Shown here: positions 1 to 64,000 of the stretch, piece by piece
Layout of the letters: the number at the start of each line of letters is the position of its first letter
Position numbering within the stretch: position 1 is the stretch's first letter
Source: Candidatus Omnitrophota bacterium
Lineage (GTDB): Bacteria; Omnitrophota; Gorgyraeia; Aquiviventales; Aquiviventaceae
DNA length: 64,000 bases
Assembly (NCBI GenBank): GCA_016209275.1
Contig: JACQWM010000007.1
Location: forward strand, 6,865-70,864
Reading direction: 5' to 3'
Translations under genes and position numbers: made by a program
The notes under the pieces: generated by a model
Database searches by the model: none
What the model was told of the DNA's origin: nothing
The model's input: the letters and a program-made list of their open reading frames with translations, nothing else

Positions 1-2
1 TT

Positions 3-1388
3 GTGGGCGCGCTCCTCGCCATCACCCGTTACAACACGACGATTGGCGGCTATCAGCACGAGACCATGATCCCCTGGATCCGAGCGCTTGGCATCGGCTT
101 CCACTTGGGGGTTGATGGCATCAGCGTCGTCCTCGTGCTGTTGCATGCGATCTGCGCATTCACCGGTGTCTTGATTTCCTATGCGATCAAGCAACGCGTC
201 AAAGAGTACTACATGTTTTACCTGCTGCTGATCACCGGCGTCTTCGGCGTGTTCCTCTCGCTCGACCTGTTCTTCTTCTACTTCTTCTACGAGATGGCGG
301 TCATTCCGATGTATCCGCTGATCGGCATGTGGGGCAGCGATGTGAAGGAACAGGGTGCCGTGCGATTTTCCAAAGAGTACGCCGCGATGAAGCTGACGAT
401 TTACCTCACCCTGGGCGCAGTCGTGGCCCTGACCGGCTTGCTGTGGCTGTATGTCACCTCGGGCGCGAAGACGTTTGACCTGGTGGAATTGCAGCGCCAT
501 TTTTCGAGCGCGCCGCTGGCCCCCGCGCTCCAGCGCAGCATCTTCCCCTTGTTGGCGATCGGCTTCGGCGTCATCGCCCCGATGTGGCCGCTGCATAGCT
601 GGTCGCCGATCGGCCATGCCGCGGCACCCTCCGCGGTGAGCATGCTGCACGCCGGGGTGCTCATGAAGCTCGGGTCCTACGCGATCATCCGCCTGGCGAT
701 CGGCCTACTGCCGCTGGGTGCGACGACCTGGCTGCCGTGGATCGCGGCGATTTGCGTGATGAACATCATCTACGGCGGCTTCGTGGCCATGGCCCAAAAA
801 GATTTGAAACTGATCATTGGATATTCGTCGTCGAGCCATATGGGGTATGTGCTGTTAGGGATTGCCTGCCTTACCCCGCTCGCACTCAATGGCGCTGTCC
901 TGCTCATGTTTGCGCACGGCCTCATGACCGCGCTCGCCTTCGCGCTCGTCGGCCACATCTATGACCAAACGCACACGCGATGGCTGCCCGACTTAGGCGG
1001 CCTCGGCCATCAGGTACCATTCATCGCGGTCTGCGGGGTGATGGCCGCGATGGCCTCAAGCGGGCTGCCGGGGTTTGCCAATTTCGTGGCGGAATTGCTA
1101 GTGTTTCTCGGAGGGTGGGACGAGTACCGCATCCCGGTGATCTTCGGCGTCTTCGGCGTGGTCATCACGGCGGTGTATATGCTGCGCTTTGTGCGGGGAA
1201 CGTTTTTTGGGCCGCCGAAGCCAGTGTTTGCCGGACATGTCCGCGATGCGACGACGGCCTTTGCGCGCTTGCCGTATGTCGTCCTCATCGCCACTTTGCT
1301 CGTGGTCGGCTGTTGGCCTCAACCAATCCTTCGGATTATCGATACGAGCAGCCGAGCCTTGATTGAACAGGTCCTGCGCACCCCATGA
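3..1388 (+). CDS. nuoM: NADH-quinone oxidoreductase subunit M (5' end outside window)
   Basis: ORF-track protein has the multi-TM NuoM/ND4 antiporter-like profile and is followed by nuoN with a 4-nt overlap. The ORF is open to the window edge. Confidence 0.88.
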   Translation: MGALLAITRYNTTIGGYQHETMIPWIRALGIGFHLGVDGISVVLVLLHAICAFTGVLISYAIKQRVKEYYMFYLLLITGVFGVFLSLDLFFFYFFYEMAVIPMYPLIGMWGSDVKEQGAVRFSKEYAAMKLTIYLTLGAVVALTGLLWLYVTSGAKTFDLVELQRHFSSAPLAPALQRSIFPLLAIGFGVIAPMWPLHSWSPIGHAAAPSAVSMLHAGVLMKLGSYAIIRLAIGLLPLGATTWLPWIAAICVMNIIYGGFVAMAQKDLKLIIGYSSSSHMGYVLLGIACLTPLALNGAVLLMFAHGLMTALAFALVGHIYDQTHTRWLPDLGGLGHQVPFIAVCGVMAAMASSGLPGFANFVAELLVFLGGWDEYRIPVIFGVFGVVITAVYMLRFVRGTFFGPPKPVFAGHVRDATTAFARLPYVVLIATLLVVGCWPQPILRIIDTSSRALIEQVLRTP

Positions 1389-2860
1389 TGTCCTTCAGTC
1401 TTCTGGGCGTTGAACTCATTATCTGCCTCTGGATCGGCGTCATGCTGATCGCCGATCTCCTCCTGCCGCCTGCTAAAAAATCTTCGCTCTGGCTCCTCGC
1501 CCTCGCCGGTGTGGCCATCGCCGGTGGCGCGCTTTGGACGCAGTCGCAGCATGCCTTGTGGCGCGGCCTGCCTGCCGCGCTGGGCGCGGCGCAGGCAGGC
1601 GAAATCTTCCAAGACATGTTCATCGTCGATCCCTTTTCGTCGTATTTCAAAGCCTTGTTTTTGATCACGGCGGCGATCGTCATCCTCATGACCCGAGAAT
1701 TCCAAGCGCATGTGCCGGCTCATCTGGGGGCGTTCTTCATGCTGCTCTTCACCGCCCTGCTCGGGACCTTAGTGCTCGCCTCGATCAATGACTTGCTGAT
1801 ACTCTTCCTCGGCTTGGAGCTCCTGACGTTTTCGCTCTACATCATGGCGGCGTATCTGAAAACTGATTCACGGTCTGTCGAAGCCGGAATGAAATACCTC
1901 ATTCTCGGCTCTGTCTCCTCAGGGTTTCTTATTTACGGCATCGCCTTGCTCTACGGTTTTGCCGGCGGGACCAGTTTCACCGCGCTGCGAGCGGCGCTTG
2001 CTAACACCGCAGGGCCAGTGCCGCTGACGGCTCAAGCAGGGCTTGTGCTGCTGCTTGCCGGGCTCGGATTTAAGATCGCCGCGGTGCCGTTTCACTTGTG
2101 GGTGCCGGATGTCTACGAGGGAGCGCCCACTCCGGTCGTGGCGTTTTTGTCGGTGGGATCAAAGATGGCGGGGGTCATCGCGATGCTGCGCGTCCTCTAC
2201 GGCGTGTGGCTCCCGCTGCACAGCCTGTGGGGGCCGATGGTCGCCCTCGTATCCGCGGCCACGATGCTCTACGGGAATCTGTGCGCCATTCCCCAAACGA
2301 ACATCAAACGGCTGCTGGGCTATTCCTCCATCGGGCATGCCGGATATCTCCTCATGGGGTTATCCACCGGTTCCGTATTTGGCGTCAGCGCCGTCGCCTA
2401 TTATCTCCTCGCGTTCTTGGTGAGCAATCTCACCGTCTTCTTCGTGGTTATTATCGTCTCAGAAGCCGTCGGGGGAGATCTGATTGAGCACTACCAGGGA
2501 TTATCGACACGCTCGCCGGGACTCGCCGCCGCGATGTTCATTGGCCTGCTGTCGCTCGCCGGAGTCCCCCCGCTGGCAGGATTTGTCGGGAAGCTGTTCG
2601 TGCTCTTGGGGACGATGGAAACCGGCCGCTTGTGGCTCGTGGCTCTGGGTGCTGTGAATGTGGCGATTTCGCTGTATTACTATTTGATGATTGTGAAGCG
2701 GATGTACCTCGATGCGCCACGCTCAACCGCGCCGATCCGGGTGCATCCGCTGGCGATGGCAACGATCGGGGTACTCGTGGTGGGTATCGCGGCGATCGGC
2801 ATCGTTCAAGAACCCTTCCTCACCCGCATTACCCACATTCCGTTCGCTGTCTTGCGGTAA
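1385..2860 (+). CDS. nuoN: NADH-quinone oxidoreductase subunit N
   Basis: 491-aa polytopic membrane protein with NuoN/ND2-type motifs (HLWVPDVYEGAPTPV). ATGA overlap with nuoM. Confidence 0.88.
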   Translation: MMSFSLLGVELIICLWIGVMLIADLLLPPAKKSSLWLLALAGVAIAGGALWTQSQHALWRGLPAALGAAQAGEIFQDMFIVDPFSSYFKALFLITAAIVILMTREFQAHVPAHLGAFFMLLFTALLGTLVLASINDLLILFLGLELLTFSLYIMAAYLKTDSRSVEAGMKYLILGSVSSGFLIYGIALLYGFAGGTSFTALRAALANTAGPVPLTAQAGLVLLLAGLGFKIAAVPFHLWVPDVYEGAPTPVVAFLSVGSKMAGVIAMLRVLYGVWLPLHSLWGPMVALVSAATMLYGNLCAIPQTNIKRLLGYSSIGHAGYLLMGLSTGSVFGVSAVAYYLLAFLVSNLTVFFVVIIVSEAVGGDLIEHYQGLSTRSPGLAAAMFIGLLSLAGVPPLAGFVGKLFVLLGTMETGRLWLVALGAVNVAISLYYYLMIVKRMYLDAPRSTAPIRVHPLAMATIGVLVVGIAAIGIVQEPFLTRITHIPFAVLR

Positions 2861-2881
2861 TTCAGCGCGCATCAGCGGCGC

Positions 2882-3772
2882 CTAGCCGACGTTTCTTCCT
2901 GCAGGTTCCTTAAAGATCTCCTTGAAGAAGGCTTTCATTTCTTCCCAGGATTGCTGATCAGCCTCAGCGTTATACGCCATGCCGGCAGAGGGATCATTGC
3001 CGGCTTCTCGAACCGTAAAACTATGCACCGCGCCTGGATATTGAATCACGCGATAATCCACTCCGGCTTGCTTCATCTCCTCTTCAAGGGCCGCCACGTT
3101 ATCCTGCGTCACAAATGTATCATCCGCCCCGTGGAGCACGAGCACTTTGCCTTTGATCTGTTTCGCATCGGCAAGGTTCGGGGTATCCAGCGCTCCGTGA
3201 AAGCTGACCACGCCAAGAACATCTGCTCCGCTTCGGGCCAATTCCAACACGGTGGTCCCGCCGAAGCAGTAGCCGATGGCCGCGACTCGCGTTGGGTCAA
3301 TGAATGGATGCTGCTTGAAAAAATCGAAGGCGGCGGTGATCCGTCGCCGCATCAGCTGCCGGTCGCTGCGATAGAGGCCGGAGAGCTTCGCCGCCTCTTC
3401 GTGATCCTTCGCCTGAACACCCTTGCCATACATATCGGCGGCAAACGCGATATAGCCCAGCTCCGCCAGTTGCTCGGCCCGGCGCTTGGCGTAGTCGCCG
3501 AGCCCCTTCCACTCATGCACGACCAGCACGCCGGGCCGCTGGCCCTTGAGGGCATCATCGTACGCGATGTAACCTTCCAACACGGCATCACCATCGTGAT
3601 ATTCCACCGTCTCCGTTTTCACCGCCGCCTGCGCATGAGGAGCAAGAGCCATGCTGAGGAAGATCACAGCCATCAAACGTTTCATGGTGCACATGCTCCT
3701 GTTGTGATTACGACGAAATTTTTCCGAAGAGATGGCGCAGCGCTGGTTCAAGAGTAGGATACCGAAACACAT
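2882..3772 (-). CDS. dienelactone hydrolase family protein (secreted)
   Basis: DLH-family motifs (HEWKGL, GYCFGG, catalytic His near the C-terminus). The probable real start is the internal MKRLMAVIFLSMALAPHAQA signal peptide about 29 codons downstream of the ORF-track start, which also removes the overlap with the next gene. Confidence 0.72.
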   Translation of the reverse strand: MCFGILLLNQRCAISSEKFRRNHNRSMCTMKRLMAVIFLSMALAPHAQAAVKTETVEYHDGDAVLEGYIAYDDALKGQRPGVLVVHEWKGLGDYAKRRAEQLAELGYIAFAADMYGKGVQAKDHEEAAKLSGLYRSDRQLMRRRITAAFDFFKQHPFIDPTRVAAIGYCFGGTTVLELARSGADVLGVVSFHGALDTPNLADAKQIKGKVLVLHGADDTFVTQDNVAALEEEMKQAGVDYRVIQYPGAVHSFTVREAGNDPSAGMAYNAEADQQSWEEMKAFFKEIFKEPAGRNVG

Positions 3773-4586
3773 AGCCGGTGTCTAGGAGTCGGGCGGGCCG
3801 CACGCGAGCGCTGGAGAGCAGGACCTCCTCAGCCATCTGGCCCATCAATACGCGCAGGGCAAATGACGGCACAGGAACGATGGTTGGACGCGACAGCACG
3901 CGTCCAAGCGTTTTCGTAAATTCTCGATTGGTCACGGGATTCGGCGCGACAAGATTCACCGGTCCCTGCAGGGTTTCACGCGTGAGCGCGTGGAGCATCC
4001 CTCCAAGGATGTCATCGAGAGCAATCCAGCTCATGTATTGGCGCCCTGAGCCGAGTACCCCGCCAAGACCACACTGAAAAGGCGGCAGCATCAGCTTGAG
4101 CGCTCCACCGACCGGGCTCAGCACCACACCGATTCGCACATGCACCACGCGGATCCCCCGGCGTCTCGCAGGATCGGCTGCGGCCTCCCACTGGCGGCAG
4201 ACTTCAGCCAAAAACCCCGAGCCCTGCGTGCTGTGCTCTTCCAATATCTCTTCACCACGATCACCATAAAAACCAATAGCTGAGGCCGTCACCAGAACCT
4301 TGGGAGGTTGAGACAGATGAGCCAACGCTTCACTCAGCCTGCGCGTTCCATGGGCTCGGCTGTCACGAATGCGCTGTTTCTTCTGCTCGGACCATCGGCC
4401 GATGATCGGCTCTCCGGCTAAATGGATGGCGCCTTCGACCCCTTCAAACCCCGAAACCTCAGGCGATCGGGGCACACGAACGACGGTATGCCCTTCAGCC
4501 GCCAGAGACGGGATGAGGGCAGATCCGATAAACCCTGTGGACCCTGAGACGGCGATTTTCATGTTGCAATATGGCAACGATACCAC
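3708..4586 (-). CDS. TIGR01777/YfcH-family NAD-dependent epimerase (DUF1731)
   Basis: GSTGFIGSALIP Rossmann motif and strong collinear similarity to E. coli YfcH (HLAGEPI...RW, LPPF..GLGG..GSGRQY.SWI). The likely start is MKIAVSG, 8 codons in. Confidence 0.82.
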   Translation of the reverse strand: MVSLPYCNMKIAVSGSTGFIGSALIPSLAAEGHTVVRVPRSPEVSGFEGVEGAIHLAGEPIIGRWSEQKKQRIRDSRAHGTRRLSEALAHLSQPPKVLVTASAIGFYGDRGEEILEEHSTQGSGFLAEVCRQWEAAADPARRRGIRVVHVRIGVVLSPVGGALKLMLPPFQCGLGGVLGSGRQYMSWIALDDILGGMLHALTRETLQGPVNLVAPNPVTNREFTKTLGRVLSRPTIVPVPSFALRVLMGQMAEEVLLSSARVRPARLLDTGYVFRYPTLEPALRHLFGKISS

Positions 4587-4618
4587 GGCAATGGATGGTT
4601 CGCAACAGCCGGAGGATA

Positions 4619-5281
4619 TTAGATTGACGGAGCAATGTTGGTGCCGGGGGGAGGAGGCGGAGGCGTTGCGGGAAGCTGCGTAAACTCTTGAGGCGTGAGC
4701 TGGACGAATTTTTCAGGGGCGTCCCCGAATTTGCGAGTGCCGGGGTTGAGGAGCTCTTTGATGTCAATCCACATGCCATCGCGGGAGTAGGCGGCGATGT
4801 CATGGCGCTGCGTATCCATCCGGATCGCATCCTCCGGGCAGGCCTCAACGCAGTAGCCGCAATAGACGCACTTGCCCAGGTCGATGTCAAAACTCTTCGG
4901 CACTTTTTCCACGTTCGGGTCTGGGTGCTCGCCAGCCACGATGTAGATGCAGCGGGCCGGGCAGACCGTCTCGCACATCATGCAGGCCACACAGCGAGGC
5001 GTGCCGTCAGCGCGCTTTGTCAGACGATGGCGCGTGCGCAGCCGAGGCGAGGTCACCCGACGCTGATCCGGGTACTGGATCGTCACCGACGCTGGGATAT
5101 TGCGGAAGAGCCCGACGCGATGCGCGATGTGCAGGCCGAGGTTTTGCCAAAAGTGACGGTTGGTGATCAGTAACCCTTGGGCGATGGCCGGCAAATAGGT
5201 GCGCTCCCACCAACTGAGCTTGCGGCGCTTGTGCGCATCGCGCAGCCGATGCAGTAATTGATGACTTAACGTCTCAGCCAT
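4619..5281 (-). CDS. nuoI: NADH-quinone oxidoreductase subunit I (2x[4Fe-4S])
   Basis: Two CxxCxxCxxxCP ferredoxin motifs (CVACMMCETVCP and CVYCGYCVEACP) and NuoI-type N-terminal region. Pro-rich C-terminal tail. Lies between nuoH and the epimerase gene. Confidence 0.85.
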   Translation of the reverse strand: MAETLSHQLLHRLRDAHKRRKLSWWERTYLPAIAQGLLITNRHFWQNLGLHIAHRVGLFRNIPASVTIQYPDQRRVTSPRLRTRHRLTKRADGTPRCVACMMCETVCPARCIYIVAGEHPDPNVEKVPKSFDIDLGKCVYCGYCVEACPEDAIRMDTQRHDIAAYSRDGMWIDIKELLNPGTRKFGDAPEKFVQLTPQEFTQLPATPPPPPPGTNIAPSI

Positions 5282-5283
5282 TT

Positions 5284-6402
5284 TTACCTTAATACGATGA
5301 TTACGCTCGTAACTGCGATATTGACTAACGAGAGGGGAAACAGAACCTTCCAGCCTAAGTGCATCAGCTGGTCATACCGAAATCGCGGCAGAGTCCATCG
5401 AATCAACATGAAGAACCAGATGAAACCTGAGACTTTGAGCGTCAACGACACGAGTCCGACGGCCACAAAGGCGAGATGCGGCACCGCCACGACCGCGCCC
5501 CACGGGAAATGGAACCCATCGGCGGCGAGCCACGGCGTTTGCCATCCGCCGAAAAACAGCACGGCGGTCAGCGCAGACACCAGCACGATTTCGACGAAGT
5601 CGGTCAAGAAAAACGCGCCGAACTTCATGCCGCTGTATTCGGTGAAGTAACCGATGATTTCCGGTTCGCCTTCCGGCAGATCAAACGGCACGCGCTTGGT
5701 TTCTGCTAAGGCGGCGGTGACAAAAATAATGAACGCCAACGGCTGCGTGATGATCCCCCATAAGGGAATCCATCCGCCGGCGACATGGCTGCCCTGCTTC
5801 AGGATGATCTGGTTCAGATCCAGCGTGCCATAGCAGATCACAACCCCGATGAGCGAAACGCCTAAGGCGATTTCATAGGCCAGCATTTGGGACGCCGCGC
5901 GCAACCCGCCGATCGTGGAGAAGTTGTTGCCCGACACCATGCCGGCGAGGATTACCCCGTAGATGCCGATGGAGGCGAGGGCCAGGACCACGAGCAGCCC
6001 GGCGTTGATGTTGGCGACTTGCAGCGGAATTTCTCGGCCCCACAGTTGCAGCGTCGGCCCGAGAGGAATCGCCGCAAAGGCTACGATGGCGAAAAAGACC
6101 GAGAGAAACGGGGCCAGCGTGTGGAGAAACTTATCTCCCCTCGCTGGAATGATATCTTCCTTGGAGATCATCTTCAGCACATCGGCCAGCGCGTTGATGA
6201 TTCCTAAGCTGCCAAGCTTGCGGATGACCCAGTTGAGCGGCCCAAGCCACCGCCAGGTGAAGTAGGCCCGGTTCGCGCCCACGCGGTCTTGCATCAGCGC
6301 GCTTTGCTTGCGCTCCAGCCAGGTCTGCGCGCCGGCAAGATTCAGCACGCCGCCGAGCACGAGCAGACTGACAATCACTTTAATCCAAAAATCAATCCAC
6401 AT
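5284..6402 (-). CDS. nuoH: NADH-quinone oxidoreductase subunit H
   Basis: 372-aa polytopic protein with the NuoH/ND1 signature (EYSGMKFGAFFLTDF...). Position matches operon order. Confidence 0.88.
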   Translation of the reverse strand: MWIDFWIKVIVSLLVLGGVLNLAGAQTWLERKQSALMQDRVGANRAYFTWRWLGPLNWVIRKLGSLGIINALADVLKMISKEDIIPARGDKFLHTLAPFLSVFFAIVAFAAIPLGPTLQLWGREIPLQVANINAGLLVVLALASIGIYGVILAGMVSGNNFSTIGGLRAASQMLAYEIALGVSLIGVVICYGTLDLNQIILKQGSHVAGGWIPLWGIITQPLAFIIFVTAALAETKRVPFDLPEGEPEIIGYFTEYSGMKFGAFFLTDFVEIVLVSALTAVLFFGGWQTPWLAADGFHFPWGAVVAVPHLAFVAVGLVSLTLKVSGFIWFFMLIRWTLPRFRYDQLMHLGWKVLFPLSLVNIAVTSVIIVLR

Positions 6403-6422
6403 CGTTGGTCACAAGTCACAAG

Positions 6423-8003
6423 TTACTGCTCCAAGAACGCCCCCTGATCACCGATCGCTTGATAGGACAATCCTTGGAACGATTGTTCGATCTTGGCAAG
6501 TTCATCAAATGTGGTCTTGGCATCAACGAACCGTGTTTTCAAGCCAAGGCGCTGAGCCAACTCGTTGAAAATCTCAAGTTCGGAACGGGCCTCAGCCCAT
6601 GGCAGCAGGGCGGCATGGATGCGCTGCACCCGACCTTCGAAATTCGTCAGCGTGCCTTCCTTCTCAGCGCAGACCGCGCTGGGAAGCACCACATCCGCAT
6701 GATCTGCAGCCGGAGTAGCATTCGCGCCAACGAAAACGACGAACTCCAGATTGGCTGGCACCGTCACATCCGGCGAAAACACGAAGAGGGCTGTGATCTG
6801 CTTCTTCGTCACTTTTTCCAAAAGGCCCCCAGCTCCTTCAGGAATGCCAAGCGCCTGGGCGCCTTTGGTGTTCGGCGATCGATCGGCTTGCAGCAACAGA
6901 TCGTCACTCGATCCACTCTTGGGTCGTTGAAACACGATCTGCGCAATACCGAGTTCCGTGAAGAACCGCTTGGCCGCAAACAGATCTTCGTTGGTCATGT
7001 GACTTGAAAGCACGACACCCACGCGATCGAGCTGTTTCGCGCCGCGAAGCTGCGTGAGCCGCTCAACAATCCGCGCGACTCCCTCCTCCCATGTCGCCTG
7101 CCGCACATGGCCATGGTCTTTGACGCCGACATGCGTGAGCCGATTTTCATCGATATAGTTGTAGCCGTAGCGGCCGACATCGCACATCCACCATTTGTTG
7201 ACATCGGCGTTGTAGCGGGGTTTGAGGCGCATGACGCGCTCGCCATTGGCGATATGCGGGCGCCATTCGCGCTCGCGATTATAGTGAATCTCGATGTTGC
7301 AGCCGCGGGAGCAGCCGGTGCACACCGATTTCGCCGAGCCCAGGTACCACACGCGGCATTTGAATCGAAAGTCGCGGTCGGTGAGAGCGCCGACTGGGCA
7401 GATATCGACGACATTGCCTGAATAATTGTTGTCCAACGTCTTCCCCGGATGCACGCCGATTTCCGAATGATCGCCCCGATTGAAAATGCCGAACTCGCCG
7501 GTCTTCGTGACTTCATCGGTAAACCGCACGCAGCGCGAGCAGAGGATGCACCGCTCCGCGTCCAGCATTACTGTCGGGCCGATGGGCACCGCCTTGGGCT
7601 TCTTATGCTTGGTCTCGTTGAACTTCGGATCGTAGAGGCCATGCTGCATGTAGTAGTCCTGCAGCCAACATTCGCCAGCCTGATCGCAGACCGGGCAGTC
7701 CAGCGGATGGTTGATCAGCAGAAACTCCAGCACATCGCGGCGCCCGGCCAGTGTTTTATCGCTGGTCGTGTTGACCGCCATGCCCTCGGCTACGCGCGTG
7801 TGGCAGCCGATTTGCAGCTTCGGGGCCCCGGCGATTTCCACCAGGCAGATGCGACAGTTGCCGGCGATGGAGAGGCCTGGGTGGTAGCAGTAGAACGGAA
7901 TCGGGCTGCCGGCTTTTTCGCAGGCCTGCAGCACCGTCGTCCCCTCCGCCACCGTCACCGATTTTCCGTCGATCGTCAATGTGATTTGCTTTGGCTCAGG
8001 CAT
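6423..8003 (-). CDS. nuoG: NADH-quinone oxidoreductase subunit G, short form (~527 aa)
   Basis: N-terminal 2Fe-2S and 4Fe-4S cysteine clusters (CYHPGLSIAGNCRICLVEI, HPLDCPVCDQAGEC) and a molybdopterin-like domain without the long C-terminal extension. ATG at 8003 (MPEPKQITLTIDG) verified in sequence. The ORF-track start at 8039 is a GTG. Confidence 0.85.
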   Translation of the reverse strand: MPEPKQITLTIDGKSVTVAEGTTVLQACEKAGSPIPFYCYHPGLSIAGNCRICLVEIAGAPKLQIGCHTRVAEGMAVNTTSDKTLAGRRDVLEFLLINHPLDCPVCDQAGECWLQDYYMQHGLYDPKFNETKHKKPKAVPIGPTVMLDAERCILCSRCVRFTDEVTKTGEFGIFNRGDHSEIGVHPGKTLDNNYSGNVVDICPVGALTDRDFRFKCRVWYLGSAKSVCTGCSRGCNIEIHYNREREWRPHIANGERVMRLKPRYNADVNKWWMCDVGRYGYNYIDENRLTHVGVKDHGHVRQATWEEGVARIVERLTQLRGAKQLDRVGVVLSSHMTNEDLFAAKRFFTELGIAQIVFQRPKSGSSDDLLLQADRSPNTKGAQALGIPEGAGGLLEKVTKKQITALFVFSPDVTVPANLEFVVFVGANATPAADHADVVLPSAVCAEKEGTLTNFEGRVQRIHAALLPWAEARSELEIFNELAQRLGLKTRFVDAKTTFDELAKIEQSFQGLSYQAIGDQGAFLEQ

Positions 8004-8016
8004 TTTCTTTCCAAAT

Positions 8017-8091
8017 GCGACACATGACCCATGACTCACGACTCATGACTATTCTGGTTGAAGTCCAGGGTCATGTGTCGTGGGTCGCGAC
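8017..8091. repeat. CATGAC-heptamer imperfect inverted repeat between nuoG and nuoEF, copy 1
   Basis: gcgacacatgacccatgactcacgactcatgact ... gtcatgtgtcg. An 11-bp stem cgacacatgac/gtcatgtgtcg was verified. It shares the core gacacatgacccatgac with the element at 21035-21120. Confidence 0.55.
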
Positions 8092-9882
8092 AGCAACAAC
8101 TGGCGTCGTTTGTGATCCAAGATTGCAACGCTTTTCTCGAACGTGGTATTCAAACTCGTCACGAAATTTTCTGATGTAGCTCTGCACCGGCCAGGCCGCG
8201 GCATCGGCGAAGACGCAGATCGTGCGGCCTTCCATGTTGCCGGCGATATTGAGCAGAATGTCGAGGTCTTGCTGCCGGCCCTGCCCTTTCATGATCCGAT
8301 CCACAATCTTGAACACCCATCCGGTGCCTTCGCGGCACGGCGAGCATTGGCCGCACGATTCATGCGCAAAGAACTTCGAGGCGAACCAGAGCGCGCGGAC
8401 CATGCAGGTGGTGTTGTCCATCGTGATCACACCGGCCGAACCTGCCATCGTGCCGGTGGCGAGCAGCGAGTCAAAATCCATGCGGACATCAATCTCGTCT
8501 GCGCGTAAAATCTTCGCTGAGATACCTCCAGGGATGACGGCTTTAAGTTCGCGCCCTTCGGCCACGCCGCCGGCTGCCGCAATCAGTTCGCGCAGTGTCA
8601 CCCCATGAGAAGCTTCATACAGGCCAGGCTTCTGGACATGACCGCTCATGGAAAACAAGCGCGTGCCACCGGTCTTACCGAACCCGAACTTGGCAAACCA
8701 CTCCCCGCCTTTGCCAATGATCGGCGGCACACAGGCCAGGGTCTCCACATTGTTGATCACCGTCGGCGACGCAAAGAGCCCGGCGATGGCAGGAAAGGGC
8801 GGTTTCAACCGCGGAAAACCTTTCTTGCCTTCAAGGGACTCCAGCAGCGCTGTTTCTTCGCCACAGATATAGGCCCCGGCTCCTCGATGCACGACAATAT
8901 CCAGCGAATAGTCCGTGTTAAAGATACGGTTGCCAATAAAGCCGTACCTTCTCGCATCATCGATGGCCTGCTGCACAATCTGTGCCGGGCGTACATATTC
9001 GCCGCGGATGTAGATGTAGGCTTTGCGGCAGCCGGTGGCGAAGGCGGCGATGATCATGCCCTCAATCAATCGATGAGGATCCCGCTCGATGATGTACCGA
9101 TCCTTCATCGTGCCTGGCTCGCCTTCATCCGCATTGACGACGAGAAACTTCGGTTTCGTCGAGCCCTTGGGAATAAAGCTCCACTTCTTTCCCGCCGGAA
9201 AGCCGGCACCCCCAAGACCGCGTAAATTGGATTTAGTCACTTCGGCAATCACCTGATCCGGCGACAGCTCGGTGAGCGCCTTACGCGCGCTCTGATAGCC
9301 GTCATCACGGACATACGTCTCGATCTTCTCTGAATCTTTAACGCTGAATCGTCTCGAGAGAATCGGTTCGACCAGTCCCACGGTGCCGCGAAACGCATTC
9401 GGGATCTCCGGCAACGACTCTGGTGATTGCACCAACGTGCTGATGATCTCGCGGGTGATGGGCCCCACATACTGATCATTGACCTGCATCATCGGCCCAT
9501 GCTCGCAGGCACAGAGGCACTCGACGGTTGAGAGGGTGAACTTGCCATCCGGGGTCGTTTGGCCTGGTGCGATCCCTAAGCGCTCGGAAATCCCCGCGAC
9601 ACAGCCATCCGCGCCCTTGAGCGCGCAGGCGATGTTGTGGCAGACCTGGACGTGATATTTCCCAACCGGAGTTTGGTGGAACAAGGTGTAAAAGGTGACG
9701 GCTTCGTGGACGTGCGCCGGGGCCACGTCCAGCAGCTGGCCGACCCAGTTTTCGGCGTCGGTTGTAATGTGGCCGAAGCGCTCCTGTATTAAGCGCAACA
9801 CCGGCAGCATCGCCGCCCGCTTCTGCTCGTAGCGAGCGACAATCGCCTCGGTTTCTTGTCGTATTGAGTCCAAAGACTTCAT
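8071..9882 (-). CDS. nuoF: fused NADH-quinone oxidoreductase subunits E (24 kDa, 2Fe-2S) and F (51 kDa, FMN/NADH/4Fe-4S)
   Basis: N-terminal NuoE-type thioredoxin-like domain with CxxxxC...CxxxC cysteines (CHNIACALKG...CLCACEHGP). It runs directly into the NuoF GxGGAGFP...NADEGEPGT...CGQCSPCREG motifs in one 603-aa ORF. Confidence 0.85.
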   Translation of the reverse strand: MKSLDSIRQETEAIVARYEQKRAAMLPVLRLIQERFGHITTDAENWVGQLLDVAPAHVHEAVTFYTLFHQTPVGKYHVQVCHNIACALKGADGCVAGISERLGIAPGQTTPDGKFTLSTVECLCACEHGPMMQVNDQYVGPITREIISTLVQSPESLPEIPNAFRGTVGLVEPILSRRFSVKDSEKIETYVRDDGYQSARKALTELSPDQVIAEVTKSNLRGLGGAGFPAGKKWSFIPKGSTKPKFLVVNADEGEPGTMKDRYIIERDPHRLIEGMIIAAFATGCRKAYIYIRGEYVRPAQIVQQAIDDARRYGFIGNRIFNTDYSLDIVVHRGAGAYICGEETALLESLEGKKGFPRLKPPFPAIAGLFASPTVINNVETLACVPPIIGKGGEWFAKFGFGKTGGTRLFSMSGHVQKPGLYEASHGVTLRELIAAAGGVAEGRELKAVIPGGISAKILRADEIDVRMDFDSLLATGTMAGSAGVITMDNTTCMVRALWFASKFFAHESCGQCSPCREGTGWVFKIVDRIMKGQGRQQDLDILLNIAGNMEGRTICVFADAAAWPVQSYIRKFRDEFEYHVREKRCNLGSQTTPVVAVATHDT

Positions 9883-9891
9883 CTCTCAAGG

Positions 9892-9931
9892 CGATATCAG
9901 ATATGAAATGGCCATTTCATATCTGATATCG
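9892..9931. repeat. perfect 40-nt palindrome CGATATCAGATATGAAATGGCCATTTCATATCTGATATCG (GATATCAGATAT family), copy 1
   Basis: Read directly. It lies between the nuoD stop (9935) and the nuoEF start codon (9882), 9 nt upstream of the ATG. It is AT-rich in a GC-rich genome and identical to the copy at 52899-52938. Confidence 0.9.
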
Positions 9932-9934
9932 TAG

Positions 9935-11284
9935 TTAGCGGTCGAGTTCGCCGCCGATCATGTTGACGGAGCCGAACGTCGGGATGATGTCGGCCAGCAT
10001 ATCGCCGACGATGAGCTCGGGGAGTGCTGCCATAATCGCAAAGCATGGCGGGTGCACGCGCACCCGATACGGCCGATCCCCACCGTCGCTGACCACGTAG
10101 AAGCCGACTTCGCCATTCGCCCCCTCGACCGCGCTGTAGTACTCGCCAGCTGGGGGGCGCAGCCCATGGCCGAGCATGATCAGCTTAAAGTGGTTCATCA
10201 GCCCTTCGATGTTGCCATACGTGTCTTCTTTGGCCGGCAACGCCACCCGGCGCTCGCTGGAATAGACCGCCTCATGCGGCCCGCGCGTTGAGCCCTGCAG
10301 CGTTGGATCCAGCGTCACGCGCACCTGTTTGAATCCGGCCACCTGGCCCATCTTCGCCTCATCCACCATCACATTCGCCGGCAGCACGCGGCCTTCAGAG
10401 TCAATATTGATCGGACCGGCTGGGATGCTCGCCAAGGCCTGCTCGATGATGCGCATGCTCTGCTCCATTTCCTCCATGCGCACCAGATACCGGTCATAGT
10501 TATCGCCATGCTCACCCGTCGGGATATCGAATGACATGCGGTCGTAGACGAAATACGGCTGGCTCTTGCGCGTATCGAGTACGATTCCGCTGCCGCGCAG
10601 AAACGGCCCGGTGATCCCGTAGCTGATGGCGCGCTCTTTCGAGATGATCCCGGTCCCCTGCATCCGATCCGCAAAGATGCGGTTGCGCGTCAACAGCGTG
10701 TCGCACTCTAAAACCACCTTGCGAACCTCTTCAAGGACGCGGCGAGTCCATTCGGCGAATCCCTCGGGTAAATCGGCCTTGACCCCGCCGATGCGGCCAT
10801 AGGAGATCGTCAGGCGGGCTCCGGTGACCGCCTCAACCAGCTCCCACAGCCATTCGCGAGCCTTGATCATGTAGAGAAACACGGTAAAGGCGCCAATTTC
10901 CATCGCTGAAGCGCCAATGCAGGTCAGATGGTCGGTGATGCGGGAGATTTCGCTCATGATGACGCGGATGTATTGGCAGCGCTCGGTCACCTCGATGCCT
11001 AAGAGTCGCTCGACCGCAAGGCAAAACCCGAAATTATTGATCAGCGGCGAGACGTAGTTGAGCCGATCGGTGTACGGCATGACGTTGTTGTACGGCCCGC
11101 GCTCGCTTTCCTTTTCGAACGCGCGATGGAGATACCCGATCTCGACATCGCAGCCCATCACGCGCTCGCCGTCGAGCTCGACGATGAGCTGGACGATCCC
11201 GTGCATGGCCGGATGCGACGGGCCCATATTCAGAAACATGTGTCGAGTCTCAGTGGCCGAGTGGCCAAGTGGCTGGGCGGCCAT
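9935..11284 (-). CDS. nuoD: NADH-quinone oxidoreductase subunit D
   Basis: 449-aa protein with the NuoD/49-kDa signature (NMGPSHPAMHGI... C-terminal HPPCFA..). Fits operon order. Confidence 0.88.
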   Translation of the reverse strand: MAAQPLGHSATETRHMFLNMGPSHPAMHGIVQLIVELDGERVMGCDVEIGYLHRAFEKESERGPYNNVMPYTDRLNYVSPLINNFGFCLAVERLLGIEVTERCQYIRVIMSEISRITDHLTCIGASAMEIGAFTVFLYMIKAREWLWELVEAVTGARLTISYGRIGGVKADLPEGFAEWTRRVLEEVRKVVLECDTLLTRNRIFADRMQGTGIISKERAISYGITGPFLRGSGIVLDTRKSQPYFVYDRMSFDIPTGEHGDNYDRYLVRMEEMEQSMRIIEQALASIPAGPINIDSEGRVLPANVMVDEAKMGQVAGFKQVRVTLDPTLQGSTRGPHEAVYSSERRVALPAKEDTYGNIEGLMNHFKLIMLGHGLRPPAGEYYSAVEGANGEVGFYVVSDGGDRPYRVRVHPPCFAIMAALPELIVGDMLADIIPTFGSVNMIGGELDR

Positions 11285-11877
11285 TAGTTCATTGGACCAA
11301 TCAGTGGTTGGCGTCTGCGGACGGGATAGTCTTTGCGCAGCGGATGGCCTGTGAACTCTTCGTACATCAGGATGCGGCGCAGGTTTGGATGGCCGGTAAA
11401 GCGGATGCCGAACATGTCCCAGACCTCGCGCTCATACCAATCCGCCGAGGCCCACACACCGGTCAGCGACGGCACGGTCGTATGAGCCATCGCCACCGGC
11501 ACGCGCACGCGCAGCCGATGGTTGTGAGCCGTGGAATAGAAATGATAGACGAGATCGAACCGATAATCATCATTGGAAACTCCCCGCTCCCACGTTTCGG
11601 TCACCGGACGCGGTGTCATGTAGTACGGCAAGGGTGACGGGGTCACGAGGGTGGGGGCGCTGTGTTGTGCAGTGCCGAATTTGAGGTAGTCCACGCAGGA
11701 AAGGTCCATGAGCATATCGAAGTACTGCGCAGCATCATCACGCAGATACCGTGCCACGTCAAGCAACCCTTCGCGTTTGAGCACGACGGTCTGCTGCCCG
11801 CGAAAGATCCGCGCAGCGATCACGTGCTGCGGAAACCGTTGTCGAATTGCCTCTGCCAAATTCATTTGGCGCTCCAC
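11284..11877 (-). CDS. nuoC: NADH-quinone oxidoreductase subunit C
   Basis: 197-aa 30-kDa subunit family. Sits between nuoB and nuoD with overlapping stop/start. Confidence 0.8.
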   Translation of the reverse strand: MERQMNLAEAIRQRFPQHVIAARIFRGQQTVVLKREGLLDVARYLRDDAAQYFDMLMDLSCVDYLKFGTAQHSAPTLVTPSPLPYYMTPRPVTETWERGVSNDDYRFDLVYHFYSTAHNHRLRVRVPVAMAHTTVPSLTGVWASADWYEREVWDMFGIRFTGHPNLRRILMYEEFTGHPLRKDYPVRRRQPLIGPMN

Positions 11878-12410
11878 AGGTGGGCTTCGGGACGATGCGG
11901 AACCTGCAATTCACGTGGGCGGCCGGCAGGACCCAGCGGATCCTTCGCAGAAGCACCCTGGGCGATCTTTTCCTGAAGTTTCATCAGTCCGTCCAGCACG
12001 TTCTCCGGACGCGGCGGGCAGCCCGGGATGTAGATATCAACGGGCACCACCGTGTCGATGCCCATGACGGTGGCGTAGTTGTCGTAAAATCCTCCAGTGC
12101 ACGTGCACACGCCGAAGGCCACGACCCATTTCGGATCCGCCATCTGGTCATAGATGCGGCGCAGCACCGGCGCCAGCTTATGGCTGATCGTGCCGACGAC
12201 AAAGAGCACATCCGCCTGCCGAGGCGAGAACCGCGGAAAGCCTGCGCCGAAGCGATCCATGTCGTAGTGGGAGGTCGCCGTCGCCATGTATTCCATCCCG
12301 CAGCAGGCAGTGACAAAGGGATATTGGAAAATAGAAAACTTGCGCGCCCAACCCAGGGCCGCATCCAACTTGGTCGTCATCCAGCTGAGTTTTGAGGTAT
12401 CCGCAACCAT
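11862..12410 (-). CDS. nuoB: NADH-quinone oxidoreductase subunit B (N2 cluster)
   Basis: CCGMEYMA...GTC..GG...IPGCPP motifs typical of NuoB/PSST. Confidence 0.88.
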   Translation of the reverse strand: MVADTSKLSWMTTKLDAALGWARKFSIFQYPFVTACCGMEYMATATSHYDMDRFGAGFPRFSPRQADVLFVVGTISHKLAPVLRRIYDQMADPKWVVAFGVCTCTGGFYDNYATVMGIDTVVPVDIYIPGCPPRPENVLDGLMKLQEKIAQGASAKDPLGPAGRPRELQVPHRPEAHLWSAK

Positions 12411-12763
12411 TATTTAAACTCCAACGCGCCCTGCTTCCAGGCATAGATGAACCCCGCGACCACGATCAGCAAAAAGAACCCCATTTCCAGGATGCCAAAC
12501 CACCCCAGCTCTCTCACTAAGACCGCCCAGGGGAACAAAAACACCAGCTCGACGTCGAAGACCACAAACAGCATCGCCACGACGTAGAAATGCACCGGCA
12601 GCCGGCCGGCCGGCAGCGCGATGGGGTCTTTGCCACACTCAAACGGCTGGGCCTTGACCGGATTCGGCTGTTTCGGCCCCAGGAAGGCATTGAAGGACAA
12701 CAGGAGCGCCGCAACCCCGGCGGCAAGGGCAGCCAAAATCAGTATGGCGGCATATTCGATCAT
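12410..12763 (-). CDS. nuoA: NADH-quinone oxidoreductase subunit A
   Basis: 117-aa three-TM protein with the NuoA/ND3 motif (FECG.DP, YFYVVAMLFVVFDVE). First gene of the minus-strand nuo block. Confidence 0.85.
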   Translation of the reverse strand: MIEYAAILILAALAAGVAALLLSFNAFLGPKQPNPVKAQPFECGKDPIALPAGRLPVHFYVVAMLFVVFDVELVFLFPWAVLVRELGWFGILEMGFFLLIVVAGFIYAWKQGALEFK

Positions 12764-12845
12764 CGGCGAAATGTTTCACAGCTTGGGGTTTGAACAGCGG
12801 CCTCGGCGTGGTCGGCCGAGGCTGTCCGGGGGATTATAGCAGGTT

Positions 12846-13349
12846 TTATTTATTGTAGTCGAGGCCGCGCTCGAGGAATTGTTCGTCCATCTTCTTGGGC
12901 GCGAAATAGCTGCGGACGAACGCTTTGAGCGGCTCGATCTCAAACTGGCGGCAGCTATAGACGTCGATCGAAATGAAATCTTTCGGGGTGAGCGTGTGCA
13001 GCTGGATGCCGCTTTCGACCAGGGGAATCCAGCCGGAGAGGCCGGCTTTATCGGGAAATCGCTTGCCGTCGGTGCGGAAGATGAAGGGCGGCGACTGCGG
13101 CTCCACCTTCAAGACGCGCACAATTTCTTCAAGGAAATTGTAGCAGAGGGTCAGATCGTCACAGGCCCCCCGCTTGCAGTCATAGAGATCGAGAAGCAGT
13201 TGATAGCCAAATGGGGCGACGAGCCGCCGTTTGGGTTTGCTCGCTTCGGCGGTTTCGGGCAGATCACACACCTGGGGCATACACCCTCCTCCTACAAGAA
13301 AAATGCAACACCCCGGCGGTTTTCCCGTCGGGGCGATCAGTCGTGACAC
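12846..13349 (-). CDS. S-adenosylmethionine decarboxylase (pyruvoyl-dependent, SpeH-like) family protein
   Basis: Collinear with small bacterial AdoMetDC: G.....DLYDC near the N-terminus, then GLSGWIPLVESGIQLHTLTPKDFISIDVYSC (the ES pair being the self-cleavage/pyruvoyl site, by analogy). Confidence 0.55.
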   Translation of the reverse strand: MSRLIAPTGKPPGCCIFLVGGGCMPQVCDLPETAEASKPKRRLVAPFGYQLLLDLYDCKRGACDDLTLCYNFLEEIVRVLKVEPQSPPFIFRTDGKRFPDKAGLSGWIPLVESGIQLHTLTPKDFISIDVYSCRQFEIEPLKAFVRSYFAPKKMDEQFLERGLDYNK

Positions 13350-13422
13350 GCGAATTGTGTGTTGGTCGTTCGTTCAGTACGGCACCGTCCTGAGTGTCAT
13401 CATATAACAAGCCGCTCGATTG

Positions 13423-14022
13423 TCAATATGATTTCATTGCCGCAAGCTCGCGGCGCAAAAGCTCCAGCGGCAGGCCGATGACGTTGCTGCGGGAACCCGC
13501 GATGCGGGCGATCAGCTCCCCGCGATCCGCCTGCCTGCGCCGCGCCCGGCGCGGCAGGCAGGCCTGCAGCGCATACCCTCCCGCCTTATCGAGCGGCGAG
13601 CTTCGCGCGAACAGCCGCTGAATCGCCCCACGGGTCATCGGCTGAAACGTGACCTGGGTCTTTTCATAGGCCGCGCGCATCCGTCCGGTCCCGGGATCAA
13701 GCAGGCACAGGCCGGTATACACCCAATGGCTATTGCCGCTCAGCTTCTTCAAGAGGCGGAATGCCGCGCGCATCGTGCTGGGTTTGCCAATAACGCGCCC
13801 TTGGAAATAGAGGAAGGTGTCAGCGCCAATGACGATCCCGGAAGCGCGCAGCGGGAGTTTCGCGCAGCGCGCCTTGCCGACCGCGTTGCGCATCGCGTTC
13901 GCGGAGGGCGATTCGTTGCGGCGGATCGTCTCGCGATGGGCCGAACGGACGACGCGAAACGGCCGGCCGAGTTGACGGAGCAGCGCGCGGCGGCGGGGAG
14001 ACCGGGAGGCGAGATACAACAT
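13423..14022 (-). CDS. maf: Maf-like nucleoside triphosphate pyrophosphatase
   Basis: N-terminal LASRSPRRRALL and central Maf motifs. Confidence 0.8.
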   Translation of the reverse strand: MLYLASRSPRRRALLRQLGRPFRVVRSAHRETIRRNESPSANAMRNAVGKARCAKLPLRASGIVIGADTFLYFQGRVIGKPSTMRAAFRLLKKLSGNSHWVYTGLCLLDPGTGRMRAAYEKTQVTFQPMTRGAIQRLFARSSPLDKAGGYALQACLPRRARRRQADRGELIARIAGSRSNVIGLPLELLRRELAAMKSY

Positions 14023-14030
14023 CGACTAAG

Positions 14031-14981
14031 TTAAAACTCTTGAACGAGGGCTCGCATCTCGTTGACGGTCTGGGCGCGGTGGACACGATCACGGAAGGCC
14101 GCCGCTCCCGGATAAGTTCTGAAGTACCAGGCCACGATGCGGCGCAACGGCCCAACTGGATCATGGTCGTATTGCTCTTGCAGATCCATGTGCCGCAACA
14201 CCACGGTTTTGAGTTGCGCCATGTCAGGAAGCGGCGGGGCGGCTTCGTGCTGCAGCGCGGCTTCGATCTGCCGATAGATCCAGGGATTGCCCAGCGCCCC
14301 GCGCCCGATCATGACGCCATCGCAGCCTGAAACATCCAAGAGCCGCCGCGCGCTGGCCGCATCCACCACGTCGCCGTTGCCGATGACGGGAATCGACACC
14401 GCCTCCTTGACACGACGGATTGCCTCATAATTCGCAGCACCCGCGTAGCCTTGCTCGCGCGTGCGGCCGTGCACCGCCACGGCGTCGACCCCGCACTCCT
14501 GAGCAATCCGCGCAATCTGCGCGGCTTCGGCTCCCGTGCCATCCCTGAATCCTAGCCGCATTTTCACCGTGACGGGAACCCGCTGCACGGCGCGGACCAC
14601 GCGCCGAAAGATCTTCTCCGCCGCGCCCGGCTCGCGCAGGAGCATCGAGCCGCCCCCGTGGCTGACGATTTTTGGCACCGGGCAGCCCAGATTCAGATCG
14701 ACCAGGTCAAATCCCATGGCCTCGAGTGTGGCGGCGGCCTCGCCCATCACCTCGGGATGGCAGCCGACGAGCTGCGCGCCCACGGGGCGGTCCTCCGGCA
14801 GCGTTCGCATCATCTCATAGGTATGCTGGACGTTGCGCACCAGCGCCTCAGAAGAAATCATCTCCAGAAACGCAAAGCGCATGCCGGCGGCCCGGGCAAT
14901 GAGGCGAAACGGCAGGTCGGTGCAATTCGCCATCGGCGACTGCACCACCGTCGGTAACTCAAGCGTCTTGAGTCGAATCAT
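14031..14981 (-). CDS. dus: tRNA-dihydrouridine synthase
   Basis: Dus family TIM-barrel motifs (SPMANCTDLPFR, NLGCP, catalytic Cys region). Confidence 0.85.
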   Translation of the reverse strand: MIRLKTLELPTVVQSPMANCTDLPFRLIARAAGMRFAFLEMISSEALVRNVQHTYEMMRTLPEDRPVGAQLVGCHPEVMGEAAATLEAMGFDLVDLNLGCPVPKIVSHGGGSMLLREPGAAEKIFRRVVRAVQRVPVTVKMRLGFRDGTGAEAAQIARIAQECGVDAVAVHGRTREQGYAGAANYEAIRRVKEAVSIPVIGNGDVVDAASARRLLDVSGCDGVMIGRGALGNPWIYRQIEAALQHEAAPPLPDMAQLKTVVLRHMDLQEQYDHDPVGPLRRIVAWYFRTYPGAAAFRDRVHRAQTVNEMRALVQEF

Positions 14982-15013
14982 CGTCCACCTATTATGCTAT
15001 ACTAAGGATCTTC

Positions 15014-16780
15014 ATGGTAGCCCCATCGACGAAAAAAAGCAGCTTGCCGCGTTTCTTACGCTACGTTCGCCCGTATCGGCTGGTACTCGTAGGTGCCGTC
15101 GGCTTCGGGGTCATCCGCTATCTGATCCCCCTGTCCCTCCCCTGGACGATCAAGATTCTCGTGGATGACGTTCTCAAGCCCTCCGCGGCCATCTCCCACG
15201 GCCGGCTCCATTTGATCATGTGGGGGCTGTGCGCGCTCTTCGCGCTCTATGCCGTGGCCAGCTATTGGCGCTCCTACTTCGCCGGTCTCGCCGGCCACCG
15301 TGTCATCTTCGATCTGCGGCAAGCGCTGTATCTGCACGTGCAGCGCATGAGCCTGAGCTTCTTCGAGCGGCAGAAAATCGGCGCGGTCGTCTCGCGGATG
15401 ACGACAGACATCGCCTCCGCCCAGAACTTCGTCGGGGCGGCCTTCGTCAACACCATCATGGACCTGTCGTGCGTGGTGGTGATTATCGGCTTGCTCTTCT
15501 GGGCGCATCCGAGGCTCGCACTGGTCTCGCTGGCCGTGCTGCCCTTGTACGTCGTGATCACCTACGTGTTGCAAAAGGACATCCGCAAGCAAAGCCGCGT
15601 CATGCATTACCAACTGCAGGAAATGTCCGGGGACTTGCATGAGCAATTCGCAGGCATCTCAACGATCCAGGCGTTCACGCAGGAAGAACACGAAGCGCAA
15701 GGATTTCGCGCGCAAAGCGAAGAATATTTTCAGACCGTGATGAGCAGCGTGAAGCTGCAATCCATCGCGCTGGGCGCCACGGGTTTTCTGACCTCGATCG
15801 GCCCCATCCTCGTGCTGTGGTTCGGCGCCACCGAAGTGTGGGCCAGCCGGCTCACCGTCGGCACCCTGATGGCGTTTTACGGCTACCTCGGGTTGCTCTA
15901 CGCGCCCATCCAACGGCTCACTGAGTTGAATTTGATCCTCGCCAACAGTTTAGCCGCGATGGACCGCATCTTCGAGGTCTTTGACACGTTCTCTGACGTG
16001 CAGGAACGGCCCGGGGCCGTCGCGCTGACACGGGGGCGCGGCGAAATCCGGTTTGAACATCTCAGTTTCAAATACGCCGAGCGGGGCTTCGTCCTCAACA
16101 ACCTCACGCTGACCATCCCAGCCGGCACTACGGCGGCCTTGATCGGTCCCAGCGGGGCCGGAAAATCCACGCTGGTCAAACTCTTGCCCCGCTATTATGA
16201 CGTCACGGAAGGGCGCATTGTGATCGATGGCATCGACATCCGGCAGGCCACGCTGAAATCGCTGCGCGAGCACATTGCCATCGTTTCGCAAGAGCCGATT
16301 TTGTTCAGCGGAACGATCGAGGAAAACTTACGGTACGGGAAACCGCAGGCCGGCGCGGACGCCTTGCGCGCCGCGGCCCGCGCGGCGTTCGCGCACAGCT
16401 TCATCGAACAGTTGCCGAAAGGGTATGACACCGAAATCGGCGAACGCGGTGTGAGGCTCTCCGGCGGGCAGAAACAGCGGCTGGCGATTGCGCGGGCCTT
16501 CCTCAAGGATGCCCCGATCCTCATCCTTGATGAGCCGACGTCAGCGCTCGATGCGGAATCCGAGGCATTGGTCAAACAGGCCCTCACACGCTTGCTGGAA
16601 GGGCGCACCGCGCTGATCATCGCGCATCGGCTCTCGACGATCCAGCACGCGGATGTGGTCGTGGTCCTTGATCAGGGCCGGATTATTGAAGAGGGGCCTC
16701 ACGAGGAATTGTTGCGACGCGCTGGCAGTCTCTACCGGCGCTATGCCGAGCAGCAATTATCGCTGTCGCTGACGTCATAG
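15014..16780 (+). CDS. ABC exporter, fused permease/ATP-binding protein (MsbA-like)
   Basis: Six-TM N-terminal domain followed by Walker A (GPSGAGKST), signature LSGGQKQR and Walker B ILILDEPTSALD. Confidence 0.85.
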   Translation: MVAPSTKKSSLPRFLRYVRPYRLVLVGAVGFGVIRYLIPLSLPWTIKILVDDVLKPSAAISHGRLHLIMWGLCALFALYAVASYWRSYFAGLAGHRVIFDLRQALYLHVQRMSLSFFERQKIGAVVSRMTTDIASAQNFVGAAFVNTIMDLSCVVVIIGLLFWAHPRLALVSLAVLPLYVVITYVLQKDIRKQSRVMHYQLQEMSGDLHEQFAGISTIQAFTQEEHEAQGFRAQSEEYFQTVMSSVKLQSIALGATGFLTSIGPILVLWFGATEVWASRLTVGTLMAFYGYLGLLYAPIQRLTELNLILANSLAAMDRIFEVFDTFSDVQERPGAVALTRGRGEIRFEHLSFKYAERGFVLNNLTLTIPAGTTAALIGPSGAGKSTLVKLLPRYYDVTEGRIVIDGIDIRQATLKSLREHIAIVSQEPILFSGTIEENLRYGKPQAGADALRAAARAAFAHSFIEQLPKGYDTEIGERGVRLSGGQKQRLAIARAFLKDAPILILDEPTSALDAESEALVKQALTRLLEGRTALIIAHRLSTIQHADVVVVLDQGRIIEEGPHEELLRRAGSLYRRYAEQQLSLSLTS

Positions 16781-16784
16781 ATCA

Positions 16785-16814
16785 ATATCAGATATCGAAT
16801 TCGATATCTGATAT
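16785..16814. repeat. 30-nt perfect palindrome ATATCAGATATCGAATTCGATATCTGATAT (GATATCAGATAT family, GAATTC-centre variant)
   Basis: Read directly. It lies between convergent stops of the ABC exporter (16780) and the aquaporin (16818), a position consistent with a bidirectional terminator hairpin. Confidence 0.85.
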
Positions 16815-16817
16815 CGC

Positions 16818-17498
16818 CTAGCGTTTGACGAAAAAGACGTTCGCGGACAACCAAGACGCAGCCAGGCCGCCGAGGATCGGGCCGAGCCAGTAGACCACAT
16901 GCCGATGGTCAAGCGCGCCGCCGAGGAGCGCTGGGCCGAAGGCCCGCGCAGGATTCATGGCCGCCCCGGTGACCGGGCCGCCGAGGAGCATACCACACGC
17001 CAGCACGGCGCCGATCCCCCACCCGGCCGCCGCGGACCCGCCGCCTTGGGAGTTGCCCGCCGCGCCGAAAACGGCGAGCACGAGGAAAAACGTCAAGACC
17101 GCCTCAATCACCAGCGCTTGGCCCACCGTCACCGCGGTGATCGATGGCGCGCCGAGGCGCGCGGCGCGCCACACCTCGCTCGGCAGCAACAGCCGAAGCA
17201 CGAGCGCGGCACTCGCCGCCCCCGCGAGCTGGGAACACACGTACGCCGTCGCCGTCTGACGATCGGTGCGATTGACGCTGAGCATCGCCACGGTCACGGC
17301 GGGGTTGAAATGCCCGCCTGAGACGCGCCCGAGGGCTGCGATCATGGCTCCGAAGACGGCGCCATGCGCGACCGCAATCCCTAACACCCCCAGCGCCCCG
17401 CCGCTCCAATGATTCATGCACACGGCCCCCGCCCCGATGAACACCAGCGCAAATGTTCCGACCCCTTCCGCGATGACCGCAGCGCTCGCGCTCATCAC
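16818..17498 (-). CDS. aquaporin/MIP-family channel
   Basis: Two NPA boxes (GGHFNPAVT, NPARAFGP) and six TM helices. Confidence 0.85.
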   Translation of the reverse strand: MMSASAAVIAEGVGTFALVFIGAGAVCMNHWSGGALGVLGIAVAHGAVFGAMIAALGRVSGGHFNPAVTVAMLSVNRTDRQTATAYVCSQLAGAASAALVLRLLLPSEVWRAARLGAPSITAVTVGQALVIEAVLTFFLVLAVFGAAGNSQGGGSAAAGWGIGAVLACGMLLGGPVTGAAMNPARAFGPALLGGALDHRHVVYWLGPILGGLAASWLSANVFFVKR

Positions 17499-19831
17499 AT
17501 CTCCTGCTGCGTCATCAAGGCGCGCAGGCCCGAAGCGGTAAAGGGCTTTTGTAGCACGGTCATCGGCGCGCGGGTCGCCGCCAGGCGCGTCTGCAGCTGA
17601 TCGCTGAGCGACCCTGACATGACGGCAATCCGCAGCGACGGCCAGCGCCGGGTGGCCTGGGCGATCAATTCGACGCCATCCATCTGCGGCATGATGAGAT
17701 CCGTCAGCAGCACATCATAGGGGGCGCGCTCAAGGGCGACGATCGCCTCAGGGGAGGAGGAGGCCACGGTCACGCGGCACAGGCCGGCCAGCATCCGCTC
17801 GCACATCCGACGGATCGCCGGATCATCATCCACCACCAGCACTCGCAACCCATCCGGCTTGGGCTCCGAGGGCTGCAGCAGTTCACGCAATTCCCCGAGC
17901 AGCTGGGCCGGCAGATACGGTTTTTGCAGCACGCGAACGCCTTCCACCGCGCCTGTCAGGGTGCGCAGCTTCTGATCCATCAAGCCGCTGATCAACAAGA
18001 CCCGCGCCGCGGGAGCGACCGCTCGGATGCGCATCATCAGCGCTTCGCCATGCTCCTGGCCGATCGAGAGATCGACAATGATCGCATCGGCGTCCTGCGC
18101 ATGGCGCTTCACCATGTCCAGCGGCGGCACCGTCGCGGCCTCCGTGAGCACGCGGTAGCCGCCTTCGCGGAGAATCTCTTCGGCAAATCGTCGGTCCTGC
18201 TCCTCCGGCTCAATGACGAGGATGGCCCGAACGCGGGCAGCGACGGCGGGAGCCACGCCATTGGCCGCCTGGCCCAGCGCGTGTTGGCGCGGAAAATACA
18301 GATGGAAGGTCGTGCCGCGGCCTAGTGCTGTTTCAATATCGATGAACCCCTCATGCTGCTTCACCAATCCATAGACCACCGCCATGCCGAGGCCGGCCCC
18401 CTTGCCCTGCTGCTTCGTGGTGAAAAACGGCTCAAAGATGTGGGGGACGATCGTCGGATCCATGCCCGTGCCGGTGTCTTGCACCGAGAGCCGGATGTAG
18501 TCGCCCGGCTTGGCGCCAGACCGCCCCGCGGCAAATGCGGCATCCACCCGGAGAGGGCCGCTGCTGATCGTGAGCCGACCGGCGTCCGGCATGGAGTCCC
18601 GCGCGTTGGAGGCGAGATTGATGAGAATCTGCTCCAGCGCCGTCGGATCGAGCTTGACCAAGAGCGACTCCTTGGGGAGCGACAGGCCGACGTCGATGCG
18701 GTCGCCGACAAATTGCTGCAGCACGCGCTCAAGATTGCGCAGCGTCTGATTCAGCTCCAGCACGGTGGGCTTGAGCGCCTGGCGCCGGCTGAACGCCAAC
18801 AGCTGCCGGATCATGCCTGAGGCGCTCTCCGCCGCATGCACGATTTCGTTCAAATCATTCTGCAGCTCGGGCTGCTCCTGGCAGCGGCCGCGCATCAGCC
18901 ACGCAAATCCCAAAATGACCTGCAGGAAATTCTGGAAGTCATGCGCAATCCCCCAGGCGAAGCGGCCGATGGTTTCGAGTTTCTGCGCCTCGCTGAGCTC
19001 GGTTTGCAGCCGCAGGCGTTCCGCTTCCGTCTTGCGCCGCTCGGTGACATCGGTGCCGAAGAGCAGAAACCCGGAGAGCCGGGCGGCGGCGTCATGAATC
19101 GGAACGATCGTCAACTGGAGGATGCGCTCTTGGCCATTCGGCCGCGCGAGCGCGACGTGCTCGAGGGATGCGGGGCGATCCGCGAGTTGGCATGCGGAGA
19201 GGCCGCCGAGAACTTGGCCGGCGTCCCACGCGATGCCGGCATCCGCGAGCAATCGGCCGCTCACCGTCACTTCGGCGATGCCGAACACCTCCTCAGCCAC
19301 GGCATTCCAATGCGTCACGCGGCCATCCAAACTGAGGCGGATCAGGATGGAGGGAACGGCGGACAGGAGCTGTTCGGTTTGGGTGTGCGCCGCCAGCAGA
19401 TCCGCTTCGGCGCGTTTGCGCTCAATGGCATAGCGCATCGCGCGGCCCAGCAGGTACGGGTAGACCTCAAGATGGCCTTTCACCAAATAATCGTCGGCGC
19501 CGGCCTGCAGCGCTGCGGAAGCTAGCCCTTCGTCATCTGACGCGGTGAGAATCACCACGGGGACGCGATCGCTCAACTGCAGAATGGCCGTCAGCGCGTC
19601 CAACCCCTTGGTATCCGGCAGCATGAGATCGAGGAGAATGACGTCGATGCCGCCCCGGCTCAGCCGCTGCAGGCCCGGAGAGAGCCGGTCAACGTGAATG
19701 AGATCAAACGTCGCGGAGGTATCTTTTGCGAGGGCTTGTTTCACAACGTCAACATCGGCAGGGCGATCTTCGATCAGTAGGGCGGTGACAATTGGAGCCT
19801 TCATGCCACGTTTTCTTCCTCCTACATTCAT
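17495..19831 (-). CDS. hybrid sensor histidine kinase: REC-PAS-HisKA-HATPase-REC-REC
   Basis: N-terminal receiver (LIEDRPADVDVV..D..LPD), PAS-like region, H-box (AHDFQNFLQVILG), N/G1/G2 ATPase boxes, then two C-terminal receiver domains. 4-nt overlap with the aquaporin gene. Confidence 0.8.
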   Translation of the reverse strand: MNVGGRKRGMKAPIVTALLIEDRPADVDVVKQALAKDTSATFDLIHVDRLSPGLQRLSRGGIDVILLDLMLPDTKGLDALTAILQLSDRVPVVILTASDDEGLASAALQAGADDYLVKGHLEVYPYLLGRAMRYAIERKRAEADLLAAHTQTEQLLSAVPSILIRLSLDGRVTHWNAVAEEVFGIAEVTVSGRLLADAGIAWDAGQVLGGLSACQLADRPASLEHVALARPNGQERILQLTIVPIHDAAARLSGFLLFGTDVTERRKTEAERLRLQTELSEAQKLETIGRFAWGIAHDFQNFLQVILGFAWLMRGRCQEQPELQNDLNEIVHAAESASGMIRQLLAFSRRQALKPTVLELNQTLRNLERVLQQFVGDRIDVGLSLPKESLLVKLDPTALEQILINLASNARDSMPDAGRLTISSGPLRVDAAFAAGRSGAKPGDYIRLSVQDTGTGMDPTIVPHIFEPFFTTKQQGKGAGLGMAVVYGLVKQHEGFIDIETALGRGTTFHLYFPRQHALGQAANGVAPAVAARVRAILVIEPEEQDRRFAEEILREGGYRVLTEAATVPPLDMVKRHAQDADAIIVDLSIGQEHGEALMMRIRAVAPAARVLLISGLMDQKLRTLTGAVEGVRVLQKPYLPAQLLGELRELLQPSEPKPDGLRVLVVDDDPAIRRMCERMLAGLCRVTVASSSPEAIVALERAPYDVLLTDLIMPQMDGVELIAQATRRWPSLRIAVMSGSLSDQLQTRLAATRAPMTVLQKPFTASGLRALMTQQEM

Positions 19832-19872
19832 AGCATTTTTCTTAACTCCTTGTCAAATAAGGGGTCAGACCC

Positions 19873-21021
19873 TTAATACCTCGCCATCTCCGTGTCGACT
19901 TCGCAGGCCCAGGCGTCGATGCCCCCGCGCATATGCTTGAGTTTCTTGAAGCCGAAACGCTGCAGCGTCTTGATCGCCTGCAGGCTGCGCTGCCCGTGAT
20001 GGCAGTAGGTGATGATCGTATCCGCCGTGTCGAGCTCGTTGGCGCGCAGGGGCAATTCAGACAGCGGAATCAGCTGCGCGCCCTCCACCTTGACGATCTC
20101 AAATTCATGCGGCTCGCGCACATCAAGCAGCACTGTTTCGGGATGCTCCTTGAGATACTGCTGCACCTCACCCGGCCCTAAATCGTACTCGCTCTGCCTG
20201 ACCTCAACCTCAGCTCCCCGGCCGATCCCGCAAAATGCCTCGTAGTCGATGAGGGCTTTCACCGTTGGATGCTCGCCGCAGACCGGGCACTGCGGATCGC
20301 GCTTGAGCTTCACCTCGCGGAACTCCATCTTCAGCGCATTGTAGAGCAGCAGCCGCCCGATCAGCGGGTCGCCTTTGCCGATGATGAGCTTGATGGCCTC
20401 GGTGGCTTGAATGATGCCGATGATGCCGGGAAGCACGCCCAGCACCCCGCCTTCAGCGCAGCTTGGCACCATCCCTGGCGGCGGCGGTTCCGGATACACA
20501 CAGCGATAGCACGGGCCGCTGAACGGAGCGAACACGGTGGCCTGGCCGTCAAACCGAAAGATCGAGCCGTAGATGTTGGGTTTCTTCTGGAAGATGCACG
20601 CGTCATTAACCAAATAGCGCGTGGGGAAATTATCCGTGCCGTCGATGACCACGTCATACGGCGCGATCAGCTCCATGATGTTGTCGCGCGAGAGCTTGGC
20701 GTTGTATGCCGTGACGTCAACATCCGGGTTGATCGCGTTGATCCGCTCCTTCGCCGACTCCACTTTCAACCGGCCCACGTCCTCGGTGCGGTGAATGATC
20801 TGCCGCTGCAGGTTGGTGAAATCCACGACGTCAAAATCCACGATGCCCAGCCGCCCGACGCCGGCCGCCGCCAAATAGAGGCCGAGCGGGGAGCCTAAAC
20901 CCCCGGCGCCAATGAGCAGCATCCCGGCATCCTTGAGCTGTTGCTGCCCCTCAATGCCGACCTCCGGCATGATCAAATGCCGGCTGTACCTCAAGATCTG
21001 ATCTCGCGTCAACTGCGCCAT
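19873..21021 (-). CDS. moeZ: MoeB/ThiF-type E1-like adenylyltransferase fused to a C-terminal rhodanese domain (MoeZ-type)
   Basis: RYSRH, GAGGLGSP nucleotide-binding loop, CxxC pairs and a C-terminal rhodanese domain with CHHGQRS active-site loop. ATG at 21021 (MAQLTRDQILRYSRH) verified. Confidence 0.8.
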   Translation of the reverse strand: MAQLTRDQILRYSRHLIMPEVGIEGQQQLKDAGMLLIGAGGLGSPLGLYLAAAGVGRLGIVDFDVVDFTNLQRQIIHRTEDVGRLKVESAKERINAINPDVDVTAYNAKLSRDNIMELIAPYDVVIDGTDNFPTRYLVNDACIFQKKPNIYGSIFRFDGQATVFAPFSGPCYRCVYPEPPPPGMVPSCAEGGVLGVLPGIIGIIQATEAIKLIIGKGDPLIGRLLLYNALKMEFREVKLKRDPQCPVCGEHPTVKALIDYEAFCGIGRGAEVEVRQSEYDLGPGEVQQYLKEHPETVLLDVREPHEFEIVKVEGAQLIPLSELPLRANELDTADTIITYCHHGQRSLQAIKTLQRFGFKKLKHMRGGIDAWACEVDTEMARY

Positions 21022-21034
21022 CGTACGCAACAAC

Positions 21035-21120
21035 GACCCATGACACATGACCCATGACACATGACCAAACGAAACATCTGTTGTCGTGTGTCGTGAGTCA
21101 TAGGTCGTGTGTTATGTGTC
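21035..21120. repeat. CATGAC-heptamer imperfect inverted repeat, copy 2 (moeZ 5' region)
   Basis: Left arm gacccatgacacatgacccatgacacatgacc and right arm gtcgtgtgtcgtgagtcataggtcgtgtgttatgtgtc are about 75% reverse-complementary. Same core as the 8017-8091 element. Confidence 0.55.
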
Positions 21121-21136
21121 AAGGGTCGTCCTTTCG

Positions 21137-21550
21137 TCAAAAAGTGAGGACGCGGTCCGCGGTGGCGACGTCTTCGAGCAAAAACGCCGGAAGGCCGCGC
21201 ACCGCGTCGATCTCAGGAATCAAATCCTCTTTCTTCAACCCGCACATTTCCAGCGATGAACTGCACACGTAATATTGTACATCCCCCGAGGCCTTGATGT
21301 CGCGGCAGAGCTTGTGCACATCGAGGACGTCCAGCTTCTTCAGCCGCTGGATCACGCCGCCGGCTTCCCCCATAAACGCCGCCGAGAGCTCAATCTGATT
21401 GATGGCCTCTGGTGTCAGCCGAAACACCGATTCGTCGCGGAACAACACCCGGACTTTCATCTCCGAATGCACCGCCGCCATCAGCAGCGTGAGCACTTGG
21501 ATGAAGTTATTCGTCGTCACGCCAGAAACAATCACTGCAAGAGATTTCAT
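21137..21550 (-). CDS. DsrE/DsrF/TusD-like sulfur-relay family protein
   Basis: 137-aa protein with the DsrE-fold profile (N-terminal AVIVSG... and a conserved Cys region CSSSLEMCG). Confidence 0.6.
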   Translation of the reverse strand: MKSLAVIVSGVTTNNFIQVLTLLMAAVHSEMKVRVLFRDESVFRLTPEAINQIELSAAFMGEAGGVIQRLKKLDVLDVHKLCRDIKASGDVQYYVCSSSLEMCGLKKEDLIPEIDAVRGLPAFLLEDVATADRVLTF

Positions 21551-21582
21551 GGTTAGCTATCTGCTAATTGCTAGATGCTCCG

Positions 21583-23235
21583 TTAATACACGGGTCCATC
21601 GGATTCAGGCACTTGCGGTGTTGGCACATCGTCCATGTTGGACAGCGGATGCGGCTGTCCACCCGTGAGCAGTTTGGCCAGCTCGGCATCGCCGACGCGC
21701 GCGCACCAGTCATGAAACGATTCCCGCGCCTTGCGCTGTTGCGTGAAGGCGACCAGCACGCGTTCCAAGCGTTTGGCGCATTCGGCGGCGGGAATTTTTC
21801 GCACGATCGGATGATTAAATCCTGCCCCCTTCCCTAACCGGCCGCCGACAAACACGTCATACGCATCAACGATTTGACCATCGACTTTCGTTTTGGATCC
21901 CATCAGCCCAATGTTCGCAATCTGGTATTGCGCGCACGAGTTCGGACAGCCGGTGATATGCAGCCGCAGCGGCTCAGCCAGCGGCACATGCTGCTCCAGA
22001 TACTCCACGATCTGCCGCGAGCGCGCCTTCGTTTCGGTGATGGCCAGCTTGCAAAACTCAGTGCCGGTGCAGGTCACGACGCTGCGCCGAATCGGATGCG
22101 CATTGATGGAGAGTCCGACATCGGCCAGACCTGACAACACTGACTCGACATTCCGCTCTGGAATATTCAACAGAAGAATATTCTGCCGGACGGTCAACCG
22201 AATGGTGTTCCCGTCGCCATATCGTCGGCACAGATCCGCGACTCGTTTCATCTGGGGACTCGTGATCCGACCGACGAGCACCGGCGAACCAACGTAGTAC
22301 AACCCATCCTGCTTTTGCGCGTGCACCCCAACATGATCACGATAACTGTCTGAAGGCTCCTCATAGTCAGCCGGCGCATCATCAAGCTTCCGACCCAATC
22401 GCGCTTCCACCGTTTCACGAAATTTGGCCACGCCCCAGTCATGGATTAAATATTTAAACCGCGCATGATGGCGTTTCTCGCGATACTCGGGCGTTTCGCT
22501 CCAGAGATCCGTGATCTGCTGAATGACCGGCACGGCGTCTTCCGGCCGGATGAAGGCCTTCATCCGCTGGCTGATGAAGGGCTGCGTTGAGAGCCCGCCA
22601 CCCACACGCAGATCAAACCCTAGCTCTTGCCGTCCGTCCACGGCACGTGAGGCTGCCACCAGCGAGACGCATTGAATTTCGGGCAATGAGCACCACGTCC
22701 GGCAACCCGAAACGCCGATTTTGTATTTGCGGGGCAGATTGGCGTATTTCACGTTGCCGTAGAAAAAGTCGCTGACCGCTTTCGCGATCGGGCTGGCATC
22801 GAAAAGCTCTTCGCGATCGACACCGGCCACCGGACAGCCGACGACGTTGCGCAGAATATCGCCGCAGGCCCCCAAGGAGCCGATGCCGACGCGCTTGAGC
22901 CGCTCCAGGGTCGGGAGAATCTTCGAATAGTGGACCCAGTGCAGCTGGAAATCTTGCCGGGTGGTGATGTCGGCATATCCCTTCTGCCATTGCTCGGCGA
23001 TGGCGGCGATCTCCGCGAGCTGCTCGGGGGTCACAAACCCGTTGGGCTGCTTCGTGCGCAGCATGAAATACTCCGGCTCATGCCGATGCGTATAGAGGCC
23101 CAGCCACTTGCACATGAACAGATCATCTTCGGTCAGCGTTTCAACGCCTGCCGTGGCGGCGCGCTCAATGGCCTTCAGCACGTCAAAGGGATTCCCGTAT
23201 CGCTGTTTGATGGTTTCGGAGGTATTCGGCATCAC
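21583..23235 (-). CDS. sir: ferredoxin-dependent sulfite/nitrite reductase (siroheme-[4Fe-4S], NirA/Sir family)
   Basis: Two nitrite/sulfite-reductase ferredoxin-like half-domains and the siroheme/Fe-S cysteine cluster (CTGTEFCK..., TGCPNSCAQ). 550 aa. Confidence 0.8.
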   Translation of the reverse strand: MMPNTSETIKQRYGNPFDVLKAIERAATAGVETLTEDDLFMCKWLGLYTHRHEPEYFMLRTKQPNGFVTPEQLAEIAAIAEQWQKGYADITTRQDFQLHWVHYSKILPTLERLKRVGIGSLGACGDILRNVVGCPVAGVDREELFDASPIAKAVSDFFYGNVKYANLPRKYKIGVSGCRTWCSLPEIQCVSLVAASRAVDGRQELGFDLRVGGGLSTQPFISQRMKAFIRPEDAVPVIQQITDLWSETPEYREKRHHARFKYLIHDWGVAKFRETVEARLGRKLDDAPADYEEPSDSYRDHVGVHAQKQDGLYYVGSPVLVGRITSPQMKRVADLCRRYGDGNTIRLTVRQNILLLNIPERNVESVLSGLADVGLSINAHPIRRSVVTCTGTEFCKLAITETKARSRQIVEYLEQHVPLAEPLRLHITGCPNSCAQYQIANIGLMGSKTKVDGQIVDAYDVFVGGRLGKGAGFNHPIVRKIPAAECAKRLERVLVAFTQQRKARESFHDWCARVGDAELAKLLTGGQPHPLSNMDDVPTPQVPESDGPVY

Positions 23236-23248
23236 GGGCCTGACGATG

Positions 23249-24433
23249 TTACTTGGCTAACTCGACTTTGCTACCGACATCGTGCCACCAGCGGTCGAGC
23301 TCTGGCGTGAAGTATTTGACGCGGATTTTCTTGTACTCTTTTGTGCTGAAGAGATTCTTGTGGGGAAACGGCCCGGTCCGCTCCTCGATGCGCTTGGCGA
23401 CGTCCATGCACGCCGAATACGTCGCGGCATGGATCATGGTAAAGAGCGGATAGGGCCAATGCGGATAGATCGGGCGGCGGTAGCAGTGGCTGACTTCTCG
23501 GAACAGGGCCATCTGCTCGCCGACGACATCGGCCTGCTCCTGGGGCACTTGCCAGACGACCATCGCGTTGGCCAGAAATCCGGCGTTGCGATGGTGGAGA
23601 ATCGCAGCAAAGCGGCGCATGTAGCCTAAGCGTTCCATCTGTGTCGCCCAGGCGAATACGTCTTCTTCGCTCATGTCGGCCTGCTCGGCCCAGACGGCAT
23701 ACGGCATCTCGAGCAGCGGCAGATCCTCTTGCAGCACGCGGATGAGGCGGATGTCGGTGTCGCTCAGCGGGGGCTTCTGCGCCCATCGTTTTTTCTCATC
23801 GTAAATGTCTTCCGGGCTTTCGAGCGCAGACTCCTGCCCGGTCAGATCGAGCTTGACCCCGATCTTATACAGCCGCAAGGTCGGCAGGATGATGGTCTCC
23901 TCGGCCCGGGCGAGCGTGTGCAAAATCTGGATGACCTGCTCGAGCGAATCCCCGGGCGGCACCGCGATGGTAAACCAGATGTTAAAGGGGTCATTGCGCT
24001 TGTAGTTGTGCGACACGCCGGGGTGCTGATTGACCACCTCAGCCGCCTCATCCACGCGCTCCGGATCGACTTTCATCGCCGCCAGCGTGCTTTGGTAGCC
24101 GAGCGTGCGGGTATCGAAAATGGCGGAGAGCTGCCGAATCACGTGCTCACTTTTCAGCCGGCCGACGCGCGCGAGGCATTCCTGCTCGGAGAGGCCGAGT
24201 TTTTCTCCAAGCTGCTCAAAGGGCCGGTGGACCACGGGAAATTGCTTTTGCACCTCGGTGAGGAGCGCTCGGTCAATCGGATCAAGCACTGGCAGTTGGG
24301 GCATGGAGGTCGGCTGCTGCGGCGGCGTTGAGGCCGAAATCGGCCGCATACAATTGGGCAATCCGCGCGACGGCCTCCGCCGACAGCGGCGGGGCTGCGG
24401 CGGCGGCGACAAACTCCTGCAGCAGCGCTTCAT
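23249..24433 (-). CDS. siroheme decarboxylase, fused AhbA/AhbB (NirD/L-like) tandem Lrp/AsnC-fold protein
   Basis: Two tandem Lrp/AsnC-like modules. The second aligns closely with AhbA/NirD (GF.ANAMVVW.VP......VG...A...EVSHCY.R....WPY.LF.M.HA ... LFS.KE.KK.RV.YF). The likely true start is MPQLPVLDPIDRALL (about 24304) rather than the Arg/Pro-rich ORF-track extension. Confidence 0.75.
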   Translation of the reverse strand: MKRCCRSLSPPPQPRRCRRRPSRGLPNCMRPISASTPPQQPTSMPQLPVLDPIDRALLTEVQKQFPVVHRPFEQLGEKLGLSEQECLARVGRLKSEHVIRQLSAIFDTRTLGYQSTLAAMKVDPERVDEAAEVVNQHPGVSHNYKRNDPFNIWFTIAVPPGDSLEQVIQILHTLARAEETIILPTLRLYKIGVKLDLTGQESALESPEDIYDEKKRWAQKPPLSDTDIRLIRVLQEDLPLLEMPYAVWAEQADMSEEDVFAWATQMERLGYMRRFAAILHHRNAGFLANAMVVWQVPQEQADVVGEQMALFREVSHCYRRPIYPHWPYPLFTMIHAATYSACMDVAKRIEERTGPFPHKNLFSTKEYKKIRVKYFTPELDRWWHDVGSKVELAK

Positions 24434-25322
24434 TATAGATGTTCGGCAGCACGGATGCCACGGCCGGCTCTGACAAGATAAAGTGTATCGCCGCCTGCCC
24501 CAGGCTCCGTCCGGCGCGCTCGGTGAGAAACCCGAGCTGCTGAACTTTCTTCAAGCCGTTGACTTGCCATTGTCGTTTGCGCTCATCGGTGGAGACGCGA
24601 TGAAATCGGTGATCGTGCTCGGCAAACACCGTCTCAGGCTTGACGGTGCCATCCAGCAATCCTGAGGCATGCGGCACGCGCACGAGGAAGCTGGCGTGAT
24701 GCTGCCGGCCGAGAGGAAAGAGCCGCAGGCCCAGCATCTGCTCAAGCAAATTATAGATGATGTACACCATGTCGACGCTACGGCGCTCAATCGCATACGC
24801 CCCCTCATCCATCTGGCGCTCGGCGATGGCCGGGCCAAGCGATGGCCCATACGCGCGGATCTTCCCCTCGCTTTTGAGCGCCTCCAGTGTGGCGAAGAGA
24901 TCATCACGCTGTAACGCCTCGAGGCGGGGGTTGTGCAATTGATAGATGTCGATGTGGTCCGTCTGCAAGCGCGTGAGGCTTTCTTCGAGTGCTACGCGCA
25001 CGTACTCCGGACGCCAATCGTGGGGGAGCTCCTCCTGGCCGCTGCGCGCGGTGTGATGATAAAAATCGTAGCCGAACTTCGTGCCAATGGTGATGTCCTT
25101 GCGATGCTGGCCAAGGGCTTCAGCCAGGATCGTCTCGCCGCGGCCGCGGCCGTAGGTGTCGGCCGTATCAAAAAACGTGATGCCAAGGTCAAAGGCCCGG
25201 CGCAACAACTCGATGCCGACGGCCTCGTCTGTGATCCCCCACCAGGTTGTCGACACGGTCCAGACGCCGAACCCCACCTCGGATACCTTCACATCCGTCG
25301 CGCCAATGCGTCGAGTCTTCAT
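24282..25322 (-). CDS. aldo/keto reductase family oxidoreductase
   Basis: AKR motifs (FFDTADTYG, catalytic region). ATG at 25322 (MKTRRIG) verified. Its start codon overlaps the stop of the upstream radical-SAM gene (ATGA). Confidence 0.8.
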   Translation of the reverse strand: MKTRRIGATDVKVSEVGFGVWTVSTTWWGITDEAVGIELLRRAFDLGITFFDTADTYGRGRGETILAEALGQHRKDITIGTKFGYDFYHHTARSGQEELPHDWRPEYVRVALEESLTRLQTDHIDIYQLHNPRLEALQRDDLFATLEALKSEGKIRAYGPSLGPAIAERQMDEGAYAIERRSVDMVYIIYNLLEQMLGLRLFPLGRQHHASFLVRVPHASGLLDGTVKPETVFAEHDHRFHRVSTDERKRQWQVNGLKKVQQLGFLTERAGRSLGQAAIHFILSEPAVASVLPNIYNEALLQEFVAAAAAPPLSAEAVARIAQLYAADFGLNAAAAADLHAPTASA

Positions 25323-26086
25323 GCAAAGACCTCCGTGGGGATGCCGGTTGTCGATGTCAAGCGATCGGCAATCTGCTGTAGCTGCGACCGCGGCACCTTG
25401 TGAATCCCGTCGGCGGCGGTCGGCCGATCGATCGTATAGACCTGCACCGCGCGCGGCGAGAGCCAGCCGACTTTCTCGACCCATAATTGCAGATGGCCCT
25501 CCTGAGTGTTATCGCAAACCCCGTGGATAAACATGCTCTGGAGGATGATGTCGGGGACGCGCTTGAGCCCCTCGAGCATCGCCTGAAAATCAATCGAAAC
25601 CAGCGGTTGATTGATGCGCTGCCAGGTCGCGGCATCCGCCGCGTCGAATTTCATGCACCGCACATCCAGCAGCGCCAGGGCCTCGCGCACGCGCGGACGC
25701 ATTACCTGGGTCGCATCGGAGAGCATCCCGACGGCCGCGCGAGGAAAATAGGCATCGCGCAGCTGCTTGACTCCATCCACCAGCGCGGCGAGGTCCGGAT
25801 GCAGGGTGGGCTCGCCGTTGCCGGCAAATGTCAGGCAGTCCACCGGCGTCTTCGCCTCGGCATAGCGCTGCAGACTCCGCCGGATCTCGGCCAGCAGCTC
25901 TGGGGCCCGCCGCATCCGCTCGGGGGAGCCCTTCGCCGTCGTCCACCCATATTGGCAGTAGACGCAATTCGACGAACAGACCTTTCGGCTCACCGGCAGG
26001 AGATTGATCCCCAGGGAGTGGCCGAATCGCCGAGAATGGATCGGGCCGTAGACCGCAGCATCTTGGAGGGGAATTGGTGTCGGCAT
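25319..26086 (-). CDS. small radical SAM protein (CxxxCxxC: CSSNCVYC), function unknown
   Basis: Single N-terminal CX3CX2C motif with a downstream Gly-rich SAM-binding stretch (FAGNGEPTL). At 255 aa it is too short for AhbC/AhbD. Confidence 0.6.
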   Translation of the reverse strand: MPTPIPLQDAAVYGPIHSRRFGHSLGINLLPVSRKVCSSNCVYCQYGWTTAKGSPERMRRAPELLAEIRRSLQRYAEAKTPVDCLTFAGNGEPTLHPDLAALVDGVKQLRDAYFPRAAVGMLSDATQVMRPRVREALALLDVRCMKFDAADAATWQRINQPLVSIDFQAMLEGLKRVPDIILQSMFIHGVCDNTQEGHLQLWVEKVGWLSPRAVQVYTIDRPTAADGIHKVPRSQLQQIADRLTSTTGIPTEVFA

Positions 26087-26143
26087 CGTCGAGAAAACCT
26101 ATTGTAGGGCAGGATCTTGACGACGTCAATGTGGCGGCCACTC

Positions 26144-26536
26144 TTAGGTTGGTGCGGCGGCGCGGCGCTTGAAGACCCGGTCGATCCGCAACAGCAGGTC
26201 TTCGTGGTCAAACGGTTTGATGATGTAGTCCTCGACGCCTTCAAGCTCAAACAAATCTTTCATCCGGTCGCGCGCCGTCAAGATGATGACCGGGGTTTTG
26301 CTGCGGCCGAACCGGTGGTTGAGCTCCCGCAAGCACGAATAGCCGTCCATGACCGGCATCAACACATCAAGAATGATCAGATCCGGATGCTCCTGCTCCA
26401 CCAACGCGAGGGCTTGCTGGCCGTCGTTGGCGACAAACGCCTGATAGCCTTTCGACTGCAATCGGATTTTAATGGCGAGTGCCAACTGCTGCTCATCATC
26501 CACGATAAGGATTTTCTTTCCCCCCGGCGGTGCCAT
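26144..26536 (-). CDS. stand-alone response-regulator receiver (CheY-like)
   Basis: KILIVDDE...DLIILDVLMP...K motif set, 130 aa, no output domain. Confidence 0.85.
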   Translation of the reverse strand: MAPPGGKKILIVDDEQQLALAIKIRLQSKGYQAFVANDGQQALALVEQEHPDLIILDVLMPVMDGYSCLRELNHRFGRSKTPVIILTARDRMKDLFELEGVEDYIIKPFDHEDLLLRIDRVFKRRAAAPT

Positions 26537-26540
26537 GGCA

Positions 26541-26927
26541 TCACCCTCCTTGTGCCGCGTCTAACAGCGATTGGACTGCTGAAACCACCTGCTCCGAGTG
26601 AAACGGCTTCTGCATGACGATCACGGAATCGAGTTTGGCCAATTGCCGCTCCCGCGCCCGCTCCGGCAGCGCGGTGAGGACCATCGCGGGAATCTTCGCG
26701 GTCGCTGGGTCGGCCTTGAGGCGCTGGAGCATTTCATAGCCATTCATCTTCGGCATGAGCAAATCGACGATGAGCAGATCCGGCGGCGGCGCCTGCCGGG
26801 CCTTCGCCAGCCCCTCTTCGCCGTTCTCGGCTGTCTCGCACAGGAAGCCGGCGGCCCGCAGGCGGATCGCCAGCGCGTAGCGCAGATCCGACTCATCATC
26901 CACGATCAGCACACGCTTGCCCATCAC
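26541..26927 (-). CDS. stand-alone response-regulator receiver (CheY-like)
   Basis: RVLIVDDE...DLLIVDLLMP...K motifs, 128 aa. 4-nt overlap with the upstream hybrid kinase. Confidence 0.85.
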   Translation of the reverse strand: MMGKRVLIVDDESDLRYALAIRLRAAGFLCETAENGEEGLAKARQAPPPDLLIVDLLMPKMNGYEMLQRLKADPATAKIPAMVLTALPERARERQLAKLDSVIVMQKPFHSEQVVSAVQSLLDAAQGG

Positions 26928-28927
26928 CCGGCCCCCTTGGGGTCCTGCTGCAGCACGTCGCGCACTTTCGCCAACAAGTCTTCGAGCTGAAACGGCTTGG
27001 CAATGTGGTTGTAGGTCGGATGATCCAGCCCCAGCCGTTCATCGGTGCGCTCGCCTTTGCCGGTCACGATGATGACCGGGATGTCTCTCGTGTTGGGGTT
27101 TTCCTTCAGGAGATGATAGACCTCGTACCCTTCCATCACCGGCATCATCAGATCCAGCAGAATCACGTCAGCGTGGTGGAGCTTCAGCAGCTCAAGGGCT
27201 TGGAGCCCCCCCTCGGCGGCCAGGACGTCATAGCCGCGGTGCTCCAGCGCCTCGGCAATGAATTGCCGCACTTTCGGCTCATCGTCCACGACCAAGACGC
27301 ACGGCTTGACTTCCTGGGCATGCTGGACTTGGCGATCGGCGGCGCGCAAGAGCTCCTCATCATTCAGGGCGTCATCGGGGTAGGTCGCCGTGGCAACTGT
27401 CACAGAGACCTTGATCGCGCGGCCGTCCACGGTCAGCCGCCAGGCGTTGATGGTGCGCAGCAGCCGCGCCATGATCGTCTGGGCCGTGGCTTTATCGACC
27501 TCTGAGAGCATCACGACCATCTCGCCGCGGTGCCACCGAATGACGACATCGCCGGCCCGGCGGCGGATGGTATCCCGAATGAGCAGCTCCATCTCCTTCA
27601 GCATCCGGCTCATTTCCTCCAGCCCGTACAACGCCATCAGCTCCTGGAACTTGACCACCGCCACGACCGCAATCGAAAAGGGGGCCTGCCGGCGTTTCGC
27701 CGATTCAACCCCCGCGCGGAGGTATTCGCGGAAGACGTCATCCAAATGCTGCTTGGGCAGGGTGAAGGAAAACACGCTGCCCTTGCCCGGCTCGCTCGAG
27801 GCTCGAATGGACCCCCCGTGCAGCTCAACCAGCCGCCGGCTGATCGCCAGCCCAAGCCCGGTGCCTTTGGAGCCGCTGCCGCCGATGCTGCGGCGGAACT
27901 GCTGGAATTTCTCGAAGAGCTTCGGCAGATCATCCGGGGCGATCCCCACCCCGGTATCGGAGACGCTGAATTCGAGCTCCGTGGACTGCTCAAAGACCGC
28001 CAGGCGCACTTTCCCGCCAGGATCGGTGAATTTGATGGCGTTGCTCACGAGATTCACGAGCACTTGCGTCATTTTATCGGCATCCACGAAGAGGCTCGGC
28101 AGCCCCGGAGGAAGGTCCGTCTCAAGGCTGACGCGCTTGCTCTCCGCCAGGGGCCGCATCGACTGTATCACGGCATCGACCAGCGCCTGAGGCTCCACCA
28201 ACCGCTTATTCAGCAGCACCCGGCCGGCCTCGATTTTCGCCATGTCGAGGAGGTCGTCGATGATCCGAGAGAGCCGATCGACATTGGCGGTGATGATGGA
28301 GAGATATTCCGTCTGATCCGGCGTGACGTCGCCCGCGATCCCATCGGCGATGATGGCGGTGAACTCTTTGATGGTCGACATGGGCGTGCGCAATTCGTGG
28401 CTGACCATGGAGACGAAGTCGGTTTTGAGCTCATCCAAGCGCTTGAGCTCATCATTAGCGCGCCGCAGCTCGACATTGCGCTCCTCCAGCAGCCGGGCGT
28501 GCTCCCACAACTCATTCTGCAGCTGCTCGCGCTCATCCTTCAAGTGCTTGCGCTCCAAGACCTCGCGGATCACCACCGGCAGCGCCGTCAGATGGCCCAT
28601 GTGGGGGGATTTGATGATGTAATCGTAGGCGCCGAGCTTCATCGCCTCAACCGCCAGCACCTCATCGCCGTGGCCGCTTAAGATGATGCACACCGCTCCG
28701 GGTTTCATGGTGGTAATCCGCCGCAGGATTTCCGTGCCGTGCAGATCGGGCAGCTTCATGTCCAGCAGGTACACATCGAAGGAGGCCGCCACGATCCGCT
28801 CCAGGCCTTGGCGGCCGGTCCGGCAGACGTCGACGACGAAGCCTTCATGCTCGAGGGCTTCCTTGGTCAGGAGGGCTTGCCCTTCGTCGTCCTCAATCAG
28901 GAGAATGGAGCGTGGGGTCTGGTCCAT
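26924..28927 (-). CDS. hybrid signalling protein: REC - coiled coil - HisKA - HATPase - degenerate GGDEF-like domain - REC
   Basis: N-terminal receiver, H-box (SHELRTPMSTI), N/G boxes, then a GGDEF-fold-like segment lacking the GG[DE]EF motif (RWHRGEMVVMLSE...), then a C-terminal receiver. Confidence 0.75.
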   Translation of the reverse strand: MDQTPRSILLIEDDEGQALLTKEALEHEGFVVDVCRTGRQGLERIVAASFDVYLLDMKLPDLHGTEILRRITTMKPGAVCIILSGHGDEVLAVEAMKLGAYDYIIKSPHMGHLTALPVVIREVLERKHLKDEREQLQNELWEHARLLEERNVELRRANDELKRLDELKTDFVSMVSHELRTPMSTIKEFTAIIADGIAGDVTPDQTEYLSIITANVDRLSRIIDDLLDMAKIEAGRVLLNKRLVEPQALVDAVIQSMRPLAESKRVSLETDLPPGLPSLFVDADKMTQVLVNLVSNAIKFTDPGGKVRLAVFEQSTELEFSVSDTGVGIAPDDLPKLFEKFQQFRRSIGGSGSKGTGLGLAISRRLVELHGGSIRASSEPGKGSVFSFTLPKQHLDDVFREYLRAGVESAKRRQAPFSIAVVAVVKFQELMALYGLEEMSRMLKEMELLIRDTIRRRAGDVVIRWHRGEMVVMLSEVDKATAQTIMARLLRTINAWRLTVDGRAIKVSVTVATATYPDDALNDEELLRAADRQVQHAQEVKPCVLVVDDEPKVRQFIAEALEHRGYDVLAAEGGLQALELLKLHHADVILLDLMMPVMEGYEVYHLLKENPNTRDIPVIIVTGKGERTDERLGLDHPTYNHIAKPFQLEDLLAKVRDVLQQDPKGAG

Positions 28928-28935
28928 GCCGCGTG

Positions 28936-29379
28936 TCAGTCGGGAAAGCGCACCACATCGAGAAACAGCCCCAGGGCCCGGACGCGCTCTTGAAAGTTTT
29001 CATACTGGATCGGCTTGACGATGTAGCTGTTCGCCCCCAGCTTATAGCACCGATTCACTTCGGCCTGGTCGTCGGTCGAGGTGAGCATCAGCACCGGAAT
29101 CAGCTTCAAACGCGGATCCGTCTTCACCCTTTCCAACACTGAAAAGCCGTCCAGCTTCGGCATTTTGATGTCCAGGAGAATCAGGCCGGGTTTCGGCGAT
29201 TTGCCCGCGTCCTGGTATTCGCCGCGCCGCAGCAGATAGTCCAGCGCTTGCTGGCCATCGGTCAGCTCGATGATATCATTGATAATGCCTCCCGCCCGAA
29301 GATTTTCCCGGATCAGCAGGCGATGACCCTCATCATCCTCCACCAGCAGAATCACAATGGATTGCTTTTCGTCAGTCAT
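28936..29379 (-). CDS. stand-alone response-regulator receiver
   Basis: ATG at 29379 (MTDEKQSIVILLVEDDEGH) verified. D-D-K receiver motifs. The ORF-track N-terminal extension (to 29712) overlaps the upstream kinase and is rejected. Confidence 0.8.
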   Translation of the reverse strand: MTDEKQSIVILLVEDDEGHRLLIRENLRAGGIINDIIELTDGQQALDYLLRRGEYQDAGKSPKPGLILLDIKMPKLDGFSVLERVKTDPRLKLIPVLMLTSTDDQAEVNRCYKLGANSYIVKPIQYENFQERVRALGLFLDVVRFPD

Positions 29380-29383
29380 CGCT

Positions 29384-31525
29384 TCAGCCCTCCGCTGTTC
29401 GCTGCTGATGGCGAGGCAGCGTGAAATAAAACGTGCTGCCCTGCCCCCGCTGCGAGACGACCCAGATTCTGCCGCCGTGGGCGCGCAGAATCTTGCGCAC
29501 ATAGGACAGCCCGACGCCTTCGCCGGGCACATCCACCGCCTGCAGGCGCGTGAACATCTGAAAGACCCGCTCTTGATCCTCCAGGGCGATGCCAATACCG
29601 GTATCGCGCACAAAACACTCGACACCGCCCTCCGTGTCCCGGCCGCCGATTTCAATGAAGCGGATGCCGGTGGCCCCCATATAGTTAACCGCATTGGACA
29701 CCAGATTGGCAAACACTTGGTTGATTTCGTTGCGCCGGCAGGGGACCTGGGCGGGCAGCGGGTGGCGGATCACCTGGATCGCCGCCTCCTTGAGCTGATG
29801 CTGCACGGTGGCGAGCGCGTCATCCACAATGGCATCCAGATCGTGCGGCTGCGGCGGATCGGCTCGCCGTCCCACGCGGGAGACGGCCAGGAGCGAGGCG
29901 AGCAGCGCGTCCATCTTCTCCACGCTTTTGGAAATAAACCGCAAGGATTCCGCGCACCGCGACTGCAGCTCCTGGCGCAAGGCGGTGATGTGCTCGGACA
30001 GAGCCTGATCGGCGCAGCGGCTCTGGGCGCGCTGCAGCGTGTCCACAGCATCTTGAATGACCGGGGCCAGCCGCGTGGAGAAGCCCTGGATATTGATGAG
30101 GGGTGCCCGCAGGTCGTGGGAGACGACCCGCAGCACATCTTCCATTTCTTGATTCACGGCCGAGAGCTCCTGGGTCGAGCGCTCCAAGCGTTTGGTGTAT
30201 TCTTCCAGTTCCGTTTTGGACGCCTGCAGCTCTTCGACCATGTGGTTGAACGACCGCGCCACATCGCTCAGCTCATCGTTGGTCGCCACCGGCACGTGCT
30301 GAGAGAGATCGCCGTACTCAGCGATCTTCCGCGCCGCGTCGGTCAGCTCGGCGAGCGGACTGGTGACCCCGCGCGTATAGTAGCGCCCCAGCAAAATCAC
30401 GATCCCCAGCACCTCAAACGCCACGACCCACGAAAACCGCACAAACTGCTGCAGGGGGAGCGCGAAATCCGACGGAAACGCCACGGACGTGAAGAGGTGC
30501 GGCGGGTTCATCGACCGCACAAACGCCACCACCCGGTGCTGGCCGACGCGATCGACCCACACGCCTTCGCGATCCCACCGGCTGAGGTCCGATTCGCGAA
30601 AGCGTTCTTCCGCGACATGGCGATACCCGCGCGGATGCGCGGAGATAATGCTCCCATCGGCCACGTTCGACTCAAACACATAGCCCTGGCTTCCCAGAGC
30701 CGCGTCCTGCAGCACCATCAGCCGTTCAGCCGGACGGGTCACAAAGCTCAGGCGCACCGCCGCCGCCCGCAATTGGGTCAGCGCTCGATCGCCCATGTAC
30801 CGCTCAGTAATGATTTGGCCCAGCTTGTAGGCCGCCGGCTGCAAGAGGCAGACGGCCGCAATCGCCAAGACGCACACCGTCCCAAGGAATTTGGCTTCCA
30901 GCGAGGCGCGAAACAGCGGCCTCGGGTGCCGCAGCTGGATGCTGCACCAACTGAGCACGGGCTGCAGCGCGCGCGCCGTCCCGAAATAGCAGAACGCTCC
31001 CTGCATGCCGCCCACCAGCGGGATCGCCGGCAGCGTCTTGACGATTTCGATGAAGGGCAGATGGGCCCCGACGTAGACCACGGCGATGCCAACCGCATAG
31101 GCGATGGCGGCCGCGACAAACGCGGAGCGCGCCACGTCCCATGGCAGCCGCAGGGCGCGCTCATACACCATCAAACATTCGGAACGATCCACCGGGCCGC
31201 CGGCGGTCCACCGGCTGAGCGCGTCGTGGATGGGACGATACCAGCGCCGGGGCAGGGCCACCACGCACACGCCGCCGACGAAGGGCAGGGCCACCACATG
31301 CATCCAGAGCATCCAGCGCTTCTGCTCCTCGTTCAGCAGCCAAGAAAACCAGGCATAGGTCAGCGCTAAGCCGAATCCGAAGACGACAACAGCCAGGCTC
31401 CAGACCCGCAGCAGCCGCAGCAGCGTTCTCCGCGGCGTTGGCAGCCCACCGGTGCTGGTCCTGGTTGTTGCCGCGGCTGATGGCTTCTGATGTCTGGCGC
31501 TTGTTTGATGATCGTTCATCATCAT
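29384..31525 (-). CDS. sensor histidine kinase with 6-TM N-terminal module, intra-membrane-loop sensor domain, HAMP, HisKA, HATPase
   Basis: Five N-terminal TM helices, a ~120-aa predicted extracytoplasmic domain, a sixth TM, a HAMP-like linker, H-box (SHDLRAPLINIQGF) and N/G1/G2 boxes. Paralog of the next gene. Confidence 0.8.
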   Translation of the reverse strand: MMMNDHQTSARHQKPSAAATTRTSTGGLPTPRRTLLRLLRVWSLAVVVFGFGLALTYAWFSWLLNEEQKRWMLWMHVVALPFVGGVCVVALPRRWYRPIHDALSRWTAGGPVDRSECLMVYERALRLPWDVARSAFVAAAIAYAVGIAVVYVGAHLPFIEIVKTLPAIPLVGGMQGAFCYFGTARALQPVLSWCSIQLRHPRPLFRASLEAKFLGTVCVLAIAAVCLLQPAAYKLGQIITERYMGDRALTQLRAAAVRLSFVTRPAERLMVLQDAALGSQGYVFESNVADGSIISAHPRGYRHVAEERFRESDLSRWDREGVWVDRVGQHRVVAFVRSMNPPHLFTSVAFPSDFALPLQQFVRFSWVVAFEVLGIVILLGRYYTRGVTSPLAELTDAARKIAEYGDLSQHVPVATNDELSDVARSFNHMVEELQASKTELEEYTKRLERSTQELSAVNQEMEDVLRVVSHDLRAPLINIQGFSTRLAPVIQDAVDTLQRAQSRCADQALSEHITALRQELQSRCAESLRFISKSVEKMDALLASLLAVSRVGRRADPPQPHDLDAIVDDALATVQHQLKEAAIQVIRHPLPAQVPCRRNEINQVFANLVSNAVNYMGATGIRFIEIGGRDTEGGVECFVRDTGIGIALEDQERVFQMFTRLQAVDVPGEGVGLSYVRKILRAHGGRIWVVSQRGQGSTFYFTLPRHQQRTAEG

Positions 31526-31538
31526 CTGTGACGTGAAA

Positions 31539-33560
31539 TTACTGACGGCTCAGCTCAGTATACCGCATGGCCATCGGCAACGTGAATATGAAGGTGCTCC
31601 CCTGCCCTGGCTCCGAAACCACCCGGATCGTGCCCCCGTGCGCATGGAGGATCTTGCGCACGTAGGCCAACCCGATGCCTTCGCCGGGGACGTCGATCGT
31701 CTGCAACCGAGTGAAGAGCTGGAAGATCCGCTCCTGATCAGCCGGGGTGATGCCAATGCCGGTATCCCGGACGTAGCACTCCGCGAACTCCCCGTGCGCA
31801 GCGCCGCCGATCTCAATCTGGCGTGTGGAACATGCTCCCATGTACTTGATGGCATTGCTCAACAGGTTGGAGAAGACCTGGTTGATTTCGTTGCGCCGGC
31901 AGGGGATCTGGGCGGGCAGCGGGTGGCGCACCAGCTCAATCTGTTGCTCCTTGAGCTGATGGGTGAGGGTCGCCAGGACATCATCGAGGATCTGGTCGAG
32001 ATCATGGGGCGCGATGGGATCCGCCCGGCGGCCGACGCGGGAGATGGCCAGCAGCGAGCCGAGCAGCGTGTCCATCTTCTCGACGCTCTTGAAGATGAAT
32101 TGCATGGATTCCTGGATCCGCTCCGGCGCGCCTGGCGTAGGAGTCTTCAGGAGCTGGTCGAGGCGCTTGGCGAAGCCTTGGATGTTAATCAGGGGGGCGC
32201 GCAGGTCGTGGGAGACGACCCGGAGCAGATCTTCCATTTCTTGGTTGAGCGCGGAGAGGTTTTGCGTGGACTGCTCGAGCCGCTCGACCATCTGATTAAA
32301 GGAGTGGGCCAAGTCGCTGAGCTCATCGTCCGTGGCCACGGGGACGTGCTGAGACAAGTTTCCTGAGCCGGCGATGGCCCGGACGGCGTCGGTTAATTCG
32401 CCGAGCGGCGTGGTCAAGCCGCGGGTGTAGTAGCGCGCAAAGAGAAACACGAGGCAGAGAATCTCGGCGGTCACGAACAACGAGAAGAAGACAAAGCGGC
32501 GCAGCGGAGCGGAGAAATCATCCGGAAACGACACCGAGACCAGGGTCCACGGCGGATCGCTGATCCGGAGGAACGTGATAATCCGATGCTCTCCGACGCG
32601 ATCAATAAGCGTGCCTTCGTCGCCGGCCCAAAACTCGCGATGGCGTTGAAAGAGCCGCTCTTGCGACAGGGATGTATACCTTAGCGCATGGGGAGTCTCG
32701 ATGCGGCCCTCGGCGGTGCCGGCCACAAAGACATACCCATGAGCCCCCATCACGGCTTCATGAAGAATCTTCATTCGCTCGCTCGGTGGCGTCACAATGG
32801 AAATTCGCGCCGCGGCCGCGCGCAATTGGGTCAGCGCCCGATCGCGCAGATACTGCTCTGTGATCGTCTGGCCCAGGGTGTACGCCGCCGGCGGCAGAAA
32901 GCAGACCGCCGCAATCGCCGAGACCCAGGTGACGGCGAAAAACTTCACCCCAAGCGAGACGCCGCGGAGGGGGCGCGGAACCTTCAGCTGCGCGCTGCAC
33001 CAGACCGCCACCGGATACCATCCCCGGATCGTTCCAAAGTAGCCGAAGCTTCCGCACATGCCGCACACCAACGGGATGATGGGCAGCGCTTTCAGCACCT
33101 CCACCCACGGCATCTCAACAGCGACGCGCATGATGACGATGCCGATGGCGGTACCAATGGTGATCATCGTCGAGGCAAGGATGGCCACTCGCCACGGCAT
33201 CCGTAGGGCATCCTCGTAGAGCTTCGTGCATTCTACCCGGCTGATGGGCGCACCCGCAACCCATGACATGAGCTTTCGATACATTGGGCCATAGTACAAC
33301 AGCCACAGATACACCCAGCACGCGACCCCCCCGACCGGCGCGATGACAAATACGATCGAGATCAGCCACCGCCACTGAATGGGATCCAGGAGCCAGGCGG
33401 AGCGGAGATACGTGAGGATGACGCCAAACCCGAACACCACCAAGGTGGCCAGCCACACACGAAAGAGGTACAAAATCACTTGGAGGGGTGCCAAGGGAGG
33501 TGCGTGCTCATTGCGCGTGAGAACATCCGCTGGCGCTGCCGCGTCGCTGAGGTTTTTCAT
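31539..33560 (-). CDS. sensor histidine kinase, tandem paralog of 29384..31525
   Basis: Same architecture and collinear similarity of roughly 45-50% (e.g. YYTRG(V/L)T(S/T)PL(A/G)ELTDA.R.IA..G(D/N)LSQHVPVAT(N/D)DELSD). Confidence 0.8.
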   Translation of the reverse strand: MKNLSDAAAPADVLTRNEHAPPLAPLQVILYLFRVWLATLVVFGFGVILTYLRSAWLLDPIQWRWLISIVFVIAPVGGVACWVYLWLLYYGPMYRKLMSWVAGAPISRVECTKLYEDALRMPWRVAILASTMITIGTAIGIVIMRVAVEMPWVEVLKALPIIPLVCGMCGSFGYFGTIRGWYPVAVWCSAQLKVPRPLRGVSLGVKFFAVTWVSAIAAVCFLPPAAYTLGQTITEQYLRDRALTQLRAAAARISIVTPPSERMKILHEAVMGAHGYVFVAGTAEGRIETPHALRYTSLSQERLFQRHREFWAGDEGTLIDRVGEHRIITFLRISDPPWTLVSVSFPDDFSAPLRRFVFFSLFVTAEILCLVFLFARYYTRGLTTPLGELTDAVRAIAGSGNLSQHVPVATDDELSDLAHSFNQMVERLEQSTQNLSALNQEMEDLLRVVSHDLRAPLINIQGFAKRLDQLLKTPTPGAPERIQESMQFIFKSVEKMDTLLGSLLAISRVGRRADPIAPHDLDQILDDVLATLTHQLKEQQIELVRHPLPAQIPCRRNEINQVFSNLLSNAIKYMGACSTRQIEIGGAAHGEFAECYVRDTGIGITPADQERIFQLFTRLQTIDVPGEGIGLAYVRKILHAHGGTIRVVSEPGQGSTFIFTLPMAMRYTELSRQ

Positions 33561-33890
33561 GGAGTTTTAAGCCCTGTTAAGGGGCATTACGTGAAGTATA
33601 CCTGACGGAGGCAGCGCGAAACAATGCAACAGCAAGATGGGCCAACGGTTAGAACGGTTAGAGCGTCGCGGCCCAGCGGAGAAACCGCAGGAGGATCGTG
33701 GGGTGGCGGATCACAAACGCGGCGAAGCGGGCGGCGGTGATGTCCTCGGCATGGAGCAGCCGGCCCTGCTCATCCAGCACGCCATACGTCTCCAGGCGCC
33801 AGCGCAGCAGCGGGGAGCGCCAGGGAGTGAGGACGTACGGCCAGCTCAGGCGAATGGCGACAAGAAGCATACGAAACCACAGCATAAAAA

Positions 33891-34020
33891 TTACCAATTA
33901 CCAAGCACCAATGACCAAACAATCACCAATTTTCCAATGACCAAATCACCAAACGTTTGGTTATTGGTCATTCAGTCATTGGTCATGGTTTGGTAATTGG
34001 AATTTGGTTATTGGTTATTT
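33891..34020. repeat. CCAA-heptamer inverted-array element (~130 bp imperfect palindrome), copy A
   Basis: Left arm ttaCCAAttaCCAAgcaCCAAtgaCCAAacaatcaCCAAttttCCAAtgaCCAAatcaCCAAacg is mirrored by tTTGGttaTTGGtcattcagtcaTTGGtcatggtTTGGtaaTTGGaatTTGGttaTTGGtta, centred on aaacg|tttgg. About 80% identical to copy B. Confidence 0.75.
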
Positions 34021-34557
34021 TGTTAACAATTTGGTGGCAGCCAAAGCAGCGTCGTAGTTCGGATGGGACGTCACTTCCGGCACGTACTCGACGTAACGCA
34101 CGGTCCCGCTGGCGTCGACCAAGAAGATCGCCCGGCTCAACAGGCGCAGTTCTTTGATGAGCGCGCCATAGGCGGCGCCGAATGACGCATCGCGGTGGTC
34201 CGACGCCGTCATGACGCGACTGATGCCGGCCGCCCCGCACCACCGCTTTTGGGCAAAGGGCAGATCCATGCTGATGGTCACAATCGCCACGTTCGGCAGC
34301 TTGGCCGCTTCTTCGTTGAACCGCCGCGTCTGCGCATCGCACACCGGCGTATCCAGCGAGGGCACCACGCTAATCAAGAGGGGCTTGCCTCTGAACTGCC
34401 CCAGGGTGATGGGCGAGAGATCCTGCCCAAGGAGTTGAAACTCCGGCGCCTTGCCGCCAACGGTGATTTCTGGCCCAAGCAGGGTGAGAGGACCTCCTTT
34501 AAAGGTCACAACACCTCGGCGTTCCTTCCCTAATGCGGTTGCAGTAGCAGTGGCCAT
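34015..34557 (-). CDS. tpx: thiol peroxidase (atypical 2-Cys peroxiredoxin, Tpx)
   Basis: VTFKGGPLTLLG N-terminus and the peroxidatic Cys in SLDTPVCD. Confidence 0.8.
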   Translation of the reverse strand: MATATATALGKERRGVVTFKGGPLTLLGPEITVGGKAPEFQLLGQDLSPITLGQFRGKPLLISVVPSLDTPVCDAQTRRFNEEAAKLPNVAIVTISMDLPFAQKRWCGAAGISRVMTASDHRDASFGAAYGALIKELRLLSRAIFLVDASGTVRYVEYVPEVTSHPNYDAALAATKLLTK

Positions 34558-34668
34558 CAGCGCCTCCCTCAGGTTTCACGCGATGAGACTTTTATCCTAC
34601 GGGAAAGCTCTTGCTGCGTCAATACATCACACCTTGACGAGCCTCGCACTCGCCGATAGAGTGAACCT

Positions 34669-35805
34669 ATGAGCCTGACCCTGCTCTTGCATGGCCGGCT
34701 TGGCCCGACCGTCAACTATGCACCGCTTGGCTCCTGGCTGCTGCCCTGGCGCATCGGCGATGGGCAAGCGGAATATGCCGCATTGCAGCAGGCGGCAGCG
34801 CTCATCGACTATTCGACCCTCGCCGCCATTGAGGTGCGCGGGGCGGATCGCGTGAGTTTCCTACAACGGCTCGTCACGAACGACGTGGCGCGATTGGCCC
34901 CCGGCCAGGGGTCTCCGGCAGCCCTCCTAGATGCGAATGGAAAAATGCTCGCGGTCTTTCTCATCCTCATGGATCAGGAGGGGCTGTGGCTGCTGTGTGA
35001 TGTGGAGCGCGCAGCGCTCATCACGCCGCTGCTGGATCGCTACCTCTTCACCGAGGAGGTGAAGGTCCTCAACCATGAGCGCCGATGGGCCGCGCTGGCC
35101 GTGCAGGGACCGAAGGCTCTTCCCTTCCTTCGCGAGCTGACCGAAGCCGCTCCGAAGCCCCCTGTAAACAGCGGGGCGAAGGAGGGTGAAGCCGCTCTCT
35201 CGCTCATGGCGAGCGGCGATCATCTCCTCGCGACTCTTGAGGGAAACCCCGTGCGGCTGATCCGTCATGGAATCACCGGAGGCGATGGCGTAGTACTCCT
35301 CGTGGAGGCTAACACCGCCGAGCACACCTGGCAGTTCTTGAGAGATCGCGGCCAAAACTTCGGGCTGCGCGTCAGCGGCTGGGAGGCGCTCAACATCGCG
35401 AGGATCGAGGCTGGCATTCCGTGGTACGGCATCGACATGGATGCCTCAAACCTGCTGCCGGAAACCGGACTGGAGGCCACCCATGCCAGCGGCACCAAGG
35501 GCTGCTACATCGGCCAGGAAATTGTGGCGCGGCTGAGCACGTATGGCTCGCCGAATAAAAAACTGATGGGCTTGGTGTTGGGCGAAGGAGCCAGCGTGCC
35601 TGCCTCAGGCGATGAGATCCTGCATGAGCAAGAGTCGATTGGACGGATTACGAGCGGCTGCTACTCATGGCGTTTGAAGCGGCCGATTGCCATGGGGTAT
35701 GTGAAACGGGGCCGCGACGAACCGAACACGCCGGTGCAGATTCTTCACGGTCAGACGCGATGCCACGCCACTGTGGTGAGGCGTCCTATTGCTGCCAGTA
35801 CCTGA
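34669..35805 (+). CDS. GcvT-fold folate-binding protein (YgfZ/aminomethyltransferase family)
   Basis: GcvT-like N- and C-terminal domains (…YGSPNKKLMGL…), 378 aa. Not next to other glycine-cleavage genes, so YgfZ-like is more likely than GcvT. Confidence 0.55.
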   Translation: MSLTLLLHGRLGPTVNYAPLGSWLLPWRIGDGQAEYAALQQAAALIDYSTLAAIEVRGADRVSFLQRLVTNDVARLAPGQGSPAALLDANGKMLAVFLILMDQEGLWLLCDVERAALITPLLDRYLFTEEVKVLNHERRWAALAVQGPKALPFLRELTEAAPKPPVNSGAKEGEAALSLMASGDHLLATLEGNPVRLIRHGITGGDGVVLLVEANTAEHTWQFLRDRGQNFGLRVSGWEALNIARIEAGIPWYGIDMDASNLLPETGLEATHASGTKGCYIGQEIVARLSTYGSPNKKLMGLVLGEGASVPASGDEILHEQESIGRITSGCYSWRLKRPIAMGYVKRGRDEPNTPVQILHGQTRCHATVVRRPIAAST

Positions 35806-36337
35806 CGAGCTCCTGCATGTGGGTGAGGGTGGCGAGGTTCGGCATCCGATCGAGGAACACCTTGCCGGCCAAGTGATCGCATTCATGCTGGATGACGCGC
35901 GCAAAAAAGCCGTGCGTGGAAAACCGCGCTCTTTCCCCTTTGCGGTTGTAGGCTTCGACCTCCAGCGACTCGGCTCGCGGCACCTGCCCTCGCAACTCAT
36001 GCACGCTCAAACAGCCCTCCCAATCGACCAGCTGTTTTCTTGAGGCGTTGAGGATCTTCGGATTGATCAGCACCGTCAGGGGGATCTTGCCTTCCCCAGG
36101 ATAGCGGCGGTTATCCGCCACTTCGATGACGGCAATCTGCCGGTTGACATAGACCTGAGGCGCGGCTAAGCCGACCCCGTCATAGTCGCGCATCGTCTCG
36201 ATCATGTCGTCGATCAACCGCTGGGTCTGTGCGGACGTGATGCTCTCCTTCGGCACCGCCTCCGACGGCATGCGAATCACCGGATGTCCCAGCCGAGCGA
36301 CCTTGAGAATGGACATCTGTGAATTATCCAGAAACAA
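35786..36337 (-). CDS. def: peptide deformylase
   Basis: GVGLAAPQ, EGCLS and HE.DHL (QHECDHLAG) motifs. Confidence 0.88.
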   Translation of the reverse strand: MFLDNSQMSILKVARLGHPVIRMPSEAVPKESITSAQTQRLIDDMIETMRDYDGVGLAAPQVYVNRQIAVIEVADNRRYPGEGKIPLTVLINPKILNASRKQLVDWEGCLSVHELRGQVPRAESLEVEAYNRKGERARFSTHGFFARVIQHECDHLAGKVFLDRMPNLATLTHMQELVRYWQQ

Positions 36338-36644
36338 CCGGGTTGGAGGTGGGGCCGGACTTCGTCAGCGGCAGATATTCAGGATGGCGTTTCAGATAGG
36401 CGCCTGAGATATACGAACACGAAGGAATCACCCTGAGTGCGCCGGTTTTCGCATACTCAAAGGCGGCTTTGCACAGCTTCTCAGCGATGCCCTGGCCCCG
36501 AAACACCTCGGGCACGTAGGTGTGATAGAGGTCAAGGTCGTTGCCGGTGCGTCGGTACATCACGCAGGCTTCGTAGCCTTCCATGGTGACACAGAAACGG
36601 CTTCCCCCGTGATCGTGTCGCACCTCGACGGATGGCTCGCTCAT
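36324..36644 (-). CDS. small GNAT-fold N-acetyltransferase (YjdJ-like)
   Basis: 106-aa minimal acetyltransferase domain (…RGQGIAEKLCKAAFEYA…). Confidence 0.55.
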   Translation of the reverse strand: MSEPSVEVRHDHGGSRFCVTMEGYEACVMYRRTGNDLDLYHTYVPEVFRGQGIAEKLCKAAFEYAKTGALRVIPSCSYISGAYLKRHPEYLPLTKSGPTSNPVVSG

Positions 36645-38265
36645 GCTCGTGATCCATTATAATAGAAGGATGGACGCTGTGGAATACCTTCTCGAGGAAA
36701 TTGCGCGCACGCTGCCGGAGAATCGCACCGCCCTTCGGAAGCTCAAAACCGCTGTGGCCTCACAAACGCGCAGGGCGGCCCTCATCCGGAATGACGCGCT
36801 GCTCAGACTCTACCGCCGGCAAGTCGAGCATGGCCAGCGCGCGTCCAATGAGCGGCTCGAGCAGATCTTAACACTCAACGGCATCCGCTCGCAGTCCGGG
36901 ATTGCCACCGTGACCGTGATCACCGAGCCGTACGCCTGCCCTGGCCGCTGCGTGTACTGCCCCACCGAGGCGCGAGCGCCCAAAAGCTACCTCACCAATG
37001 AGCCGGCCGTCATGCGCGCCCTGCGCCATGACTATGATCCGTACCGGCAAGTCACGAGCCGCTTGGAAGCGCTTGAGGAAACCGGCCATGCCACCGAGAA
37101 GATCGAACTCATCATCAAAGGCGGCACGTGGTCGTTTTATCCTCAGGCGTATCAACAGGAATTCATCAAGCGGTGCTTTGATGCCGCCAACACCCTATCG
37201 TCCCCGACACTTGAAGAAGCCCAGCGCGTGAATGAGACCGCGCAGCATCGAATGATTGGCGTGACGATTGAGACGCGGCCGGATTACATCGACGACGCAG
37301 AACTCCGACGATTGCGAAGACTTGGAGTGACGCGGGTGGAATTAGGCGTGCAGAGTCTTGAGGATTCCGTGCTGCGACTCATCGTGCGCGACCACGGAAC
37401 CATCGAAATCCGCCACGCCACGCGACGACTGAAAGATGCCGGGTTTAAAGTGGCGTATCACCTCATGCCGAATCTTCCGGGAGCGACACCAGAGAGCGAT
37501 CTTCAGACGGCGCGTCGGCTCGTTGATGATCCAGCCTACCGGCCGGATGCGATGAAAATCTACCCCTGCGTCGTCATCGACACGGCCGAGCTGTATCAGT
37601 GGTGGCGGCAGGGGCGCTATGCGCCGTATGACGATGAGACGCTCATTGAGCTGCTCATCGCGATCAAACAGCTTGTTCCGCCGTATCTGCGGATTGAACG
37701 AGTGATCCGCGACATTCCCTCCACGTCCATTCGCGCCGGGTGCCTGATCACGAATCTTCGGGAAACAACGCAGCGTCGGATGCGCGCGCAAGAACTGCGC
37801 TGCCGCTGCATCCGCTGCCGGCAAGTGCGCGGAGATACGGAAGGACCGTTTACGCTCATCCGCCGCGATTATGAGGCATCCGATGGAACGGAAATGTTCT
37901 TGAGTTTCGAGGACGTCGCGCGCGATCAGCTCGCTTCACTGCTGCGCCTGCGCATCCCGGGACGGTTGATAGCAGATATCCCGCGACGCGGGATATCTGC
38001 TATCGCCTTGTTTCCGGCACTCGAGGATGCCGCGCTGATCCGAGAGTTGCATTCCTACGGCCACCATGTGCCCCTGCATCGGCGCCGCCAAGGGGCGGTG
38101 CAGCACCGAGGGCTCGGCCAGCAGTTGCTTGAGGAGGCGGAACGCATTGCGCGGGAGGAATTCGGGAAACGCCGGATGGCCGTGATTGCCGGTGTCGGGG
38201 TGCGCGACTACTACCGGCGCTTCGGTTACGAGCTCGAAGACACCTATATGGTCAAAACGCTGTAA
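36643..38265 (+). CDS. elp3: Elp3-like radical SAM / GNAT tRNA-modification acetyltransferase
   Basis: Radical-SAM motif CPGRCVYCP, a central ELP3 domain and a C-terminal GNAT domain. 540 aa. Confidence 0.8.
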   Translation: MLVIHYNRRMDAVEYLLEEIARTLPENRTALRKLKTAVASQTRRAALIRNDALLRLYRRQVEHGQRASNERLEQILTLNGIRSQSGIATVTVITEPYACPGRCVYCPTEARAPKSYLTNEPAVMRALRHDYDPYRQVTSRLEALEETGHATEKIELIIKGGTWSFYPQAYQQEFIKRCFDAANTLSSPTLEEAQRVNETAQHRMIGVTIETRPDYIDDAELRRLRRLGVTRVELGVQSLEDSVLRLIVRDHGTIEIRHATRRLKDAGFKVAYHLMPNLPGATPESDLQTARRLVDDPAYRPDAMKIYPCVVIDTAELYQWWRQGRYAPYDDETLIELLIAIKQLVPPYLRIERVIRDIPSTSIRAGCLITNLRETTQRRMRAQELRCRCIRCRQVRGDTEGPFTLIRRDYEASDGTEMFLSFEDVARDQLASLLRLRIPGRLIADIPRRGISAIALFPALEDAALIRELHSYGHHVPLHRRRQGAVQHRGLGQQLLEEAERIAREEFGKRRMAVIAGVGVRDYYRRFGYELEDTYMVKTL

Positions 38266-38267
38266 GA

Positions 38268-38301
38268 CGATATCAGATATCGAATTCGATATCTGATATC
38301 G
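38268..38301. repeat. 34-nt perfect palindrome CGATATCAGATATCGAATTCGATATCTGATATCG (GATATCAGATAT family)
   Basis: Read directly. It lies between convergent stops of elp3 (38265) and the ferredoxin gene (38305). Confidence 0.88.
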
Positions 38302-38304
38302 CTT

Positions 38305-38619
38305 TTAGTTGACGAGTTTGTTGCCGGCTCGCTTGGGGGGATCGTTCTTGGGCCGTTCGGGCGCAGGGGGATTGTTCTTAAACTGCGGCGTCAGCTCTTT
38401 ATTGATGGCGGCATAGGCTTTGTCTTCATCTTCAGAGGCCACAATCGCCCCCACCGGACATTCCGGCAAGCAGAGGCCGCAGTTGATGCAGACTTCCGGG
38501 TCGATGATCATGAACTCCTGACCCTTGTAGTCGCCGGGATGAATGCATTCGACCGGACAGACTGTGGCACAAACTGCGTATCGATCGCCCAAGCATTTTT
38601 CCGTGATCACATACGCCAT
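38305..38619 (-). CDS. 2x[4Fe-4S]/7Fe-type ferredoxin
   Basis: CxxxxxxCxxxCP and CxxCxxCxxxCP motifs (CLGDRYAVCATVCP, CINCGLCLPECP). Confidence 0.8.
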   Translation of the reverse strand: MAYVITEKCLGDRYAVCATVCPVECIHPGDYKGQEFMIIDPEVCINCGLCLPECPVGAIVASEDEDKAYAAINKELTPQFKNNPPAPERPKNDPPKRAGNKLVN

Positions 38620-38649
38620 GACGACTCCTCCTTGCGTTTTACTGAGTTG

Positions 38650-38874
38650 TTAGAGCACCAGGTGGGAATCGGTGTCGCGCACACCGCTGAGCTGGCGGAT
38701 GGTGGAGAGAATTCCGGCGAACTCCTCGTACGGCTCGGCATCGACAAACGCGATCATGTCATGCTCGCCGGTCACCTGATAGACCATCTTGATGCCGGCG
38801 AGCTTGGCGACGGCATGCTCGACTTCCTTTTCGTGGCCGGGCACCACATCGATCATGATGAAGGCTTTCGGCAT
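38650..38874 (-). CDS. stand-alone Lrp/AsnC ligand-binding (RAM) domain protein
   Basis: 74 aa with the βαββαβ RAM-domain sequence pattern (IMIDVVPGHEKEV..., VTGEHDMIAFVDA) and no HTH. Confidence 0.5.
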   Translation of the reverse strand: MPKAFIMIDVVPGHEKEVEHAVAKLAGIKMVYQVTGEHDMIAFVDAEPYEEFAGILSTIRQLSGVRDTDSHLVL

Positions 38875-38935
38875 CGTTTCCTCTATACTAGGATATTGTA
38901 GCCTGAGTCGTCCGCCGACTCAAGCAAATCCGCTG

Positions 38936-39919
38936 ATGGCGCTCCACGCTGAAATGATACGCCGCGCGGCGCGCGGCGCGCTCCTCGCACTCATGACGGG
39001 GTGCGCCATGGCGCGCCCGATGCTTGTTGGTGTTCCGTTGACTGACTTGCGCGCGCACCCGCGCACCGTCGCACAGCCGTCGGTCCACGACCCCGAGGAA
39101 GAAACGCAATTGTTCTACGGCGAACCGGTCCGCGTGCTTGAGGAACACAACGGATGGGTGCGCGTCGAAGCGATGGAGCAAGCGGAATTTAGCCATGCCA
39201 CACGGTGGCAAGGGTACCCCGGGTGGCTGCCGAAGAGCGATCTGATGGCGGCCCATGACCAGCAGCCGCCGTCGATCGTCGTGGCTGACCCGTGGGTCGC
39301 GGCATGGACCAATGCCTATCTCACGGATGCGGCTTCCCTGCAATTCCCCATGGGCACGCTGCTCTCCGCCATCGAGATCGGCCATCAGGTGTGGCGCATT
39401 GAATTGCCCGATGGCGAGTTTGTCTGGATCCCGCATGGCGCGGCTCGCCCTCTGGAGCAGGTGGCCGCGCTGCCCCATGCCGAGAAACGGCGCATGATCC
39501 TGCACAGCGCCCAGCGGCTCATCGGCGAACCGTACTACTGGGGCGGCCGCGCAGCGCGCAGCAACGCCCGGGCGAATCGCGCCGCCGGCTTCGATTGCTC
39601 CGGGGTGGTGAACGTGGCGTATCGGACGGTCGGCCTCGCGATTCCGCGCGATGCGCACGAGCAGTTCCTGCGGGCAAAAAAGATCTCCACACTCCAGCCG
39701 GCTGACCTCATTTTTCTTTCGGCGCCGAATGATCCTTCACGCATCGTGCATGTGATGCTCTACGCGGGTGATGGCGACCTCATTGAAGCGCCCCAGACCG
39801 GGAACACGGTCCGTCGCATCAGCCTGCGTGAACGTCTTGGCCGAACGATCGATCAACTGACACCCGGCACCGTCATCGATGGACAAACGGTGTTCTTTGG
39901 GTCGTACCTACCTGCATGA
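38936..39919 (+). CDS. NlpC/P60 (C40) cell-wall peptidase lipoprotein with N-terminal SH3-like region
   Basis: ATG at 38936 verified. Lipobox LMTGC. C-terminal C40 catalytic motifs (GFDCSGVVN...H). Confidence 0.75.
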   Translation: MALHAEMIRRAARGALLALMTGCAMARPMLVGVPLTDLRAHPRTVAQPSVHDPEEETQLFYGEPVRVLEEHNGWVRVEAMEQAEFSHATRWQGYPGWLPKSDLMAAHDQQPPSIVVADPWVAAWTNAYLTDAASLQFPMGTLLSAIEIGHQVWRIELPDGEFVWIPHGAARPLEQVAALPHAEKRRMILHSAQRLIGEPYYWGGRAARSNARANRAAGFDCSGVVNVAYRTVGLAIPRDAHEQFLRAKKISTLQPADLIFLSAPNDPSRIVHVMLYAGDGDLIEAPQTGNTVRRISLRERLGRTIDQLTPGTVIDGQTVFFGSYLPA

Positions 39920-39941
39920 TCGCCAACCAAAACGAATTTTC

Positions 39942-39987
39942 GATTGACGATTTATGATTGACGATTAATTATCGACAATCGTCAATC
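39942..39987. promoter_or_regulatory. three copies of an 11-mer GATTGACGATT (two direct, one inverted) in the 5' region of the DUF819 gene
   Basis: cGATTGACGATTtatGATTGACGATTaattatcgacAATCGTCAATCgaa, 17-62 nt upstream of the ATG at 40004. Candidate operator array, read from sequence only. Confidence 0.4.
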
Positions 39988-40003
39988 GAACATCGTAAAT
40001 CCC

Positions 40004-41137
40004 ATGGCAATAGTGACCCTCCTTGGTTTGGTGGGAATAGTCCTCATCCTTCAGCGCCATCCCGCCACACATCGCCTCTTCAAGTGGCTGCCGACTCCGC
40101 TGTGGTGCTATGCCCTGCCGATGATGGCGACGACGCTCGGATGGCTGCCACGGCACCATCCTTCCTATCCGCTCTTGACCACGCTCGTGTTGCCGTTTGC
40201 GCTGGGATTGCTGCTGCTAGGCGTTGATGTCCCGGCGATCGCGCGCGTGGGCTGGCGGGCGGTCGCGGCGACGCTCCTCGGCAGTGTGAGTATCGTCCTG
40301 GGTGCGCCGCTGATGGGATGGCTCCTGCGCGCGCATCTGCCGGCTGGCGCATGGACTGGGGTGGGGACGCTCGCGGCGACGTGGACCGGCGGCAGCATGA
40401 ACCTCTTGGCGGTGCGCACGATTGTCGGCACGCCTGAGGCGATCTTCACGGTCCTCATCATCGTCGATGCGCTCATCGCCTACAGCTGGATGATCGTGCT
40501 GATGGCCGCCAGCGGTCTTCAGCAGCCGCTGGATCGTTGGTTGCGGGCCGCGCAGGCCACGTCCTCGGAGTCCCTCCCTCTCGCCGGGCCTCCCTCTCGG
40601 ATGTGGCCTGCACCTCCCGCGGCAATCATCGTCGCAATCGGGCTGACAACATCCGCGATTCTGGTTGGACGGATGCTCCCCACGACTCAGATGATTAGCT
40701 CCGCCAGCGGCTGGGTGGTATTGCTGGTGACGACGTTTGCGCTGGGCGCCTCATTCATTGCACCGATTCGACGGTTAGGCCCCGCAGCGACCTCGGTGGG
40801 CATGCCGTGTTTGTATCTAGTACTCGCCGGCATGGGAGCGCAAGCCAGCCTCTTGGCGCTGTGGGCGGCGCCGATCTGGGTCGCGTTTGGCGTCGGTGTC
40901 GCGATGTTTCACGGGGTGGTCATGCTGCTGGGCGGATGGCTGCTGCGGATTCCGCTGGGCGTGCTGGCAACGGCCAGCCAAGCGAACTTAGGGGGAGTGG
41001 CGTCCACCCCGATCGTGGGCGCGGTGTATCGTCAGGAATTGGCCGCCGTGGGGTTGTTGCTGGCGGTGGGGCTCAATGGGATCGGCACGTATCTCGGCCT
41101 CTGCTCCGCCTGGCTCGCCCGCCTTCTTCTAAGGTAG
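40004..41137 (+). CDS. polytopic membrane protein (DUF819-like)
   Basis: About 10 TM helices. The N-terminus (LFKWLPTPLWCYALPMM) resembles the DUF819 family. Low certainty on the family. Confidence 0.45.
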   Translation: MAIVTLLGLVGIVLILQRHPATHRLFKWLPTPLWCYALPMMATTLGWLPRHHPSYPLLTTLVLPFALGLLLLGVDVPAIARVGWRAVAATLLGSVSIVLGAPLMGWLLRAHLPAGAWTGVGTLAATWTGGSMNLLAVRTIVGTPEAIFTVLIIVDALIAYSWMIVLMAASGLQQPLDRWLRAAQATSSESLPLAGPPSRMWPAPPAAIIVAIGLTTSAILVGRMLPTTQMISSASGWVVLLVTTFALGASFIAPIRRLGPAATSVGMPCLYLVLAGMGAQASLLALWAAPIWVAFGVGVAMFHGVVMLLGGWLLRIPLGVLATASQANLGGVASTPIVGAVYRQELAAVGLLLAVGLNGIGTYLGLCSAWLARLLLR

Positions 41138-41767
41138 ATGCCGGAAGACGCCGACGACTTTGCCGAGGATCGAGAGCGGCTGCTGCTTCGTCACGAGGAT
41201 CGGCTCCATGCTGGGATGCTCCGGCTGCAGCCGAATCTGATCGTCTTCTTTAAAGAACCGCTTGACCGTCGCCTCATCGCCTAAGAGGGCGACGGCGATT
41301 TCGCCATTGTCCACCGTCGGCTGCTGGCGCACGATCACAAAATCTCCCTCCAAAATCCCGGCGTTAATCATGCTGTCGCCCTTGACCTTCAGGGCAAAAT
41401 GCGCCGGCGCTTCAGCAGCCGCGGTCGTCGTCTTCCCGATCCAGCTGCCGTCGACCACCAGATGGCCTTCCACGTTCTGCTGGGCTAAGACGGGTTCACC
41501 CGCCCGCACGCGCCCGACGATCGGCACCCAGAGGGCTTGTTCAAAGGGTGCCACGATATCCAGCAAGCTGATGCTGCGCGCGCGCGGTTCGCGTTTCAAA
41601 AATCCTTTTTTCGCAATGGCATCAAGGTGCGTGGTCACGCCGCGCAGGCTCTTAATCCCCATCGACTTGCCGATCTCACGGATCGTCGGCGGATAGCCCC
41701 GCTGCCTGATCCAGCCGCGGATCGTCTCCAGCACCGTATGTTGTCGCTTGGTGAGTTGCTTTGCCAT
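41129..41767 (-). CDS. lexA: LexA repressor
   Basis: N-terminal winged HTH and C-terminal S24 peptidase with the Ala-Gly cleavage region and Ser/Lys dyad (GDSMINAGI...VKRF). Confidence 0.88.
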   Translation of the reverse strand: MAKQLTKRQHTVLETIRGWIRQRGYPPTIREIGKSMGIKSLRGVTTHLDAIAKKGFLKREPRARSISLLDIVAPFEQALWVPIVGRVRAGEPVLAQQNVEGHLVVDGSWIGKTTTAAAEAPAHFALKVKGDSMINAGILEGDFVIVRQQPTVDNGEIAVALLGDEATVKRFFKEDDQIRLQPEHPSMEPILVTKQQPLSILGKVVGVFRHLP

Positions 41768-41776
41768 CTCAACACT

Positions 41777-41868
41777 CGATATCAGATATGATTGAGGCTT
41801 TTGATATCTGATATGGCCTCATCACGAGCGATATCAGATATGAAAAGGGCATTTCATATCTGATATCG
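41777..41868. repeat. two adjacent GATATCAGATAT-family hairpins in the lexA 5' region
   Basis: 41777-41816 is cgatatcagatatga(ttgaggcttt)tgatatctgatatgg (imperfect). 41829-41868 is cgatatcagatatgaaaagggcatttcatatctgatatcg (one central mismatch). The first starts 9 nt upstream of the lexA ATG (41767). Confidence 0.85.
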
Positions 41869-41892
41869 TACTTAAGGATACTAGACGGGCGT

Positions 41893-42636
41893 CTAGATTT
41901 CAAGACCCTTGAGCGTGCCGACGACAGAGCGGAGTTGATCGCGCATGGCGGCCAACTGCTCATCGGACAAGGCGGCTTCAAATAATTTTTGCATGAGGGT
42001 GACTGCGTTCCGCAGCGATCCGGTCGCTTCCCGCAGGCGGCGCCGCTGAAACTGCCGCTCGCTGACCTGGCAGAATAATTGGCTCATGCGGATGGCCGTC
42101 GCCGTATCCGTTGGCACATTGTGCAGCGCGTTGCCGTACGCGAAGAGGGCTTTCTCTGCGTCGCCGGCGACCTCAAAACCGTTGCCGAGCCGCTGCCAAT
42201 ACTCAAACCCCACGCGCGGCTCGGCAAACCGGATGTCATGATCCGGAAGCACGTCAATCCCCCAGGCGTTGAGGATCGGATAACTGAACAGGTGGAGGCT
42301 CAGCATCACCGGCTGGCCGTTGCGAAACACCAGCACCGCGGCCTTGGTCGTCCGGCCCTTCATCCGAGTTGACACAGCCGCGAAGTCGTCAATCGAATGC
42401 AGCTCCTGGTCGTCGACGCGCACGATGATGTCATCGGGCCGCACGTCGGCGAGCGCGGCTTGCGAGTTCTCATCGACGCTGACCACGCGAACACCAACGG
42501 GGCTGTCGGCCACCACCACCCCGCGGAAGACTGACGGCAACTGGCCGGCTTCGCTAGTGAGACAGTGAGAGAGTGAGAGAGTGAGTAAGGGAATGCTGAC
42601 GGTAGCCCGCATGAATCTCCACCAGATCTGTTCCAT
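41893..42636 (-). CDS. secreted PDZ-domain protein with a C-terminal helical (TPR-like) region
   Basis: Signal peptide, PDZ-like segment (GVVVADSPVGVRVVSVDENSQAALADVRPDDIIVRVD) and a helical C-terminus. Last gene of the Bat-like block. Confidence 0.55.
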   Translation of the reverse strand: MEQIWWRFMRATVSIPLLTLSLSHCLTSEAGQLPSVFRGVVVADSPVGVRVVSVDENSQAALADVRPDDIIVRVDDQELHSIDDFAAVSTRMKGRTTKAAVLVFRNGQPVMLSLHLFSYPILNAWGIDVLPDHDIRFAEPRVGFEYWQRLGNGFEVAGDAEKALFAYGNALHNVPTDTATAIRMSQLFCQVSERQFQRRRLREATGSLRNAVTLMQKLFEAALSDEQLAAMRDQLRSVVGTLKGLEI

Positions 42637-42680
42637 CTTTTCCCTATCTCACTGCCTCCCTATCTCGCTTTCTCACTCAG

Positions 42681-45281
42681 TCACAGCATTGTTCCGCCGC
42701 GAAGGGCGATGTCAACGAGCAGCGCGACAATCGCCAGCGGCAGCCACCAGTGGAACATCGGCGCCGTCGTGGTCACCGGAGCGGTCAGCGGGACAAAGGC
42801 GCGATCCGGCGCATTGTAGACGCCGTGGGTTCCGCCGGAAAGCGAGCGCAGCAAGCGTTCTTCGGGTGGCTGGCCGGTGATTTCGCCCTCGGCCGTCGGC
42901 GCCCCGACGCGGATCCAGCGCTTTGTTTCCACCGAAATCTGCCGCTGCTCCGCCGCCGCCTCAGGGGAGGCGATGGTCGAATCAAGCCGCAGCTGATGCC
43001 AGCCTCCAGGCACCTGCTCCAAGGAGGCCTGCCAGCGCCAAGCCCCATGTTGAACGAGGGGGAGAGGGATTTCGCCCGAGCCGTCGCCGGCAAGCAACCG
43101 CGCCTTAGGATCGGTCAGCGCGCCTTCAATGACCAGGTGAGGCGCCGATCCGGTATCATCAACCCACGTGAAGAGTTCCTCGCTCATCCGCGGCCGCATC
43201 GCCCACCGCGCGATGTGCGCCCATGTCGCCTCATAGCCGGGCCAGCGGACCCACTCGGGCGACCAGCGACTGTGCGCATCCGACAGAAACGACACCACCC
43301 GCCCTTTGCCTCGCATCCATCGCGCCAGCAGCGGATCGTCCCCCTTCGCCAAGGCTTCGGGGGACAGGTCCCCCTCGCCGCCGTTGATCGTCAGATCCAC
43401 GCGGGCCTCGGGCTTGGCCGTCGCGGTCAGATAGCCGCGCAGCGCCGGCCACTCCGGAACCTCGGCGAACCAATCCGAGGAGGGCGCGCGCTGCGGACGG
43501 AAATTCCCCTCGGCAAACGGCAGGCGGTCGAGCATCTGCTGGGTATCCCGCGCGAGCAGATGCGGCAGCTCCTCCAGCGAATTCATCTGATAAAACCTGC
43601 CACCGGTGCTGCGGGAGAGGTACTGCAAGTAGTCGGTGTTGATGAACGCCGAGCCGATGCCGATGGTGCTGATCGTGATGCGCTCCTTCTGAAACGCCTG
43701 CAGCATCGTGGCGTAGGACTGCCGCAACTCCGCAAACGGCGTGTTGCCGTCGGAGAGAAGAATGATGTGCTTGATGGTCGCCCCGGTCGCCTCCAGGCGA
43801 GTGGCCGCCGCAGCCAACGCCGGGTACACATCGGTGCCGCCGGTCGCGCGCAGCTTCACCAAGGTGTCCACGAGCGACGCGGTCACCCCTCCGGCCGGCT
43901 GCACCTCGGCCACCACATACGGTTTCGTATCGAACGCCAGCATCCCCACGAGGTCCTCCGGGGAGAGCTGCTTGATGAGGGCCACCGCCGCGCGCTTCGT
44001 GGCGGCGATGCGCGGGCCGAACATGGATTGCGATCGGTCGATCAAGAGGATGACGCAGATGCGCCGCTTGGCTTCACGCAGGCCTTTGGGATCAAAGCGC
44101 ACCGGCAGCAGCTCATCGAGGGGCGAGGCGGTGGCGATTTCATGCGCGAGATCGCCGCCTAAGCCCACCATCAGCAGCCCGCCGCCGAGCTCCACAGAGC
44201 GCCGCAGCTCATCGACTTGGGCCGGGCTCAGTGCGCTCTTGGGCAGATTGTCCAGGAGGACCGCATCGGCGTTGCGCAGCCGATCGGCCGAAAGATCCGC
44301 GGGGCGCATAACGCTGACATCCATCTGCCGTTGCTTCAAGACGGCGGCCAGCGGCGATGGCGCCGAGGGATGCTCGGTGACTAGGATGAGCTGCGGCGGC
44401 CCCTCGATTTCCGTATAGGCCTGCCGCTGCTCGTCCACCCCATCGGATGGAATCCGCAGATGCACGGTCAGCGCCATGGTGCCGCGCTGAATCGCCGGAA
44501 CGGTCACCGTCGCCACCTGCCAGCCGCTCCGCAGGCGCATCGCCTGCTGTTTCACGGTGATACCCTGCAGGGCGATCGCCGCCTGGCCGTCTTTCATCGT
44601 CTGCGCCGCATTGAAGATGACCAGCCGCACCGGGATCGCCCCCCCGCGCTGAACGCTCGGCGGCACGAGCAGATCATCCCACACCGTCTTCGTCTCATTG
44701 AACACCGGAACCGTCACGGGAAACACGCTCAGGCCGCGCCCACGGAGTGCCGCCACGACCATCGCAGTGCTCCCCATCGTTTCGTGCCCATCGCTGAAGA
44801 GCACGAGGCTCGTCCGCCCGGGCGTGCTAGATGCTGCCAGCGCAGACAGCAAGGCCCCCTCAAGATCGGTGCGATCATCCCCCACCGAGGCCTGGCGGAG
44901 CAGCCGCTCAATGACTGAGGGATCGGTCAGCGCCTCGGTGCCCCAGTCCGCGACGGAGGCGGTATCCCGGCCGAACGCCATGACGGCGCGGGAGAGCCGC
45001 GAGGGACGGATCGCTTCCAGCGACGCCAGCCGCCGGGCGATCCACGCGCGTTGGCGCGGATCGATGCTGGCGGATTGGTCCACCAGGTACAGGATCTGGC
45101 GGGGGGCCTCATGGCTCCACCGGCGAGGAAACGCCCACAGCGCTGCGCACACCATGGCGATGGCGAGCAGCCGAGCGCCCACGGCGATGGCTTTGCGGGC
45201 ACCCGCCAGCGGAATCTTCTGACTGAGCCACAGCACCAATCCCATGAGTGCGAGCGAGATCGCCAGATGAGAAAAGTTCAT
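42681..45281 (-). CDS. membrane-anchored double-VWA-domain protein (BatB-like)
   Basis: N-terminal two-TM BatA-type anchor and two MIDAS motifs (DQSAS and DRSQS). 866 aa. ATGA overlap with the upstream BatA-like gene. Confidence 0.75.
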   Translation of the reverse strand: MNFSHLAISLALMGLVLWLSQKIPLAGARKAIAVGARLLAIAMVCAALWAFPRRWSHEAPRQILYLVDQSASIDPRQRAWIARRLASLEAIRPSRLSRAVMAFGRDTASVADWGTEALTDPSVIERLLRQASVGDDRTDLEGALLSALAASSTPGRTSLVLFSDGHETMGSTAMVVAALRGRGLSVFPVTVPVFNETKTVWDDLLVPPSVQRGGAIPVRLVIFNAAQTMKDGQAAIALQGITVKQQAMRLRSGWQVATVTVPAIQRGTMALTVHLRIPSDGVDEQRQAYTEIEGPPQLILVTEHPSAPSPLAAVLKQRQMDVSVMRPADLSADRLRNADAVLLDNLPKSALSPAQVDELRRSVELGGGLLMVGLGGDLAHEIATASPLDELLPVRFDPKGLREAKRRICVILLIDRSQSMFGPRIAATKRAAVALIKQLSPEDLVGMLAFDTKPYVVAEVQPAGGVTASLVDTLVKLRATGGTDVYPALAAAATRLEATGATIKHIILLSDGNTPFAELRQSYATMLQAFQKERITISTIGIGSAFINTDYLQYLSRSTGGRFYQMNSLEELPHLLARDTQQMLDRLPFAEGNFRPQRAPSSDWFAEVPEWPALRGYLTATAKPEARVDLTINGGEGDLSPEALAKGDDPLLARWMRGKGRVVSFLSDAHSRWSPEWVRWPGYEATWAHIARWAMRPRMSEELFTWVDDTGSAPHLVIEGALTDPKARLLAGDGSGEIPLPLVQHGAWRWQASLEQVPGGWHQLRLDSTIASPEAAAEQRQISVETKRWIRVGAPTAEGEITGQPPEERLLRSLSGGTHGVYNAPDRAFVPLTAPVTTTAPMFHWWLPLAIVALLVDIALRGGTML

Positions 45282-46975
45282 GTGCTGTGTATTTCGGATG
45301 GTGGATGGTGGATGGTGGATTGCGCTTTACTGGAATCCGCAATCGAAAATCGAAAATCCAAAATTCGTTGTGATGTTCGCCTCGCATACAGCCACCATTC
45401 GATCACGAGCAGCGCTAAGACGGCCAGCAAGAGCCATGGGGCCAGCGGAAGCATCGTCGGCTGCGCCGCCGCCGACGGCGGACGCTCTTCAGCCAGCGGC
45501 CGCCATGTCGAGGTCCGGTCCATCAGATTCGACTCGAGCGCGTTGAAGAGCCCTGTGGCGTGCGCGGCGTCTCCCATCAGCCACCGCAGGCTGTTGAACA
45601 CGACGACAATGGCCGTCGTGGTGTCGTGGCTGATCGAGGGATCAAAGCGCAGGGTCACGCGGCGAACCCCCTGGGGCGCATCGGCCAATACCACGGGAAT
45701 TTTCCGGCCGTTGCGCACCGCGGAGATGACGGCAACAGCGCTGGTGTCGGCCGTGGCTGCCGGATTCAACGCCACTGACACGACATCGACCGGCGCCACA
45801 TACGCGCCCAGGGGATGGTCATTGGCCACCAGCCAATGCACAGGAGTGGACTGACGTGGCGCGTTGGCTGAGAGGTCGAATCGCAGCACGGCGGACGGTT
45901 GCCAACCGCTCATCACCTCGCGGTCGGTGATCAGGACGAATGGCGCATCGGCCGCAGGCGGTTCGGTGCTCCATTGGAGCGCTGCGCATGCGGTGAGCCA
46001 CTCCCTGAGGCCGCGCTGCAGTTCCGGGGAGGCCACGCGCAAGACCACGGGCAAGGTCGCGTGCTGCGGGATGGTCAGATGCGCCGCATTATCGAGGCTG
46101 AGCGCATCGGGCTGGGCTTGCAGTTGCACCTCAATGTCCCCGGCGGCGTTCGCGGGCAGGCTCAGCGCTTCCACGCGGCGCGCCCCGGCCTCCAGCCGAA
46201 GGCTGGATTGCGCCAATGGCGCGCCGCCCTGCAGGACGCGCACCGTCACCGTTGAGGGTTCGGAAGAAAAATTGTGGATCGTCGCCGCCAGGTGCGCCCC
46301 GTCCGCCGCGCACAGCGGCCCCCGCGCTTCGACACCTGCCAGCGCGACATTGGCCAGTGTTTCTCCCACGCCGAGCCATTGCACGCGGGCCGGCAAACCT
46401 TCAGGCCGCGGCTCATCGGTTGCGACGATGATCTCATCAGGCGGCTTCGGCAGCATCGCGCTTCCCAGGCGCACCGCGGAGGCCAAATTGCCGCCCAGGG
46501 CCGCTGTGCGCTGCTCATCGAGGGCGCGATGGATCGTGGCCGCATCGCTTCTCGGATGCGCCACGGCCGGCTGCAGCGGCGCTGTCGCCACCAGCATCAC
46601 CTCATCAGCCGCAGACCGCTCCATTAATCGCCGCCGAAGCGCGGTGCGAGCGCGATCGAATGCAGCGCTGCCGCTGCGCCGCGCGGCCATGCTGGCCGAT
46701 GTATCGAGAATCGCCAGGACGGTGCGTCCGCCTGGATGGCGAAGGGCTGGCCGAGCCAGGGCGAGGGCTAAGAGGATCGCGCCGGCGAGCTGCATCCAGA
46801 AAAGCGGGTTGACCACCAGATGCGTCCGTCGACGGGCAGCGCGGCGCAGCAGGTGCTCAAACGGGATCAGGCTGGGAATCTGAAGGCGCCGCCGGCTGGC
46901 CGCCAGCCGCCACAACCAGAGCACCACCGGCACGCTGAGCAATCCGAGAAAACCTAGAGGAGAAAGAAATGACAT
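45278..46975 (-). CDS. BatA-like VWA-domain protein (aerotolerance-regulator N-terminal domain)
   Basis: N-terminus MSFLSPLGFLGLLSVPVVLWLW...LVVNPLFWMQL fits the BatA N-terminal TM motif. MIDAS DTSAS. 565 aa. Confidence 0.75.
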   Translation of the reverse strand: MSFLSPLGFLGLLSVPVVLWLWRLAASRRRLQIPSLIPFEHLLRRAARRRTHLVVNPLFWMQLAGAILLALALARPALRHPGGRTVLAILDTSASMAARRSGSAAFDRARTALRRRLMERSAADEVMLVATAPLQPAVAHPRSDAATIHRALDEQRTAALGGNLASAVRLGSAMLPKPPDEIIVATDEPRPEGLPARVQWLGVGETLANVALAGVEARGPLCAADGAHLAATIHNFSSEPSTVTVRVLQGGAPLAQSSLRLEAGARRVEALSLPANAAGDIEVQLQAQPDALSLDNAAHLTIPQHATLPVVLRVASPELQRGLREWLTACAALQWSTEPPAADAPFVLITDREVMSGWQPSAVLRFDLSANAPRQSTPVHWLVANDHPLGAYVAPVDVVSVALNPAATADTSAVAVISAVRNGRKIPVVLADAPQGVRRVTLRFDPSISHDTTTAIVVVFNSLRWLMGDAAHATGLFNALESNLMDRTSTWRPLAEERPPSAAAQPTMLPLAPWLLLAVLALLVIEWWLYARRTSQRILDFRFSIADSSKAQSTIHHPPSEIHST

Positions 46976-46985
46976 CTATGGAAAT

Positions 46986-47116
46986 TATCAATAACCAAGC
47001 ACCAATAACCAAACAATGACCAATGTTCCAATGACCGAATTACCAAACGATGTGGTCATTGGTGATTCAGTCATTGGGAATTGTTTGGTGATTGGAATTT
47101 GGTAATTGGTTATTGG
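46986..47116. repeat. CCAA-heptamer inverted-array element, copy B (inside the Bat-like operon)
   Basis: ataaCCAAgcaCCAAtaaCCAAacaatgaCCAAtgttCCAAtgaccgaattaCCAAacg | atgtggtcaTTGGtgattcagtcaTTGGgaattgtTTGGtgaTTGGaatTTGGtaaTTGGttaTTGG. It lies between the GT2/ligase stop (47067) and the batA-like start (46975). Confidence 0.75.
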
Positions 47117-48959
47117 CAGCTAATCCGTGAATTGAACCGAGCCACAGCCAGAAGCCCAGATTGGTGTGCGACGAATAGAGCGCTGATTCAAACACGCCGA
47201 CCACCAGAAACGCCACCACCCCGCAGCCTAAGGCGGCGGCCAGCAGCGCCGTCTCTCGATCGCTCGAACGGAGCAGCCGCCGAAACGCCCGGCCTGTCTG
47301 CGCGATGATGCCGGCAAACGCGATCAACCCGATCGCTCCTAATTCGGCAGCCAGATGCAGATAATGGTTATGCGCGTACGCCGAATGGATGGGATCCCAG
47401 GACAACTTATACCGGTCATAATTCTTAATGAACGTGTTGACGCCCACACCGATGACCGGATGCGCGGCGAACATCCGCCAGGCGGCGGCCCAGATTTGCG
47501 GCCGCTCCGGCTGAATCAGCGCATCCCACCACGACGGTTGGCTCGCGGCCCAGGCGCGCACAGGAGCCGGCAACAACAGCAGCAGAAGGACTCCGGCCGC
47601 CGCCAGTCCGGCTAACAGAGGCCAGGCTCGCCGCACGACACAGAACACCAGCAGGCTCGCGGCCACCGCCGTGACCCCGGGACGCGAGTAGCTCAACACC
47701 AGCGCGCACGATAGCAGAGCCACGACCAACCACCGCCACCATCGACGCACCGCATCCCCCGCCGTGATGGCCGCCACCACGCAGAGGGGAAAGACGCTGG
47801 CCGCAAAGATGCCGAAATCATTCGCGTGGCCGAACGTCGCGGTCAGCCGCGGCAGGCCCCCCGGGGCATGGCCGGCCGCGCGGCCCCGCAGCGGATCAAC
47901 ACCGAAGGCGAGTTGCAGCAGCCCATCGATGGAGACGATCGCCGCGGACAGCACGACGGCGGATAACACGGCGCGCAGGCGGGACGGCCGGTTGAGCGTC
48001 TCGGCCGCCACCCAACAGATCAGGACCGCTTGCGCGATTTTGAAGAGTCCTTGCACGCTCGCGCGAAGCGCCACCGAATGCCACATCGACACCACCCCGG
48101 CCGCGAACCACACGCAGAACCATACGTTGACCGCGAGCTGCGGAGGCCGCAGGCTGCGCGTTCGCAGCTTGCCCAGCACCCAGGAGGTGACGGCGATTCC
48201 CACCGCAAGGTTCTTCAGCGCAGGGGCGAGCGGCCAAAACAGCACGGCCAGCCAGATCGAGGCAAACGTCACCTCATCAGCGGTGAGGCGCAGCCAGCGC
48301 TTGCGCAGCAACAGCCGCACGCAGCCCCACCCATCGCGCAGAGGTGCGAGCTTGCTGCGCCCGATGCGGGAGGCATAGCCGATGGGGATTTCCTCCGCGC
48401 GCAGGTTCGCCACGGCGAACGCTTCGACTTTGATCTCGTGCGAAAACGGAATGCCGGAATCTGCGAGATGCAATTGCTTGAGCGCCGAGGCGCGGATCGC
48501 CCACATGCCGGAGAGCGAATCGCGCAGCGACAAGCCGAAGCACCAATTCGCCAGCAGGGTGAGGACCCCATTGCCCACGCGGCTGACCCACGACATGGCC
48601 CGCGGCTGCTGCAGCGGGAAGCGCGAGCCGTTGACGAAATCCAGCTGCCGCCGGGCCAGCGTCTGCACCAGCGGCTCGATGGCGGAGAGCGGATACGTGC
48701 CGTCGCCGTCAAGCTTCACGATGACGTCGCCCGTCGCTTCCCGCAACCCGCGGCGGCAGGCCTCCCCGTAGCCGGGCCGCGTCTCGGCCGCCACCCGAAC
48801 GCCCGCAGCGCTGGCGACGGCGGCGGTCTCATCGGTGGAGCCGTTATCGACAACCACCACCTCATCGACGCTGCGGGGCATCTTCGGCAGCATCTGCCGC
48901 AAGCCATCGGCCTCATTCAGGCACGGAATAATCACGCTCACCCGCAGGCCATCAATCAT
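47067..48959 (-). CDS. fusion of a family-2 glycosyltransferase (DPM1-like) and an O-antigen-ligase/Wzy-like polytopic domain
   Basis: N-terminal GT2 motifs (VSVIIPCLNE, VVVDNGSTD, DGDG). C-terminal ~400 aa with ≥10 TM helices typical of O-antigen ligase-type proteins. 4-nt overlap with DUF58. Confidence 0.65.
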   Translation of the reverse strand: MIDGLRVSVIIPCLNEADGLRQMLPKMPRSVDEVVVVDNGSTDETAAVASAAGVRVAAETRPGYGEACRRGLREATGDVIVKLDGDGTYPLSAIEPLVQTLARRQLDFVNGSRFPLQQPRAMSWVSRVGNGVLTLLANWCFGLSLRDSLSGMWAIRASALKQLHLADSGIPFSHEIKVEAFAVANLRAEEIPIGYASRIGRSKLAPLRDGWGCVRLLLRKRWLRLTADEVTFASIWLAVLFWPLAPALKNLAVGIAVTSWVLGKLRTRSLRPPQLAVNVWFCVWFAAGVVSMWHSVALRASVQGLFKIAQAVLICWVAAETLNRPSRLRAVLSAVVLSAAIVSIDGLLQLAFGVDPLRGRAAGHAPGGLPRLTATFGHANDFGIFAASVFPLCVVAAITAGDAVRRWWRWLVVALLSCALVLSYSRPGVTAVAASLLVFCVVRRAWPLLAGLAAAGVLLLLLLPAPVRAWAASQPSWWDALIQPERPQIWAAAWRMFAAHPVIGVGVNTFIKNYDRYKLSWDPIHSAYAHNHYLHLAAELGAIGLIAFAGIIAQTGRAFRRLLRSSDRETALLAAALGCGVVAFLVVGVFESALYSSHTNLGFWLWLGSIHGLAANNQLPNSNHQTIPND

Positions 48960-49861
48960 TCAAGAAAGCCTCGGTGTGGCAGCACGTTCGTCACAAACGA
49001 GGCGAGAGATTCATCCAGCCGGTGCTGCGCAAAGGCGATGCCGTGCCGCTTGCAAAATCGCGCGAGCAATTCGTTGTGGCCAGTGACCGCCTGCTCAAGC
49101 TCGGCTGTGCTGTACGCGAGCTGATGCGTGTCGCCGGTTTCGGCGTCGACGACCATGCCCGCGCGCGAGAGCTGTGCGGGATGCAATTCTTGCGGGCTGA
49201 TGACCTGGATCACTTTCACCTCGAGATTGCGGATGGCCAGCAGGTGCAGCGCTTGGAAAAATTCCGCCGGGCGCACCATGCCGTCGGTGACCACGATGGC
49301 CTGCCCGCCGTGCATGCGCAGACTGATCGCCGCCCGGCGCACCCACTCGGCCAGCGCCACCGGCCCTCCCAGGACGGCCGCATCGGCGGCTCCCGCCATG
49401 CGCGAGAGCTCCGCCCGCTGATGGAACCAGGGGCTCGAGGCGATTGGCCCAGGCTTGATCCAACTGAAGCGCACGTAATGGCCGTCGCTGATCCCGATGT
49501 AGCCGAGGCTCACCGCTAGGTGGCGCGCGCGGATGAATTTCTCGGCGGTCGGCAACCCCATGGACGGGGTGGCATCCACCAAAATCTCCACCGAGAGGGC
49601 AATTTCCTCTTTATACGTTTTGACGAACAGTTTTTCCAAGCGGGCGTAGAGGCTCCAGTCGATGGCGCGGATGTCATCGCCGGCGTAATACGGCGCATAG
49701 TCGGCAAATTCGATCGAGGAGCCGCGCCGGCTGACGGTGAAGCGCCCCCCGAGCCGGTGCCCTGCCCGCACGGACTTGATGGAGAGCTCCAATGTGTCGA
49801 GCCGATTGATATAGGCTGGCGTGAGCCAATCTATCGTCATGGAGACGCAGCGGTTCCGCAC
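48956..49861 (-). CDS. DUF58-family protein (MoxR partner)
   Basis: DUF58 core (GSSIEFADYAPYYAGDDIRAIDW) and its characteristic position downstream of moxR. Confidence 0.75.
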   Translation of the reverse strand: MRNRCVSMTIDWLTPAYINRLDTLELSIKSVRAGHRLGGRFTVSRRGSSIEFADYAPYYAGDDIRAIDWSLYARLEKLFVKTYKEEIALSVEILVDATPSMGLPTAEKFIRARHLAVSLGYIGISDGHYVRFSWIKPGPIASSPWFHQRAELSRMAGAADAAVLGGPVALAEWVRRAAISLRMHGGQAIVVTDGMVRPAEFFQALHLLAIRNLEVKVIQVISPQELHPAQLSRAGMVVDAETGDTHQLAYSTAELEQAVTGHNELLARFCKRHGIAFAQHRLDESLASFVTNVLPHRGFLE

Positions 49862-49906
49862 ACCAGGTAGCGCAGGTTTAAACCTGCGCTACCTGGTGTG
49901 CGCTAC

Positions 49907-50920
49907 TCACTTTCTCACTAACTCTCGTTTGGTAGGCGACAGGAGTTCTGTCAAGATGTCCAGCGCTGAACGCTTCTCGGCTTCGGCCTCGAAGGAGAGG
50001 ATGACGCGGTGGGAGAGCGCTGGCAGGGCGACCGCGTCCGCATCCTCGAAGCTCACGTTGACGCGGCCGGCCATGAGTGCTGAGACTTTGGCCCCCATGA
50101 GGATGGCCTGCGCGCCGCGCGGGGAAGCCCCATACCGCAACCAGCGATTCGCCGCGTGGGCGGCATCCTCGTCATTCGGCCGCGTGGCGGTGACCAGCTT
50201 CACGATGTACGCTTCCACTTCGCGCGCCACCAGGACCTCGCGCACCAGCCGGCGGGCGTTCATGATCCACTCCTGCGCCTTCGCCTGCGGCAGCACCGGT
50301 TTGGCCGAGACGATCTCGGCCGTGGTCGTCTGCTGCAGGATGCGCGAAAGATCCTCTGACGACGGGTAGCCGATGAACAGTTTAAAGAGAAAACGGTCGA
50401 GCTGTGCTTCGGGCAGCGGAAATGTCCCTTCCATTTCAATGGGATTCTGTGTGGCCATGACGAAAAACGGCTCCTCCAGCTTCATCGTGGCACCGGCGAT
50501 GGACACTTGCCGCTCTTCCATGGCCTCGAGGAGTGCCGACTGCGTCTTGGGTGTGGCCCGGTTGATTTCATCGGCGAGCAGGATGTGCGTGAACACCGGG
50601 CCTTTCGTAAACTCAAACGCCTTATGCCCGTCGCGTTCAACGACCAATTGCGTGCCGAGGATATCTGAGGGCATCAAATCCGGCGTGCACTGGATGCGCT
50701 TAAACGACAGGCCGAGCACGCCGGCCACCGACTTGGCCAGCAGCGTTTTGCCTAACCCTGGCACCCCTTCCAGCAGAATGTGGCCGCCGGCAAACAGCGC
50801 AATCAGCAACCGCTCGACCGCCTCCTGCTGGCCGACGACGACGCGGGAGAGCTCCTCGCGCAACGCGGCAAACGTCTCCCGAAACTCCTCCGGCTGCACC
50901 GCTAATTTCTGCGTGGTCAT
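49907..50920 (-). CDS. moxR: MoxR-family AAA+ ATPase
   Basis: ATG at 50920 (MTTQKLAV) verified. Walker A GVPGLGKT, Walker B ILLADEINRA, sensor motifs. The 119-aa ORF-track N-terminal extension is rejected as unrelated low-complexity sequence. Confidence 0.85.
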   Translation of the reverse strand: MTTQKLAVQPEEFRETFAALREELSRVVVGQQEAVERLLIALFAGGHILLEGVPGLGKTLLAKSVAGVLGLSFKRIQCTPDLMPSDILGTQLVVERDGHKAFEFTKGPVFTHILLADEINRATPKTQSALLEAMEERQVSIAGATMKLEEPFFVMATQNPIEMEGTFPLPEAQLDRFLFKLFIGYPSSEDLSRILQQTTTAEIVSAKPVLPQAKAQEWIMNARRLVREVLVAREVEAYIVKLVTATRPNDEDAAHAANRWLRYGASPRGAQAILMGAKVSALMAGRVNVSFEDADAVALPALSHRVILSFEAEAEKRSALDILTELLSPTKRELVRK

Positions 50921-50936
50921 GGCTTCCTTTCCTAAA

Positions 50937-52439
50937 TTATGGGTTGCTCCGACGGTGGAGCTGGTCGAAGATCGGTTGATATTCCGGCGGGACGGATTGG
51001 CGCGTGGTCGCACGCTCCTCCAGAGGCTGATCAGAGAGCTGGGCGTCTTCCGGCTGCGCTTTTGGCGCGTCTTTCGCAACCGCGCCGGAGGGCGTGCCCG
51101 TACCGCCGCTGGCTCGTCCCTGCTTTGTCGGCGCCGTATCCGTCTGCAACTGGATCGGCACCGGTTTGCCGGTTGAAGGATCAATCGGTGTGGCTGCGCC
51201 GTAGAGATTTGGGTCGGTGCCCTGGCCGGCGTTTGGCATCTGTTGCTCTTGGTCAAGTTTGGCTTGCAATTGTTCAAGCTGCCCGGAAACTTGCTGCAGC
51301 AAGGCGTGGATGTCCGCTTTCATGTCGGCGGCGCCGGCCTGCTCAGAGGTCGTGCCTGGCTGCTGTCCTGCTTCGCCCGAGCCTTGGTGGGGCTTCGCAG
51401 CAGCGAGCCCTTGAGAGGGTTGCTTGCCCTGCTGGCCTGGCTTGGTCTTGCTGCCGGCAGCCTGTTGCGCGGCTTGCCGCTGCCCCTGTTGCTGACCCTG
51501 TTGTTGACCCTGCTGCTGAGCTGACTGCTGCCCTTGCTGTTGGCCTTGTGTTTGCTGCTGGCCGGCTTGTTGTTGAGCGCCTTTTCCCTGCTGCTGGGTG
51601 CTTTGTTGTGATGAGTTTCCGGAATCCTTTTTGTTGTTGGACTGATTTTGATTTTGGTTTTGGTTTTGGTTTTGGTTTTGATTCTGGCTCTGATTTTGGT
51701 TTTGGTTCTGATTCTGCGCCCCCTGGTTTCCTGCGCAGTCACACGATGATTGTTGTTGCCCGCCACCCGACATGCTCATGCCGGCCCGCCCCGGCTCACT
51801 GTTCTGGTGTTGGCGGGCCGGGGGCGGCGCCCCCCCCTGCTGCATGTCGGAAGCACTCTTCGAGGATGACGGCGCTTCCGGCGCCTTCGGCTTCTGCTCG
51901 TCGGGCTGTGGTTGCTGAGGTGAAGCTCCGGGTGGTACGGCAGGAGGTTTCGATGCTTGGGTGAATTGACGCAACACCGTTTTCGGCGCCGGCCAGATGA
52001 GGAGCAGAATCAGCAGCGCTGAAAGCGCGGTGGCCCATCCATCAACAGGACGCGGAAGGCGGATTCGATCGGTGCGCACGCGCTGCGCGAGGTCTTCGAG
52101 CAGCATCGGGTAGAGGGCGGGCGGCTCAGGGGCGGCGGAGAATTGTTCGGCGGTTAGCAAGCGCTGCTGCAATCCGAGGGTGGCGTCAAGCCACTGCGCG
52201 CCGGCCCGCGAGGCGCGCCATCGCCGCCGGCTCCGCCACGCCAGCCCGAGGGCGAGGAGGACCAGCAGCAGCGCCGCCGCGGCGACGCTGACCGAGAGCC
52301 GAACACCGGCAAGCCGCAGCCGCCAGGCGAGGGCCATTGCCATCGCCCCGCCCAACCCGGCCAGCACGCCGGTGTTGGCGAACAGCGCTTGGCGATACCG
52401 GGCAGCGAAGCGGCGCGTCTGCCTGAGGGGATCACTCAT
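50937..52439 (-). CDS. two-TM membrane protein with a long Q/N/G-rich low-complexity domain (QNQNQN, QQQGQQQ)
   Basis: Two N-terminal hydrophobic helices, a third TM around 150, then >200 aa of Gln/Asn/Gly/Ser/Pro low complexity including (QN)n encoded by hexanucleotide repeats. It is the first gene of the Bat-like block, 17 nt upstream of moxR. Confidence 0.5.
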   Translation of the reverse strand: MSDPLRQTRRFAARYRQALFANTGVLAGLGGAMAMALAWRLRLAGVRLSVSVAAAALLLVLLALGLAWRSRRRWRASRAGAQWLDATLGLQQRLLTAEQFSAAPEPPALYPMLLEDLAQRVRTDRIRLPRPVDGWATALSALLILLLIWPAPKTVLRQFTQASKPPAVPPGASPQQPQPDEQKPKAPEAPSSSKSASDMQQGGAPPPARQHQNSEPGRAGMSMSGGGQQQSSCDCAGNQGAQNQNQNQNQSQNQNQNQNQNQNQNQSNNKKDSGNSSQQSTQQQGKGAQQQAGQQQTQGQQQGQQSAQQQGQQQGQQQGQRQAAQQAAGSKTKPGQQGKQPSQGLAAAKPHQGSGEAGQQPGTTSEQAGAADMKADIHALLQQVSGQLEQLQAKLDQEQQMPNAGQGTDPNLYGAATPIDPSTGKPVPIQLQTDTAPTKQGRASGGTGTPSGAVAKDAPKAQPEDAQLSDQPLEERATTRQSVPPEYQPIFDQLHRRSNP

Positions 52440-52471
52440 CTGGTGGTGTGCGTTGAATGCTGGAAGATCGC

Positions 52472-52837
52472 TTACGATGCCGAGAGGGCGCGCGCGTCAA
52501 AATGGCCGTCGATCTGGCGGCCGTCGCGCACCGTCTCATCCACCCACACGCGCGTCAACTGACCGGACCACCCAGCACCAACGGTGCTCGGGCCATGACC
52601 CAGCTGATCGGCCAGGGTCTTGCGCTCATGCCGCTCATTGATTTTGTCCATCTGTTTCTCAACGACGAAGCCGGCGAGCAAGCCAACGAGCCCGCCGAGG
52701 GGTGCCCCGATGCCTGGGGCGATGGCGGAGCCGGCAATGGCGCCGGCCGTATAGCCTGCCTGTGATGGCGGAAGGCTGGCGCACCCGGCGACCAAGACTC
52801 CGGCCGTCGCCATCGCAAATAATCGACGCCTGCGCAT
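52472..52837 (-). CDS. glycine-zipper lipoprotein
   Basis: Lipobox LVAGC, then a Gly-zipper (GAIAGSAIAPGIGAPLGGLVGLLAG). Confidence 0.5.
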   Translation of the reverse strand: MRRRRLFAMATAGVLVAGCASLPPSQAGYTAGAIAGSAIAPGIGAPLGGLVGLLAGFVVEKQMDKINERHERKTLADQLGHGPSTVGAGWSGQLTRVWVDETVRDGRQIDGHFDARALSAS

Positions 52838-52898
52838 AAAACCATGCTACTCTAACTCGTGCCTCTTGACAAGCGACGAGCTGGTTGAAAGAATAGAG

Positions 52899-52938
52899 CG
52901 ATATCAGATATGAAATGGCCATTTCATATCTGATATCG
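52899..52938. repeat. 40-nt perfect palindrome identical to 9892-9931 (GATATCAGATAT family)
   Basis: Read directly. It ends 4 nt before the ATG (52943) of the gldA-like ABC gene, in a divergent intergenic region. Confidence 0.9.
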
Positions 52939-52942
52939 CCTT

Positions 52943-53926
52943 ATGACGCTTCCCATTGAAGTCGCCAACCTCACGAAGCGCTACGACAACGTCACTGCGC
53001 TCTCCGGCATCTCCTTTAGCGTCCACCCCGGCGAGATCATGGGGTTCTTAGGACCTAACGGTGCGGGCAAAACCACCACACTGCGCATCCTGACCGGCAT
53101 CATCGCGCCGACCGCCGGCACGGTCCGCATCGATGGGCTTGATGTGACGGCCCATCCGCTGGAGGTCCGCCGGCTCATCGGCTACCTGCCGGAAAACGTG
53201 GCCCTCTACCATGAGCTGCGGGTTGAAGAGTACCTTTCGTATCGCGCCGCCATCAAAGGCGTGCCGAAGACCGCGCGGCGATCGCGGCTTGAGGCCGCGA
53301 TGGCGCAATGCGATATCGTGGATATGCGTCGGCGGCTCATCGGCCGGCTCTCCAAAGGCTACCGCCAACGGGTTGCCTTAGCGGATTGCCTCTTAGCGCA
53401 ACCGAAAATCTTGATTCTGGATGAGCCCACCGTTGGGCTGGACCCCCACCAAATCCGCCAAACTCGAGAACTCATTACGACCCTCGGACGCTCCGCCACC
53501 GTCTTGCTCTCCACGCATATCCTGCCGGAGGTGGAGATGACCTGCCAGCGGGTCGCGATCATCCATCAGGGACGCATCATCGCCGTTGATACCCCGGCGT
53601 CGCTTCGCCAGCGCCTGCAGGGCAACCCCATGATCCGCGTCCAACTGCGCGGCAACGCCGGCGATATCGAAACCGCCTTGAAGCAGCTGCCCGGCGTGGC
53701 ACGGGTCATGCCCAAAGGCCCGGCGAACGGATCCGCCGCCTTCGAAGTGGAACCCTCACCCGGCGTTGACGTCCGTGAGGCCATCTTTCACCTCGCGGTG
53801 GCGCGCCAGTGGACGCTGCAAGAACTCGCGCAAACGCAGATCTCGCTCGAAGATGTCTTCATCCACCTCACCACCAAGGAAGCGGAACCCTCAGACTCCC
53901 CCCTGACTTACTCACTCACTCGCTAA
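52943..53926 (+). CDS. ABC transporter ATP-binding protein (GldA-like, ABC-2 type)
   Basis: Walker A GPNGAGKTT, signature LSKGYRQR, Walker B ILILDEPTVGLD. Confidence 0.85.
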   Translation: MTLPIEVANLTKRYDNVTALSGISFSVHPGEIMGFLGPNGAGKTTTLRILTGIIAPTAGTVRIDGLDVTAHPLEVRRLIGYLPENVALYHELRVEEYLSYRAAIKGVPKTARRSRLEAAMAQCDIVDMRRRLIGRLSKGYRQRVALADCLLAQPKILILDEPTVGLDPHQIRQTRELITTLGRSATVLLSTHILPEVEMTCQRVAIIHQGRIIAVDTPASLRQRLQGNPMIRVQLRGNAGDIETALKQLPGVARVMPKGPANGSAAFEVEPSPGVDVREAIFHLAVARQWTLQELAQTQISLEDVFIHLTTKEAEPSDSPLTYSLTR

Positions 53927-53930
53927 AAAC

Positions 53931-54680
53931 ATGACCACGCTCTGGACCTTGACCCTTCGCGAACTGAAAGCCTTTTGGTATTCGCCGATCGCCTACGCGG
54001 TCAGCGGACTGTTTCTACTCTTGCAAGGTGTCGTGTTCACGATTCTGTTGGCCGTCCTTGTCGACCCGCGATTTGATCCGACGGTCACGACGATCACGCA
54101 GCTGTTCTTCGGCGGCACGGTGTACTTCTGGTTCATGGGGCTCATCATTCCCTCGCTGCTGACCATGCGCGCGTTCAGCGAAGAAACGCGCAGCGGCACC
54201 ATCGAAGCGCTGCTGACCGCTCCGGTGACGGAAACCCAGGTCGTGCTGGCCAAGTTCCTGGGGGCGTGGCTGAACTACATCGCGCTCTGGGCATCCACCG
54301 CGGTGTTCTTCCTGGTCTTGCGGCGATTTCTGCCGTTTGACTGGGGCCCGGTGCTCACGGGGTACCTTGGCACGTGGCTGATGGGCGGCGTGCTCATTGC
54401 CGTCGGCGTTCTGGCCTCGAGCTTGACGCGCAATCAGGTCATTGCCGCCGTGCTATCGTTCGTCGCGATCCTGCTGCTCTTCTCCATCGGCATCTTGGAT
54501 GTGTTTGTGCAGGATCCCGAAGGCAGCAAGATGATCCAATACTTCTCGCTGCTGGAGCAGCTGCATGGCTTTTCGAAGGGCCTCATCGACACGCGGCCGA
54601 TCGTGCTCTACGCCAGCATCGCCTCGATCGCGCTGTTTCTGACGGGCCGCGTCATCAGCAACCCGAGATGGCGATCATGA
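53931..54680 (+). CDS. ABC-2 family permease (GldF-like)
   Basis: Six-TM 249-aa protein immediately after the ATPase. Confidence 0.7.
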   Translation: MTTLWTLTLRELKAFWYSPIAYAVSGLFLLLQGVVFTILLAVLVDPRFDPTVTTITQLFFGGTVYFWFMGLIIPSLLTMRAFSEETRSGTIEALLTAPVTETQVVLAKFLGAWLNYIALWASTAVFFLVLRRFLPFDWGPVLTGYLGTWLMGGVLIAVGVLASSLTRNQVIAAVLSFVAILLLFSIGILDVFVQDPEGSKMIQYFSLLEQLHGFSKGLIDTRPIVLYASIASIALFLTGRVISNPRWRS

Positions 54681-54715
54681 ACAGACAGCACATAGCAGAT
54701 AGCAGATAGCCATAC

Positions 54716-56110
54716 ATGCAAAAACTGTGGCGTAGGATTCTTGTGTCGGCGAATTTCGCGGTCGTGCTCATCCTCCTCGCCTTCCTCTTTATCCTGGTCA
54801 ACTCGCTCGCGAGCCGCCGGTACGCCCGGTGGGACCTCACCCGGGCCAAAATCACCCAGCTCTCCGATAAGACGCGGCAAACGCTCAAGGCGCTTGCGGC
54901 TCCGGTGCGGGTCACGGTCTTTTTCGAACCCAGCCACCCGCTGTATGAGCTCATCCGCGATCTCCTGAAGGCCTACGAGGCGGCGAGCCCAAATATCACC
55001 GCGGTCTTCGTGGATCAGGAGCAGGACGTGGCCAAAGCCACCCAATTGGTTGAGAAATTCCACATTGAAAAAGCCAACGTCGTCGTCTTCGAATACGGCT
55101 CGCGCCATAAGCACCTTGCGGACACGGACCTGGCTGACCTTCATCACGAGGCCAAAATCTTCAACGCGGAGGACGCCTTCACCTCAGCCATCATCTCGCT
55201 GGCCCACGAGAGCGCTCCGACGGCGTGGATCATCACCGGCCACGGCGAGAAATCCATTGAGGCGGCCGACCGCGGCGGGCTCTCCGACGCCAAACAGACG
55301 CTGGAGCAGCAGAACATCGCCGTGGAGGCCGTGACCCTGCTTGAGCGCACGGCGATTCCGGACGATGTGCGGTTGATCATCATCGCCGGCCCGACGCATC
55401 GGTTCGCGGACGCTGAACTCGCCCTCCTGCGCACGTATCTCGATGGCGGCGGCCGGCTGCTGGCCCTGCTTGATCCTCAGCACGAGACGGGGATGGCGGC
55501 ACTGCTGGCCTCGTGGGGGATCACCGAGGACGACACCATCGTCGTCGATCCCTCCTTGAAATTGCCGTTTGTGTCCGCGGCGAATCTCTTCGTCACCCAT
55601 TACACCGAGCACCCCATCGTGGATCGGATGCAAACGGTGATGACCATCTTTCCCCTGGCCCGCTCGATCCGCCCGGCCGCGGATCCTCCCAAGGAGCTGA
55701 CCGTCACCCCGCTGGCGTCCACCTCCGAAGCCGGATGGGGAGAAACCGACCTGACCAGCGACACCTTCGTCTTCAATGAGAACACAGACCTCAAAGGCCC
55801 GGTGTCGATTGCCGTCGCCAGCGAGCGCGCGGTCGGCCAGTCCCGCACGCGCCTCGTCGCCGTCGGCGACTCGGATTTCATCATGAATGCGCAGCTGGGC
55901 AACGTGGGCAACAAAGACTTCTTCATGGGCGCGATCTTCTGGCTCATGCAGCAGGAACAGTTCATCGGCATCGGGCCGAAGCCGCTGGAAGCCCTGAAAT
56001 TGCATCTGACCGAACCGCAATTGCTCGGCCTCTCATGGGCCAGCGTGCTGACCATGCCTCTCCTCTGCGGGCTGCTCGGCGTTGGGGTGTGGTTCCAAAG
56101 ACGTCAGTAA
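54716..56110 (+). CDS. GldG-like ABC-transporter auxiliary protein
   Basis: N- and C-terminal TM anchors with a large GldG-type extracytoplasmic domain. Conserved order after the gldA/gldF-like genes. Confidence 0.65.
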   Translation: MQKLWRRILVSANFAVVLILLAFLFILVNSLASRRYARWDLTRAKITQLSDKTRQTLKALAAPVRVTVFFEPSHPLYELIRDLLKAYEAASPNITAVFVDQEQDVAKATQLVEKFHIEKANVVVFEYGSRHKHLADTDLADLHHEAKIFNAEDAFTSAIISLAHESAPTAWIITGHGEKSIEAADRGGLSDAKQTLEQQNIAVEAVTLLERTAIPDDVRLIIIAGPTHRFADAELALLRTYLDGGGRLLALLDPQHETGMAALLASWGITEDDTIVVDPSLKLPFVSAANLFVTHYTEHPIVDRMQTVMTIFPLARSIRPAADPPKELTVTPLASTSEAGWGETDLTSDTFVFNENTDLKGPVSIAVASERAVGQSRTRLVAVGDSDFIMNAQLGNVGNKDFFMGAIFWLMQQEQFIGIGPKPLEALKLHLTEPQLLGLSWASVLTMPLLCGLLGVGVWFQRRQ

Positions 56111-56118
56111 CGAGTCAC

Positions 56119-56796
56119 ATGCGGTGGAAGACAACGCTTGCGCTCTTGGTGGCAACGGTCGTGGTGGGGGCGTATGTCGCTTACGATATCCGCCAGCCGT
56201 CCAAGGAATGGCAGGAAGAGCGTCCTCGGCAGATCCTGGATCTGCCCGCTGAAACCATCACGCAGCTGGCGATTGAAACACCCCAGGTCAAGATCGCCCT
56301 CATCAAAGACGGCGGCTCATGGGTCATCGCGCCGCAGCATCTGCGCGCCAACGCGAATCTCATCACGCGCATCGTCTATCTCTTCGGGCCGCTGATGGCC
56401 TCTCGCGTCCTGGCCCCAACGCCTGAGCATCCGCTGGATTTGGCCGCGATGGGATTGGCTCCTGCGGTCGGCCGGATCACCGTCTCGGCCAACGGCCTCG
56501 CGAGCACCCTGCAGTTCGGCAATCCGACTCCGCTCCCATCGAAACGGTACGCGAAGGTCGCCGGCCGCCCTGAGGTGTTTGTGATTCCCGCACGCCTCTT
56601 TGACCTGGTCAATCAGCCGCTGGAGCGCTACCGCGACTCGCCATCAGCCGCGCCGGCGAATGAGGCCCCGGGCGCGGAGGATGCGTTGCAGGACGGTCAG
56701 ATGCGTCAGCCCCGCCAAGAGTACCAGGGCCCACCAGAGCCCATCGTGACCGAACGGACGCCACGGCAAGAGCTCCCACGCCAACAGCCCAAGTAA
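56119..56796 (+). CDS. DUF4340-like protein (usual 4th gene of gldAFG-like clusters)
   Basis: ATG at 56119 (MRWKTTLALLVATVVVGAY) verified. Single N-terminal TM. The C-terminal ~50 aa are low-complexity and overlap the convergent gene. Confidence 0.5.
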   Translation: MRWKTTLALLVATVVVGAYVAYDIRQPSKEWQEERPRQILDLPAETITQLAIETPQVKIALIKDGGSWVIAPQHLRANANLITRIVYLFGPLMASRVLAPTPEHPLDLAAMGLAPAVGRITVSANGLASTLQFGNPTPLPSKRYAKVAGRPEVFVIPARLFDLVNQPLERYRDSPSAAPANEAPGAEDALQDGQMRQPRQEYQGPPEPIVTERTPRQELPRQQPK

Positions 56797-57255
56797 GAGC
56801 ACGATCCCCCGCTCGCTGCGCTCCATCAGATCCGGCCATTCCAGGTTGCTCATCGGCGCTTCCATCGCGGCTCGGGCTTTTGAATAGCTGACCAGCAGCG
56901 ATCCGGATACGCTGAGCATCGACCACAGCCAATAGCCGCTGGCGATGGCAATGGTGACGCTGATGATCACGTCCACGTAGCGATCCACCATGGCGTCGAG
57001 GTAGCCGCCGAAGCGGCTGGCCCGCCCGCTGAGGCGCGCCACCGCCCCATCCACCCAGTCGAGGCAGGCGACGGCCGTGATCATCACGCAAAACGGGAGA
57101 ATCGCCCGCGTGCGGAGAAACCACCAGCACACGATCAGGCTCAGCAGTGGTGTCGCAAGGGTGAGGGCATTGGGCGAAATGCCGGTGGCAGCGAGCGCGC
57201 GCGCCAGCGGCTCAATGGCGCGATTGAAGAACGATTTATACCGGCTCGTCAACAC
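56644..57255 (-). CDS. CDP-alcohol phosphatidyltransferase family protein
   Basis: DG..AR..G..S..G...D...D motif (DWVDGAVARLSGRASRFGGYLDAMVDR) and multiple TM helices. Confidence 0.75.
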   Translation of the reverse strand: MLTSRYKSFFNRAIEPLARALAATGISPNALTLATPLLSLIVCWWFLRTRAILPFCVMITAVACLDWVDGAVARLSGRASRFGGYLDAMVDRYVDVIISVTIAIASGYWLWSMLSVSGSLLVSYSKARAAMEAPMSNLEWPDLMERSERGIVLLLGLLAWELLPWRPFGHDGLWWALVLLAGLTHLTVLQRILRARGLIRRRG

Positions 57256-57258
57256 GGG

Positions 57259-57801
57259 TCAGGCAGCGGGTGGGGGTGCGGGCTCGATACCGACGATCTT
57301 GATCTTAAAATTCAACGTCTTGCCTGACAGCGGATGATTCCCATCCAAGATGACGGTGGTTTTCTTGATCTGTTTGACGGTGGCTCGGATGCTGCGGCCC
57401 TGCTCATCAGCATAGCGGAAGACGAGCCCGGGTTTCGGTTGGAGTCCAACCGGAAGATCGCGCTTCTCCACTTCCATCACCAGCGACGGATTATATTGGC
57501 CGTAGCCCTGCTCCGGCGAAATGGTCACCTCTTTCTCATCGCCGGCATGCAAACCGGCCAGCGCTCGCTCAAGCGCTGCGATGATCTGGCCGCGGCCGTG
57601 GACGTATTGCAGCGGCCCTTGGCCGCTCGTGGACTCCACGGTTTTCCCATCCGCCGTCAGCGTGTAGTCCAGGGTCACACTCATCCCGTCTTCAACGCTG
57701 AAGGAAGACGGCGCGTCTTGCTCCGCGGCCATTGCGCCGGCGGCCAGCAGCCCGGCCAGCCCGATGGCGGTAACACTCGCGAAACCTCGGCGGGGCATCA
57801 T
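57259..57801 (-). CDS. secreted FKBP-type peptidyl-prolyl cis-trans isomerase
   Basis: Signal peptide and FKBP domain (VTLDYTLTADGKTVESTSGQGPLQYVHGRGQIIAALE..., …GKTLNFKIKIVGI). Confidence 0.8.
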   Translation of the reverse strand: MMPRRGFASVTAIGLAGLLAAGAMAAEQDAPSSFSVEDGMSVTLDYTLTADGKTVESTSGQGPLQYVHGRGQIIAALERALAGLHAGDEKEVTISPEQGYGQYNPSLVMEVEKRDLPVGLQPKPGLVFRYADEQGRSIRATVKQIKKTTVILDGNHPLSGKTLNFKIKIVGIEPAPPPAA

Positions 57802-57804
57802 GGG

Positions 57805-58227
57805 TTAGGAGCTCGCCGCAAAGTCCGAATCGTCCAGCAATTCCAAGTCGTCGATCCACTCCTCGCCCGAAGCGCTGTCGGATGACTCATCAATCTGCTC
57901 ATCGAGCTCATTCAGTAATTGCATGGTTTGCTCAAGCCACGTCGCGTCATCATCTTGGCGCTCGGCCAGCACCATGGGTGTGGCCGCCGGCCCAGCCGCA
58001 TGATGCCGGAGCGCGCCGAAGGCGAGGACGAGGCTTGCCGCCGCGGCCGCGAACGCCACCGCCACCCTCGGCCAGGGCCAGGCCGCCCGCGCCGGGACCG
58101 GCACGGGATGGGCAAGGCGTCGAACGCGCGCCATCACCTCATCGGTGTAGCGGATCCGCTCATATCCGTCGGGCTCCTTCAGCGGATGGCGCTTGAGCCA
58201 CGCCGCCAGCCACGAAGCGAACTCCAT
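57805..58227 (-). CDS. putative membrane-anchored anti-sigma factor
   Basis: Immediately downstream of, and abutting, the ECF sigma gene. Short cytoplasmic N-terminus, one TM (VAVAFAAAAASLVLAFGAL) and an acidic C-terminus. No detectable family motif, so the call rests on position. Confidence 0.4.
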   Translation of the reverse strand: MEFASWLAAWLKRHPLKEPDGYERIRYTDEVMARVRRLAHPVPVPARAAWPWPRVAVAFAAAAASLVLAFGALRHHAAGPAATPMVLAERQDDDATWLEQTMQLLNELDEQIDESSDSASGEEWIDDLELLDDSDFAASS

Positions 58228-58821
58228 TTACAGTCCCTCCTCATTCAGCCACGGGGTCAGCTGCTTGCGCAGCGACGCGGCAGCCCGAAAGATGTGCGCC
58301 TTGACCGTTCCGACGCGACAATCCATCACGCCGGCAACCTCCATCAGTGGTAACCCCTGCAGATGATGCAGCGCAAACGCGGTTTTCTGTTTCATGGGCA
58401 GCCTCCCAATCGCCTGGGCGAGCCGGCGCCCCAATTCGCGATTCGCGGCGCGGTCGCTGGGATCGGCTGCAGGATCCCCCACGTCGATGAACCACGAGCT
58501 GTCAGGATCATCAGGATCAGCTTCACCCACGACGGCGGCCGCCGCCGGAGCGCGCATGCGCCGGCGAACCTCATCCTTGCACTCGTTAACCACGATGCGG
58601 TAGAGCCATGTGGAGAACTTGGCGTTCCCGCGGAATCGGCGAAGCGAACGGTAGGCGTTGACAAAGGCTTCTTGCGAGGCGTCTTTCGCATCCTCATGAT
58701 GGCCGAGCAGGCTAAGTGCCAAGCGAAACGCGGGGCCCTGGTAGCGATCCACCAGCTCGGCATACCGATCCACCTCTCCGCGCAGGACAGCGGTGATAAT
58801 CTCCGCATCGGATTGGCCCAT
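58228..58821 (-). CDS. ECF-type RNA polymerase sigma-70 family factor
   Basis: Region 2 (…YRLALSLLGHHEDAKDASQEAFVNAYRSLRRF…) and region 4 HTH (…LPMKQKTAFALHHLQGLPLMEVAGVMDCRVGTVKAHIFRA…). Confidence 0.85.
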   Translation of the reverse strand: MGQSDAEIITAVLRGEVDRYAELVDRYQGPAFRLALSLLGHHEDAKDASQEAFVNAYRSLRRFRGNAKFSTWLYRIVVNECKDEVRRRMRAPAAAAVVGEADPDDPDSSWFIDVGDPAADPSDRAANRELGRRLAQAIGRLPMKQKTAFALHHLQGLPLMEVAGVMDCRVGTVKAHIFRAAASLRKQLTPWLNEEGL

Positions 58822-58848
58822 CGCTCGCAGTAGTATAACATAGTTTTT

Positions 58849-60111
58849 TCACCGACGCCGTCCGCCGCCACCGCCGCCACCTTTAGCCCCGCCACCGGCA
58901 CCGCCACGGGGCCCACTACCGCCGGCCTTCGAGCCGCCACCCATGGCTCCCCCGCGAGACCCACCGCCTGCTGGACCGCCACCCATGCGCTGTCCAGGCC
59001 CGCCGCCTGGTCCGCCCTGCGGGCGATTCGCCCCGCCATGCTCTCCAGGACCAAATCGGCGATGCTCGCCGCCCTGGCCGACACCACCGCGTCCCTCTCC
59101 TTGGCCATGATCGCGCACACCCCGATCATGTCCCGGGCCTGGCCCGCCCTGTTCACGCTTGCGCTCTCGGTGATCTTCACGCCGGTCACGGACATCCTCC
59201 CGATGGTCGCGGACATCCTCCCGTCGGTCATGCCGATCTTCGCGGCGATCCTTCACGTCTTCTCGATGATCGCGCACGTCCTCCCGGCGGTCGCGAATAT
59301 CCTCACGCCGATCCTTGATATCCTCGAGCCGATCCCGCGGTCCGCCGTCATGCCTGGCATCCCACCGATCTTCGCGGCGATCGCGGATGTCCTCTCGATG
59401 ATCCTTGACGTCTTCTCGGCGATCCCGCACATCCTCGCGGCGATCGCGGATATCTTCGCGCCAATCCTGGCGATCCTCTCGCCGATCCTGGCGATCCTCT
59501 CGGCGGTCTTGACGGGCTTCCATGCGATCGGCGAAGTGCTCCTGGATGCGCGGATGATTCTGCATAAACTGCTCGAATCGCCCCGGGTTATGCTCCTTCA
59601 TGTATTGCAGCCGGTGCTGCATCACTTCGCGGAATTTCTCAGGGTTGGCCTCCTTCAGATGCTGGAGGCGCTCGCGGCGCTGCGCTTGGAGCTTGTCCTT
59701 GACGCGCTCAAACGCCTCAGGATTCTTCTGCTTTAACTGCTCCAGACGTTCCTTCAGTTGTCCGCGATGCTGCTGGATAGCTTCTTTGTAGGCTTCAGGA
59801 TTCTTTTCCTTGAGTTCGCGCAAGTGTTGGAGCTTGGCAGGATCAGGACCCGGACGATCTTTGATATCTTCGCGCCGATCCCGCACGTCTTCTCGGTGGT
59901 CACGGACATCTTCCCGGCGATCGCGGATATCCTCGCGCCGATCCTTCACATCTTCTCGCCGGTCCTTCACATCTTCTCGGCGATCCTGGCGGTTCTCCCG
60001 ACGATCGGCGCGGTTTTCAACGCGATCTTTGCTAGGCGGTTCGGCGAATGCCTGCGCGGAGCAACCCAAGAGTCCTGCCACGACAATGCCCAGCAGCCGT
60101 CTCTTCATCAT
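58849..60111 (-). CDS. secreted (probable lipo)protein of tandem DRRED(V/I)(K/R) heptad repeats, helical NPE-motif repeats and a Gly-rich tail
   Basis: Signal peptide MMKRRLLGIVVAGLLGCSAQAFA. About 6 + 19 heptads of D-R-R-E-D-(V/I/R)-(K/R/Q) with His substitutions (DHREDV). A central triplicated KNPEAF.E...L.E motif. A 100-aa Gly/Pro/Arg-rich C-terminus. Encoded by 21-bp tandem DNA repeats. Confidence 0.65.
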   Translation of the reverse strand: MMKRRLLGIVVAGLLGCSAQAFAEPPSKDRVENRADRRENRQDRREDVKDRREDVKDRREDIRDRREDVRDHREDVRDRREDIKDRPGPDPAKLQHLRELKEKNPEAYKEAIQQHRGQLKERLEQLKQKNPEAFERVKDKLQAQRRERLQHLKEANPEKFREVMQHRLQYMKEHNPGRFEQFMQNHPRIQEHFADRMEARQDRREDRQDRREDRQDWREDIRDRREDVRDRREDVKDHREDIRDRREDRWDARHDGGPRDRLEDIKDRREDIRDRREDVRDHREDVKDRREDRHDRREDVRDHREDVRDRREDHRERKREQGGPGPGHDRGVRDHGQGEGRGGVGQGGEHRRFGPGEHGGANRPQGGPGGGPGQRMGGGPAGGGSRGGAMGGGSKAGGSGPRGGAGGGAKGGGGGGGRRR

Positions 60112-60163
60112 GGTGCCCTCCTTGTTCTATTGAGTAAGACGCCGGACGGGCGAAAAGGTTTAC

Positions 60164-60200
60164 CCCGCCCCACGGTTATTATTGTGGGCGGGGTTTACTG
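60164..60200 (-). terminator. GC-rich hairpin (CCCCGCCCC-loop-GGGCGGGG) followed on the minus strand by TTTTC; candidate intrinsic terminator downstream of the sir2/ccsA unit
   Basis: The sequence ccccgccccacggttattattgtgggcgggg forms a ~10-bp G/C stem. On the minus strand it is followed by cctTTTCg. Confidence 0.35.
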
Positions 60201-60208
60201 AGGAAGGA

Positions 60209-61957
60209 TTACTCCGCGCACTCCCCTTTGCCGGCGGCGGGGGCAAAGGGTTCGGTCTCACCCAGATCGACGAACAGCTCAGGCGTCTGCGCAGCACCAT
60301 TGAGCTCGGCGAGATCCTGCAGAAGGAATTTCAGGGGGTCAAGGCCGATCCTGGCGATGAACGAGGCGAATGGTTCATCAGGCTGCTTCTGCTCGCCATA
60401 GAACATGACGATCCGTTTGACGGCCTCCGGCACTCGTTGAGCCGGAACCCGCAGCAGCCGACGGCCAAATTGCGTCGATTCCTCTGCGGTGCCGCCGCCG
60501 ACGAGCAGCTGGTAGCACGGGACATGCCGCTCGCCCACCTTGACCGCGACCCCAAAGCCTCCGATGTCCGCGATATGATGCTGGCCGCAGGCGTTGGGGC
60601 AGCCGGAGATCTTGATCGAGATCGGCGCATCCGCCCAGGCTGAGAGCCCGTTGCGGCACAGCGCGTCCACCGCTTCGGCGAATCCGCGCGGATGGGTGAT
60701 AGCGGATAAGCAGCTATCCGCCCCTGGGCAGCGGGTGACATCCGCCAGCCGGTCTGCCCCGGCTTCGGCAAGACCCAAGCGCTCCAACTCTTCATACACG
60801 GCCGGCAACGCGGCATACGGCACGAACCGCAGCAGCACGTTCTGGGTGTTCATGAGCCTCGCCCCGCCGGCATACCTGCGCGCCACGTCCGCCAGCCCGC
60901 GAAGCTGTGCTGAGGAGAGATCGCCGCACGGCGCGCGCACGATGACGCTCACCAAACGCGGCTGTTTCTGGGGAACAATGTTCGTGGTGCTCCATCGAGC
61001 AAAGCCTTCCGGAGCCGGATGCGTGCTTGAGAGGCATGCTCGCACTGGCGGCGAGGCGTCGTCGCGAAGATGCAGCGCGCTGAGCGCGTAGCCGGACTGG
61101 GTAGCCCACACGGCGGGACGCTCCGCCATGACGCGCTGCCGGAACTCTTCCCATCCGAGTTGCTCGATGAGGAATTTGAGGCGGGCGCGGGCGCGGTTGC
61201 GCCGCTCCCCGTGCCGCTCAAAGACGCGCAGGACCGCCTCGATCGTCGGCAGCAGCAACTCGGCCTCGGTCCATGGCTCCAGCAGCTTCGCCGCTGCGGG
61301 TGCCGGGCCGAGCCCCCCGCCGGCGTAGATGCGAAACCCTCGGCGGCCGTCCTGCACCGCCGCCACAATGCCCAGATCGTGGATTTGTGTGCGGGCATGA
61401 TCCGTCGGGCAGCCTTCAAACGCGATTTTCACCTTGCGCGGCAGGATCTGCGTGAGCGGATTGCGCAGCAGATAGTCGCTGATCGCCTGGGCATACGGAG
61501 TCACGTCAAACGGCTCCTCGCGCGAGACCCCGGCCCACGGGCAGAGCGTGATATTTCGCACGACGTTGCCGCTGGCCTCGCGCGTCGTCAACCCCGCGGC
61601 GGATAGCCCGCGCAGGAAGGCCGGCACGGCGCCGCGTTCAACCCCGTAGAGCTGCGCATCCTGGCGCGTAGTCACATGGACCTGGCGGGCCGGGGTGAAC
61701 TGCTCGCACGCGGTGGCAAGGGCCTCAAGCTGCTCCGGGGTGATGATACCCAGCGGCACGCGCACCCGAATCATGTAGCTGTCGGGCGCGCGCCGCATGC
61801 TGTAGACGCCGTATTGCAGGCGCAGCTTCTTGAACAGCTCAGGATCCAGCGCGCCCTGGGCCAGGCGGGCTAGCTGCGACTCAAGATGCTGGATTTCAGC
61901 GTCGACGACCGTGGTTTCGCGCATGGGGGTAACCCAAAAGTATAGCCGGAACGCCAC
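60209..61957 (-). CDS. second ferredoxin-type sulfite/nitrite reductase paralog (NirA/Sir family)
   Basis: Duplicated NiR/SiR ferredoxin-like domains and a siroheme-[4Fe-4S] cysteine cluster (…TRCPGADSCLSA…, SGCPNACGQHHIADIG). The likely start is MRETTVV, 11 codons in. Confidence 0.75.
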   Translation of the reverse strand: MAFRLYFWVTPMRETTVVDAEIQHLESQLARLAQGALDPELFKKLRLQYGVYSMRRAPDSYMIRVRVPLGIITPEQLEALATACEQFTPARQVHVTTRQDAQLYGVERGAVPAFLRGLSAAGLTTREASGNVVRNITLCPWAGVSREEPFDVTPYAQAISDYLLRNPLTQILPRKVKIAFEGCPTDHARTQIHDLGIVAAVQDGRRGFRIYAGGGLGPAPAAAKLLEPWTEAELLLPTIEAVLRVFERHGERRNRARARLKFLIEQLGWEEFRQRVMAERPAVWATQSGYALSALHLRDDASPPVRACLSSTHPAPEGFARWSTTNIVPQKQPRLVSVIVRAPCGDLSSAQLRGLADVARRYAGGARLMNTQNVLLRFVPYAALPAVYEELERLGLAEAGADRLADVTRCPGADSCLSAITHPRGFAEAVDALCRNGLSAWADAPISIKISGCPNACGQHHIADIGGFGVAVKVGERHVPCYQLLVGGGTAEESTQFGRRLLRVPAQRVPEAVKRIVMFYGEQKQPDEPFASFIARIGLDPLKFLLQDLAELNGAAQTPELFVDLGETEPFAPAAGKGECAE

Positions 61958-61975
61958 AGGCTTCTATGATGAAGA

Positions 61976-63631
61976 TCAGGAAGTGCGGCGGCGCGTGGCC
62001 GCAGCGCCTACCAGTGCCAGAAAGGCGACTTCAGCGGCCATATAGATGATCAACAGCAGCGGCAGGGGTTTGGCATGACCGCCGGCGTAGCTGTGCAGGC
62101 CGACGAGGTAGAAGCTCACACCGTAATACGTCATCAGGAGGAGAAAAAATCCCGTGATGGTGGCCAGGGCCACCCAAATGCCGTGCAGCCAGCCGGCCAT
62201 GCGGCCATGCAGCACCGCGACATACCACAACAGCGTAATCAGCGCCCAGGTTTCCTTGGGATCCCAGCCCCAGTACCGGCCCCAGGAGGCGTTCGCCCAG
62301 ACCGCGCCCAGCATGATGCCGGCCGCCAGCGTCACCACGCCGACTTGCAGCGACCGATACAAAAACAGATCCAGCTTGGCAAAGATCTCGCTGCGCGCGC
62401 GTTTTCGGCTGAGCGACAACCACGCATAGATGTGAGCTAGGCCTACGGCCAGGGCAAGGGCGCCGTAGCTGCCGACAATCGTCAAGACATGAATCGTGAG
62501 CCACAAGTTGCTGTGCAGCACCGCCACCACCGGCGAGATGCTGGAGTCCAGCGGCACGAAGTCGGCGAGCATCAGTGTCGCCGCCGCCAGGATCGATGCG
62601 GCCAACGCAAACAGATTCGCCCGGTAGATGCGTTCAAAGATGAAGGCGGTCACCACGAGGACGAAGGGCAGCCACAGCATCGTCTCATAGAAGTTGGAGA
62701 CCGGCGGCCGCCCGCCCAGGATCACGCGCATCGCAATGCCAGCGCCATGCAGCAGCATGGCCGCCGCATACATGATCAAGCCGATCCGCGCCGAGCGCTT
62801 CCGACGCTCCGAGGCGATGACGCGCGCAAGCAGCACGAACGCCATCAGGTACAACAGCTGGGCGAGATGAAACGGCTGGGCGTGATTGTAGAATACCTCA
62901 AGCGTCAGCCGCCACGCCGCCGGGTAGGCCGCAGGATTGGCTTGCTGCAGCGCCGCGGCCGCCTGCTGGGCTGCGGTGATGATCGTCTCCTGCCGCCCGG
63001 CGCGGATCGCCCCCAACACAGTGGTCCATGATGCGCGAATGGCCTCCGCCTGCGGCTCGGGATAGCCTTCGAGCTGCTGGGGGGCGCGCCACTCCACATC
63101 AAGCGATGCCGCCGGCGGAGGTGCAAGATGCAGCTTCTGCTCGAACACGCCGCTGACGGCGACGAACCGCCCGAAGACGTCCATCGTCTCTTCCTCTTGG
63201 ATCGTCAATTTCTCGCTGCGCTGCTGCTTCTGCGAGATGGCCGGCAGCATCCGCATCAGTTTGCGCGACGCCACCAGATCGTTATACGAGATCGCCTTGG
63301 CGTGGCGGTCCATCCCCAGCGGCTCCCGCAGAGGACCGAACGGAACCGACACCAGCGCCTTGGCCTGCCATGGCTCGGAATCGGCCATCATCAACAGGAT
63401 GGTCTCGACCGGATCCTGCTGTTGGAAGCGCGGATTGCCTGTGATCTGCTGCAGGGTTTCGCGCGCGAAGCTATCCAGCGGCTTGACCCGACCGTTATGC
63501 TGAACCGCGATGCGCCGCAGCGCGTTCAGGGCCGTCTTCGGCACGCCGGATGTCTGCGCCCAGCCCTGCCCGAACGCGGCCAGGCCGGCGAATCCCGCGG
63601 CGCAGAGCATGATCTTGACAACTCGTCTCAT
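61976..63631 (-). CDS. ccsA: cytochrome c biogenesis protein CcsA (system II) with a large N-terminal periplasmic extension
   Basis: WWD-domain signature WGRYWGWDPKETWAL and C-terminal heme-handling TM helices. N-terminal signal peptide and ~250-aa soluble region. Confidence 0.8.
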   Translation of the reverse strand: MRRVVKIMLCAAGFAGLAAFGQGWAQTSGVPKTALNALRRIAVQHNGRVKPLDSFARETLQQITGNPRFQQQDPVETILLMMADSEPWQAKALVSVPFGPLREPLGMDRHAKAISYNDLVASRKLMRMLPAISQKQQRSEKLTIQEEETMDVFGRFVAVSGVFEQKLHLAPPPAASLDVEWRAPQQLEGYPEPQAEAIRASWTTVLGAIRAGRQETIITAAQQAAAALQQANPAAYPAAWRLTLEVFYNHAQPFHLAQLLYLMAFVLLARVIASERRKRSARIGLIMYAAAMLLHGAGIAMRVILGGRPPVSNFYETMLWLPFVLVVTAFIFERIYRANLFALAASILAAATLMLADFVPLDSSISPVVAVLHSNLWLTIHVLTIVGSYGALALAVGLAHIYAWLSLSRKRARSEIFAKLDLFLYRSLQVGVVTLAAGIMLGAVWANASWGRYWGWDPKETWALITLLWYVAVLHGRMAGWLHGIWVALATITGFFLLLMTYYGVSFYLVGLHSYAGGHAKPLPLLLIIYMAAEVAFLALVGAAATRRRTS

Positions 63632-63641
63632 GGAAAACTCC

Positions 63642-64000
63642 TTATGCTCGACGACGGCGACCGGCCTTGCCGCTGATCACCGGGGCCTTCCGACGGAGAA
63701 TAAACATGCTCACCATGCCGGCAACGACCACGAGGAATCCGGCGTAGACCAGCGGCGTGCCGGGATCGTTGCGCACCGACAGCACGGTGGTCTGCGTGGG
63801 GCCGTCAATGTAGCTGGATTGATAAAAATGGTAGCCGCGGTAGCGCAGCGGGTTATTCATGCTGATTTTTTTCATGAGGATCACGCCGCGCTCAGGATCA
63901 GAGAGCTGCACATCCGCCTCGAATCCGGAGGCCATTGAGGTGCCAGGATAGGTGATCTTGCGAAAATCCAACAGCTTGATCGTCACCGGCAGTTTGCGCT
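63642..64000 (-). CDS. resB: cytochrome c biogenesis protein ResB/Ccs1, C-terminal part (continues beyond window)
   Basis: C-terminal ResB-type segment (…NNPLRYRGYHFYQSSY…) then the final TM. The ORF is open at the window edge, directly upstream of ccsA. Confidence 0.7.
   Translation of the reverse strand, partial: RKLPVTIKLLDFRKITYPGTSMASGFEADVQLSDPERGVILMKKISMNNPLRYRGYHFYQSSYIDGPTQTTVLSVRNDPGTPLVYAGFLVVVAGMVSMFILRRKAPVISGKAGRRRRA

Follow-up and report, generated by a model that had tools for sequence, protein, structure and literature searches.

AT-rich palindromes in an Omnitrophota genome are probably the REP family of one RAYT transposase clade

The window analysed in this study, a 64-kb stretch of DNA from a contig of 78.5 kb, was found to contain seven copies of a palindromic element, each a hairpin of 34-40 nt with no strand assigned, and six of the seven are located in the intergenic DNA that makes up only 4.8% of the window. 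Copy 1 (9892-9931) is a perfect 40-nt palindrome with the centre GAAATGGCCATTTC and occupies the junction of nuoD and nuoEF, 3 nt from the stop codon of the former (9935-9937, minus strand) and 9 nt from the ATG of the latter (9880-9882). The same 40-mer recurs 43 kb away as copy 7 (52899-52938), where 4 nt separate it from the downstream ATG (52943) of the ABC ATPase gene in a gldA/F/G-like operon. Copies 2 and 4 are centred on GAATTC and have a 30-nt core in common (16785-16814 and 38269-38298). The former (16783-16816) has one A/C mismatch at its outermost pair and separates two convergent genes, an ABC exporter with its stop at 16778-16780 and a MIP channel with its stop at 16818-16820; the latter (38268-38301), a perfect 34-nt palindrome, lies 2 nt past the stop of Elp3 and 3 nt past the convergent stop of a ferredoxin gene. 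Copies 5 (41777-41816) and 6 (41829-41868) form a tandem pair separated by 12 nt upstream of lexA, in which copy 6 is the outer member; copy 5, the inner one, is degenerate at its centre, mismatched at one arm position and 9 nt away from the lexA ATG (41765-41767, minus strand). Copy 3 (37968-38004; GATAGCAGATATCCCGCGaCGCGGGATATCTGCTATC, 37 nt) is located within the Elp3 ORF (36643-38265). Its centre is GC-rich, its two arms are altered in a matching way (GATAGC...GCTATC), and it is in frame, encoding LIADIPRRGISAI in a loop whose length varies among the aligned homologues. The arms of the palindromes read GATATCAGATAT.

The elements have a GC content of 32-35% (54% in copy 3) against 61.7% for the window. 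A search for the core with up to two mismatches on both strands returned 31 matches, compared with 1.9 +/- 1.3 in 100 dinucleotide shuffles (maximum 8), and 17 of the 32 GATATC sites in the window fall inside elements, the base composition of the whole window predicting 8.2. The initial annotation had reported six copies, and all six are present where it placed them, but the count was too low, copy 3 in Elp3 having been missed. The identity of the two 40-mers (9892-9931 and 52899-52938), the core shared by the GAATTC-centred pair (16785-16814 and 38268-38301), the distances of 4-9 nt to the ATGs at nuoD/nuoEF, lexA and the ABC ATPase, and the position of two copies between convergent stops were all borne out; its GC content of ~64% for the genome was an overestimate when set beside the value measured for the window.

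The base of the hairpin is conserved as CGATATC-A-GATAT ... ATATC-T-GATATCG, and its top is variable but self-complementary. Each arm consists of two tandem heptamers GATATCW, extended to 4-5 units in a Planctomycetia MAG, and the arms enclose a centre of 8, 13 or 14 nt in the window and of 5-16 nt among relatives; within this lineage the spacing ranges from 8 to 16 nt. The RNA hairpins predicted for the window have folding energies of -17 to -34 kcal/mol and z-scores of -5.6 to -9.2 against shuffles, including -24 kcal/mol (z -9.2) for copy 1 and -34.4 kcal/mol (z -8.1) for copy 3; the doublet of copies 5 and 6 is predicted to fold at -40.9 kcal/mol. Among 28 distinct elements, the unrelated centres add 90 contiguous base pairs to the stems, where shuffling gave a mean of 11.9 and a maximum of 25 (2000 shuffles). 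Furthermore, the central W reads A...T in copy 2 of the window and T...A in the GATATC-type palindrome, with a different loop, at the orthologous site of the related contig L004. The paired centres, the matched arms of copy 3 and this swap of W argue, at the level of sequence, that the hairpin is the selected feature. In 74 distinct outward flanks the sole conserved position is the first base (G in 70 of the 74); GTAG is found in four and CGTC in three, and the canonical REP tag is thus absent. Many further heptamer hairpins were observed in the window, among them those at 8019-8085, 21035-21130, 33887-34021, 39941-40001 and 46985-47116.

The E. coli RayT protein was used as a phmmer probe against all six-frame ORFs in 935 kb of collected loci, metagenome loci included, and matched a single ORF family, in L107, L101 and L106, related metagenome contigs in which the 38-40-mers of the window are also present. 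The absence of a REPtron, first suggested by an all-against-all comparison of the ORFs of 91 genome loci in which no recurrent neighbour protein beyond ABC transporters was found, was overturned by this probe. The ORF of the L107 type encodes 202 aa with HUH (HVH) and Tyr (YVHRNP) motifs. It scored 56.5 bits with the Pfam model PF01797 Y1_Tnp (cut-off 23) and 92 bits with the NCBIfam equivalog NF047646, 'REP-associated tyrosine transposase' (cut-off 80), but just 18 bits with the IS200 model (cut-off 55). In L107 the RAYT gene (5668-6276) has a palindrome on either side (5553-5592 and 6242-6281), the second of which encodes the last 11 RAYT codons and the stop; L101 and L106 have the same arrangement, and a 76% identical RAYT in L115/L116 has palindrome doublets on either side.

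The repeat core changes along with the transposase. RAYTs of 100% and 76% identity are flanked by GATATC-W-GATATC, one of 62% identity by GGTATC-W-GATACC, one of 61% identity by GGATC-W-GATCY and one of 45% identity, from Rubeoparvulum massiliense, by GGGGTC-W-GACCCC, and the 3' repeat overlaps the RAYT C-terminus in every homologue case. As read from these sequences, the repeat core covaries with the RAYT lineage and TC-W-GA is retained. A RAYT-like gene lies 350 nt from a GATATC palindrome in L031, a CPR locus, but a different direct repeat flanks that gene. The window itself contains neither a RAYT nor another transposase gene. Because the search for NCBI-sourced RAYTs returned none more than 62% identical, the genome from which the window comes may have no RAYT, or its RAYT may lie on an unbinned contig.

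The same 38-mer was detected in 12 metagenome contigs, and the general pattern in 91 loci of a species-representative genome set, with at least 20 loci in one Planctomycetia MAG and 7 and 4 in two Planctomycetales MAGs; the subfamily of centres differs from genome to genome. A scan of the whole window against Rfam at gathering thresholds gave zero matches, neither the pattern nor the 54-nt region was matched in viral contigs, phage genomes or plasmids, and a literature search for the palindrome sequence recovered only chance matches in eukaryotic papers.

The initial annotation had proposed a synteny comparison for presence or absence, and syntenic relatives indeed differ in which sites are filled and which are empty. 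At the orthologous site of copy 1 in L103 the 40-mer is identical, while the flanking coding sequence is just 82% and 69% identical. Another contig, L066 (flank GTAGTTAGC), had been considered for this orthologue and was set aside in favour of L103. L004 also carries a copy between nuoB and nuoC, and the same spot is empty in the window. The Elp3-ferredoxin spacer occupied by copy 4 is empty in L092, L095 and L093, the PDZ-lexA spacer occupied by the doublet is empty in L092 and L095, and four further syntenic contigs (63 kb) contain zero copies. A target-site signature or excision footprint was unreadable by comparison of filled and empty sites, because these are too diverged at 69-82% identity. 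The filled and empty sites, the distant identical 40-mers and the genome-specific centres together indicate, from comparative sequence evidence, copy-paste behaviour.

On this evidence we consider it likely, with a probability of about 0.8 that includes the mechanism proposed below, that the AT-rich palindromes are the REP family of one RAYT clade (HUH/Y1, IS200/IS605 superfamily). The family is previously undescribed, but the kind of repeat is itself known, and no new regulatory system is involved. The initial suggestion of a REP/MITE-like dispersed element was right and can now be specified, as the repeats flank a RAYT gene in related contigs.

Several other origins were weighed. Heptanucleotide simple-sequence repeats could have grown by slippage and folded back on themselves with no transposase taking part. 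The two tandem GATATCW units per arm would suit such growth, as would the lag-7 autocorrelation of the intergenic window DNA, which is 0.32 against ~0.25 and persists at 0.306 after removal of these elements. Period-7 arrays are also in excess, numbering 270 against 53 period-6 or period-8 arrays in all collected loci; the other heptamer hairpins of the window point the same way, and inverted heptamer arrays have been described in Xanthomonas (PMC4692102). However, slippage gives arrays and not the distant dispersal of an identical unit with a non-repetitive centre, and it explains neither the flanking of RAYT genes nor the change of the core with RAYT divergence. As a full account it is very unlikely, although slippage may lengthen the arms of a RAYT-mobilised unit, in which case both ideas are compatible. 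Symmetric addition at a double-strand break was also considered as a speculative source of inverted heptamer arrays, and was dropped.

We find it highly unlikely that the palindromes are local RNA structures, that is 3'-end stabilisers, bidirectional terminators or operon decay barriers, selected at their sites and immobile. The nuoD-nuoEF junction was compared in the window and seven related contigs, of which seven of the eight junctions were scored and that of L095 (NuoEF P0197) was left out. The palindrome is present in the window and in one relative (L103), other heptamer hairpins in two relatives, an unrelated 382-nt insert in one and zero spacer in two. Some hairpin is therefore present at the junction in four of the seven scored genomes, and this would agree with local selection, together with the high predicted stability of the stem-loops, the two copies between convergent genes and the classical GC-rich terminator that one relative has at the Elp3-ferredoxin site in place of the element. 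But the nuo hairpin is absent in several relatives and is therefore inessential as a feature of the operon, and spacerless junctions occur in several relatives at the same places. Immobile structures also leave unaccounted for the identical 40-mers at unrelated loci, the 38-mer shared with 12 other contigs, the genome-specific subfamilies of centres and the flanking of RAYT genes. The terminator-like character first attributed to the convergent copies proved weak, since the stems are AT-rich and most copies have no proper U-tract; terminator scans found none at lexA, and flagged copy 7 alone, on the strand without a gene end.

A third explanation, that lexA, nuoEF and the ABC operon are under the control of a dimeric transcription factor, either LexA or a global regulator, with the copies as its operators, is scarcely credible. 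Three copies abut start codons, two stand in tandem before lexA, which is normally autoregulated, and each arm CGATATCWGATATCG is a 15-bp near-palindrome. Promoter scanning, however, placed a predicted lexA promoter (41875-41903, minus strand; TTGAAA-17-TATCCT, read from 41903 to 41875) in DNA that is not repeat DNA, and the window copies are downstream of it. In the 17-nt spacer between its hexamers lies the palindrome CTAGACGGGCGTCTAG (41881-41896), which is probably the LexA operator. The layout TTGMAA-(T[AC][GC]AGACGNNCGTCTAG)-TAYNCT is kept upstream of lexA in L092 and L095, both of which are without the repeats, and the spacer palindrome of the lexA relatives, CTAGACG-N2-3-CGTCTAG, again lies between -35 and -10. 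The reading of the tandem copies as LexA boxes was accordingly rejected. The arm-to-arm distance is moreover unfixed, the pairing of the centre is conserved although a protein site would not need it, and copies are located between convergent stops and within Elp3; the recurring operator of the initial annotation was abandoned on these grounds. Only 6 nt separate the predicted -10 hexamer of lexA from the start of copy 6 downstream of it, so that this copy is the predicted 5' end of the lexA transcript. The predicted promoter of the gldA-like ABC operon (52866-52894, plus strand; TTGACA-17-AAGAAT, 10/12 matches in the same kind of scan) ends 4 nt before copy 7, and copies 1, 5, 6 and 7 all lie upstream of genes, within transcripts.

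The probability of a MITE is close to negligible: the symmetry is terminal and inverted, the elements are dispersed and their presence varies between relatives, but a length of 34-40 nt is short for this class (MITEs, as Elhai et al. reportedly put it in 2008, generally exceed 100 nt), the unit is a single hairpin from end to end, the flanks show no target-site duplication, a DDE transposase was never recurrent nearby in ~600 kb of flanks, and the gene flanked by palindromes is a Y1 (RAYT) gene.

For the REP family of a RAYT clade we propose the following mechanism. The unit is a DNA or RNA hairpin with a fixed lower stem centred on TC-W-GA, whose upper stem and loop are free to change while pairing persists. 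By analogy with the RAYTs that have been studied, the transposase would recognise the folded hairpin on single-stranded DNA and cut and join beside it, and in this way units or tandem doublets may be copied into new sites. In a genome that is 95% coding, insertions would be tolerated only at gene boundaries, with a rare in-frame exception where a protein has a variable loop, and copies would therefore gather in the few intergenic nucleotides. Once inserted, the elements would be transcribed as very stable stem-loops. Copies 2-4 nt after stops (nuoD, ABC exporter/MIP and Elp3/ferredoxin) may stall terminating ribosomes or protect 3' ends as in E. coli, where REPs <16 nt from a stop codon are described as stalling ribosomes (PMC12306157). 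Copies at the predicted lexA and ABC transcription starts would become 5'-terminal hairpins followed by a leader of 4-9 nt, and the copy between nuoD and nuoEF could couple or uncouple the translation of both genes. The perfect pairing of these palindromes speaks against the mechanism, as in E. coli a strengthened palindrome abolished cleavage by RAYT (PMC3733652).

The REP assignment would extend the reach of REP-RAYT systems to PVC-group bacteria that are uncultured and carry the label Omnitrophica or Planctomycetales. It also provides a compact series, with one member in the cultured Firmicute Rubeoparvulum massiliense, in which the core shifts with the transposase while TC-W-GA stays, and which should be useful for understanding how RAYTs read hairpins. 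For annotation, the palindromes should be taken neither as operators nor as terminators, and they can add residues to proteins (Elp3 and the RAYT C-terminus). Most RAYT contigs are only 1-2 kb long, which suggests that the palindromes break assemblies. The copies are natural test cases for a strong hairpin in three settings: 3 nt past a stop, 4-9 nt ahead of a start codon and at a transcription start. The heptanucleotide repeats that bacterial intergenic DNA contains in unexplained excess may, at least in part, be RAYT-related. An unlikely extension of this idea is that the REPs are the best-conserved part of a general 7-nt-periodic 'intergenic vocabulary', in which heptamer hairpins and arrays have been recruited as expression modules in PVC bacteria poor in Shine-Dalgarno sequences. 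If it were true, such modules would serve as 5'-terminal caps exactly at transcription starts, before near-leaderless genes, and as ribosome-stalling or coupling devices 2-4 nt past stop codons, and all three frames would obtain start or stop codons from them. The occurrence of TC-W-GA in RAYT-linked repeats of several phyla, and its resemblance to the TAACTGA repeats of Beggiatoa and cyanobacteria, would in that case be signs of a single ancient recognition system underlying the long-unexplained bacterial heptanucleotide-repeat excess.

Among the known systems, the intrinsic terminators share with these elements a stem-loop right after stop codons, and on one strand CUUUU comes directly after copy 4; but the 15-18 bp stems of the window family are AT-rich, a run of at least five U is mostly absent, and the unit is also found within a gene and in 5' leaders. 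Rickettsia palindromic elements (RPE) and intragenic REPs resemble copy 3, which is in frame in the variable-length loop of Elp3. RPEs, however, measure 100-150 nt and have a CGTC tag, whereas here there is one copy of 37 nt with a net gain of only ~7 residues.

The heptanucleotide repeats include TAACTGA of Beggiatoaceae, cyanobacteria and Bacteroidetes (MacGregor 2015, PMC4679880), GGGAATC of Xanthomonas, with 70-75 inverted pairs per genome (Rehm 2015, PMC4692102), and the STRR of Calothrix/Nostoc. They share with the window family the 7-nt period, the intergenic site, ends that often lie a few nucleotides from a start codon without a Shine-Dalgarno sequence, and a patchy distribution across phyla. 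TATCTGA, the right-arm heptamer here, is a single-base variant of TAACTGA and has been listed as stem-loop forming (MacGregor 2015, PMC4679880). These repeats are mostly direct arrays of 2-40 units with no known transposase, whereas each arm here has two units, always inverted around a non-repetitive centre and linked to RAYT.

The closest likeness is to the REP/REPIN-RAYT systems (E. coli REP-RayT, Pseudomonas REPINs and Stenotrophomonas SMAG). Shared features are short (20-40 nt), multicopy intergenic palindromes, positions after stop codons and inside operons, repeats on either side of a RAYT gene (REPtron; here in related metagenome contigs), a repeat sequence tied to the RAYT lineage, the presence of both singles and doublets, and occasional intragenic copies (PMC3733652). 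The window family differs in having no GTAG or CGTC tag, in being made of perfect palindromes, where the REPs studied so far are imperfect, and in being AT-rich in a GC-rich genome. Its arms are two heptamers centred on TC-W-GA, its 3' repeat gives the last RAYT codons and the stop, and its host is an uncultured PVC-group bacterium.

The six AT-rich palindromes described in the initial annotation were all found where it had placed them, and a core mismatch search combined with an inverted-repeat scan recovered a seventh that it had overlooked (copy 3, 37968-38004, arms GATAGC.../...GCTATC); a dedicated search of the window for further TC-W-GA-centred hairpins yielded none beyond these seven copies. 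With up to two mismatches, the core GATATCAGATAT was matched 31 times on the two strands of the window, compared with 1.9 +/- 1.3 matches in shuffles. The elements have a GC content of 32-35% against 61.7% for the window, and 17 of the 32 GATATC sites of the window fall within them. Copies 1 (9892-9931) and 7 (52899-52938) are the same 40-mer without any difference, and a GAATTC-centred 30-mer is common, unchanged, to copies 2 and 4 (16785-16814 and 38269-38298).

Gene contexts in the window were assigned by Pfam. Copy 1 follows the nuoD stop by 3 nt and precedes the ATG of a NuoE-NuoF fusion gene by 9 nt, copy 2 (16783-16816) separates two convergent genes, for an ABC exporter and a MIP channel, at their stops, and copy 4 (38268-38301) is 2 nt from the Elp3 stop and 3 nt from that of the convergent ferredoxin gene. 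Copy 3 is located within Elp3 with the reading frame kept, and encodes LIADIPRRGISAI in a loop that is bounded by LRLRIP and PALEGAALIRELH and differs in length among homologues. Copies 5 and 6 (41777-41816 and 41829-41868) form a tandem pair with the lexA ATG on one side and, on the other, a predicted lexA promoter (41875-41903, minus strand, TTGAAA-17-TATCCT) ending 6 nt before copy 6. Copy 7 has a predicted -10 element 4 nt upstream (TTGACA-17-AAGAAT, 10/12 matches) and the ATG of a gldA/F/G-like ABC operon 4 nt downstream. No transposase gene was found within the 64-kb window. The fusion ORF (8071-9882, minus strand) encodes 603 aa and its homologues about 600 aa; the NCBI protein record for NuoE-NuoF of this contig, P0174, has only 472 aa, and the deposited annotation seems to begin at an internal codon. 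A second length-variable region of Elp3 was seen at columns 190-250 of the homologue alignment A1 (window residue ~190), where 10-60 additional residues of low complexity (GSRLKAxG...) are present in many relatives and none in the window; these residues possibly derive from in-frame insertions of other repeats.

Each copy forms one hairpin. The lower stem is invariant (C-GATATC-A-GATAT paired with ATATC-T-GATATC-G), and the centre varies among copies yet stays self-complementary, both in the window (GAAATGGCCATTTC, CGAATTCG and CCCGCGaCGCGGG) and in relatives (CAGCCAAtcTTGGCTG, CATTTagaaAAATG and CGCCctcaGGCG). The centres of 28 distinct elements gave +90 contiguous base pairs against 11.9 for shuffled centres (maximum 25, 2000 shuffles), and the hairpin is under constraint. 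Predicted RNA hairpins have energies between -17 and -34 kcal/mol (z-scores between -5.6 and -9.2), and a composite fold of -41 kcal/mol is predicted to be possible for the lexA doublet. Among 74 distinct flanks, the first base beyond the arms is G in 70, and neither a GTAG nor a CGTC tag is conserved.

The suggestion that the palindromes are REP-like (repetitive extragenic palindromic) proved right, being anchored to a REP-associated tyrosine transposase (RAYT) flanked by these repeats in related loci. A first all-against-all comparison of the ORFs beside palindromes gave no recurrent neighbouring ORF. When E. coli RayT was used as the probe against all six-frame ORFs (935 kb), one family was matched, in the comparison loci L107, L101 and L106. 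The L107 gene (5668-6276) encodes 202 aa with the motifs HVH and YVHRNP, and its product passed the cut-offs of Pfam Y1_Tnp (56.5 bits, cut-off 23) and of NCBIfam NF047646 'REP-associated tyrosine transposase' (92 bits, cut-off 80) but not that of the IS200 model. One palindrome lies 75 nt upstream of this gene and a second (6242-6281) contains its end, namely the last 11 residues and the stop codon. RAYT homologues keep this layout, and the flanking repeat changes together with the protein: the core is CGATATCWGATATCG, with doublets on both sides, in L115/L116 (RAYT identity 76%), GGTATC-W-GATACC in L117 (62%), GGATC-W-GATCY in L118 (61%) and GGGGTC-W-GACCCC in L119 from Rubeoparvulum massiliense (45%), and TC-W-GA is kept at the centre of each arm in all of these RAYT-flanking repeats. 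A Clostridiales MAG with dispersed elements bearing GATATCAGATAT arms contains a fragment of a RAYT, and a half-arm lies 80 nt upstream of it. REP/RAYT systems are defined by the REPtron architecture (a RAYT gene flanked by its repeats) and by repeat-transposase co-variation (PMC3733652), and the present repeat family is linked to a RAYT clade.

At all RAYT loci examined, the repeat on the 3' side overlaps the gene (L107 6242-6281, L115 713-752, L117 ~7305-7345 and L119 ~3530-3580) and encodes its last residues and stop (e.g. ...QSISDIETAFDI*), so that the transposase owes its C-terminus to the repeat that is its own target. A RAYT-like gene of Candidatus Buchananbacteria (L031, 523-1251) is flanked by the direct repeat TCGACTCCCGAAGTTRAATAAT and not by the GATATC palindrome, which occurs 350 nt downstream within another ORF.

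In the species-representative collection, the nearest contigs carry the label Planctomycetales; across the nuo operon they are 71-78% identical at the nucleotide level. The pattern GATATCAGATAT-N0-30-ATATCTGATATC was found at 91 loci of this collection, concentrated in a few MAGs; the centres form a separate subfamily in each genome, and the 38-mer subfamily of the window is present in 12 metagenome contigs. Comparison of syntenic relatives for presence and absence, which the initial annotation had named as a check, revealed both filled and empty sites. At Elp3-ferredoxin, L092 has no spacer and overlapping stops, L095 a classical GC-rich terminator, and L093 a TGTGTAA/TTACACA heptamer hairpin plus a terminator. 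The PDZ-lexA spacer has no palindrome in L092 or L095. On the nuoC side L004 carries a palindrome that has no counterpart in the window, and at the site of window copy 2 its palindrome has the central W swapped (T...A). The repeat family exists and turns over between relatives. Far longer forms of this element, of 93 nt or more, were observed in the Planctomycetia MAG CAZYRM01 (L005, L009, L018, L047, L054 and others), with arms of 4-5 heptamers (ATATCTGA-GAGCTGA-TATCTGA-TATCAGA-TAT) and a co-varying GC-rich centre of ~28 nt.

A regulatory role within the nuo operon had also been proposed. Among the seven nuoD-nuoEF junctions scored (the window and six relatives), the window and L103 have the same 40-mer between coding DNA that is only 82% and 69% identical, and this perfect identity points to strong constraint or ongoing homogenisation. 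L004 and L111 have hairpins made of other heptamers, L110 and L112 a spacer of 2-3 nt, and L109 (9615-10004) an unrelated GC-rich insert of 382 nt rather than heptamer hairpins; the palindrome is therefore not required for the operon, and the regulatory idea is unproven and not conserved. The L109 insert, from a close relative with 82% identical NuoEF, was called as a 129-aa ORF without a Pfam match. An operator, for which the position of the copies before start codons had spoken, was rejected in view of variable spacing, conserved pairing of the centres, and copies that lie within a gene or where convergent genes end. That the REP copies are the LexA operator was rejected, as another palindrome in the lexA promoter is kept in L092 and L095 without REPs. 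This palindrome, CTAGACGGGCGTCTAG (41881-41896), fills the 17-nt spacer between the -35 and -10 elements of the predicted minus-strand promoter, has conserved counterparts, TAGACAGCCGTCTAG and CCAGACGTTCGTCTAG, upstream of the lexA gene of the two relatives, and is likely the LexA operator, a candidate SOS/LexA box of this lineage. In L092 the ATG comes immediately after the -10 hexamer of the same promoter, which points to lexA being leaderless there and to a leaderless ancestor. Canonical terminators, suggested by the copies between convergent stops, were likewise rejected, the stems being AT-rich and without a U-tract after them. A MITE of a DDE element was rejected by the neighbouring-ORF comparison and flank analysis. 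Rfam gave no match, and the palindrome was not found in phage, viral or plasmid records.

RAYTs are HUH Y1 enzymes that act on folded single-stranded DNA (PMC3733652). By analogy with established RAYT biology, the lower stem would be recognised by the RAYT, and units or doublets would be mobilised. Intergenic DNA makes up 4.8% of the window; selection and this small share would leave copies at gene boundaries. In E. coli, a REP less than 16 nt from a stop is described as stalling terminating ribosomes, and the gene upstream is then expressed less (Liang, Rudd and Deutscher 2015, quoted in PMC12306157). Stop codons lie 2-4 nt from copies 1, 2 and 4, which might act likewise. Copies 6 and 7 start at predicted transcription start sites and would form 5'-terminal hairpins followed by leaders of 4-9 nt.

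The arms consist of two GATATCW heptamers. Lag-7 autocorrelation in the intergenic DNA of the window is 0.32 against ~0.25 (0.306 without these elements), and coding DNA has a period of 3 only. TRF detected many other period-7 arrays in the window, mostly inverted pairs. All collected loci together contained 270 arrays of period 7, compared with 53 of period 6 or period 8. Other intergenic arrays of the window lie at 8019-8085, 21035-21130, 39941-40001, 45296-45364, 6403-6422 and 54682-54710; inverted pairs include GACNCAT/ATGNGTC, GATTGAC/GTCAATC and GGATGGT...AATCGAA, and two direct arrays, CTTGTGA x2 and GCAGATA x3-4, lie between a stop and the next ATG, the latter ending 5 nt before the ATG at 54716. 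The minus-strand-sense ATGNGTC arrays at 8019-8050 and 21035-21065 are located at the 5' ends of nuoG and a ThiF/rhodanese gene; ATG or GTG recurs every 7 nt, giving start codons in all three frames, so that the true starts of both genes are uncertain. Homologous imperfect hairpins of ~130 nt at 33887-34021 and 46985-47116, built of CCAATNA/TTGGTNA heptamers, represent another dispersed repeat family of the window; TTGGTCA is the unit of the cyanobacterial STRR2 repeats. A perfect 46-bp GC-rich palindrome including GTAG (CGCACACCAGGTAGCGCAGGTTT|AAACCTGCGCTACCTGGTGTGCG, 49857-49902), located between a MoxR-like ATPase gene and a DUF58 gene and overlapping the DUF58 start, may be a member of another REP family. 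The start of a PDZ-domain gene is flanked by AGTGAGAG 8-mers (x3.8) and their approximate complement (CTCTCACT-like) at 42556-42585 and 42640-42690. In the region 58849-60111 (minus strand) / 59183-59986, long 21-nt and 63-nt tandem repeats lie within a putative 420-aa ORF without a Pfam match, which is overlapped by a plus-strand ORF of higher GC3, and either strand may code.

An excess of heptanucleotide repeats in bacteria is described as known yet unexplained (Mrazek 2007, as cited in PMC4679880); TAACTGA repeats adjoin start codons (PMC4679880), and GGGAATC arrays in Xanthomonas are inverted (PMC4692102). Unlike the REP superfamilies described so far, the present family is missing the GTAG/CGTC tag, and its RAYT is known from related loci and not from the window. 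The palindromes are a new REP family in an uncultured PVC lineage, of the REP/RAYT kind already known.

Follow-up and report, generated by a model that had tools for sequence, protein, structure and literature searches.

Arrays of heptanucleotide repeats have been known since 1990, the year in which Mazel et al. reportedly gave TTGGTCA as the unit of STRR2. In cyanobacteria, the stretch separating hupS from hupL holds STRR hairpins composed of 7-bp repeats, and these have been proposed to stabilise the transcript or to couple translation (PMC2670836). The heptamers GGGAATC in Xanthomonas and GGGGA(C/T)T in Nostoc are likewise intergenic, and some of their arrays form inverted pairs (Rehm et al. 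2015, PMC4692102), with 70-75 convergent, stem-loop-capable array pairs present in each Xanthomonas genome (PMC4692102). Direct repeats of the heptamer TAACTGA occur in Beggiatoaceae, Cyanobacteria, and Bacteroidetes, and a translational role has been proposed for these as well (MacGregor 2015, PMC4679880).

Two kinds of dispersed repeat provide further precedents. REP and BIME sequences are transcribed as parts of mRNAs, and the REPs of E. coli affect both the stability of the mRNA and translation of the gene that precedes them. REP elements are 20-40 nt long, begin with a head of the GTAG or CGTC type, and depend on a link with RAYT transposases (PMC3733652). MITEs such as Correia, RUP, and Nezha are noncoding, dispersed elements of ~100-200 bp that have terminal inverted repeats, vary in presence or absence from one relative to another, and can supply adjacent ORFs with stop codons.

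Here we examine two elements, designated A and B, that reside in a 64-kb window (the whole stretch of DNA that was analysed) from an Omnitrophica MAG, and that we file as a heptanucleotide-repeat hairpin behaving as a dispersed REP/MITE-like repeat. Both the STRR sequences and the A/B family have 7-bp units, are intergenic within operons, and are capable of forming hairpins when inverted. The A/B unit TTGGT(C/T/A)A includes TTGGTCA, reportedly the STRR2 unit. However, STRR sequences are homogeneous local arrays of heterocystous cyanobacteria, whereas each Omnitrophica element is a separate ~135-bp entity in which the irregular units follow a set order, and which has been copied between loci. 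The G-rich heptamers of Xanthomonas and Nostoc have a different unit with G-quadruplex potential, which CCAA units lack, and they are not described as a conserved cross-phylum element. The TAACTGA repeats resemble the A/B family in being intergenic heptamers of distant phyla; they are found near start codons, and one orientation stops all reading frames. However, they form direct arrays of another unit, whereas A and B are inverted.

REP, BIME, and REPIN sequences share with the A/B family the character of high-copy intergenic imperfect palindromes located mostly at gene 3′ ends or in co-directional gaps, near stop codons. REP membership was nevertheless rejected for A and B, which are ~135 bp long, are built of heptamers, and have no GTAG or CGTC head. 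A and B match MITEs in all the features listed above, but no target-site duplication was found for them, nor, in an unsystematic look at the window, a cognate IS, and their inverted 7-nt array runs throughout the body rather than being confined to the termini. In addition, the span of several phyla observed for the A/B family is unusual for a MITE. To these precedents the present elements add a discrete, alignable ~135-bp palindromic family built of heptamers, a clean pair of filled and empty orthologous sites that documents insertion at a TAATG junction with translational coupling, a close link to the preceding stop codon on more than 100 environmental contigs, and evidence that the family crosses phylum boundaries.

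Elements A and B and the junctions they occupy

The boundaries of the elements were set by aligning A, B, and their reverse complements and by repeat finding (Table 1). The intervals given in a preliminary description of this DNA (33891-34020 and 46986-47116) proved essentially right, as did its account of inverted CCAA/TTGG heptamer arms. Both elements are composed of (T/A)NACCAA heptamers mirrored by TTGGTNA. Element A has eight CCAA cores in its left arm (33894 to 33949, in NNNCCAA units) and seven TTGG cores in its right arm (in TTGGNNN units), and element B has six exact and two degenerate CCAA cores on the left and seven TTGG cores on the right. The midpoint CCAAACG/TTTGG, described at first as common to both elements, is that of A; B is centred on CCAAACGATGTGG. 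The motif CCAATNACCAA, with at most one mismatch allowed, matches 20 times in the window compared to 2.55 expected matches and to 0 of 100 shuffles that reach this count, and 19 of the 20 matches fall within A and B. TRF reports a period of 7 in all four arms, and the two arms of A are 78% complementary to each other, those of B 74%. The outer ends AAWTWACCAAT and ATTGGTWATTT are complementary and hence qualify as terminal inverted repeats, a trivial property of an element that is palindromic throughout. The GC fraction of the 64-kb window is 0.617, as compared with 0.34 for A and 0.37 for B.

Table 1. Features of the window (positions counted from its first nucleotide) and tpx/orf75 junctions of relatives
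Feature	Position	Strand	Remarks
Element A	33887-34021	n/a	135-bp imperfect palindrome, 34% GC
Element B	46983-47116	n/a	134-bp copy, 37% GC
tpx (thiol peroxidase, AhpC-TSA/Redoxin)	34015-34557	-	TAA stop 34017-34015
orf75, conserved 75-aa gene	33658-33885	-	336 homologs, nearly all 75 aa
GT2/O-antigen-ligase (Wzy_C) fusion gene	47067-48959	-	ORF enters B
BatA/VWA gene	45278-46975	-	ATG 8 nt beyond end of B
Hairpin, CATGACN	8019-8095		One gene's stop and next gene's start inside arms
Hairpin, CATGACN	21035-21120		Downstream ORF start in one arm
Hairpin, CGATTGA	39941-39989		Most of an 84-nt co-directional gap
Hairpin, GGATGGT/AATCGAA	45296-45364		Makes C-terminal tail of BatA ORF
L246 (Omnitrophica GCA_016198915.1)	tpx/orf75 junction		AAG TAATG CTC, stop overlaps start
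L249, L250	tpx/orf75 junction		8-nt spacer
L247, L248	tpx/orf75 junction		72-nt spacer with different heptamer hairpin

A and B are copies of one dispersed repeat. They align on the same strand with 116 of 133 positions identical (87%, somewhat higher than the likeness of about 80% noted initially), and none of 600 pairs drawn at random from related metagenome elements scores as high as this alignment. For comparison, A is 79% identical to its own reverse complement, and most of its closest matches to unrelated elements of this kind have 78-82% identity, with lower alignment scores. The irregular units, which comprise an 11-nt unit and GCA and AAT spacers, occur in the same order in A and B, and the two elements have the same ends.

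All genes that flank A and B are on the minus strand. Read along the sense strand, the first heptamer of A has the TAA stop codon of tpx as its spacer, the ATG of orf75 begins 2 nt beyond the other end, and the 129-nt gap between these genes is wholly element A. The preliminary description thus placed A correctly next to tpx, while on the other side orf75 precedes the sensor kinase genes that had been taken as its neighbour. Syntenic gcvT-tpx-orf75-kinase loci of relatives permit the same junction to be compared (Table 1). It is empty in L246, L249, and L250 (CGC TAA GACGCCGC ATG in L249), and in the window it is filled (...AAA TAA|CCAAT...AATTTTT|ATG CTG). In L247 and L248, the first arm of the hairpin has four NNGGATT units (GCGGATT, TCGGATT, GTGGATT, and GCGGATT) followed by GAC, and the second arm has five mirror units that begin with AAT (AATCCGA, AATTCGA, AATTCGC, AATCCGC, and AATTTCG). 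Because tpx and orf75 overlap or are 8 nt apart in relatives, and because the 129 nt found in the window are all A, this element was inserted at a junction where the two genes of relatives are translationally coupled. On comparing the filled site with the empty sites of L246 and L249, we found no direct repeat of more than 1 nt that could represent a target-site duplication. The relatives are only ~70% identical in protein sequence, and therefore the insertion is not recent.

Element B lies between the GT2/ligase and batA-like genes as first described, with the correction that the GT2/Wzy_C ORF reads 49 nt into it. The 5′ arm of B, on the sense strand, supplies the last ~16 codons of this ORF (NNQLPNSNHQTIPND and a stop). 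In a C-terminal alignment, GT2/Wzy_C homologs finish at ...FWLWLGxLHGL plus short unrelated tails. Because the conserved part of the protein stops at the boundary of B, the last ~16 residues are encoded by the element, and its arms are not remnants of coding sequence, one of the outcomes that the preliminary description had named as refuting it. An origin of the elements as a coding remnant or pseudogene, for which the entry of this ORF into B might speak, is effectively refuted by these homolog C termini and by the 7-nt period, which is incompatible with coding; the stop codons in every frame of the sense-strand 5′ arm of A and the empty sites in relatives also count against it.

We infer solely from its homology to A that B, too, was inserted. 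The homologs found with accompanying DNA included no syntenic GT2/Wzy_C-BatA junction that might represent an empty site, and the flanks of B (GCC and CC) are uninformative with regard to target-site duplication. From the two loci it is evident that the elements donate or displace stop codons of their neighbours. In practice, they lengthen ORFs, as seen for the tail of GT2/Wzy_C, and they break assemblies, given that a Logan contig of the same organism ends inside B; they can also mislead gene callers.

RNA folding, one of the checks suggested in the preliminary description, predicts stabilities of -52.4 to -57.5 kcal/mol for either strand of A and B (z = -6.3 to -7.7), which none of 200 shuffles equals. 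However, permuting the units of the right arm leaves the stability of A and B unchanged (z about 0), so there is no register-specific pairing in these two elements, and pairing is largely a by-product of complementary cores. The same permutation applied to 99 elements lowers stability only slightly (mean z -0.55). An RNAalifold consensus contains only 19 pairs, most of them invariant. When the mirrored structure is imposed on an alignment of 22 sequences, 79.7% of cells pair, compared to 78.8% in shuffles, and the covariation score is modest (0.111 vs 0.092, a value reached by 7 of 500 shuffles), with slid registers of this structure being clearly worse. Convincing covariation is seen at pair 36-125 (UA in nine sequences, CG in seven) and pair 22-138 (CG in nine, AU in six). 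This pattern fits upkeep of the palindrome at the DNA or the RNA level and is no proof of a selected RNA structure, which we do not claim because the register signal is absent from A and B and weak overall.

Several known categories of structured or repeated DNA were compared with the elements and do not fit them well. An intrinsic terminator would have a short GC-rich stem and a U tract, whereas the base of the A and B stems is AU-rich and no such site was called. An iteron-like array, one of the candidates in the preliminary description, is disfavoured: iterons are expected to be direct repeats of ~17-22 bp next to rep and to an AT-rich unwinding region, whereas the units of A and B are 7 nt long and inverted, with tpx, orf75, GT2/Wzy_C, and BatA as neighbours and no rep gene nearby. 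Integron attC sites, which are bounded by RYYYAAC and GTTRRRY core sites and belong to cassette arrays near intI, do not fit either, since the boundaries AAATTACCAAT and ATTGGTTATTT do not share GTTRRRY and the neighbours are conserved, syntenic housekeeping or operon genes.

Related elements in metagenomes and genomes

The search for further copies, also suggested in the preliminary description, showed that A and B are far from being the only two. A hairpin-type pattern scan of metagenome contigs yielded at least 120 loci on contigs with 30-70% GC, and nearly all of the loci listed are genuine CCAA>TTGG inverted arrays. Among these listed matches, 65% of successive cores are spaced 7 nt apart, with smaller classes at 11 nt (10%) and 14 nt (7%), and left-arm spacers are mostly TGA or TAA. 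The CCAA and TTGG cores are invariant, and the spacers vary. Twenty of the metagenome elements align with A and B over their full length and have the same order of irregular units: a GCA/GATA unit, an 11-nt CCAAAYAAT mirrored by ATTRTTTGG, a GGAAT unit, and GAAAT...ATTTC ends. This order recurs in elements from other phyla.

An nhmmer profile built from A, B, and these 20 relatives (the 22-sequence alignment used above) scores 103 bits for A (E = 1.3e-29) and 99 bits for B, and it identifies 124 full-length copies, which are distributed over 110 metagenome contigs. On certain contigs nearly all intergenic gaps hold one, as exemplified by L202 (three in 3.9 kb) and L201 (three in 5.9 kb). Host taxa are hinted at by contig proteins that share 90% identity or more with named proteins at NCBI. 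By this measure, the nearest named organisms are Omnitrophota for one contig (L155), Deltaproteobacteria, Desulfobacterales, or Thermodesulfobacteriota for four (L149, L139, L129, and L202), Verrucomicrobiota for one (L238), and Candidatus Staskawiczbacteria of the CPR for one (L167). The A/B family is widespread, is found in several phyla, and is apparently unnamed. A phage origin was rejected, as a viral contig collection gave only seven matches.

Placement of the 124 copies was assessed with a crude ORF picker, and the figures are therefore approximate: 80 copies have callable genes on both flanks, 43 are without a callable gene on one side, and only one is inside an ORF. Around the 80 callable copies, genes are co-directional in 62 cases (78%), convergent in 11, and divergent in 7. 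The upstream stop codon is a median of 8 nt from the element in the 62 co-directional cases, and in 38 of them this stop falls within the 5′ arm or precedes the element by no more than 15 nt. In the same cases, the distance from the element to the next start has a median of 27 nt and a tail that reaches kilobases. The low counts inside ORFs and in divergent gaps, together with the closeness to stops, correspond to the extragenic, 3′-biased placement of REP-type sequences. The weak polarity of the element does not follow the direction of the genes (28 vs 35), in agreement with what a symmetric hairpin would show.

A separate scan of species-representative genomes was conducted with a single-arm pattern. 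Among the matches listed, most are unidirectional (TTGGTNA)n arrays of filamentous cyanobacteria, including (TTGGTCA)n arrays in Nostoc, Fischerella, Microcoleus, and others, and additional hosts are Planctomycetota, Bacteroidota, Chloroflexota, Methylomirabilota, Omnitrophota, and gammaproteobacteria. These listed matches comprise far more single arrays (135) than inverted pairs (15).

Possible function in operons and rival explanations

We tentatively favour, with a probability of about 0.45, the reading that A and B are copied, co-transcribed palindromes that act, if they act at all, as stop-proximal intercistronic RNA hairpins influencing stability or processing as well as coupling. A noncoding repeat would have been copied, by whatever mechanism, into very tight stop/start junctions between co-directional genes, a location from which it follows that the element would be transcribed within a polycistronic mRNA. 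The RNA of either strand would carry a C-rich, G-poor CCAA arm with stop codons at its 5′ side and a complementary UUGG arm at its 3′ side, and in cells the two arms are predicted to form about 60 pairs and so close a long, imperfect hairpin. The 5′ foot of this hairpin would adjoin or contain the upstream stop, and the next start would be 2-8 nt past its 3′ foot. In the manner of REP/BIME sequences, and of the proposal made for STRR hairpins, such a hairpin might shield the upstream transcript from 3′ exonucleases or offer a processing site, and downstream initiation may require that ribosomes completing the upstream gene open the stem, which would amount to translational coupling. For A, whose stop is at the foot of the stem, terminating ribosomes would open the base of the stem beside the orf75 start. 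For B, whose stop is 49 nt into the 5′ arm, they would open most of the stem beside the BatA start.

In favour of this stop-proximal hairpin reading are the copy relationship of A and B, the insertion of A, the homolog C termini at B, the stable folds of both strands, the intergenic and stop-proximal placement of the family, the lack of orientation bias, and the published proposal for STRR hairpins. It also draws support from a habit of the lineage, in which hairpins of other heptamers occur at gene junctions, one of them at the tpx/orf75 junction of L247. Against it count the pairing that is not register-specific, the modest covariation, and the lack of a canonical terminator signature. In addition, because the tpx and orf75 genes of relatives are already coupled by TAATG, the insertion may be merely tolerated rather than useful, and the loose distance between element and start codon across the family means that coupling cannot be a general role. 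If the elements modulate termination, coupling, or mRNA stability, then operon expression would be affected in many uncultivated lineages.

Some of the same observations can be accommodated by a selfish MITE or an IS200/IS605-type hairpin element that is mobilised in trans, has no function, and is tolerated only at intergenic junctions, which we judge to be somewhat unlikely. An element of this kind would explain presence or absence at the orthologous tpx/orf75 site, dispersed copies that are dense on some contigs, an AT-rich sequence in a GC-rich host, the lack of orientation bias, and the assembly break inside B, and its occurrence in several phyla suggests horizontal spread. The dispersed-repeat core of the MITE proposal in the preliminary description is accordingly retained, on the strength of the two copies, the insertion of A, and the further copies. 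MITE membership itself is not established, given that A shows no target-site duplication relative to the empty sites, that an unsystematic look at the window revealed no transposase or autonomous partner, and that copies which are 87% identical rather than nearly identical give no sign of recent bursts. The association with stop codons (median 8 nt) would furthermore require a specific insertion preference or strong purifying selection. It is quite unlikely that the elements instead arose in place as heptanucleotide microsatellites whose arrays grew by slippage and whose second arm was inverted by template switching, with the likeness of A and B due to gene conversion or a shared mutational bias. 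Heptameric SSRs are indeed over-represented in bacterial intergenic DNA, including the paired inverted arrays of Xanthomonas (PMC4692102), and many different heptamers form junction arrays or hairpins in the window and in relatives. Exact 7-nt spacing of 65% of cores and the excess of unidirectional arrays over pairs, both among the matches listed, also agree with slippage. However, independent slippage would not yield the identical order of irregular units and identical ends of A and B, or the recurrence of this order in other phyla.

An array of CCAA/TTGG sites at 7-nt spacing that is bound by a protein, either as DNA or as single-stranded RNA, seems improbable to us. Candidates would include a nucleoid protein, a regulator, or an RNA binder of the S1, CSP, or KH type. 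Invariant cores with variable spacers and pairing without a specific register speak for a binding array, as do the excess of CCAA-sense arrays and the closeness of unidirectional arrays to start codons (both among the matches listed, with crude ORF calls; figures below), and other arrays of heptamers have been suggested to have translational roles (PMC4679880; bioRxiv 10.1101/2022.06.06.494920). Against a sequence-specific reader stand the unrelated heptamers that adopt the same architecture within the lineage, and the CCAA arm would be sequestered when the hairpin forms. We regard as very unlikely a stand-alone structured noncoding RNA, such as an sRNA or a riboswitch-like RNA, or an intrinsic terminator. 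The very stable fold, the covariation at pairs 36-125 and 22-138, and the short A and U tracts that flank A, including U5 on the sense strand, are compatible with such an RNA, but the sense strand of B has only UUU and no longer U tract, the base of the stem is AU-rich, and simple promoter and terminator scans called no site on A or B. Rfam, the covariance-model search suggested in the preliminary description, gave no match at gathering score in the whole window, and on A and B, at E values up to 10, gave only sub-threshold matches to generic hairpins (miRNA precursors). With no Rfam family, modest covariation, no register-specific pairing, and no orientation bias, the structured RNA or sRNA proposed earlier is not supported.

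A broader reading, which we consider unlikely, is that the element is more than one further REP/MITE confined to a lineage and serves as discrete, conserved "punctuation", with its order of irregular units common to Omnitrophota, Desulfobacterota, Verrucomicrobiota, CPR, and other bacteria. Its closeness to stop codons would then be due to reading by a universal machine, such as the terminating ribosome, RNase III, or a conserved binder of single strands with a 7-nt footprint, and it might have spread horizontally among bacteria that co-occur in groundwater and sediment. If so, the element and the various additional heptamer hairpins found at junctions would indicate a general mechanism with a 7-nt period that organises operon junctions in these groups.

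Other heptamer hairpins and unidirectional arrays

The impression that this genome is rich in hairpin repeats was borne out by TRF combined with folding, which revealed further hairpins at gene junctions of the 64-kb window, each with arms of ~7-nt periodicity (Table 1). In a relative, L252, three junctions of the Bat operon (MoxR/DUF58, DUF58/BatA, and BatA/next gene) are likewise occupied by heptamer arrays or hairpins, built from still different units. This variety of units argues against a CCAA-specific reader as a general explanation and favours a generating process with a 7-nt period or a structural role that is independent of sequence.

Two further proposals were considered and set aside. 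A general polarity in which the C-rich arm comes first, for example to load Rho, fits the CCAA and CATGAC hairpins but is reversed in the heptamer hairpins h3, L247, and L252 as well as in the TTGG>CCAA pairs. Nor did these TTGG>CCAA pairs turn out to serve divergent genes.

The unidirectional arrays located at gene 5′ ends are in the CCAA sense in 56 cases and in the TTGG sense in 22 (among the matches listed, with crude ORF calls). The median distance to the start codon, again among the matches listed, is 15 nt for CCAA-sense arrays and 123 nt for TTGG-sense arrays, values that may be influenced by the fact that arrays rich in TGA and TAA truncate the upstream extension of ORFs and so may pull crude start calls toward the array. 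The association of CCAA-sense arrays with start codons echoes the translational roles proposed for other heptamer arrays (PMC4679880; bioRxiv 10.1101/2022.06.06.494920).

Heptamer arrays at gene junctions of relatives

The tpx/orf75 junction, which carries element A in our organism, is occupied in two relatives (L247 and L248) by a hairpin built from another heptamer (see table). In L247, this hairpin consists of four NNGGATT units, a GAC and five AAT-led mirror units. The presence of a different heptamer hairpin in L247 points to independent colonisation of this junction. In the MoxR-DUF58-BatA operon of a relative (L252), heptamer arrays or inverted pairs made of non-CCAA units are found at all junctions.

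Dense palindromes and an assembly break

On two metagenome contigs (L202 and L201), whose proteins cluster with those of Deltaproteobacteria, nearly every gene is followed by a full-length CCAA palindrome. A Logan contig from the same organism as the window (L251) begins within element B (L251 1-43), which is consistent with assemblers breaking at this repeat or palindrome.

Coordinates of heptamer arrays, palindromes and other repeats
Feature	Location	Coordinates	Remarks
CCAA palindromes	L202	101-249, 2258-2397, 3552-3693	3 in 3.9 kb
CCAA palindromes	L201	2199-2303, 3914-4068, 5722-5825	3 in 5.9 kb
72-nt non-CCAA heptamer hairpin	L247 (also L248)	3925-4000 (L247)	tpx/orf75 junction, as element A
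Arrays or inverted pairs	L252	2385-2502, 3460-3493, 5279-5419, 8067-8265	Units CAGTGGT/ACTGATN, TGCAGCC, ATTGCGA/GCAATCN, CAGTGAT/CTGGTCA
CATGACN/NGTCATG hairpins	Window	8019-8095, 21035-21120	Arms are ~7-nt periodic arrays; junctions of minus-strand genes
CGATTGA/TCAATCG heptamer hairpin	Window	39941-39989	37% GC
(GGATGGT)x3.6 + (AATCGAA)x3.4 arrays	Window	45296-45364	Within BatA ORF 3' end
Perfect palindromes (C)GATATCAGATATCGAATTCGATATCTGATATCG, two, near-identical	Window	16781-16816, 38268-38301	
(TTTTGG)x10 hexamer array	Window	51646-51707	TRF score 82; inside long minus-strand ORF 50937-52439

Unidirectional arrays near gene starts

Unidirectional (TNACCAA)n arrays also lie by gene starts, and they are strand-biased. 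Among the matches listed from the single-arm pattern scan of species-representative genomes (L003-L122), crude ORF calls give 56 arrays with CCAA in the sense orientation versus 22 with TTGG, at median distances to the start codon of 15 nt and 123 nt, respectively.

Other repeats in the window

The two CATGACN hairpins have folding energies of -48 and -56 kcal/mol. In the first, the upstream gene ends (stop at 8071) and the downstream gene begins (start at about 8039) within the arms. The CGATTGA hairpin occupies most of the 84-nt gap between two co-directional plus-strand ORFs (38789-39919 and 40004-41137). Because the BatA ORF contains the (GGATGGT)/(AATCGAA) arrays at its 3' end, the C-terminal tail of BatA (...ILDFRFSIADSS...STIHHPPSEIHST*) is encoded by heptamer repeats; the stop of this ORF is overlapped by the ATG of the next gene (at 45281). 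The hexamer array likewise lies within an ORF, and therefore a dipeptide-type repeat would be encoded.

The perfect palindromes look terminator-like, but carry no U tract. One takes up the 37 nt separating two convergent ORFs, 15014-16780 (+) and 16818-17498 (-), and the other is located directly 3' of the stop of ORF 36643-38265.

Follow-up and report, generated by a model that had tools for sequence, protein, structure and literature searches.

Layout of the gene cluster

The window, i.e. the entire analysed stretch of 64,000 nucleotides from a Candidatus Omnitrophota bacterium, harbours a gene cluster on its minus strand in which a lipoprotein, a Q-rich membrane protein (QN protein), MoxR, DUF58, a GT2+Wzy_C fusion, a CCAA hairpin, BatA-VWA, double-VWA/GATase1-like and PDZ(-TPR) follow each other in this order. 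The features of the region are the following (palindromic elements without strand):

52898 to 52944: REP-like 40-nt palindrome CGATATCAGATATGAAATGGCCATTTCATATCTGATATCG at the upstream cluster border
52844 to 52872, minus strand: sigma-70-like promoter match TTGTCA-17-TAGCAT immediately upstream of the first cluster gene (consensus match only)
52472 to 52837, minus strand: lipoprotein, 121 aa, lipobox VAGC, glycine-zipper motif; conserved first module gene
50937 to 52439, minus strand: QN protein, 500 aa, low-complexity membrane protein; ORF with no family match
49907 to 50920, minus strand: MoxR-type AAA+ ATPase, 337 aa; Pfam AAA_3 (E 6.4e-63) and AAA_lid_2
49857 to 49902: perfect 46-nt palindrome with centre TTTAAA in the MoxR/DUF58 spacer, read from the sequence
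48956 to 49861, minus strand: DUF58 protein, VWA-like, DxTxS motif; Pfam DUF58 (E 2.2e-17)
47067 to 48959, minus strand: GT2+Wzy_C fusion, 630 aa; Pfam GT2 (6.7e-22) and Wzy_C (2.1e-23)
46982 to 47115: CCAA-type periodic palindromic element between the fusion gene and BatA, a REP/MITE-like long imperfect hairpin
45278 to 46975, minus strand: BatA-type membrane protein, 565 aa; Pfam BatA (2.8e-8) and VWA_2 (7e-9), TIGR02226
42681 to 45281, minus strand: double-VWA membrane protein, 866 aa; Pfam two VWA domains and GATase1_like (PF07090)
41893 to 42636, minus strand: secreted PDZ protein, 247 aa; Pfam PDZ_2 (5.6e-8); conserved last module gene
41777 to 41868: two REP-like palindromes at the downstream cluster border, between the PDZ gene and lexA
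41129 to 41767, minus strand: LexA, syntenic neighbour

ORFs, Pfam and NCBIfam bear out the gene order given in an earlier note on this DNA, with every gene on the minus strand. The anatomical reading of that note was correct as well, the cluster being of the Bat/cmd kind (MoxR-DUF58-BatA/VWA) and harbouring a GT2+O-antigen-ligase-like gene in its middle. The extent it had assigned (42681 to 52439) does contain cluster genes but is too narrow, as the lipoprotein gene has to be added at the head and the PDZ gene at the end. The genes are co-directional and their spacers short. Inspection of the junction sequences does not agree with the claim that most junctions are ATGA overlaps: only DUF58/GT2, where the DUF58 stop overlaps the ATG of the fusion gene, and BatA/double-VWA, where the start of the 866-aa gene overlaps the BatA stop, are of this type, and the remaining spacers amount to 16, 45-66, 91 and 44 nt. 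The promoter match sits in a 105-nt divergent spacer which the cluster shares with an ABC-transporter operon; sigma-70-like sites in the region number four compared to 2.2 expected. Further copies of the CGATATCAGATATGAAATGGCCATTTCATATCTGATATCG palindrome are located at 9888-9931, 41777-41817 and 41828-41868. In 19 of 22 complete loci the module is followed by LexA, for which no functional role in the module is evident.

Proteins of the core module

Apart from the fusion, the cluster corresponds to a core module of seven genes conserved in Omnitrophota, a Bat/cmd-type MoxR-DUF58-BatA/VWA envelope module. Its lipoprotein matches Pfam Gly-zipper_Omp with an E value of 1.2e-4, which is under the gathering score, and has an orthologue in 32 of the 33 related loci with sufficient upstream sequence. 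The same count holds for the QN protein, which the earlier note had regarded as an addition to a Bat-type cluster and which is instead a conserved core gene. Its N-terminus forms a helical membrane hairpin; the other parts are a third hydrophobic helix, a Q/G/S/P-rich linker of ~210 aa and, at the C-terminus, ~110 conserved aa. The description as a two-TM protein is roughly right, as there are two strongly hydrophobic segments and in addition a weaker one. The label “prion-like Q/N-rich” was overstated, since the orthologues are Q/G/S/P-rich with 9-19% Q and no more than 5% N. In the window's protein, the (NQ)n run coincides with a tandem repeat of 6 nt at 51646-51707, and its Asn-rich run derives from this array. 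Searches against Pfam, NCBIfam and PADLOC returned no match, and the protein lies outside every described family. Its linker (about residues 163-370) is disordered in the AlphaFold model and, as suggested by the charge distribution, periplasmic. The QN protein may represent a Q-rich disordered membrane tether of the module.

MoxR carries the Walker A motif GVPGLGKT and the Walker B motif LLADE and shares 67-77% identity with its orthologues in related loci. The listed GTG start of DUF58 falls within the 46-nt palindrome, and alignments of orthologues start at residues 7-12; translation probably begins at the ATG at 49840. In the BatA-type protein, the BatA_N domain contributes two TM segments and an Arg-rich loop, and the MIDAS motif DxSxS (D91, S93, S95) of the VWA domain is invariant in the orthologue alignment. 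The protein further has a conserved region of ~300 aa and ends in a TM helix; ~100 orthologues show 33-57% identity. In the 866-aa protein, which has TM helices at both termini, the MIDAS motifs read DQSAS and DRSQS, and orthologues align over the full length with 46-57% identity. The last gene, present in all 29 loci whose sequence continues for 1 kb or more downstream of the 866-aa gene, had been called PDZ/TPR-like: the PDZ domain is confirmed, but TPR matches stay below threshold and the helical C-terminal half is weakly TPR-like.

Comparison with known MoxR/VWA systems

The module resembles BatI of Bacteroides fragilis and spirochaete bat loci (Tang 1999, cited in PMC5700661; PMC3557215) in its MRP-type MoxR, its DUF58 protein, a membrane VWA protein with the BatA N-terminal domain and a TPR-type end, and it shares co-directional genes with annotated Bat examples (L079, L080, L082). 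In contrast to these, DUF58 and BatA are not separated by a gene for BatD or DUF4381, and Pfam finds no BatD or BatE domain in the window's cluster. Furthermore, its BatA-type protein comprises 565 aa compared to about 330, its second VWA protein is the 866-aa double-VWA + GATase1_like protein, and lipoprotein, Q-rich tether and PDZ protein are extra conserved genes. With tblastn, similarity to the annotated Bat examples is found for MoxR and DUF58 only and for none of the other proteins. An aerotolerance role of Bat is itself doubtful because deletion of bat in Leptospira produced no oxidative phenotype (PMC3557215).

The cmdA-D operon of Rhizobium leguminosarum (RL3499-RL3502) is likewise a four-gene core led by a MoxR of the MRP subfamily, and its mutants are reported in PMC5700661 and PMC3893208 to show defects in envelope integrity and cell morphology; the Omnitrophota module has three more conserved genes. 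Since this phenotype fits an envelope role, we suggest such a role by analogy for the Omnitrophota module. On plasmid pPL62-3 of Planctomyces sp. SH-PL62, DUF58 is followed by a 730-aa BatA-domain protein, an 818-aa VWA protein and large hypothetical proteins, resembling our cluster in the order and sizes of the large BatA-domain and VWA proteins. Yet, these two proteins show no significant tblastn similarity to those of the window, and no counterparts of lipoprotein, QN protein or PDZ protein were identified at that locus.

The GT2+Wzy_C fusion

The fusion gene is intact. Its GT2 domain spans residues 8-161 and Wzy_C residues 411-549, and the protein gives an AglJ-like NCBIfam match (8e-38). 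The AlphaFold model (pLDDT 94) retrieves with Foldseek ArnC (9bhc, 4e-10), DPMS (5mlz) and WaaL (7tpg, 4e-8, TM 0.66). Judged from this model, the protein combines a GT2 domain of the polyprenyl-phosphate glycosyltransferase type, alike in sequence and fold to ArnC, GtrB and dolichyl-phosphate-mannose synthase, with a membrane domain of ~9-10 helices which is alike to WaaL (7tpg) and Pfam Wzy_C. Unlike in these enzymes, both predicted activities reside in one chain. This type is rare, with two 50%-identity clusters among the best 150 matches from a search of 1.84 billion representatives; most relatives among these 150 are stand-alone GT2 (~230 aa) or Wzy_C proteins (~410 aa).

Homology to the relatives P0002-P0007 stops in the alignment near residue 614, and the final ~16 codons lie in the CCAA element. 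The GC3 value of 0.80 compares to 0.70-0.82 in neighbouring genes. Identity to fusion homologues (50-55%) is close to that of neighbouring orthologues (ccsA 56%, 866-aa VWA protein 46-57%), which fits relocation within the clade. No MoxR, DUF58 or VWA gene is found beside the fusion relatives in any of eight other contexts: after resB-ccsA (L001), in an LPS/EPS cluster with an additional fusion to GT9 (L002), after htrA (L004-6), between opposite-strand genes (L023), after msrA (L083), as a Wzy_C gene without fusion, accompanied by two GT9 genes and DegT (L084), in L085, and in the order GT2-fusion-GT9-GT9 (L086). Wzy_C-domain relatives associate with GT9/LPS-core-type genes.

Palindromic elements and assembly support

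The CCAA element folds with a dG of -53.9 (z -5.45) and has a second copy, about 88-90% identical, at 33888-34019. Members of this family occupy the same DUF58/BatA junction in two related loci (L016, L068), both without GT gene. For the CCAA element and the GATATCAGATATG palindromes there is no Rfam match, and no associated transposase was identified. Like enterobacterial REP/BIME palindromes they are dispersed imperfect hairpins between co-directional genes or at operon borders; in contrast to those, they are made of short periodic sub-repeats and show no sequence relation to known REPs. Of two independent Logan assemblies, L089 breaks within the CCAA element and L090 ends at the MoxR/DUF58 palindrome; as these assemblies stop at the flanking hairpins, the DUF58/GT junction is known from one MAG contig.

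The DUF58/BatA junction in related loci

Genome and metagenome scans yielded 71 related Omnitrophota loci, 66 of which (59 non-redundant) span DUF58 and BatA. BatA directly follows DUF58 in 65 of the 66, with a spacer of 0-443 nt that in most measures 0-40 nt and holds no remnant, and tblastn (E<=1e-5) detects no GT2 or Wzy_C homologue within ~10 kb in any of the 66. The flanks are collinear in relatives, with FKBP, CDP-OH transferase and ABC/GldG/DUF4340 on one side, and LexA followed on the opposite side by a membrane protein of 377 aa. A neighbour-joining tree of MoxR, DUF58 and the 866-aa VWA protein (1454 columns) places the window behind several GT-less outgroups, and because of this nested position a gain of the fusion is the parsimonious reading. 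The junction is permissive for insertions: it carries Fic-HTH, ParE and Macro in L031 and DUF4172-Fic in L072, two loci whose homology starts only ~55 nt upstream of BatA, and long palindromic elements in about one third of lineages. P0106, the BatA relative nearest to that of the window (57% identity), is encoded on a contig of 3 kb. Upstream of its BatA gene, a gene fragment of 64 aa stops at a distance of 91 nt, and the window has a spacer of equal length. Because of this fragment and the equal spacer, the insertion is possibly shared with the nearest lineage, which counts against a gain in the window only.

Origin and possible role of the fusion gene

We consider it probable that the locus consists of the conserved seven-gene module plus one extra gene, the fusion, which would have entered the DUF58/BatA junction only in the lineage of the window, as a passenger without required tie to MoxR/VWA. 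Going by family and fold, the cytoplasmic GT2 domain would load a sugar onto polyprenyl phosphate and the WaaL-like polytopic domain would hand a glycan over to an acceptor in the periplasm. LPS core or some other envelope glycan is the likeliest acceptor, since the fusion relatives reside in GT9-containing clusters. The donors differ, WaaL using Und-PP-linked ones and ArnC-type enzymes producing Und-P-monosaccharides. As the sigma-70-like consensus scan found no promoter-like site upstream of the gene and its start codon shares nucleotides with the DUF58 stop, its expression would most likely depend on the operon transcript, which carries it along as a passenger.

That the WaaL/PglL-like fusion was instead functionally recruited in the window's lineage is unlikely. 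It might then glycosylate a periplasmic module protein (the Ser/Pro/Gln-rich QN linker or a VWA protein) or build a glycan to be anchored or sensed by the module. Protein O-oligosaccharyltransferases (PglL/PilO) aimed at low-complexity regions belong to the Wzy_C superfamily, and the predicted disorder and suggested periplasmic location of the QN linker would suit such a target; translational coupling to DUF58, the lack of an own promoter-like site in the scan and the intactness of the gene speak for recruitment as well. Coupling and intactness would also be expected of a recruited functional partner. An envelope-glycan enzyme would not be an implausible partner, the core module being tied to envelope integrity by the cmd mutants of Rhizobium (PMC5700661). 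Against this stand the absence of co-occurrence in all 59 non-redundant related clusters and all eight other contexts, the company of GT9/LPS-core-type genes kept by Wzy_C relatives, and the unchanged QN protein and module in loci without the fusion gene; also, our literature search found no paper covering both MoxR and O-antigen ligase.

An ancestral GT2-ligase gene deleted in the other lineages is very improbable: the neat ATGA junction and native-like composition do recall an old resident, but the successive GT-less branches would call for four or more losses, each independent and precise, most relatives' spacers of 0-40 nt hold no remnant, and fusion homologues of related genomes occupy other loci. 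Least probable of all, and hardly to be expected, is a chimeric MAG contig joined via the CCAA element, even though this element is repeated in the genome and short-read assemblies break exactly there and at the MoxR/DUF58 palindrome. The 5' junction is free of repeat, synteny is regained precisely at either edge of one 1.9-kb gene, GC3 matches the neighbours, and two precise mis-joins would be needed.

The earlier note's proposal of a glycoconjugate as target of the MoxR/VWA machinery finds no support, as no related locus has the gene, its homologues lie elsewhere and unrelated cargo occurs at the junction; the comparative genomics suggested there for judging co-conservation was carried out and points to random insertion without it. 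Hence, the fusion gene looks like a passenger and less like a working partner of the MoxR/VWA module.

Organisation of the cluster

Between 41.9 and 52.8 kb the minus strand harbours a tight cluster of co-directional genes, delineated by ORFs as well as by Pfam and NCBIfam matches, with lexA being the next gene beyond the PDZ gene.

Features of the cluster (coordinates, strand, description)
52472-52837, minus: lipoprotein of 121 aa with a glycine-zipper motif
50937-52439, minus: QN, low-complexity membrane protein of 500 aa
49907-50920, minus: MoxR (Pfam AAA_3, E 6.4e-63; AAA_lid_2, 3.6e-15)
48956-49861, minus: DUF58 protein, probable start at 49840
47067-48959, minus: GT2+Wzy_C fusion of 630 aa, the inserted gene
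~46982-47115: long hairpin (CCAA element)
45278-46975, minus: BatA_N+VWA protein of 565 aa (BatA)
42681-45281, minus: protein of 866 aa carrying a pair of VWA domains and a GATase1_like domain (VWA866)
41893-42636, minus: PDZ protein of 247 aa with a weakly TPR-like tail

The genes named in an earlier note on this DNA are hereby confirmed. Compared with the coordinates given there, the cluster has an additional gene at either end, and ATGA overlaps, which were thought to form most junctions, are confined to DUF58/GT and BatA/VWA866, the other spacers measuring 16, 45-66, 91 and 44 nt. The translated MoxR contains GVPGLGKT as Walker A and LLADE as Walker B motif, and downstream of it Pfam recognises DUF58 and three VWA domains. 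A bpMoxR-type identity was dismissed as the respective Pfam match (1.8e-10) is far weaker than that to AAA_3 (6.4e-63). Neither MoxR nor DUF58 has membrane segments. The BatA-type protein matches both PF07584 and TIGR02226, and the DxSxS (MIDAS) motif is invariant in the alignment of BatA orthologues.

QN orthologues share an architecture in which the N-terminus carries positive charge and precedes a helical membrane hairpin. A conserved segment (LDxxLGLQQRLxTAxEF…PALYPLL) then leads to a further hydrophobic helix, behind which come a disordered linker of 150-300 aa, with Q, G, S, P and A as prevalent residues, and a C-terminal stretch of about 110 aa which is again conserved (…ALKAEIQxLLKEVSGEL…GTxTDPxLY…PPEYRxVFDRL). 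The predicted model of QN has low confidence (pLDDT 54) and is mostly disordered. The designation of this protein as prion-like and Q/N-rich appears too strong: Gln amounts to 9-19% in the orthologues, in which Q richness and disorder are conserved, but Asn does not exceed 5%, and the (NQ)n run of the window protein corresponds to a 6-nt tandem repeat array. The distribution of charges suggests a periplasmic location for the linker and the C-terminal region, and the same would apply to the BatA VWA domains. Low-complexity membrane proteins of the DUF4175/TIGR02302 type are neighbours of MoxR operons in Alphaproteobacteria. An assignment of QN to this family (PF13779) was rejected, as neither the N- nor the C-terminal part of the window protein produces a match at E<=1; the same holds for the orthologues (five compared with Pfam, two with NCBIfam). 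The precomputed Pfam field is empty in 12 relatives, and the QN family has no match in Pfam, NCBIfam or PADLOC.

Absence of the inserted gene from related clusters

The alignment of about 100 BatA orthologues (33-57% identity) was used to collect related loci, 16 from a set of one genome per species and 55 from JGI metagenomes, with which all proteins of the window were compared by tblastn. Throughout these loci the gene order is lipoprotein, QN, MoxR, DUF58, BatA, VWA866 and PDZ, usually followed by LexA. Where sufficient flanking sequence is available, QN and the lipoprotein are each present in 32 of 33 loci and the PDZ protein in 29 of 29, and all complete loci (22/22) are collinear. DUF58 and BatA are both present in 66 loci (59 non-redundant), with a spacer of 0-443 nt between them in 65 of the 66. 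Within about 10 kb tblastn reveals no GT2 or Wzy_C match in any of these 66 loci, a set outside which the context of the nearest BatA relative, P0106 (57% identity), lies. The annotated classical Bat operons included in the comparison lack a GT2/Wzy_C gene, too. Collinearity extends to FKBP, CDP-alcohol transferase and a divergent ABC/GldG/DUF4340 operon on one side and to LexA and a 377-aa membrane protein on the other, the sole structural difference between the window and its relatives being a single 1.9-kb gene. In a neighbour-joining tree built from MoxR, DUF58 and VWA866 the lineage of the window branches behind several successive lineages devoid of the GT gene, which renders a gain far more parsimonious than repeated loss.

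The earlier note had proposed that the MoxR/VWA machinery acts on an envelope glycoconjugate, and had suggested checking how often a GT2/Wzy fusion co-occurs with related MoxR-DUF58-VWA neighbourhoods. With an occurrence of 0/66 the gene is not co-conserved and, as judged from these sequence comparisons, does not qualify as a member of the MoxR/VWA operon; a search of the available literature collection retrieved no paper linking MoxR to an O-antigen ligase. The observation made in the note is largely right, the functional link derived from it unsupported.

The DUF58/GT junction is known from one MAG contig, on which it solely rests since independent short-read assemblies (Logan) break at the hairpins. 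One of these assemblies terminates at a perfect 46-nt palindrome within the MoxR/DUF58 spacer (49857-49902). As this palindrome contains the listed GTG start of DUF58, translation probably begins at the ATG at 49840 instead. The exact protein P0001, sought as independent support for the junctions, has no record elsewhere.

A permissive, hairpin-rich junction

The DUF58/BatA junction is a permissive site. In the related locus L031 it accommodates 3.6 kb of unrelated cargo (3190-6780) encoding a Fic-HTH protein, a small membrane protein, a ParE toxin along with its putative antitoxin and a Macro-domain protein. Copies of a small inverted repeat (4973-5024 and 6277-6350) flank its ParE-Macro portion. 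L072 is closely related to L031 and has a DUF4172-Fic gene (1-2360) immediately next to BatA; homology between the two loci sets in just about 55 nt before BatA starts. The spacer measures 100-443 nt in 22 of the 66 loci, and in about a third of the lineages the junction carries long hairpins which differ in sequence (L009, L010, L014, L028, L029, L035, L036, L041, L043, L052, L053, L058, L061, L067, L070 and L074). They are very stable, with a dG of -35 to -231, unrelated in sequence and often made of differing periodic units of 6-8 nt. Either invasion of the junction has recurred or selection favours a hairpin at this position.

In the window this position is taken by the CCAA element, whose family consists of imperfect palindromes of about 130 nt made up of periodic CCAA-containing sub-repeats and located in intra-operon spacers just upstream of start codons.

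Copies of the CCAA family
Window, 46982-47115: between the inserted gene and BatA
Window, 33888-34019: ordinary intra-operon spacer 3' of a peroxiredoxin gene
L016, 9821-10000: DUF58/BatA junction, GT gene absent
L068, 2138-2302: DUF58/BatA junction, GT gene absent

L016 and L068 belong to distantly related MAGs. The homology of the fusion to its relatives ends near residue 614, which coincides with the start of the CCAA element, its last ~16 codons being contributed by the element. An integron cassette, i.e. an ORF with a 3' hairpin, was considered and rejected, since the second copy of CCAA turned out to be an intergenic hairpin of the ordinary kind, L031 contains small repeats only, and no integrase was seen in this check. 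Known RNA families and tRNA integration sites were not found either. A very unlikely reading, prompted by the three different cargo sets found at the hairpin-marked DUF58/BatA junction, is that this site would serve specifically to capture accessory genes lacking a promoter.

The entire cluster is flanked by REP-like GATATCAGATATG palindromes. A REP-like 40-nt palindrome, CGATATCAGATATGAAATGGCCATTTCATATCTGATATCG, is dispersed in the window (9888-9931, 41777-41817, 41828-41868 and 52898-52944), with copies on either side of the MoxR cluster, and shorter relatives of it are present at 16785-16819 and 38265-38302. A second periodic palindromic family, composed of CATGAC/GTCATG units, occurs at 8020-8087 and 21034-21112. 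The window segments 29415-30184 and 31576-32276, 2161 nt apart and 74-79% identical, represent a tandem duplication which suggests two paralogous genes side by side. Periodic repeats of 21 nt (7 aa) run from 59162 to 60031 in a 420-aa ORF (58849-60111, minus strand) which Pfam does not recognise; as this ORF lies upstream of an ECF sigma factor gene (58228-58821) on the same strand, it may be a repeat-containing regulator.

Nature and expression of the inserted gene

Both halves of the fusion can be assigned by sequence and predicted fold, the matches at either level being in agreement. The GT2 domain (PF00535, 6.7e-22) carries a DGD motif conserved as DxD in its homologues and matches AglJ (8e-38) and DPhHxTase (1.9e-26), falling short of the equivalog cut-off in either case. 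In the AlphaFold model of the fusion (pLDDT 94, pTM 0.88) Foldseek relates the N-terminal domain to ArnC, dolichyl-phosphate-mannose synthase, GtrB and GpgS, which characterises this half as a predicted GT-A enzyme of the polyprenyl-phosphate type. The second half matches PF04932 (Wzy_C) with 2.1e-23, above the gathering score, and its fold resembles that of the O-antigen ligase WaaL (7tpg; E 4e-8, TM 0.66, 423 columns); with nine hydrophobic segments in the fusion, it is a polytopic PF04932 domain with a predicted WaaL-like fold. The protein would thereby combine two steps: at the cytoplasmic face the GT2 half would attach a sugar to polyprenyl phosphate, while at the periplasmic face the WaaL-like half would carry out a transfer of the WaaL type. 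WaaL normally takes Und-PP-linked donors, in contrast to the product of an Und-P-sugar synthase. The putative target is most likely the LPS core or a related envelope glycan, because relatives of the fusion adjoin genes of the GT9 heptosyltransferase type.

The ATG of the fusion overlaps the DUF58 stop codon and is preceded by GAGG 10 nt upstream, inside the conserved DUF58 C-terminus. A scan of the region disclosed no promoter-like site before the inserted gene and no terminator-like site in any cluster-internal spacer, the count in the region being that expected from shuffled sequence, and the CCAA hairpin has no U-tract. Co-transcription of the inserted gene as a passenger would be the simplest reading of these sequence features. 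The CCAA hairpin might modulate the expression of the downstream BatA gene.

Relatives of the fusion

A word-indexed search of 5.8 billion proteins yielded five full-length relatives of the fusion with 50-55% identity, and an exhaustive search of 1.84 billion representatives one further fusion cluster (44%) among the best 150 matches. Most relatives are stand-alone GT2 (~230 aa) or Wzy_C (~410 aa) proteins.

Gene contexts of relatives of the fusion
L001: 3' of resB-ccsA
L002: large polysaccharide cluster, fusion additionally joined to a GT9 domain
L004-6: 3' of htrA
L023: amid genes on the opposite strand
L083: 3' of msrA
L084: unfused Wzy_C gene ahead of two GT9 genes and DegT
L085: further context of a fusion-family relative
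L086: GT2, fusion, GT9, GT9, then more glycosyltransferases

None of these eight contexts contains MoxR, DUF58 or BatA/VWA genes. The window itself possesses resB-ccsA (61976-64000, minus strand), genes for system II cytochrome c biogenesis, at a distance of about 13 kb from the inserted gene. Their identity to the pair which directly precedes the fusion homologue in L001 (3107-6617) is 56-72%, and this arrangement hints at a local move of the inserted gene within this chromosome region. Composition shows no sign of a recent transfer from a distant donor, as GC3 of the inserted gene (0.80) equals that of its neighbours. Given this match, and since the 50-55% identity to its homologues falls within the range of the surrounding orthologues, the data fit a resident accessory gene of the clade which would have changed its position rather than a recent distant import.

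Many proteins of 710-770 aa (among them P0245, P0246, P0253 and P0256) possess an ArnC/DPMS-like GT2 domain of the same type as N-terminal part, while their C-terminal part of about 480 aa has no Pfam match at E<=1e-5. By sequence, this GT2 module appears to have been fused repeatedly to differing C-terminal partners.

The core module in comparison with known systems

The Omnitrophota cluster is a lineage-specific variant of the MoxR/DUF58/BatA type. In common with Bat operons it has co-directional genes for MoxR, DUF58 and a BatA-type protein. Unlike these, it lacks the BatB-E/BatD complement: Pfam detects no BatD, DUF4381 or SH3 match, and TPR is found only below threshold in the PDZ protein. 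In annotated plasmids a search with BatA gave no match, and one with DUF58 recovered classical Bat operons and one planctomycete locus only. Gene sizes and order of the planctomycete-type locus are nearer to those of the window cluster, yet no sequence similarity to the window is detectable beyond MoxR and DUF58. Anti-phage defence, i.e. a MoxR-VWA ternary conflict system, was discarded, as PADLOC returned marginal P-loop matches only.

The module may be envisaged as an envelope-spanning complex in which the lipoprotein, the disordered tether, the periplasmic MIDAS domains and the PDZ protein would be joined, and which cytoplasmic MoxR/DUF58 would remodel via the Arg-rich BatA_N loop. The placement proposed for BatA matches that of Borrelia BB0173, whose VWA domain was shown to be periplasmic (PMC5700661). 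This model agrees with the phenotype reported for the cmdA-D operon of Rhizobium, which concerns envelope integrity (PMC5700661, PMC3893208), and is independent of the aerotolerance role, which is doubtful as bat deletion in Leptospira caused no oxidative phenotype (PMC3557215).

Interpretation and significance

The inserted gene is most likely an idiosyncratic passenger in the conserved MoxR/VWA envelope module of Omnitrophota, placed at a junction which is permissive and rich in hairpins. According to the alignment its protein is intact and conserved over its full length, including the DxD motif. Functional recruitment of the fusion in this single lineage is unlikely. Very unlikely, in our estimation, is a co-option of the ArnC-like/WaaL-like fusion by the MoxR/VWA module, e.g. 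as a protein O-glycosyltransferase modifying the disordered, probably periplasmic, Ser/Pro/Gln-rich linker of QN. Were it true, a glycosylated constituent of the envelope would be the target of the MoxR/VWA machine.

MoxR-DUF58-VWA (Bat/cmd) clusters occur widely, and are to our knowledge still without a mechanism. For these clusters, regarding the inserted gene as a passenger removes a tempting lead, namely a built-in tie to glycan synthesis. What is left is a cleaner Omnitrophota module of seven collinear genes, among them those for an uncharacterised Q-rich membrane protein, a glycine-zipper lipoprotein and a PDZ protein, and this gene set suggests a complex spanning the cell envelope. In addition, a rare, putative single-chain ArnC-like/WaaL-like enzyme has been documented. 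The durable by-products of the analysis are, hence, an uncharacterised family of Q-rich tethers, this rare fusion and a recurrently invaded junction which, by repeatedly taking up palindromes and foreign genes inside an operon, bears on how operons tolerate and express passengers.
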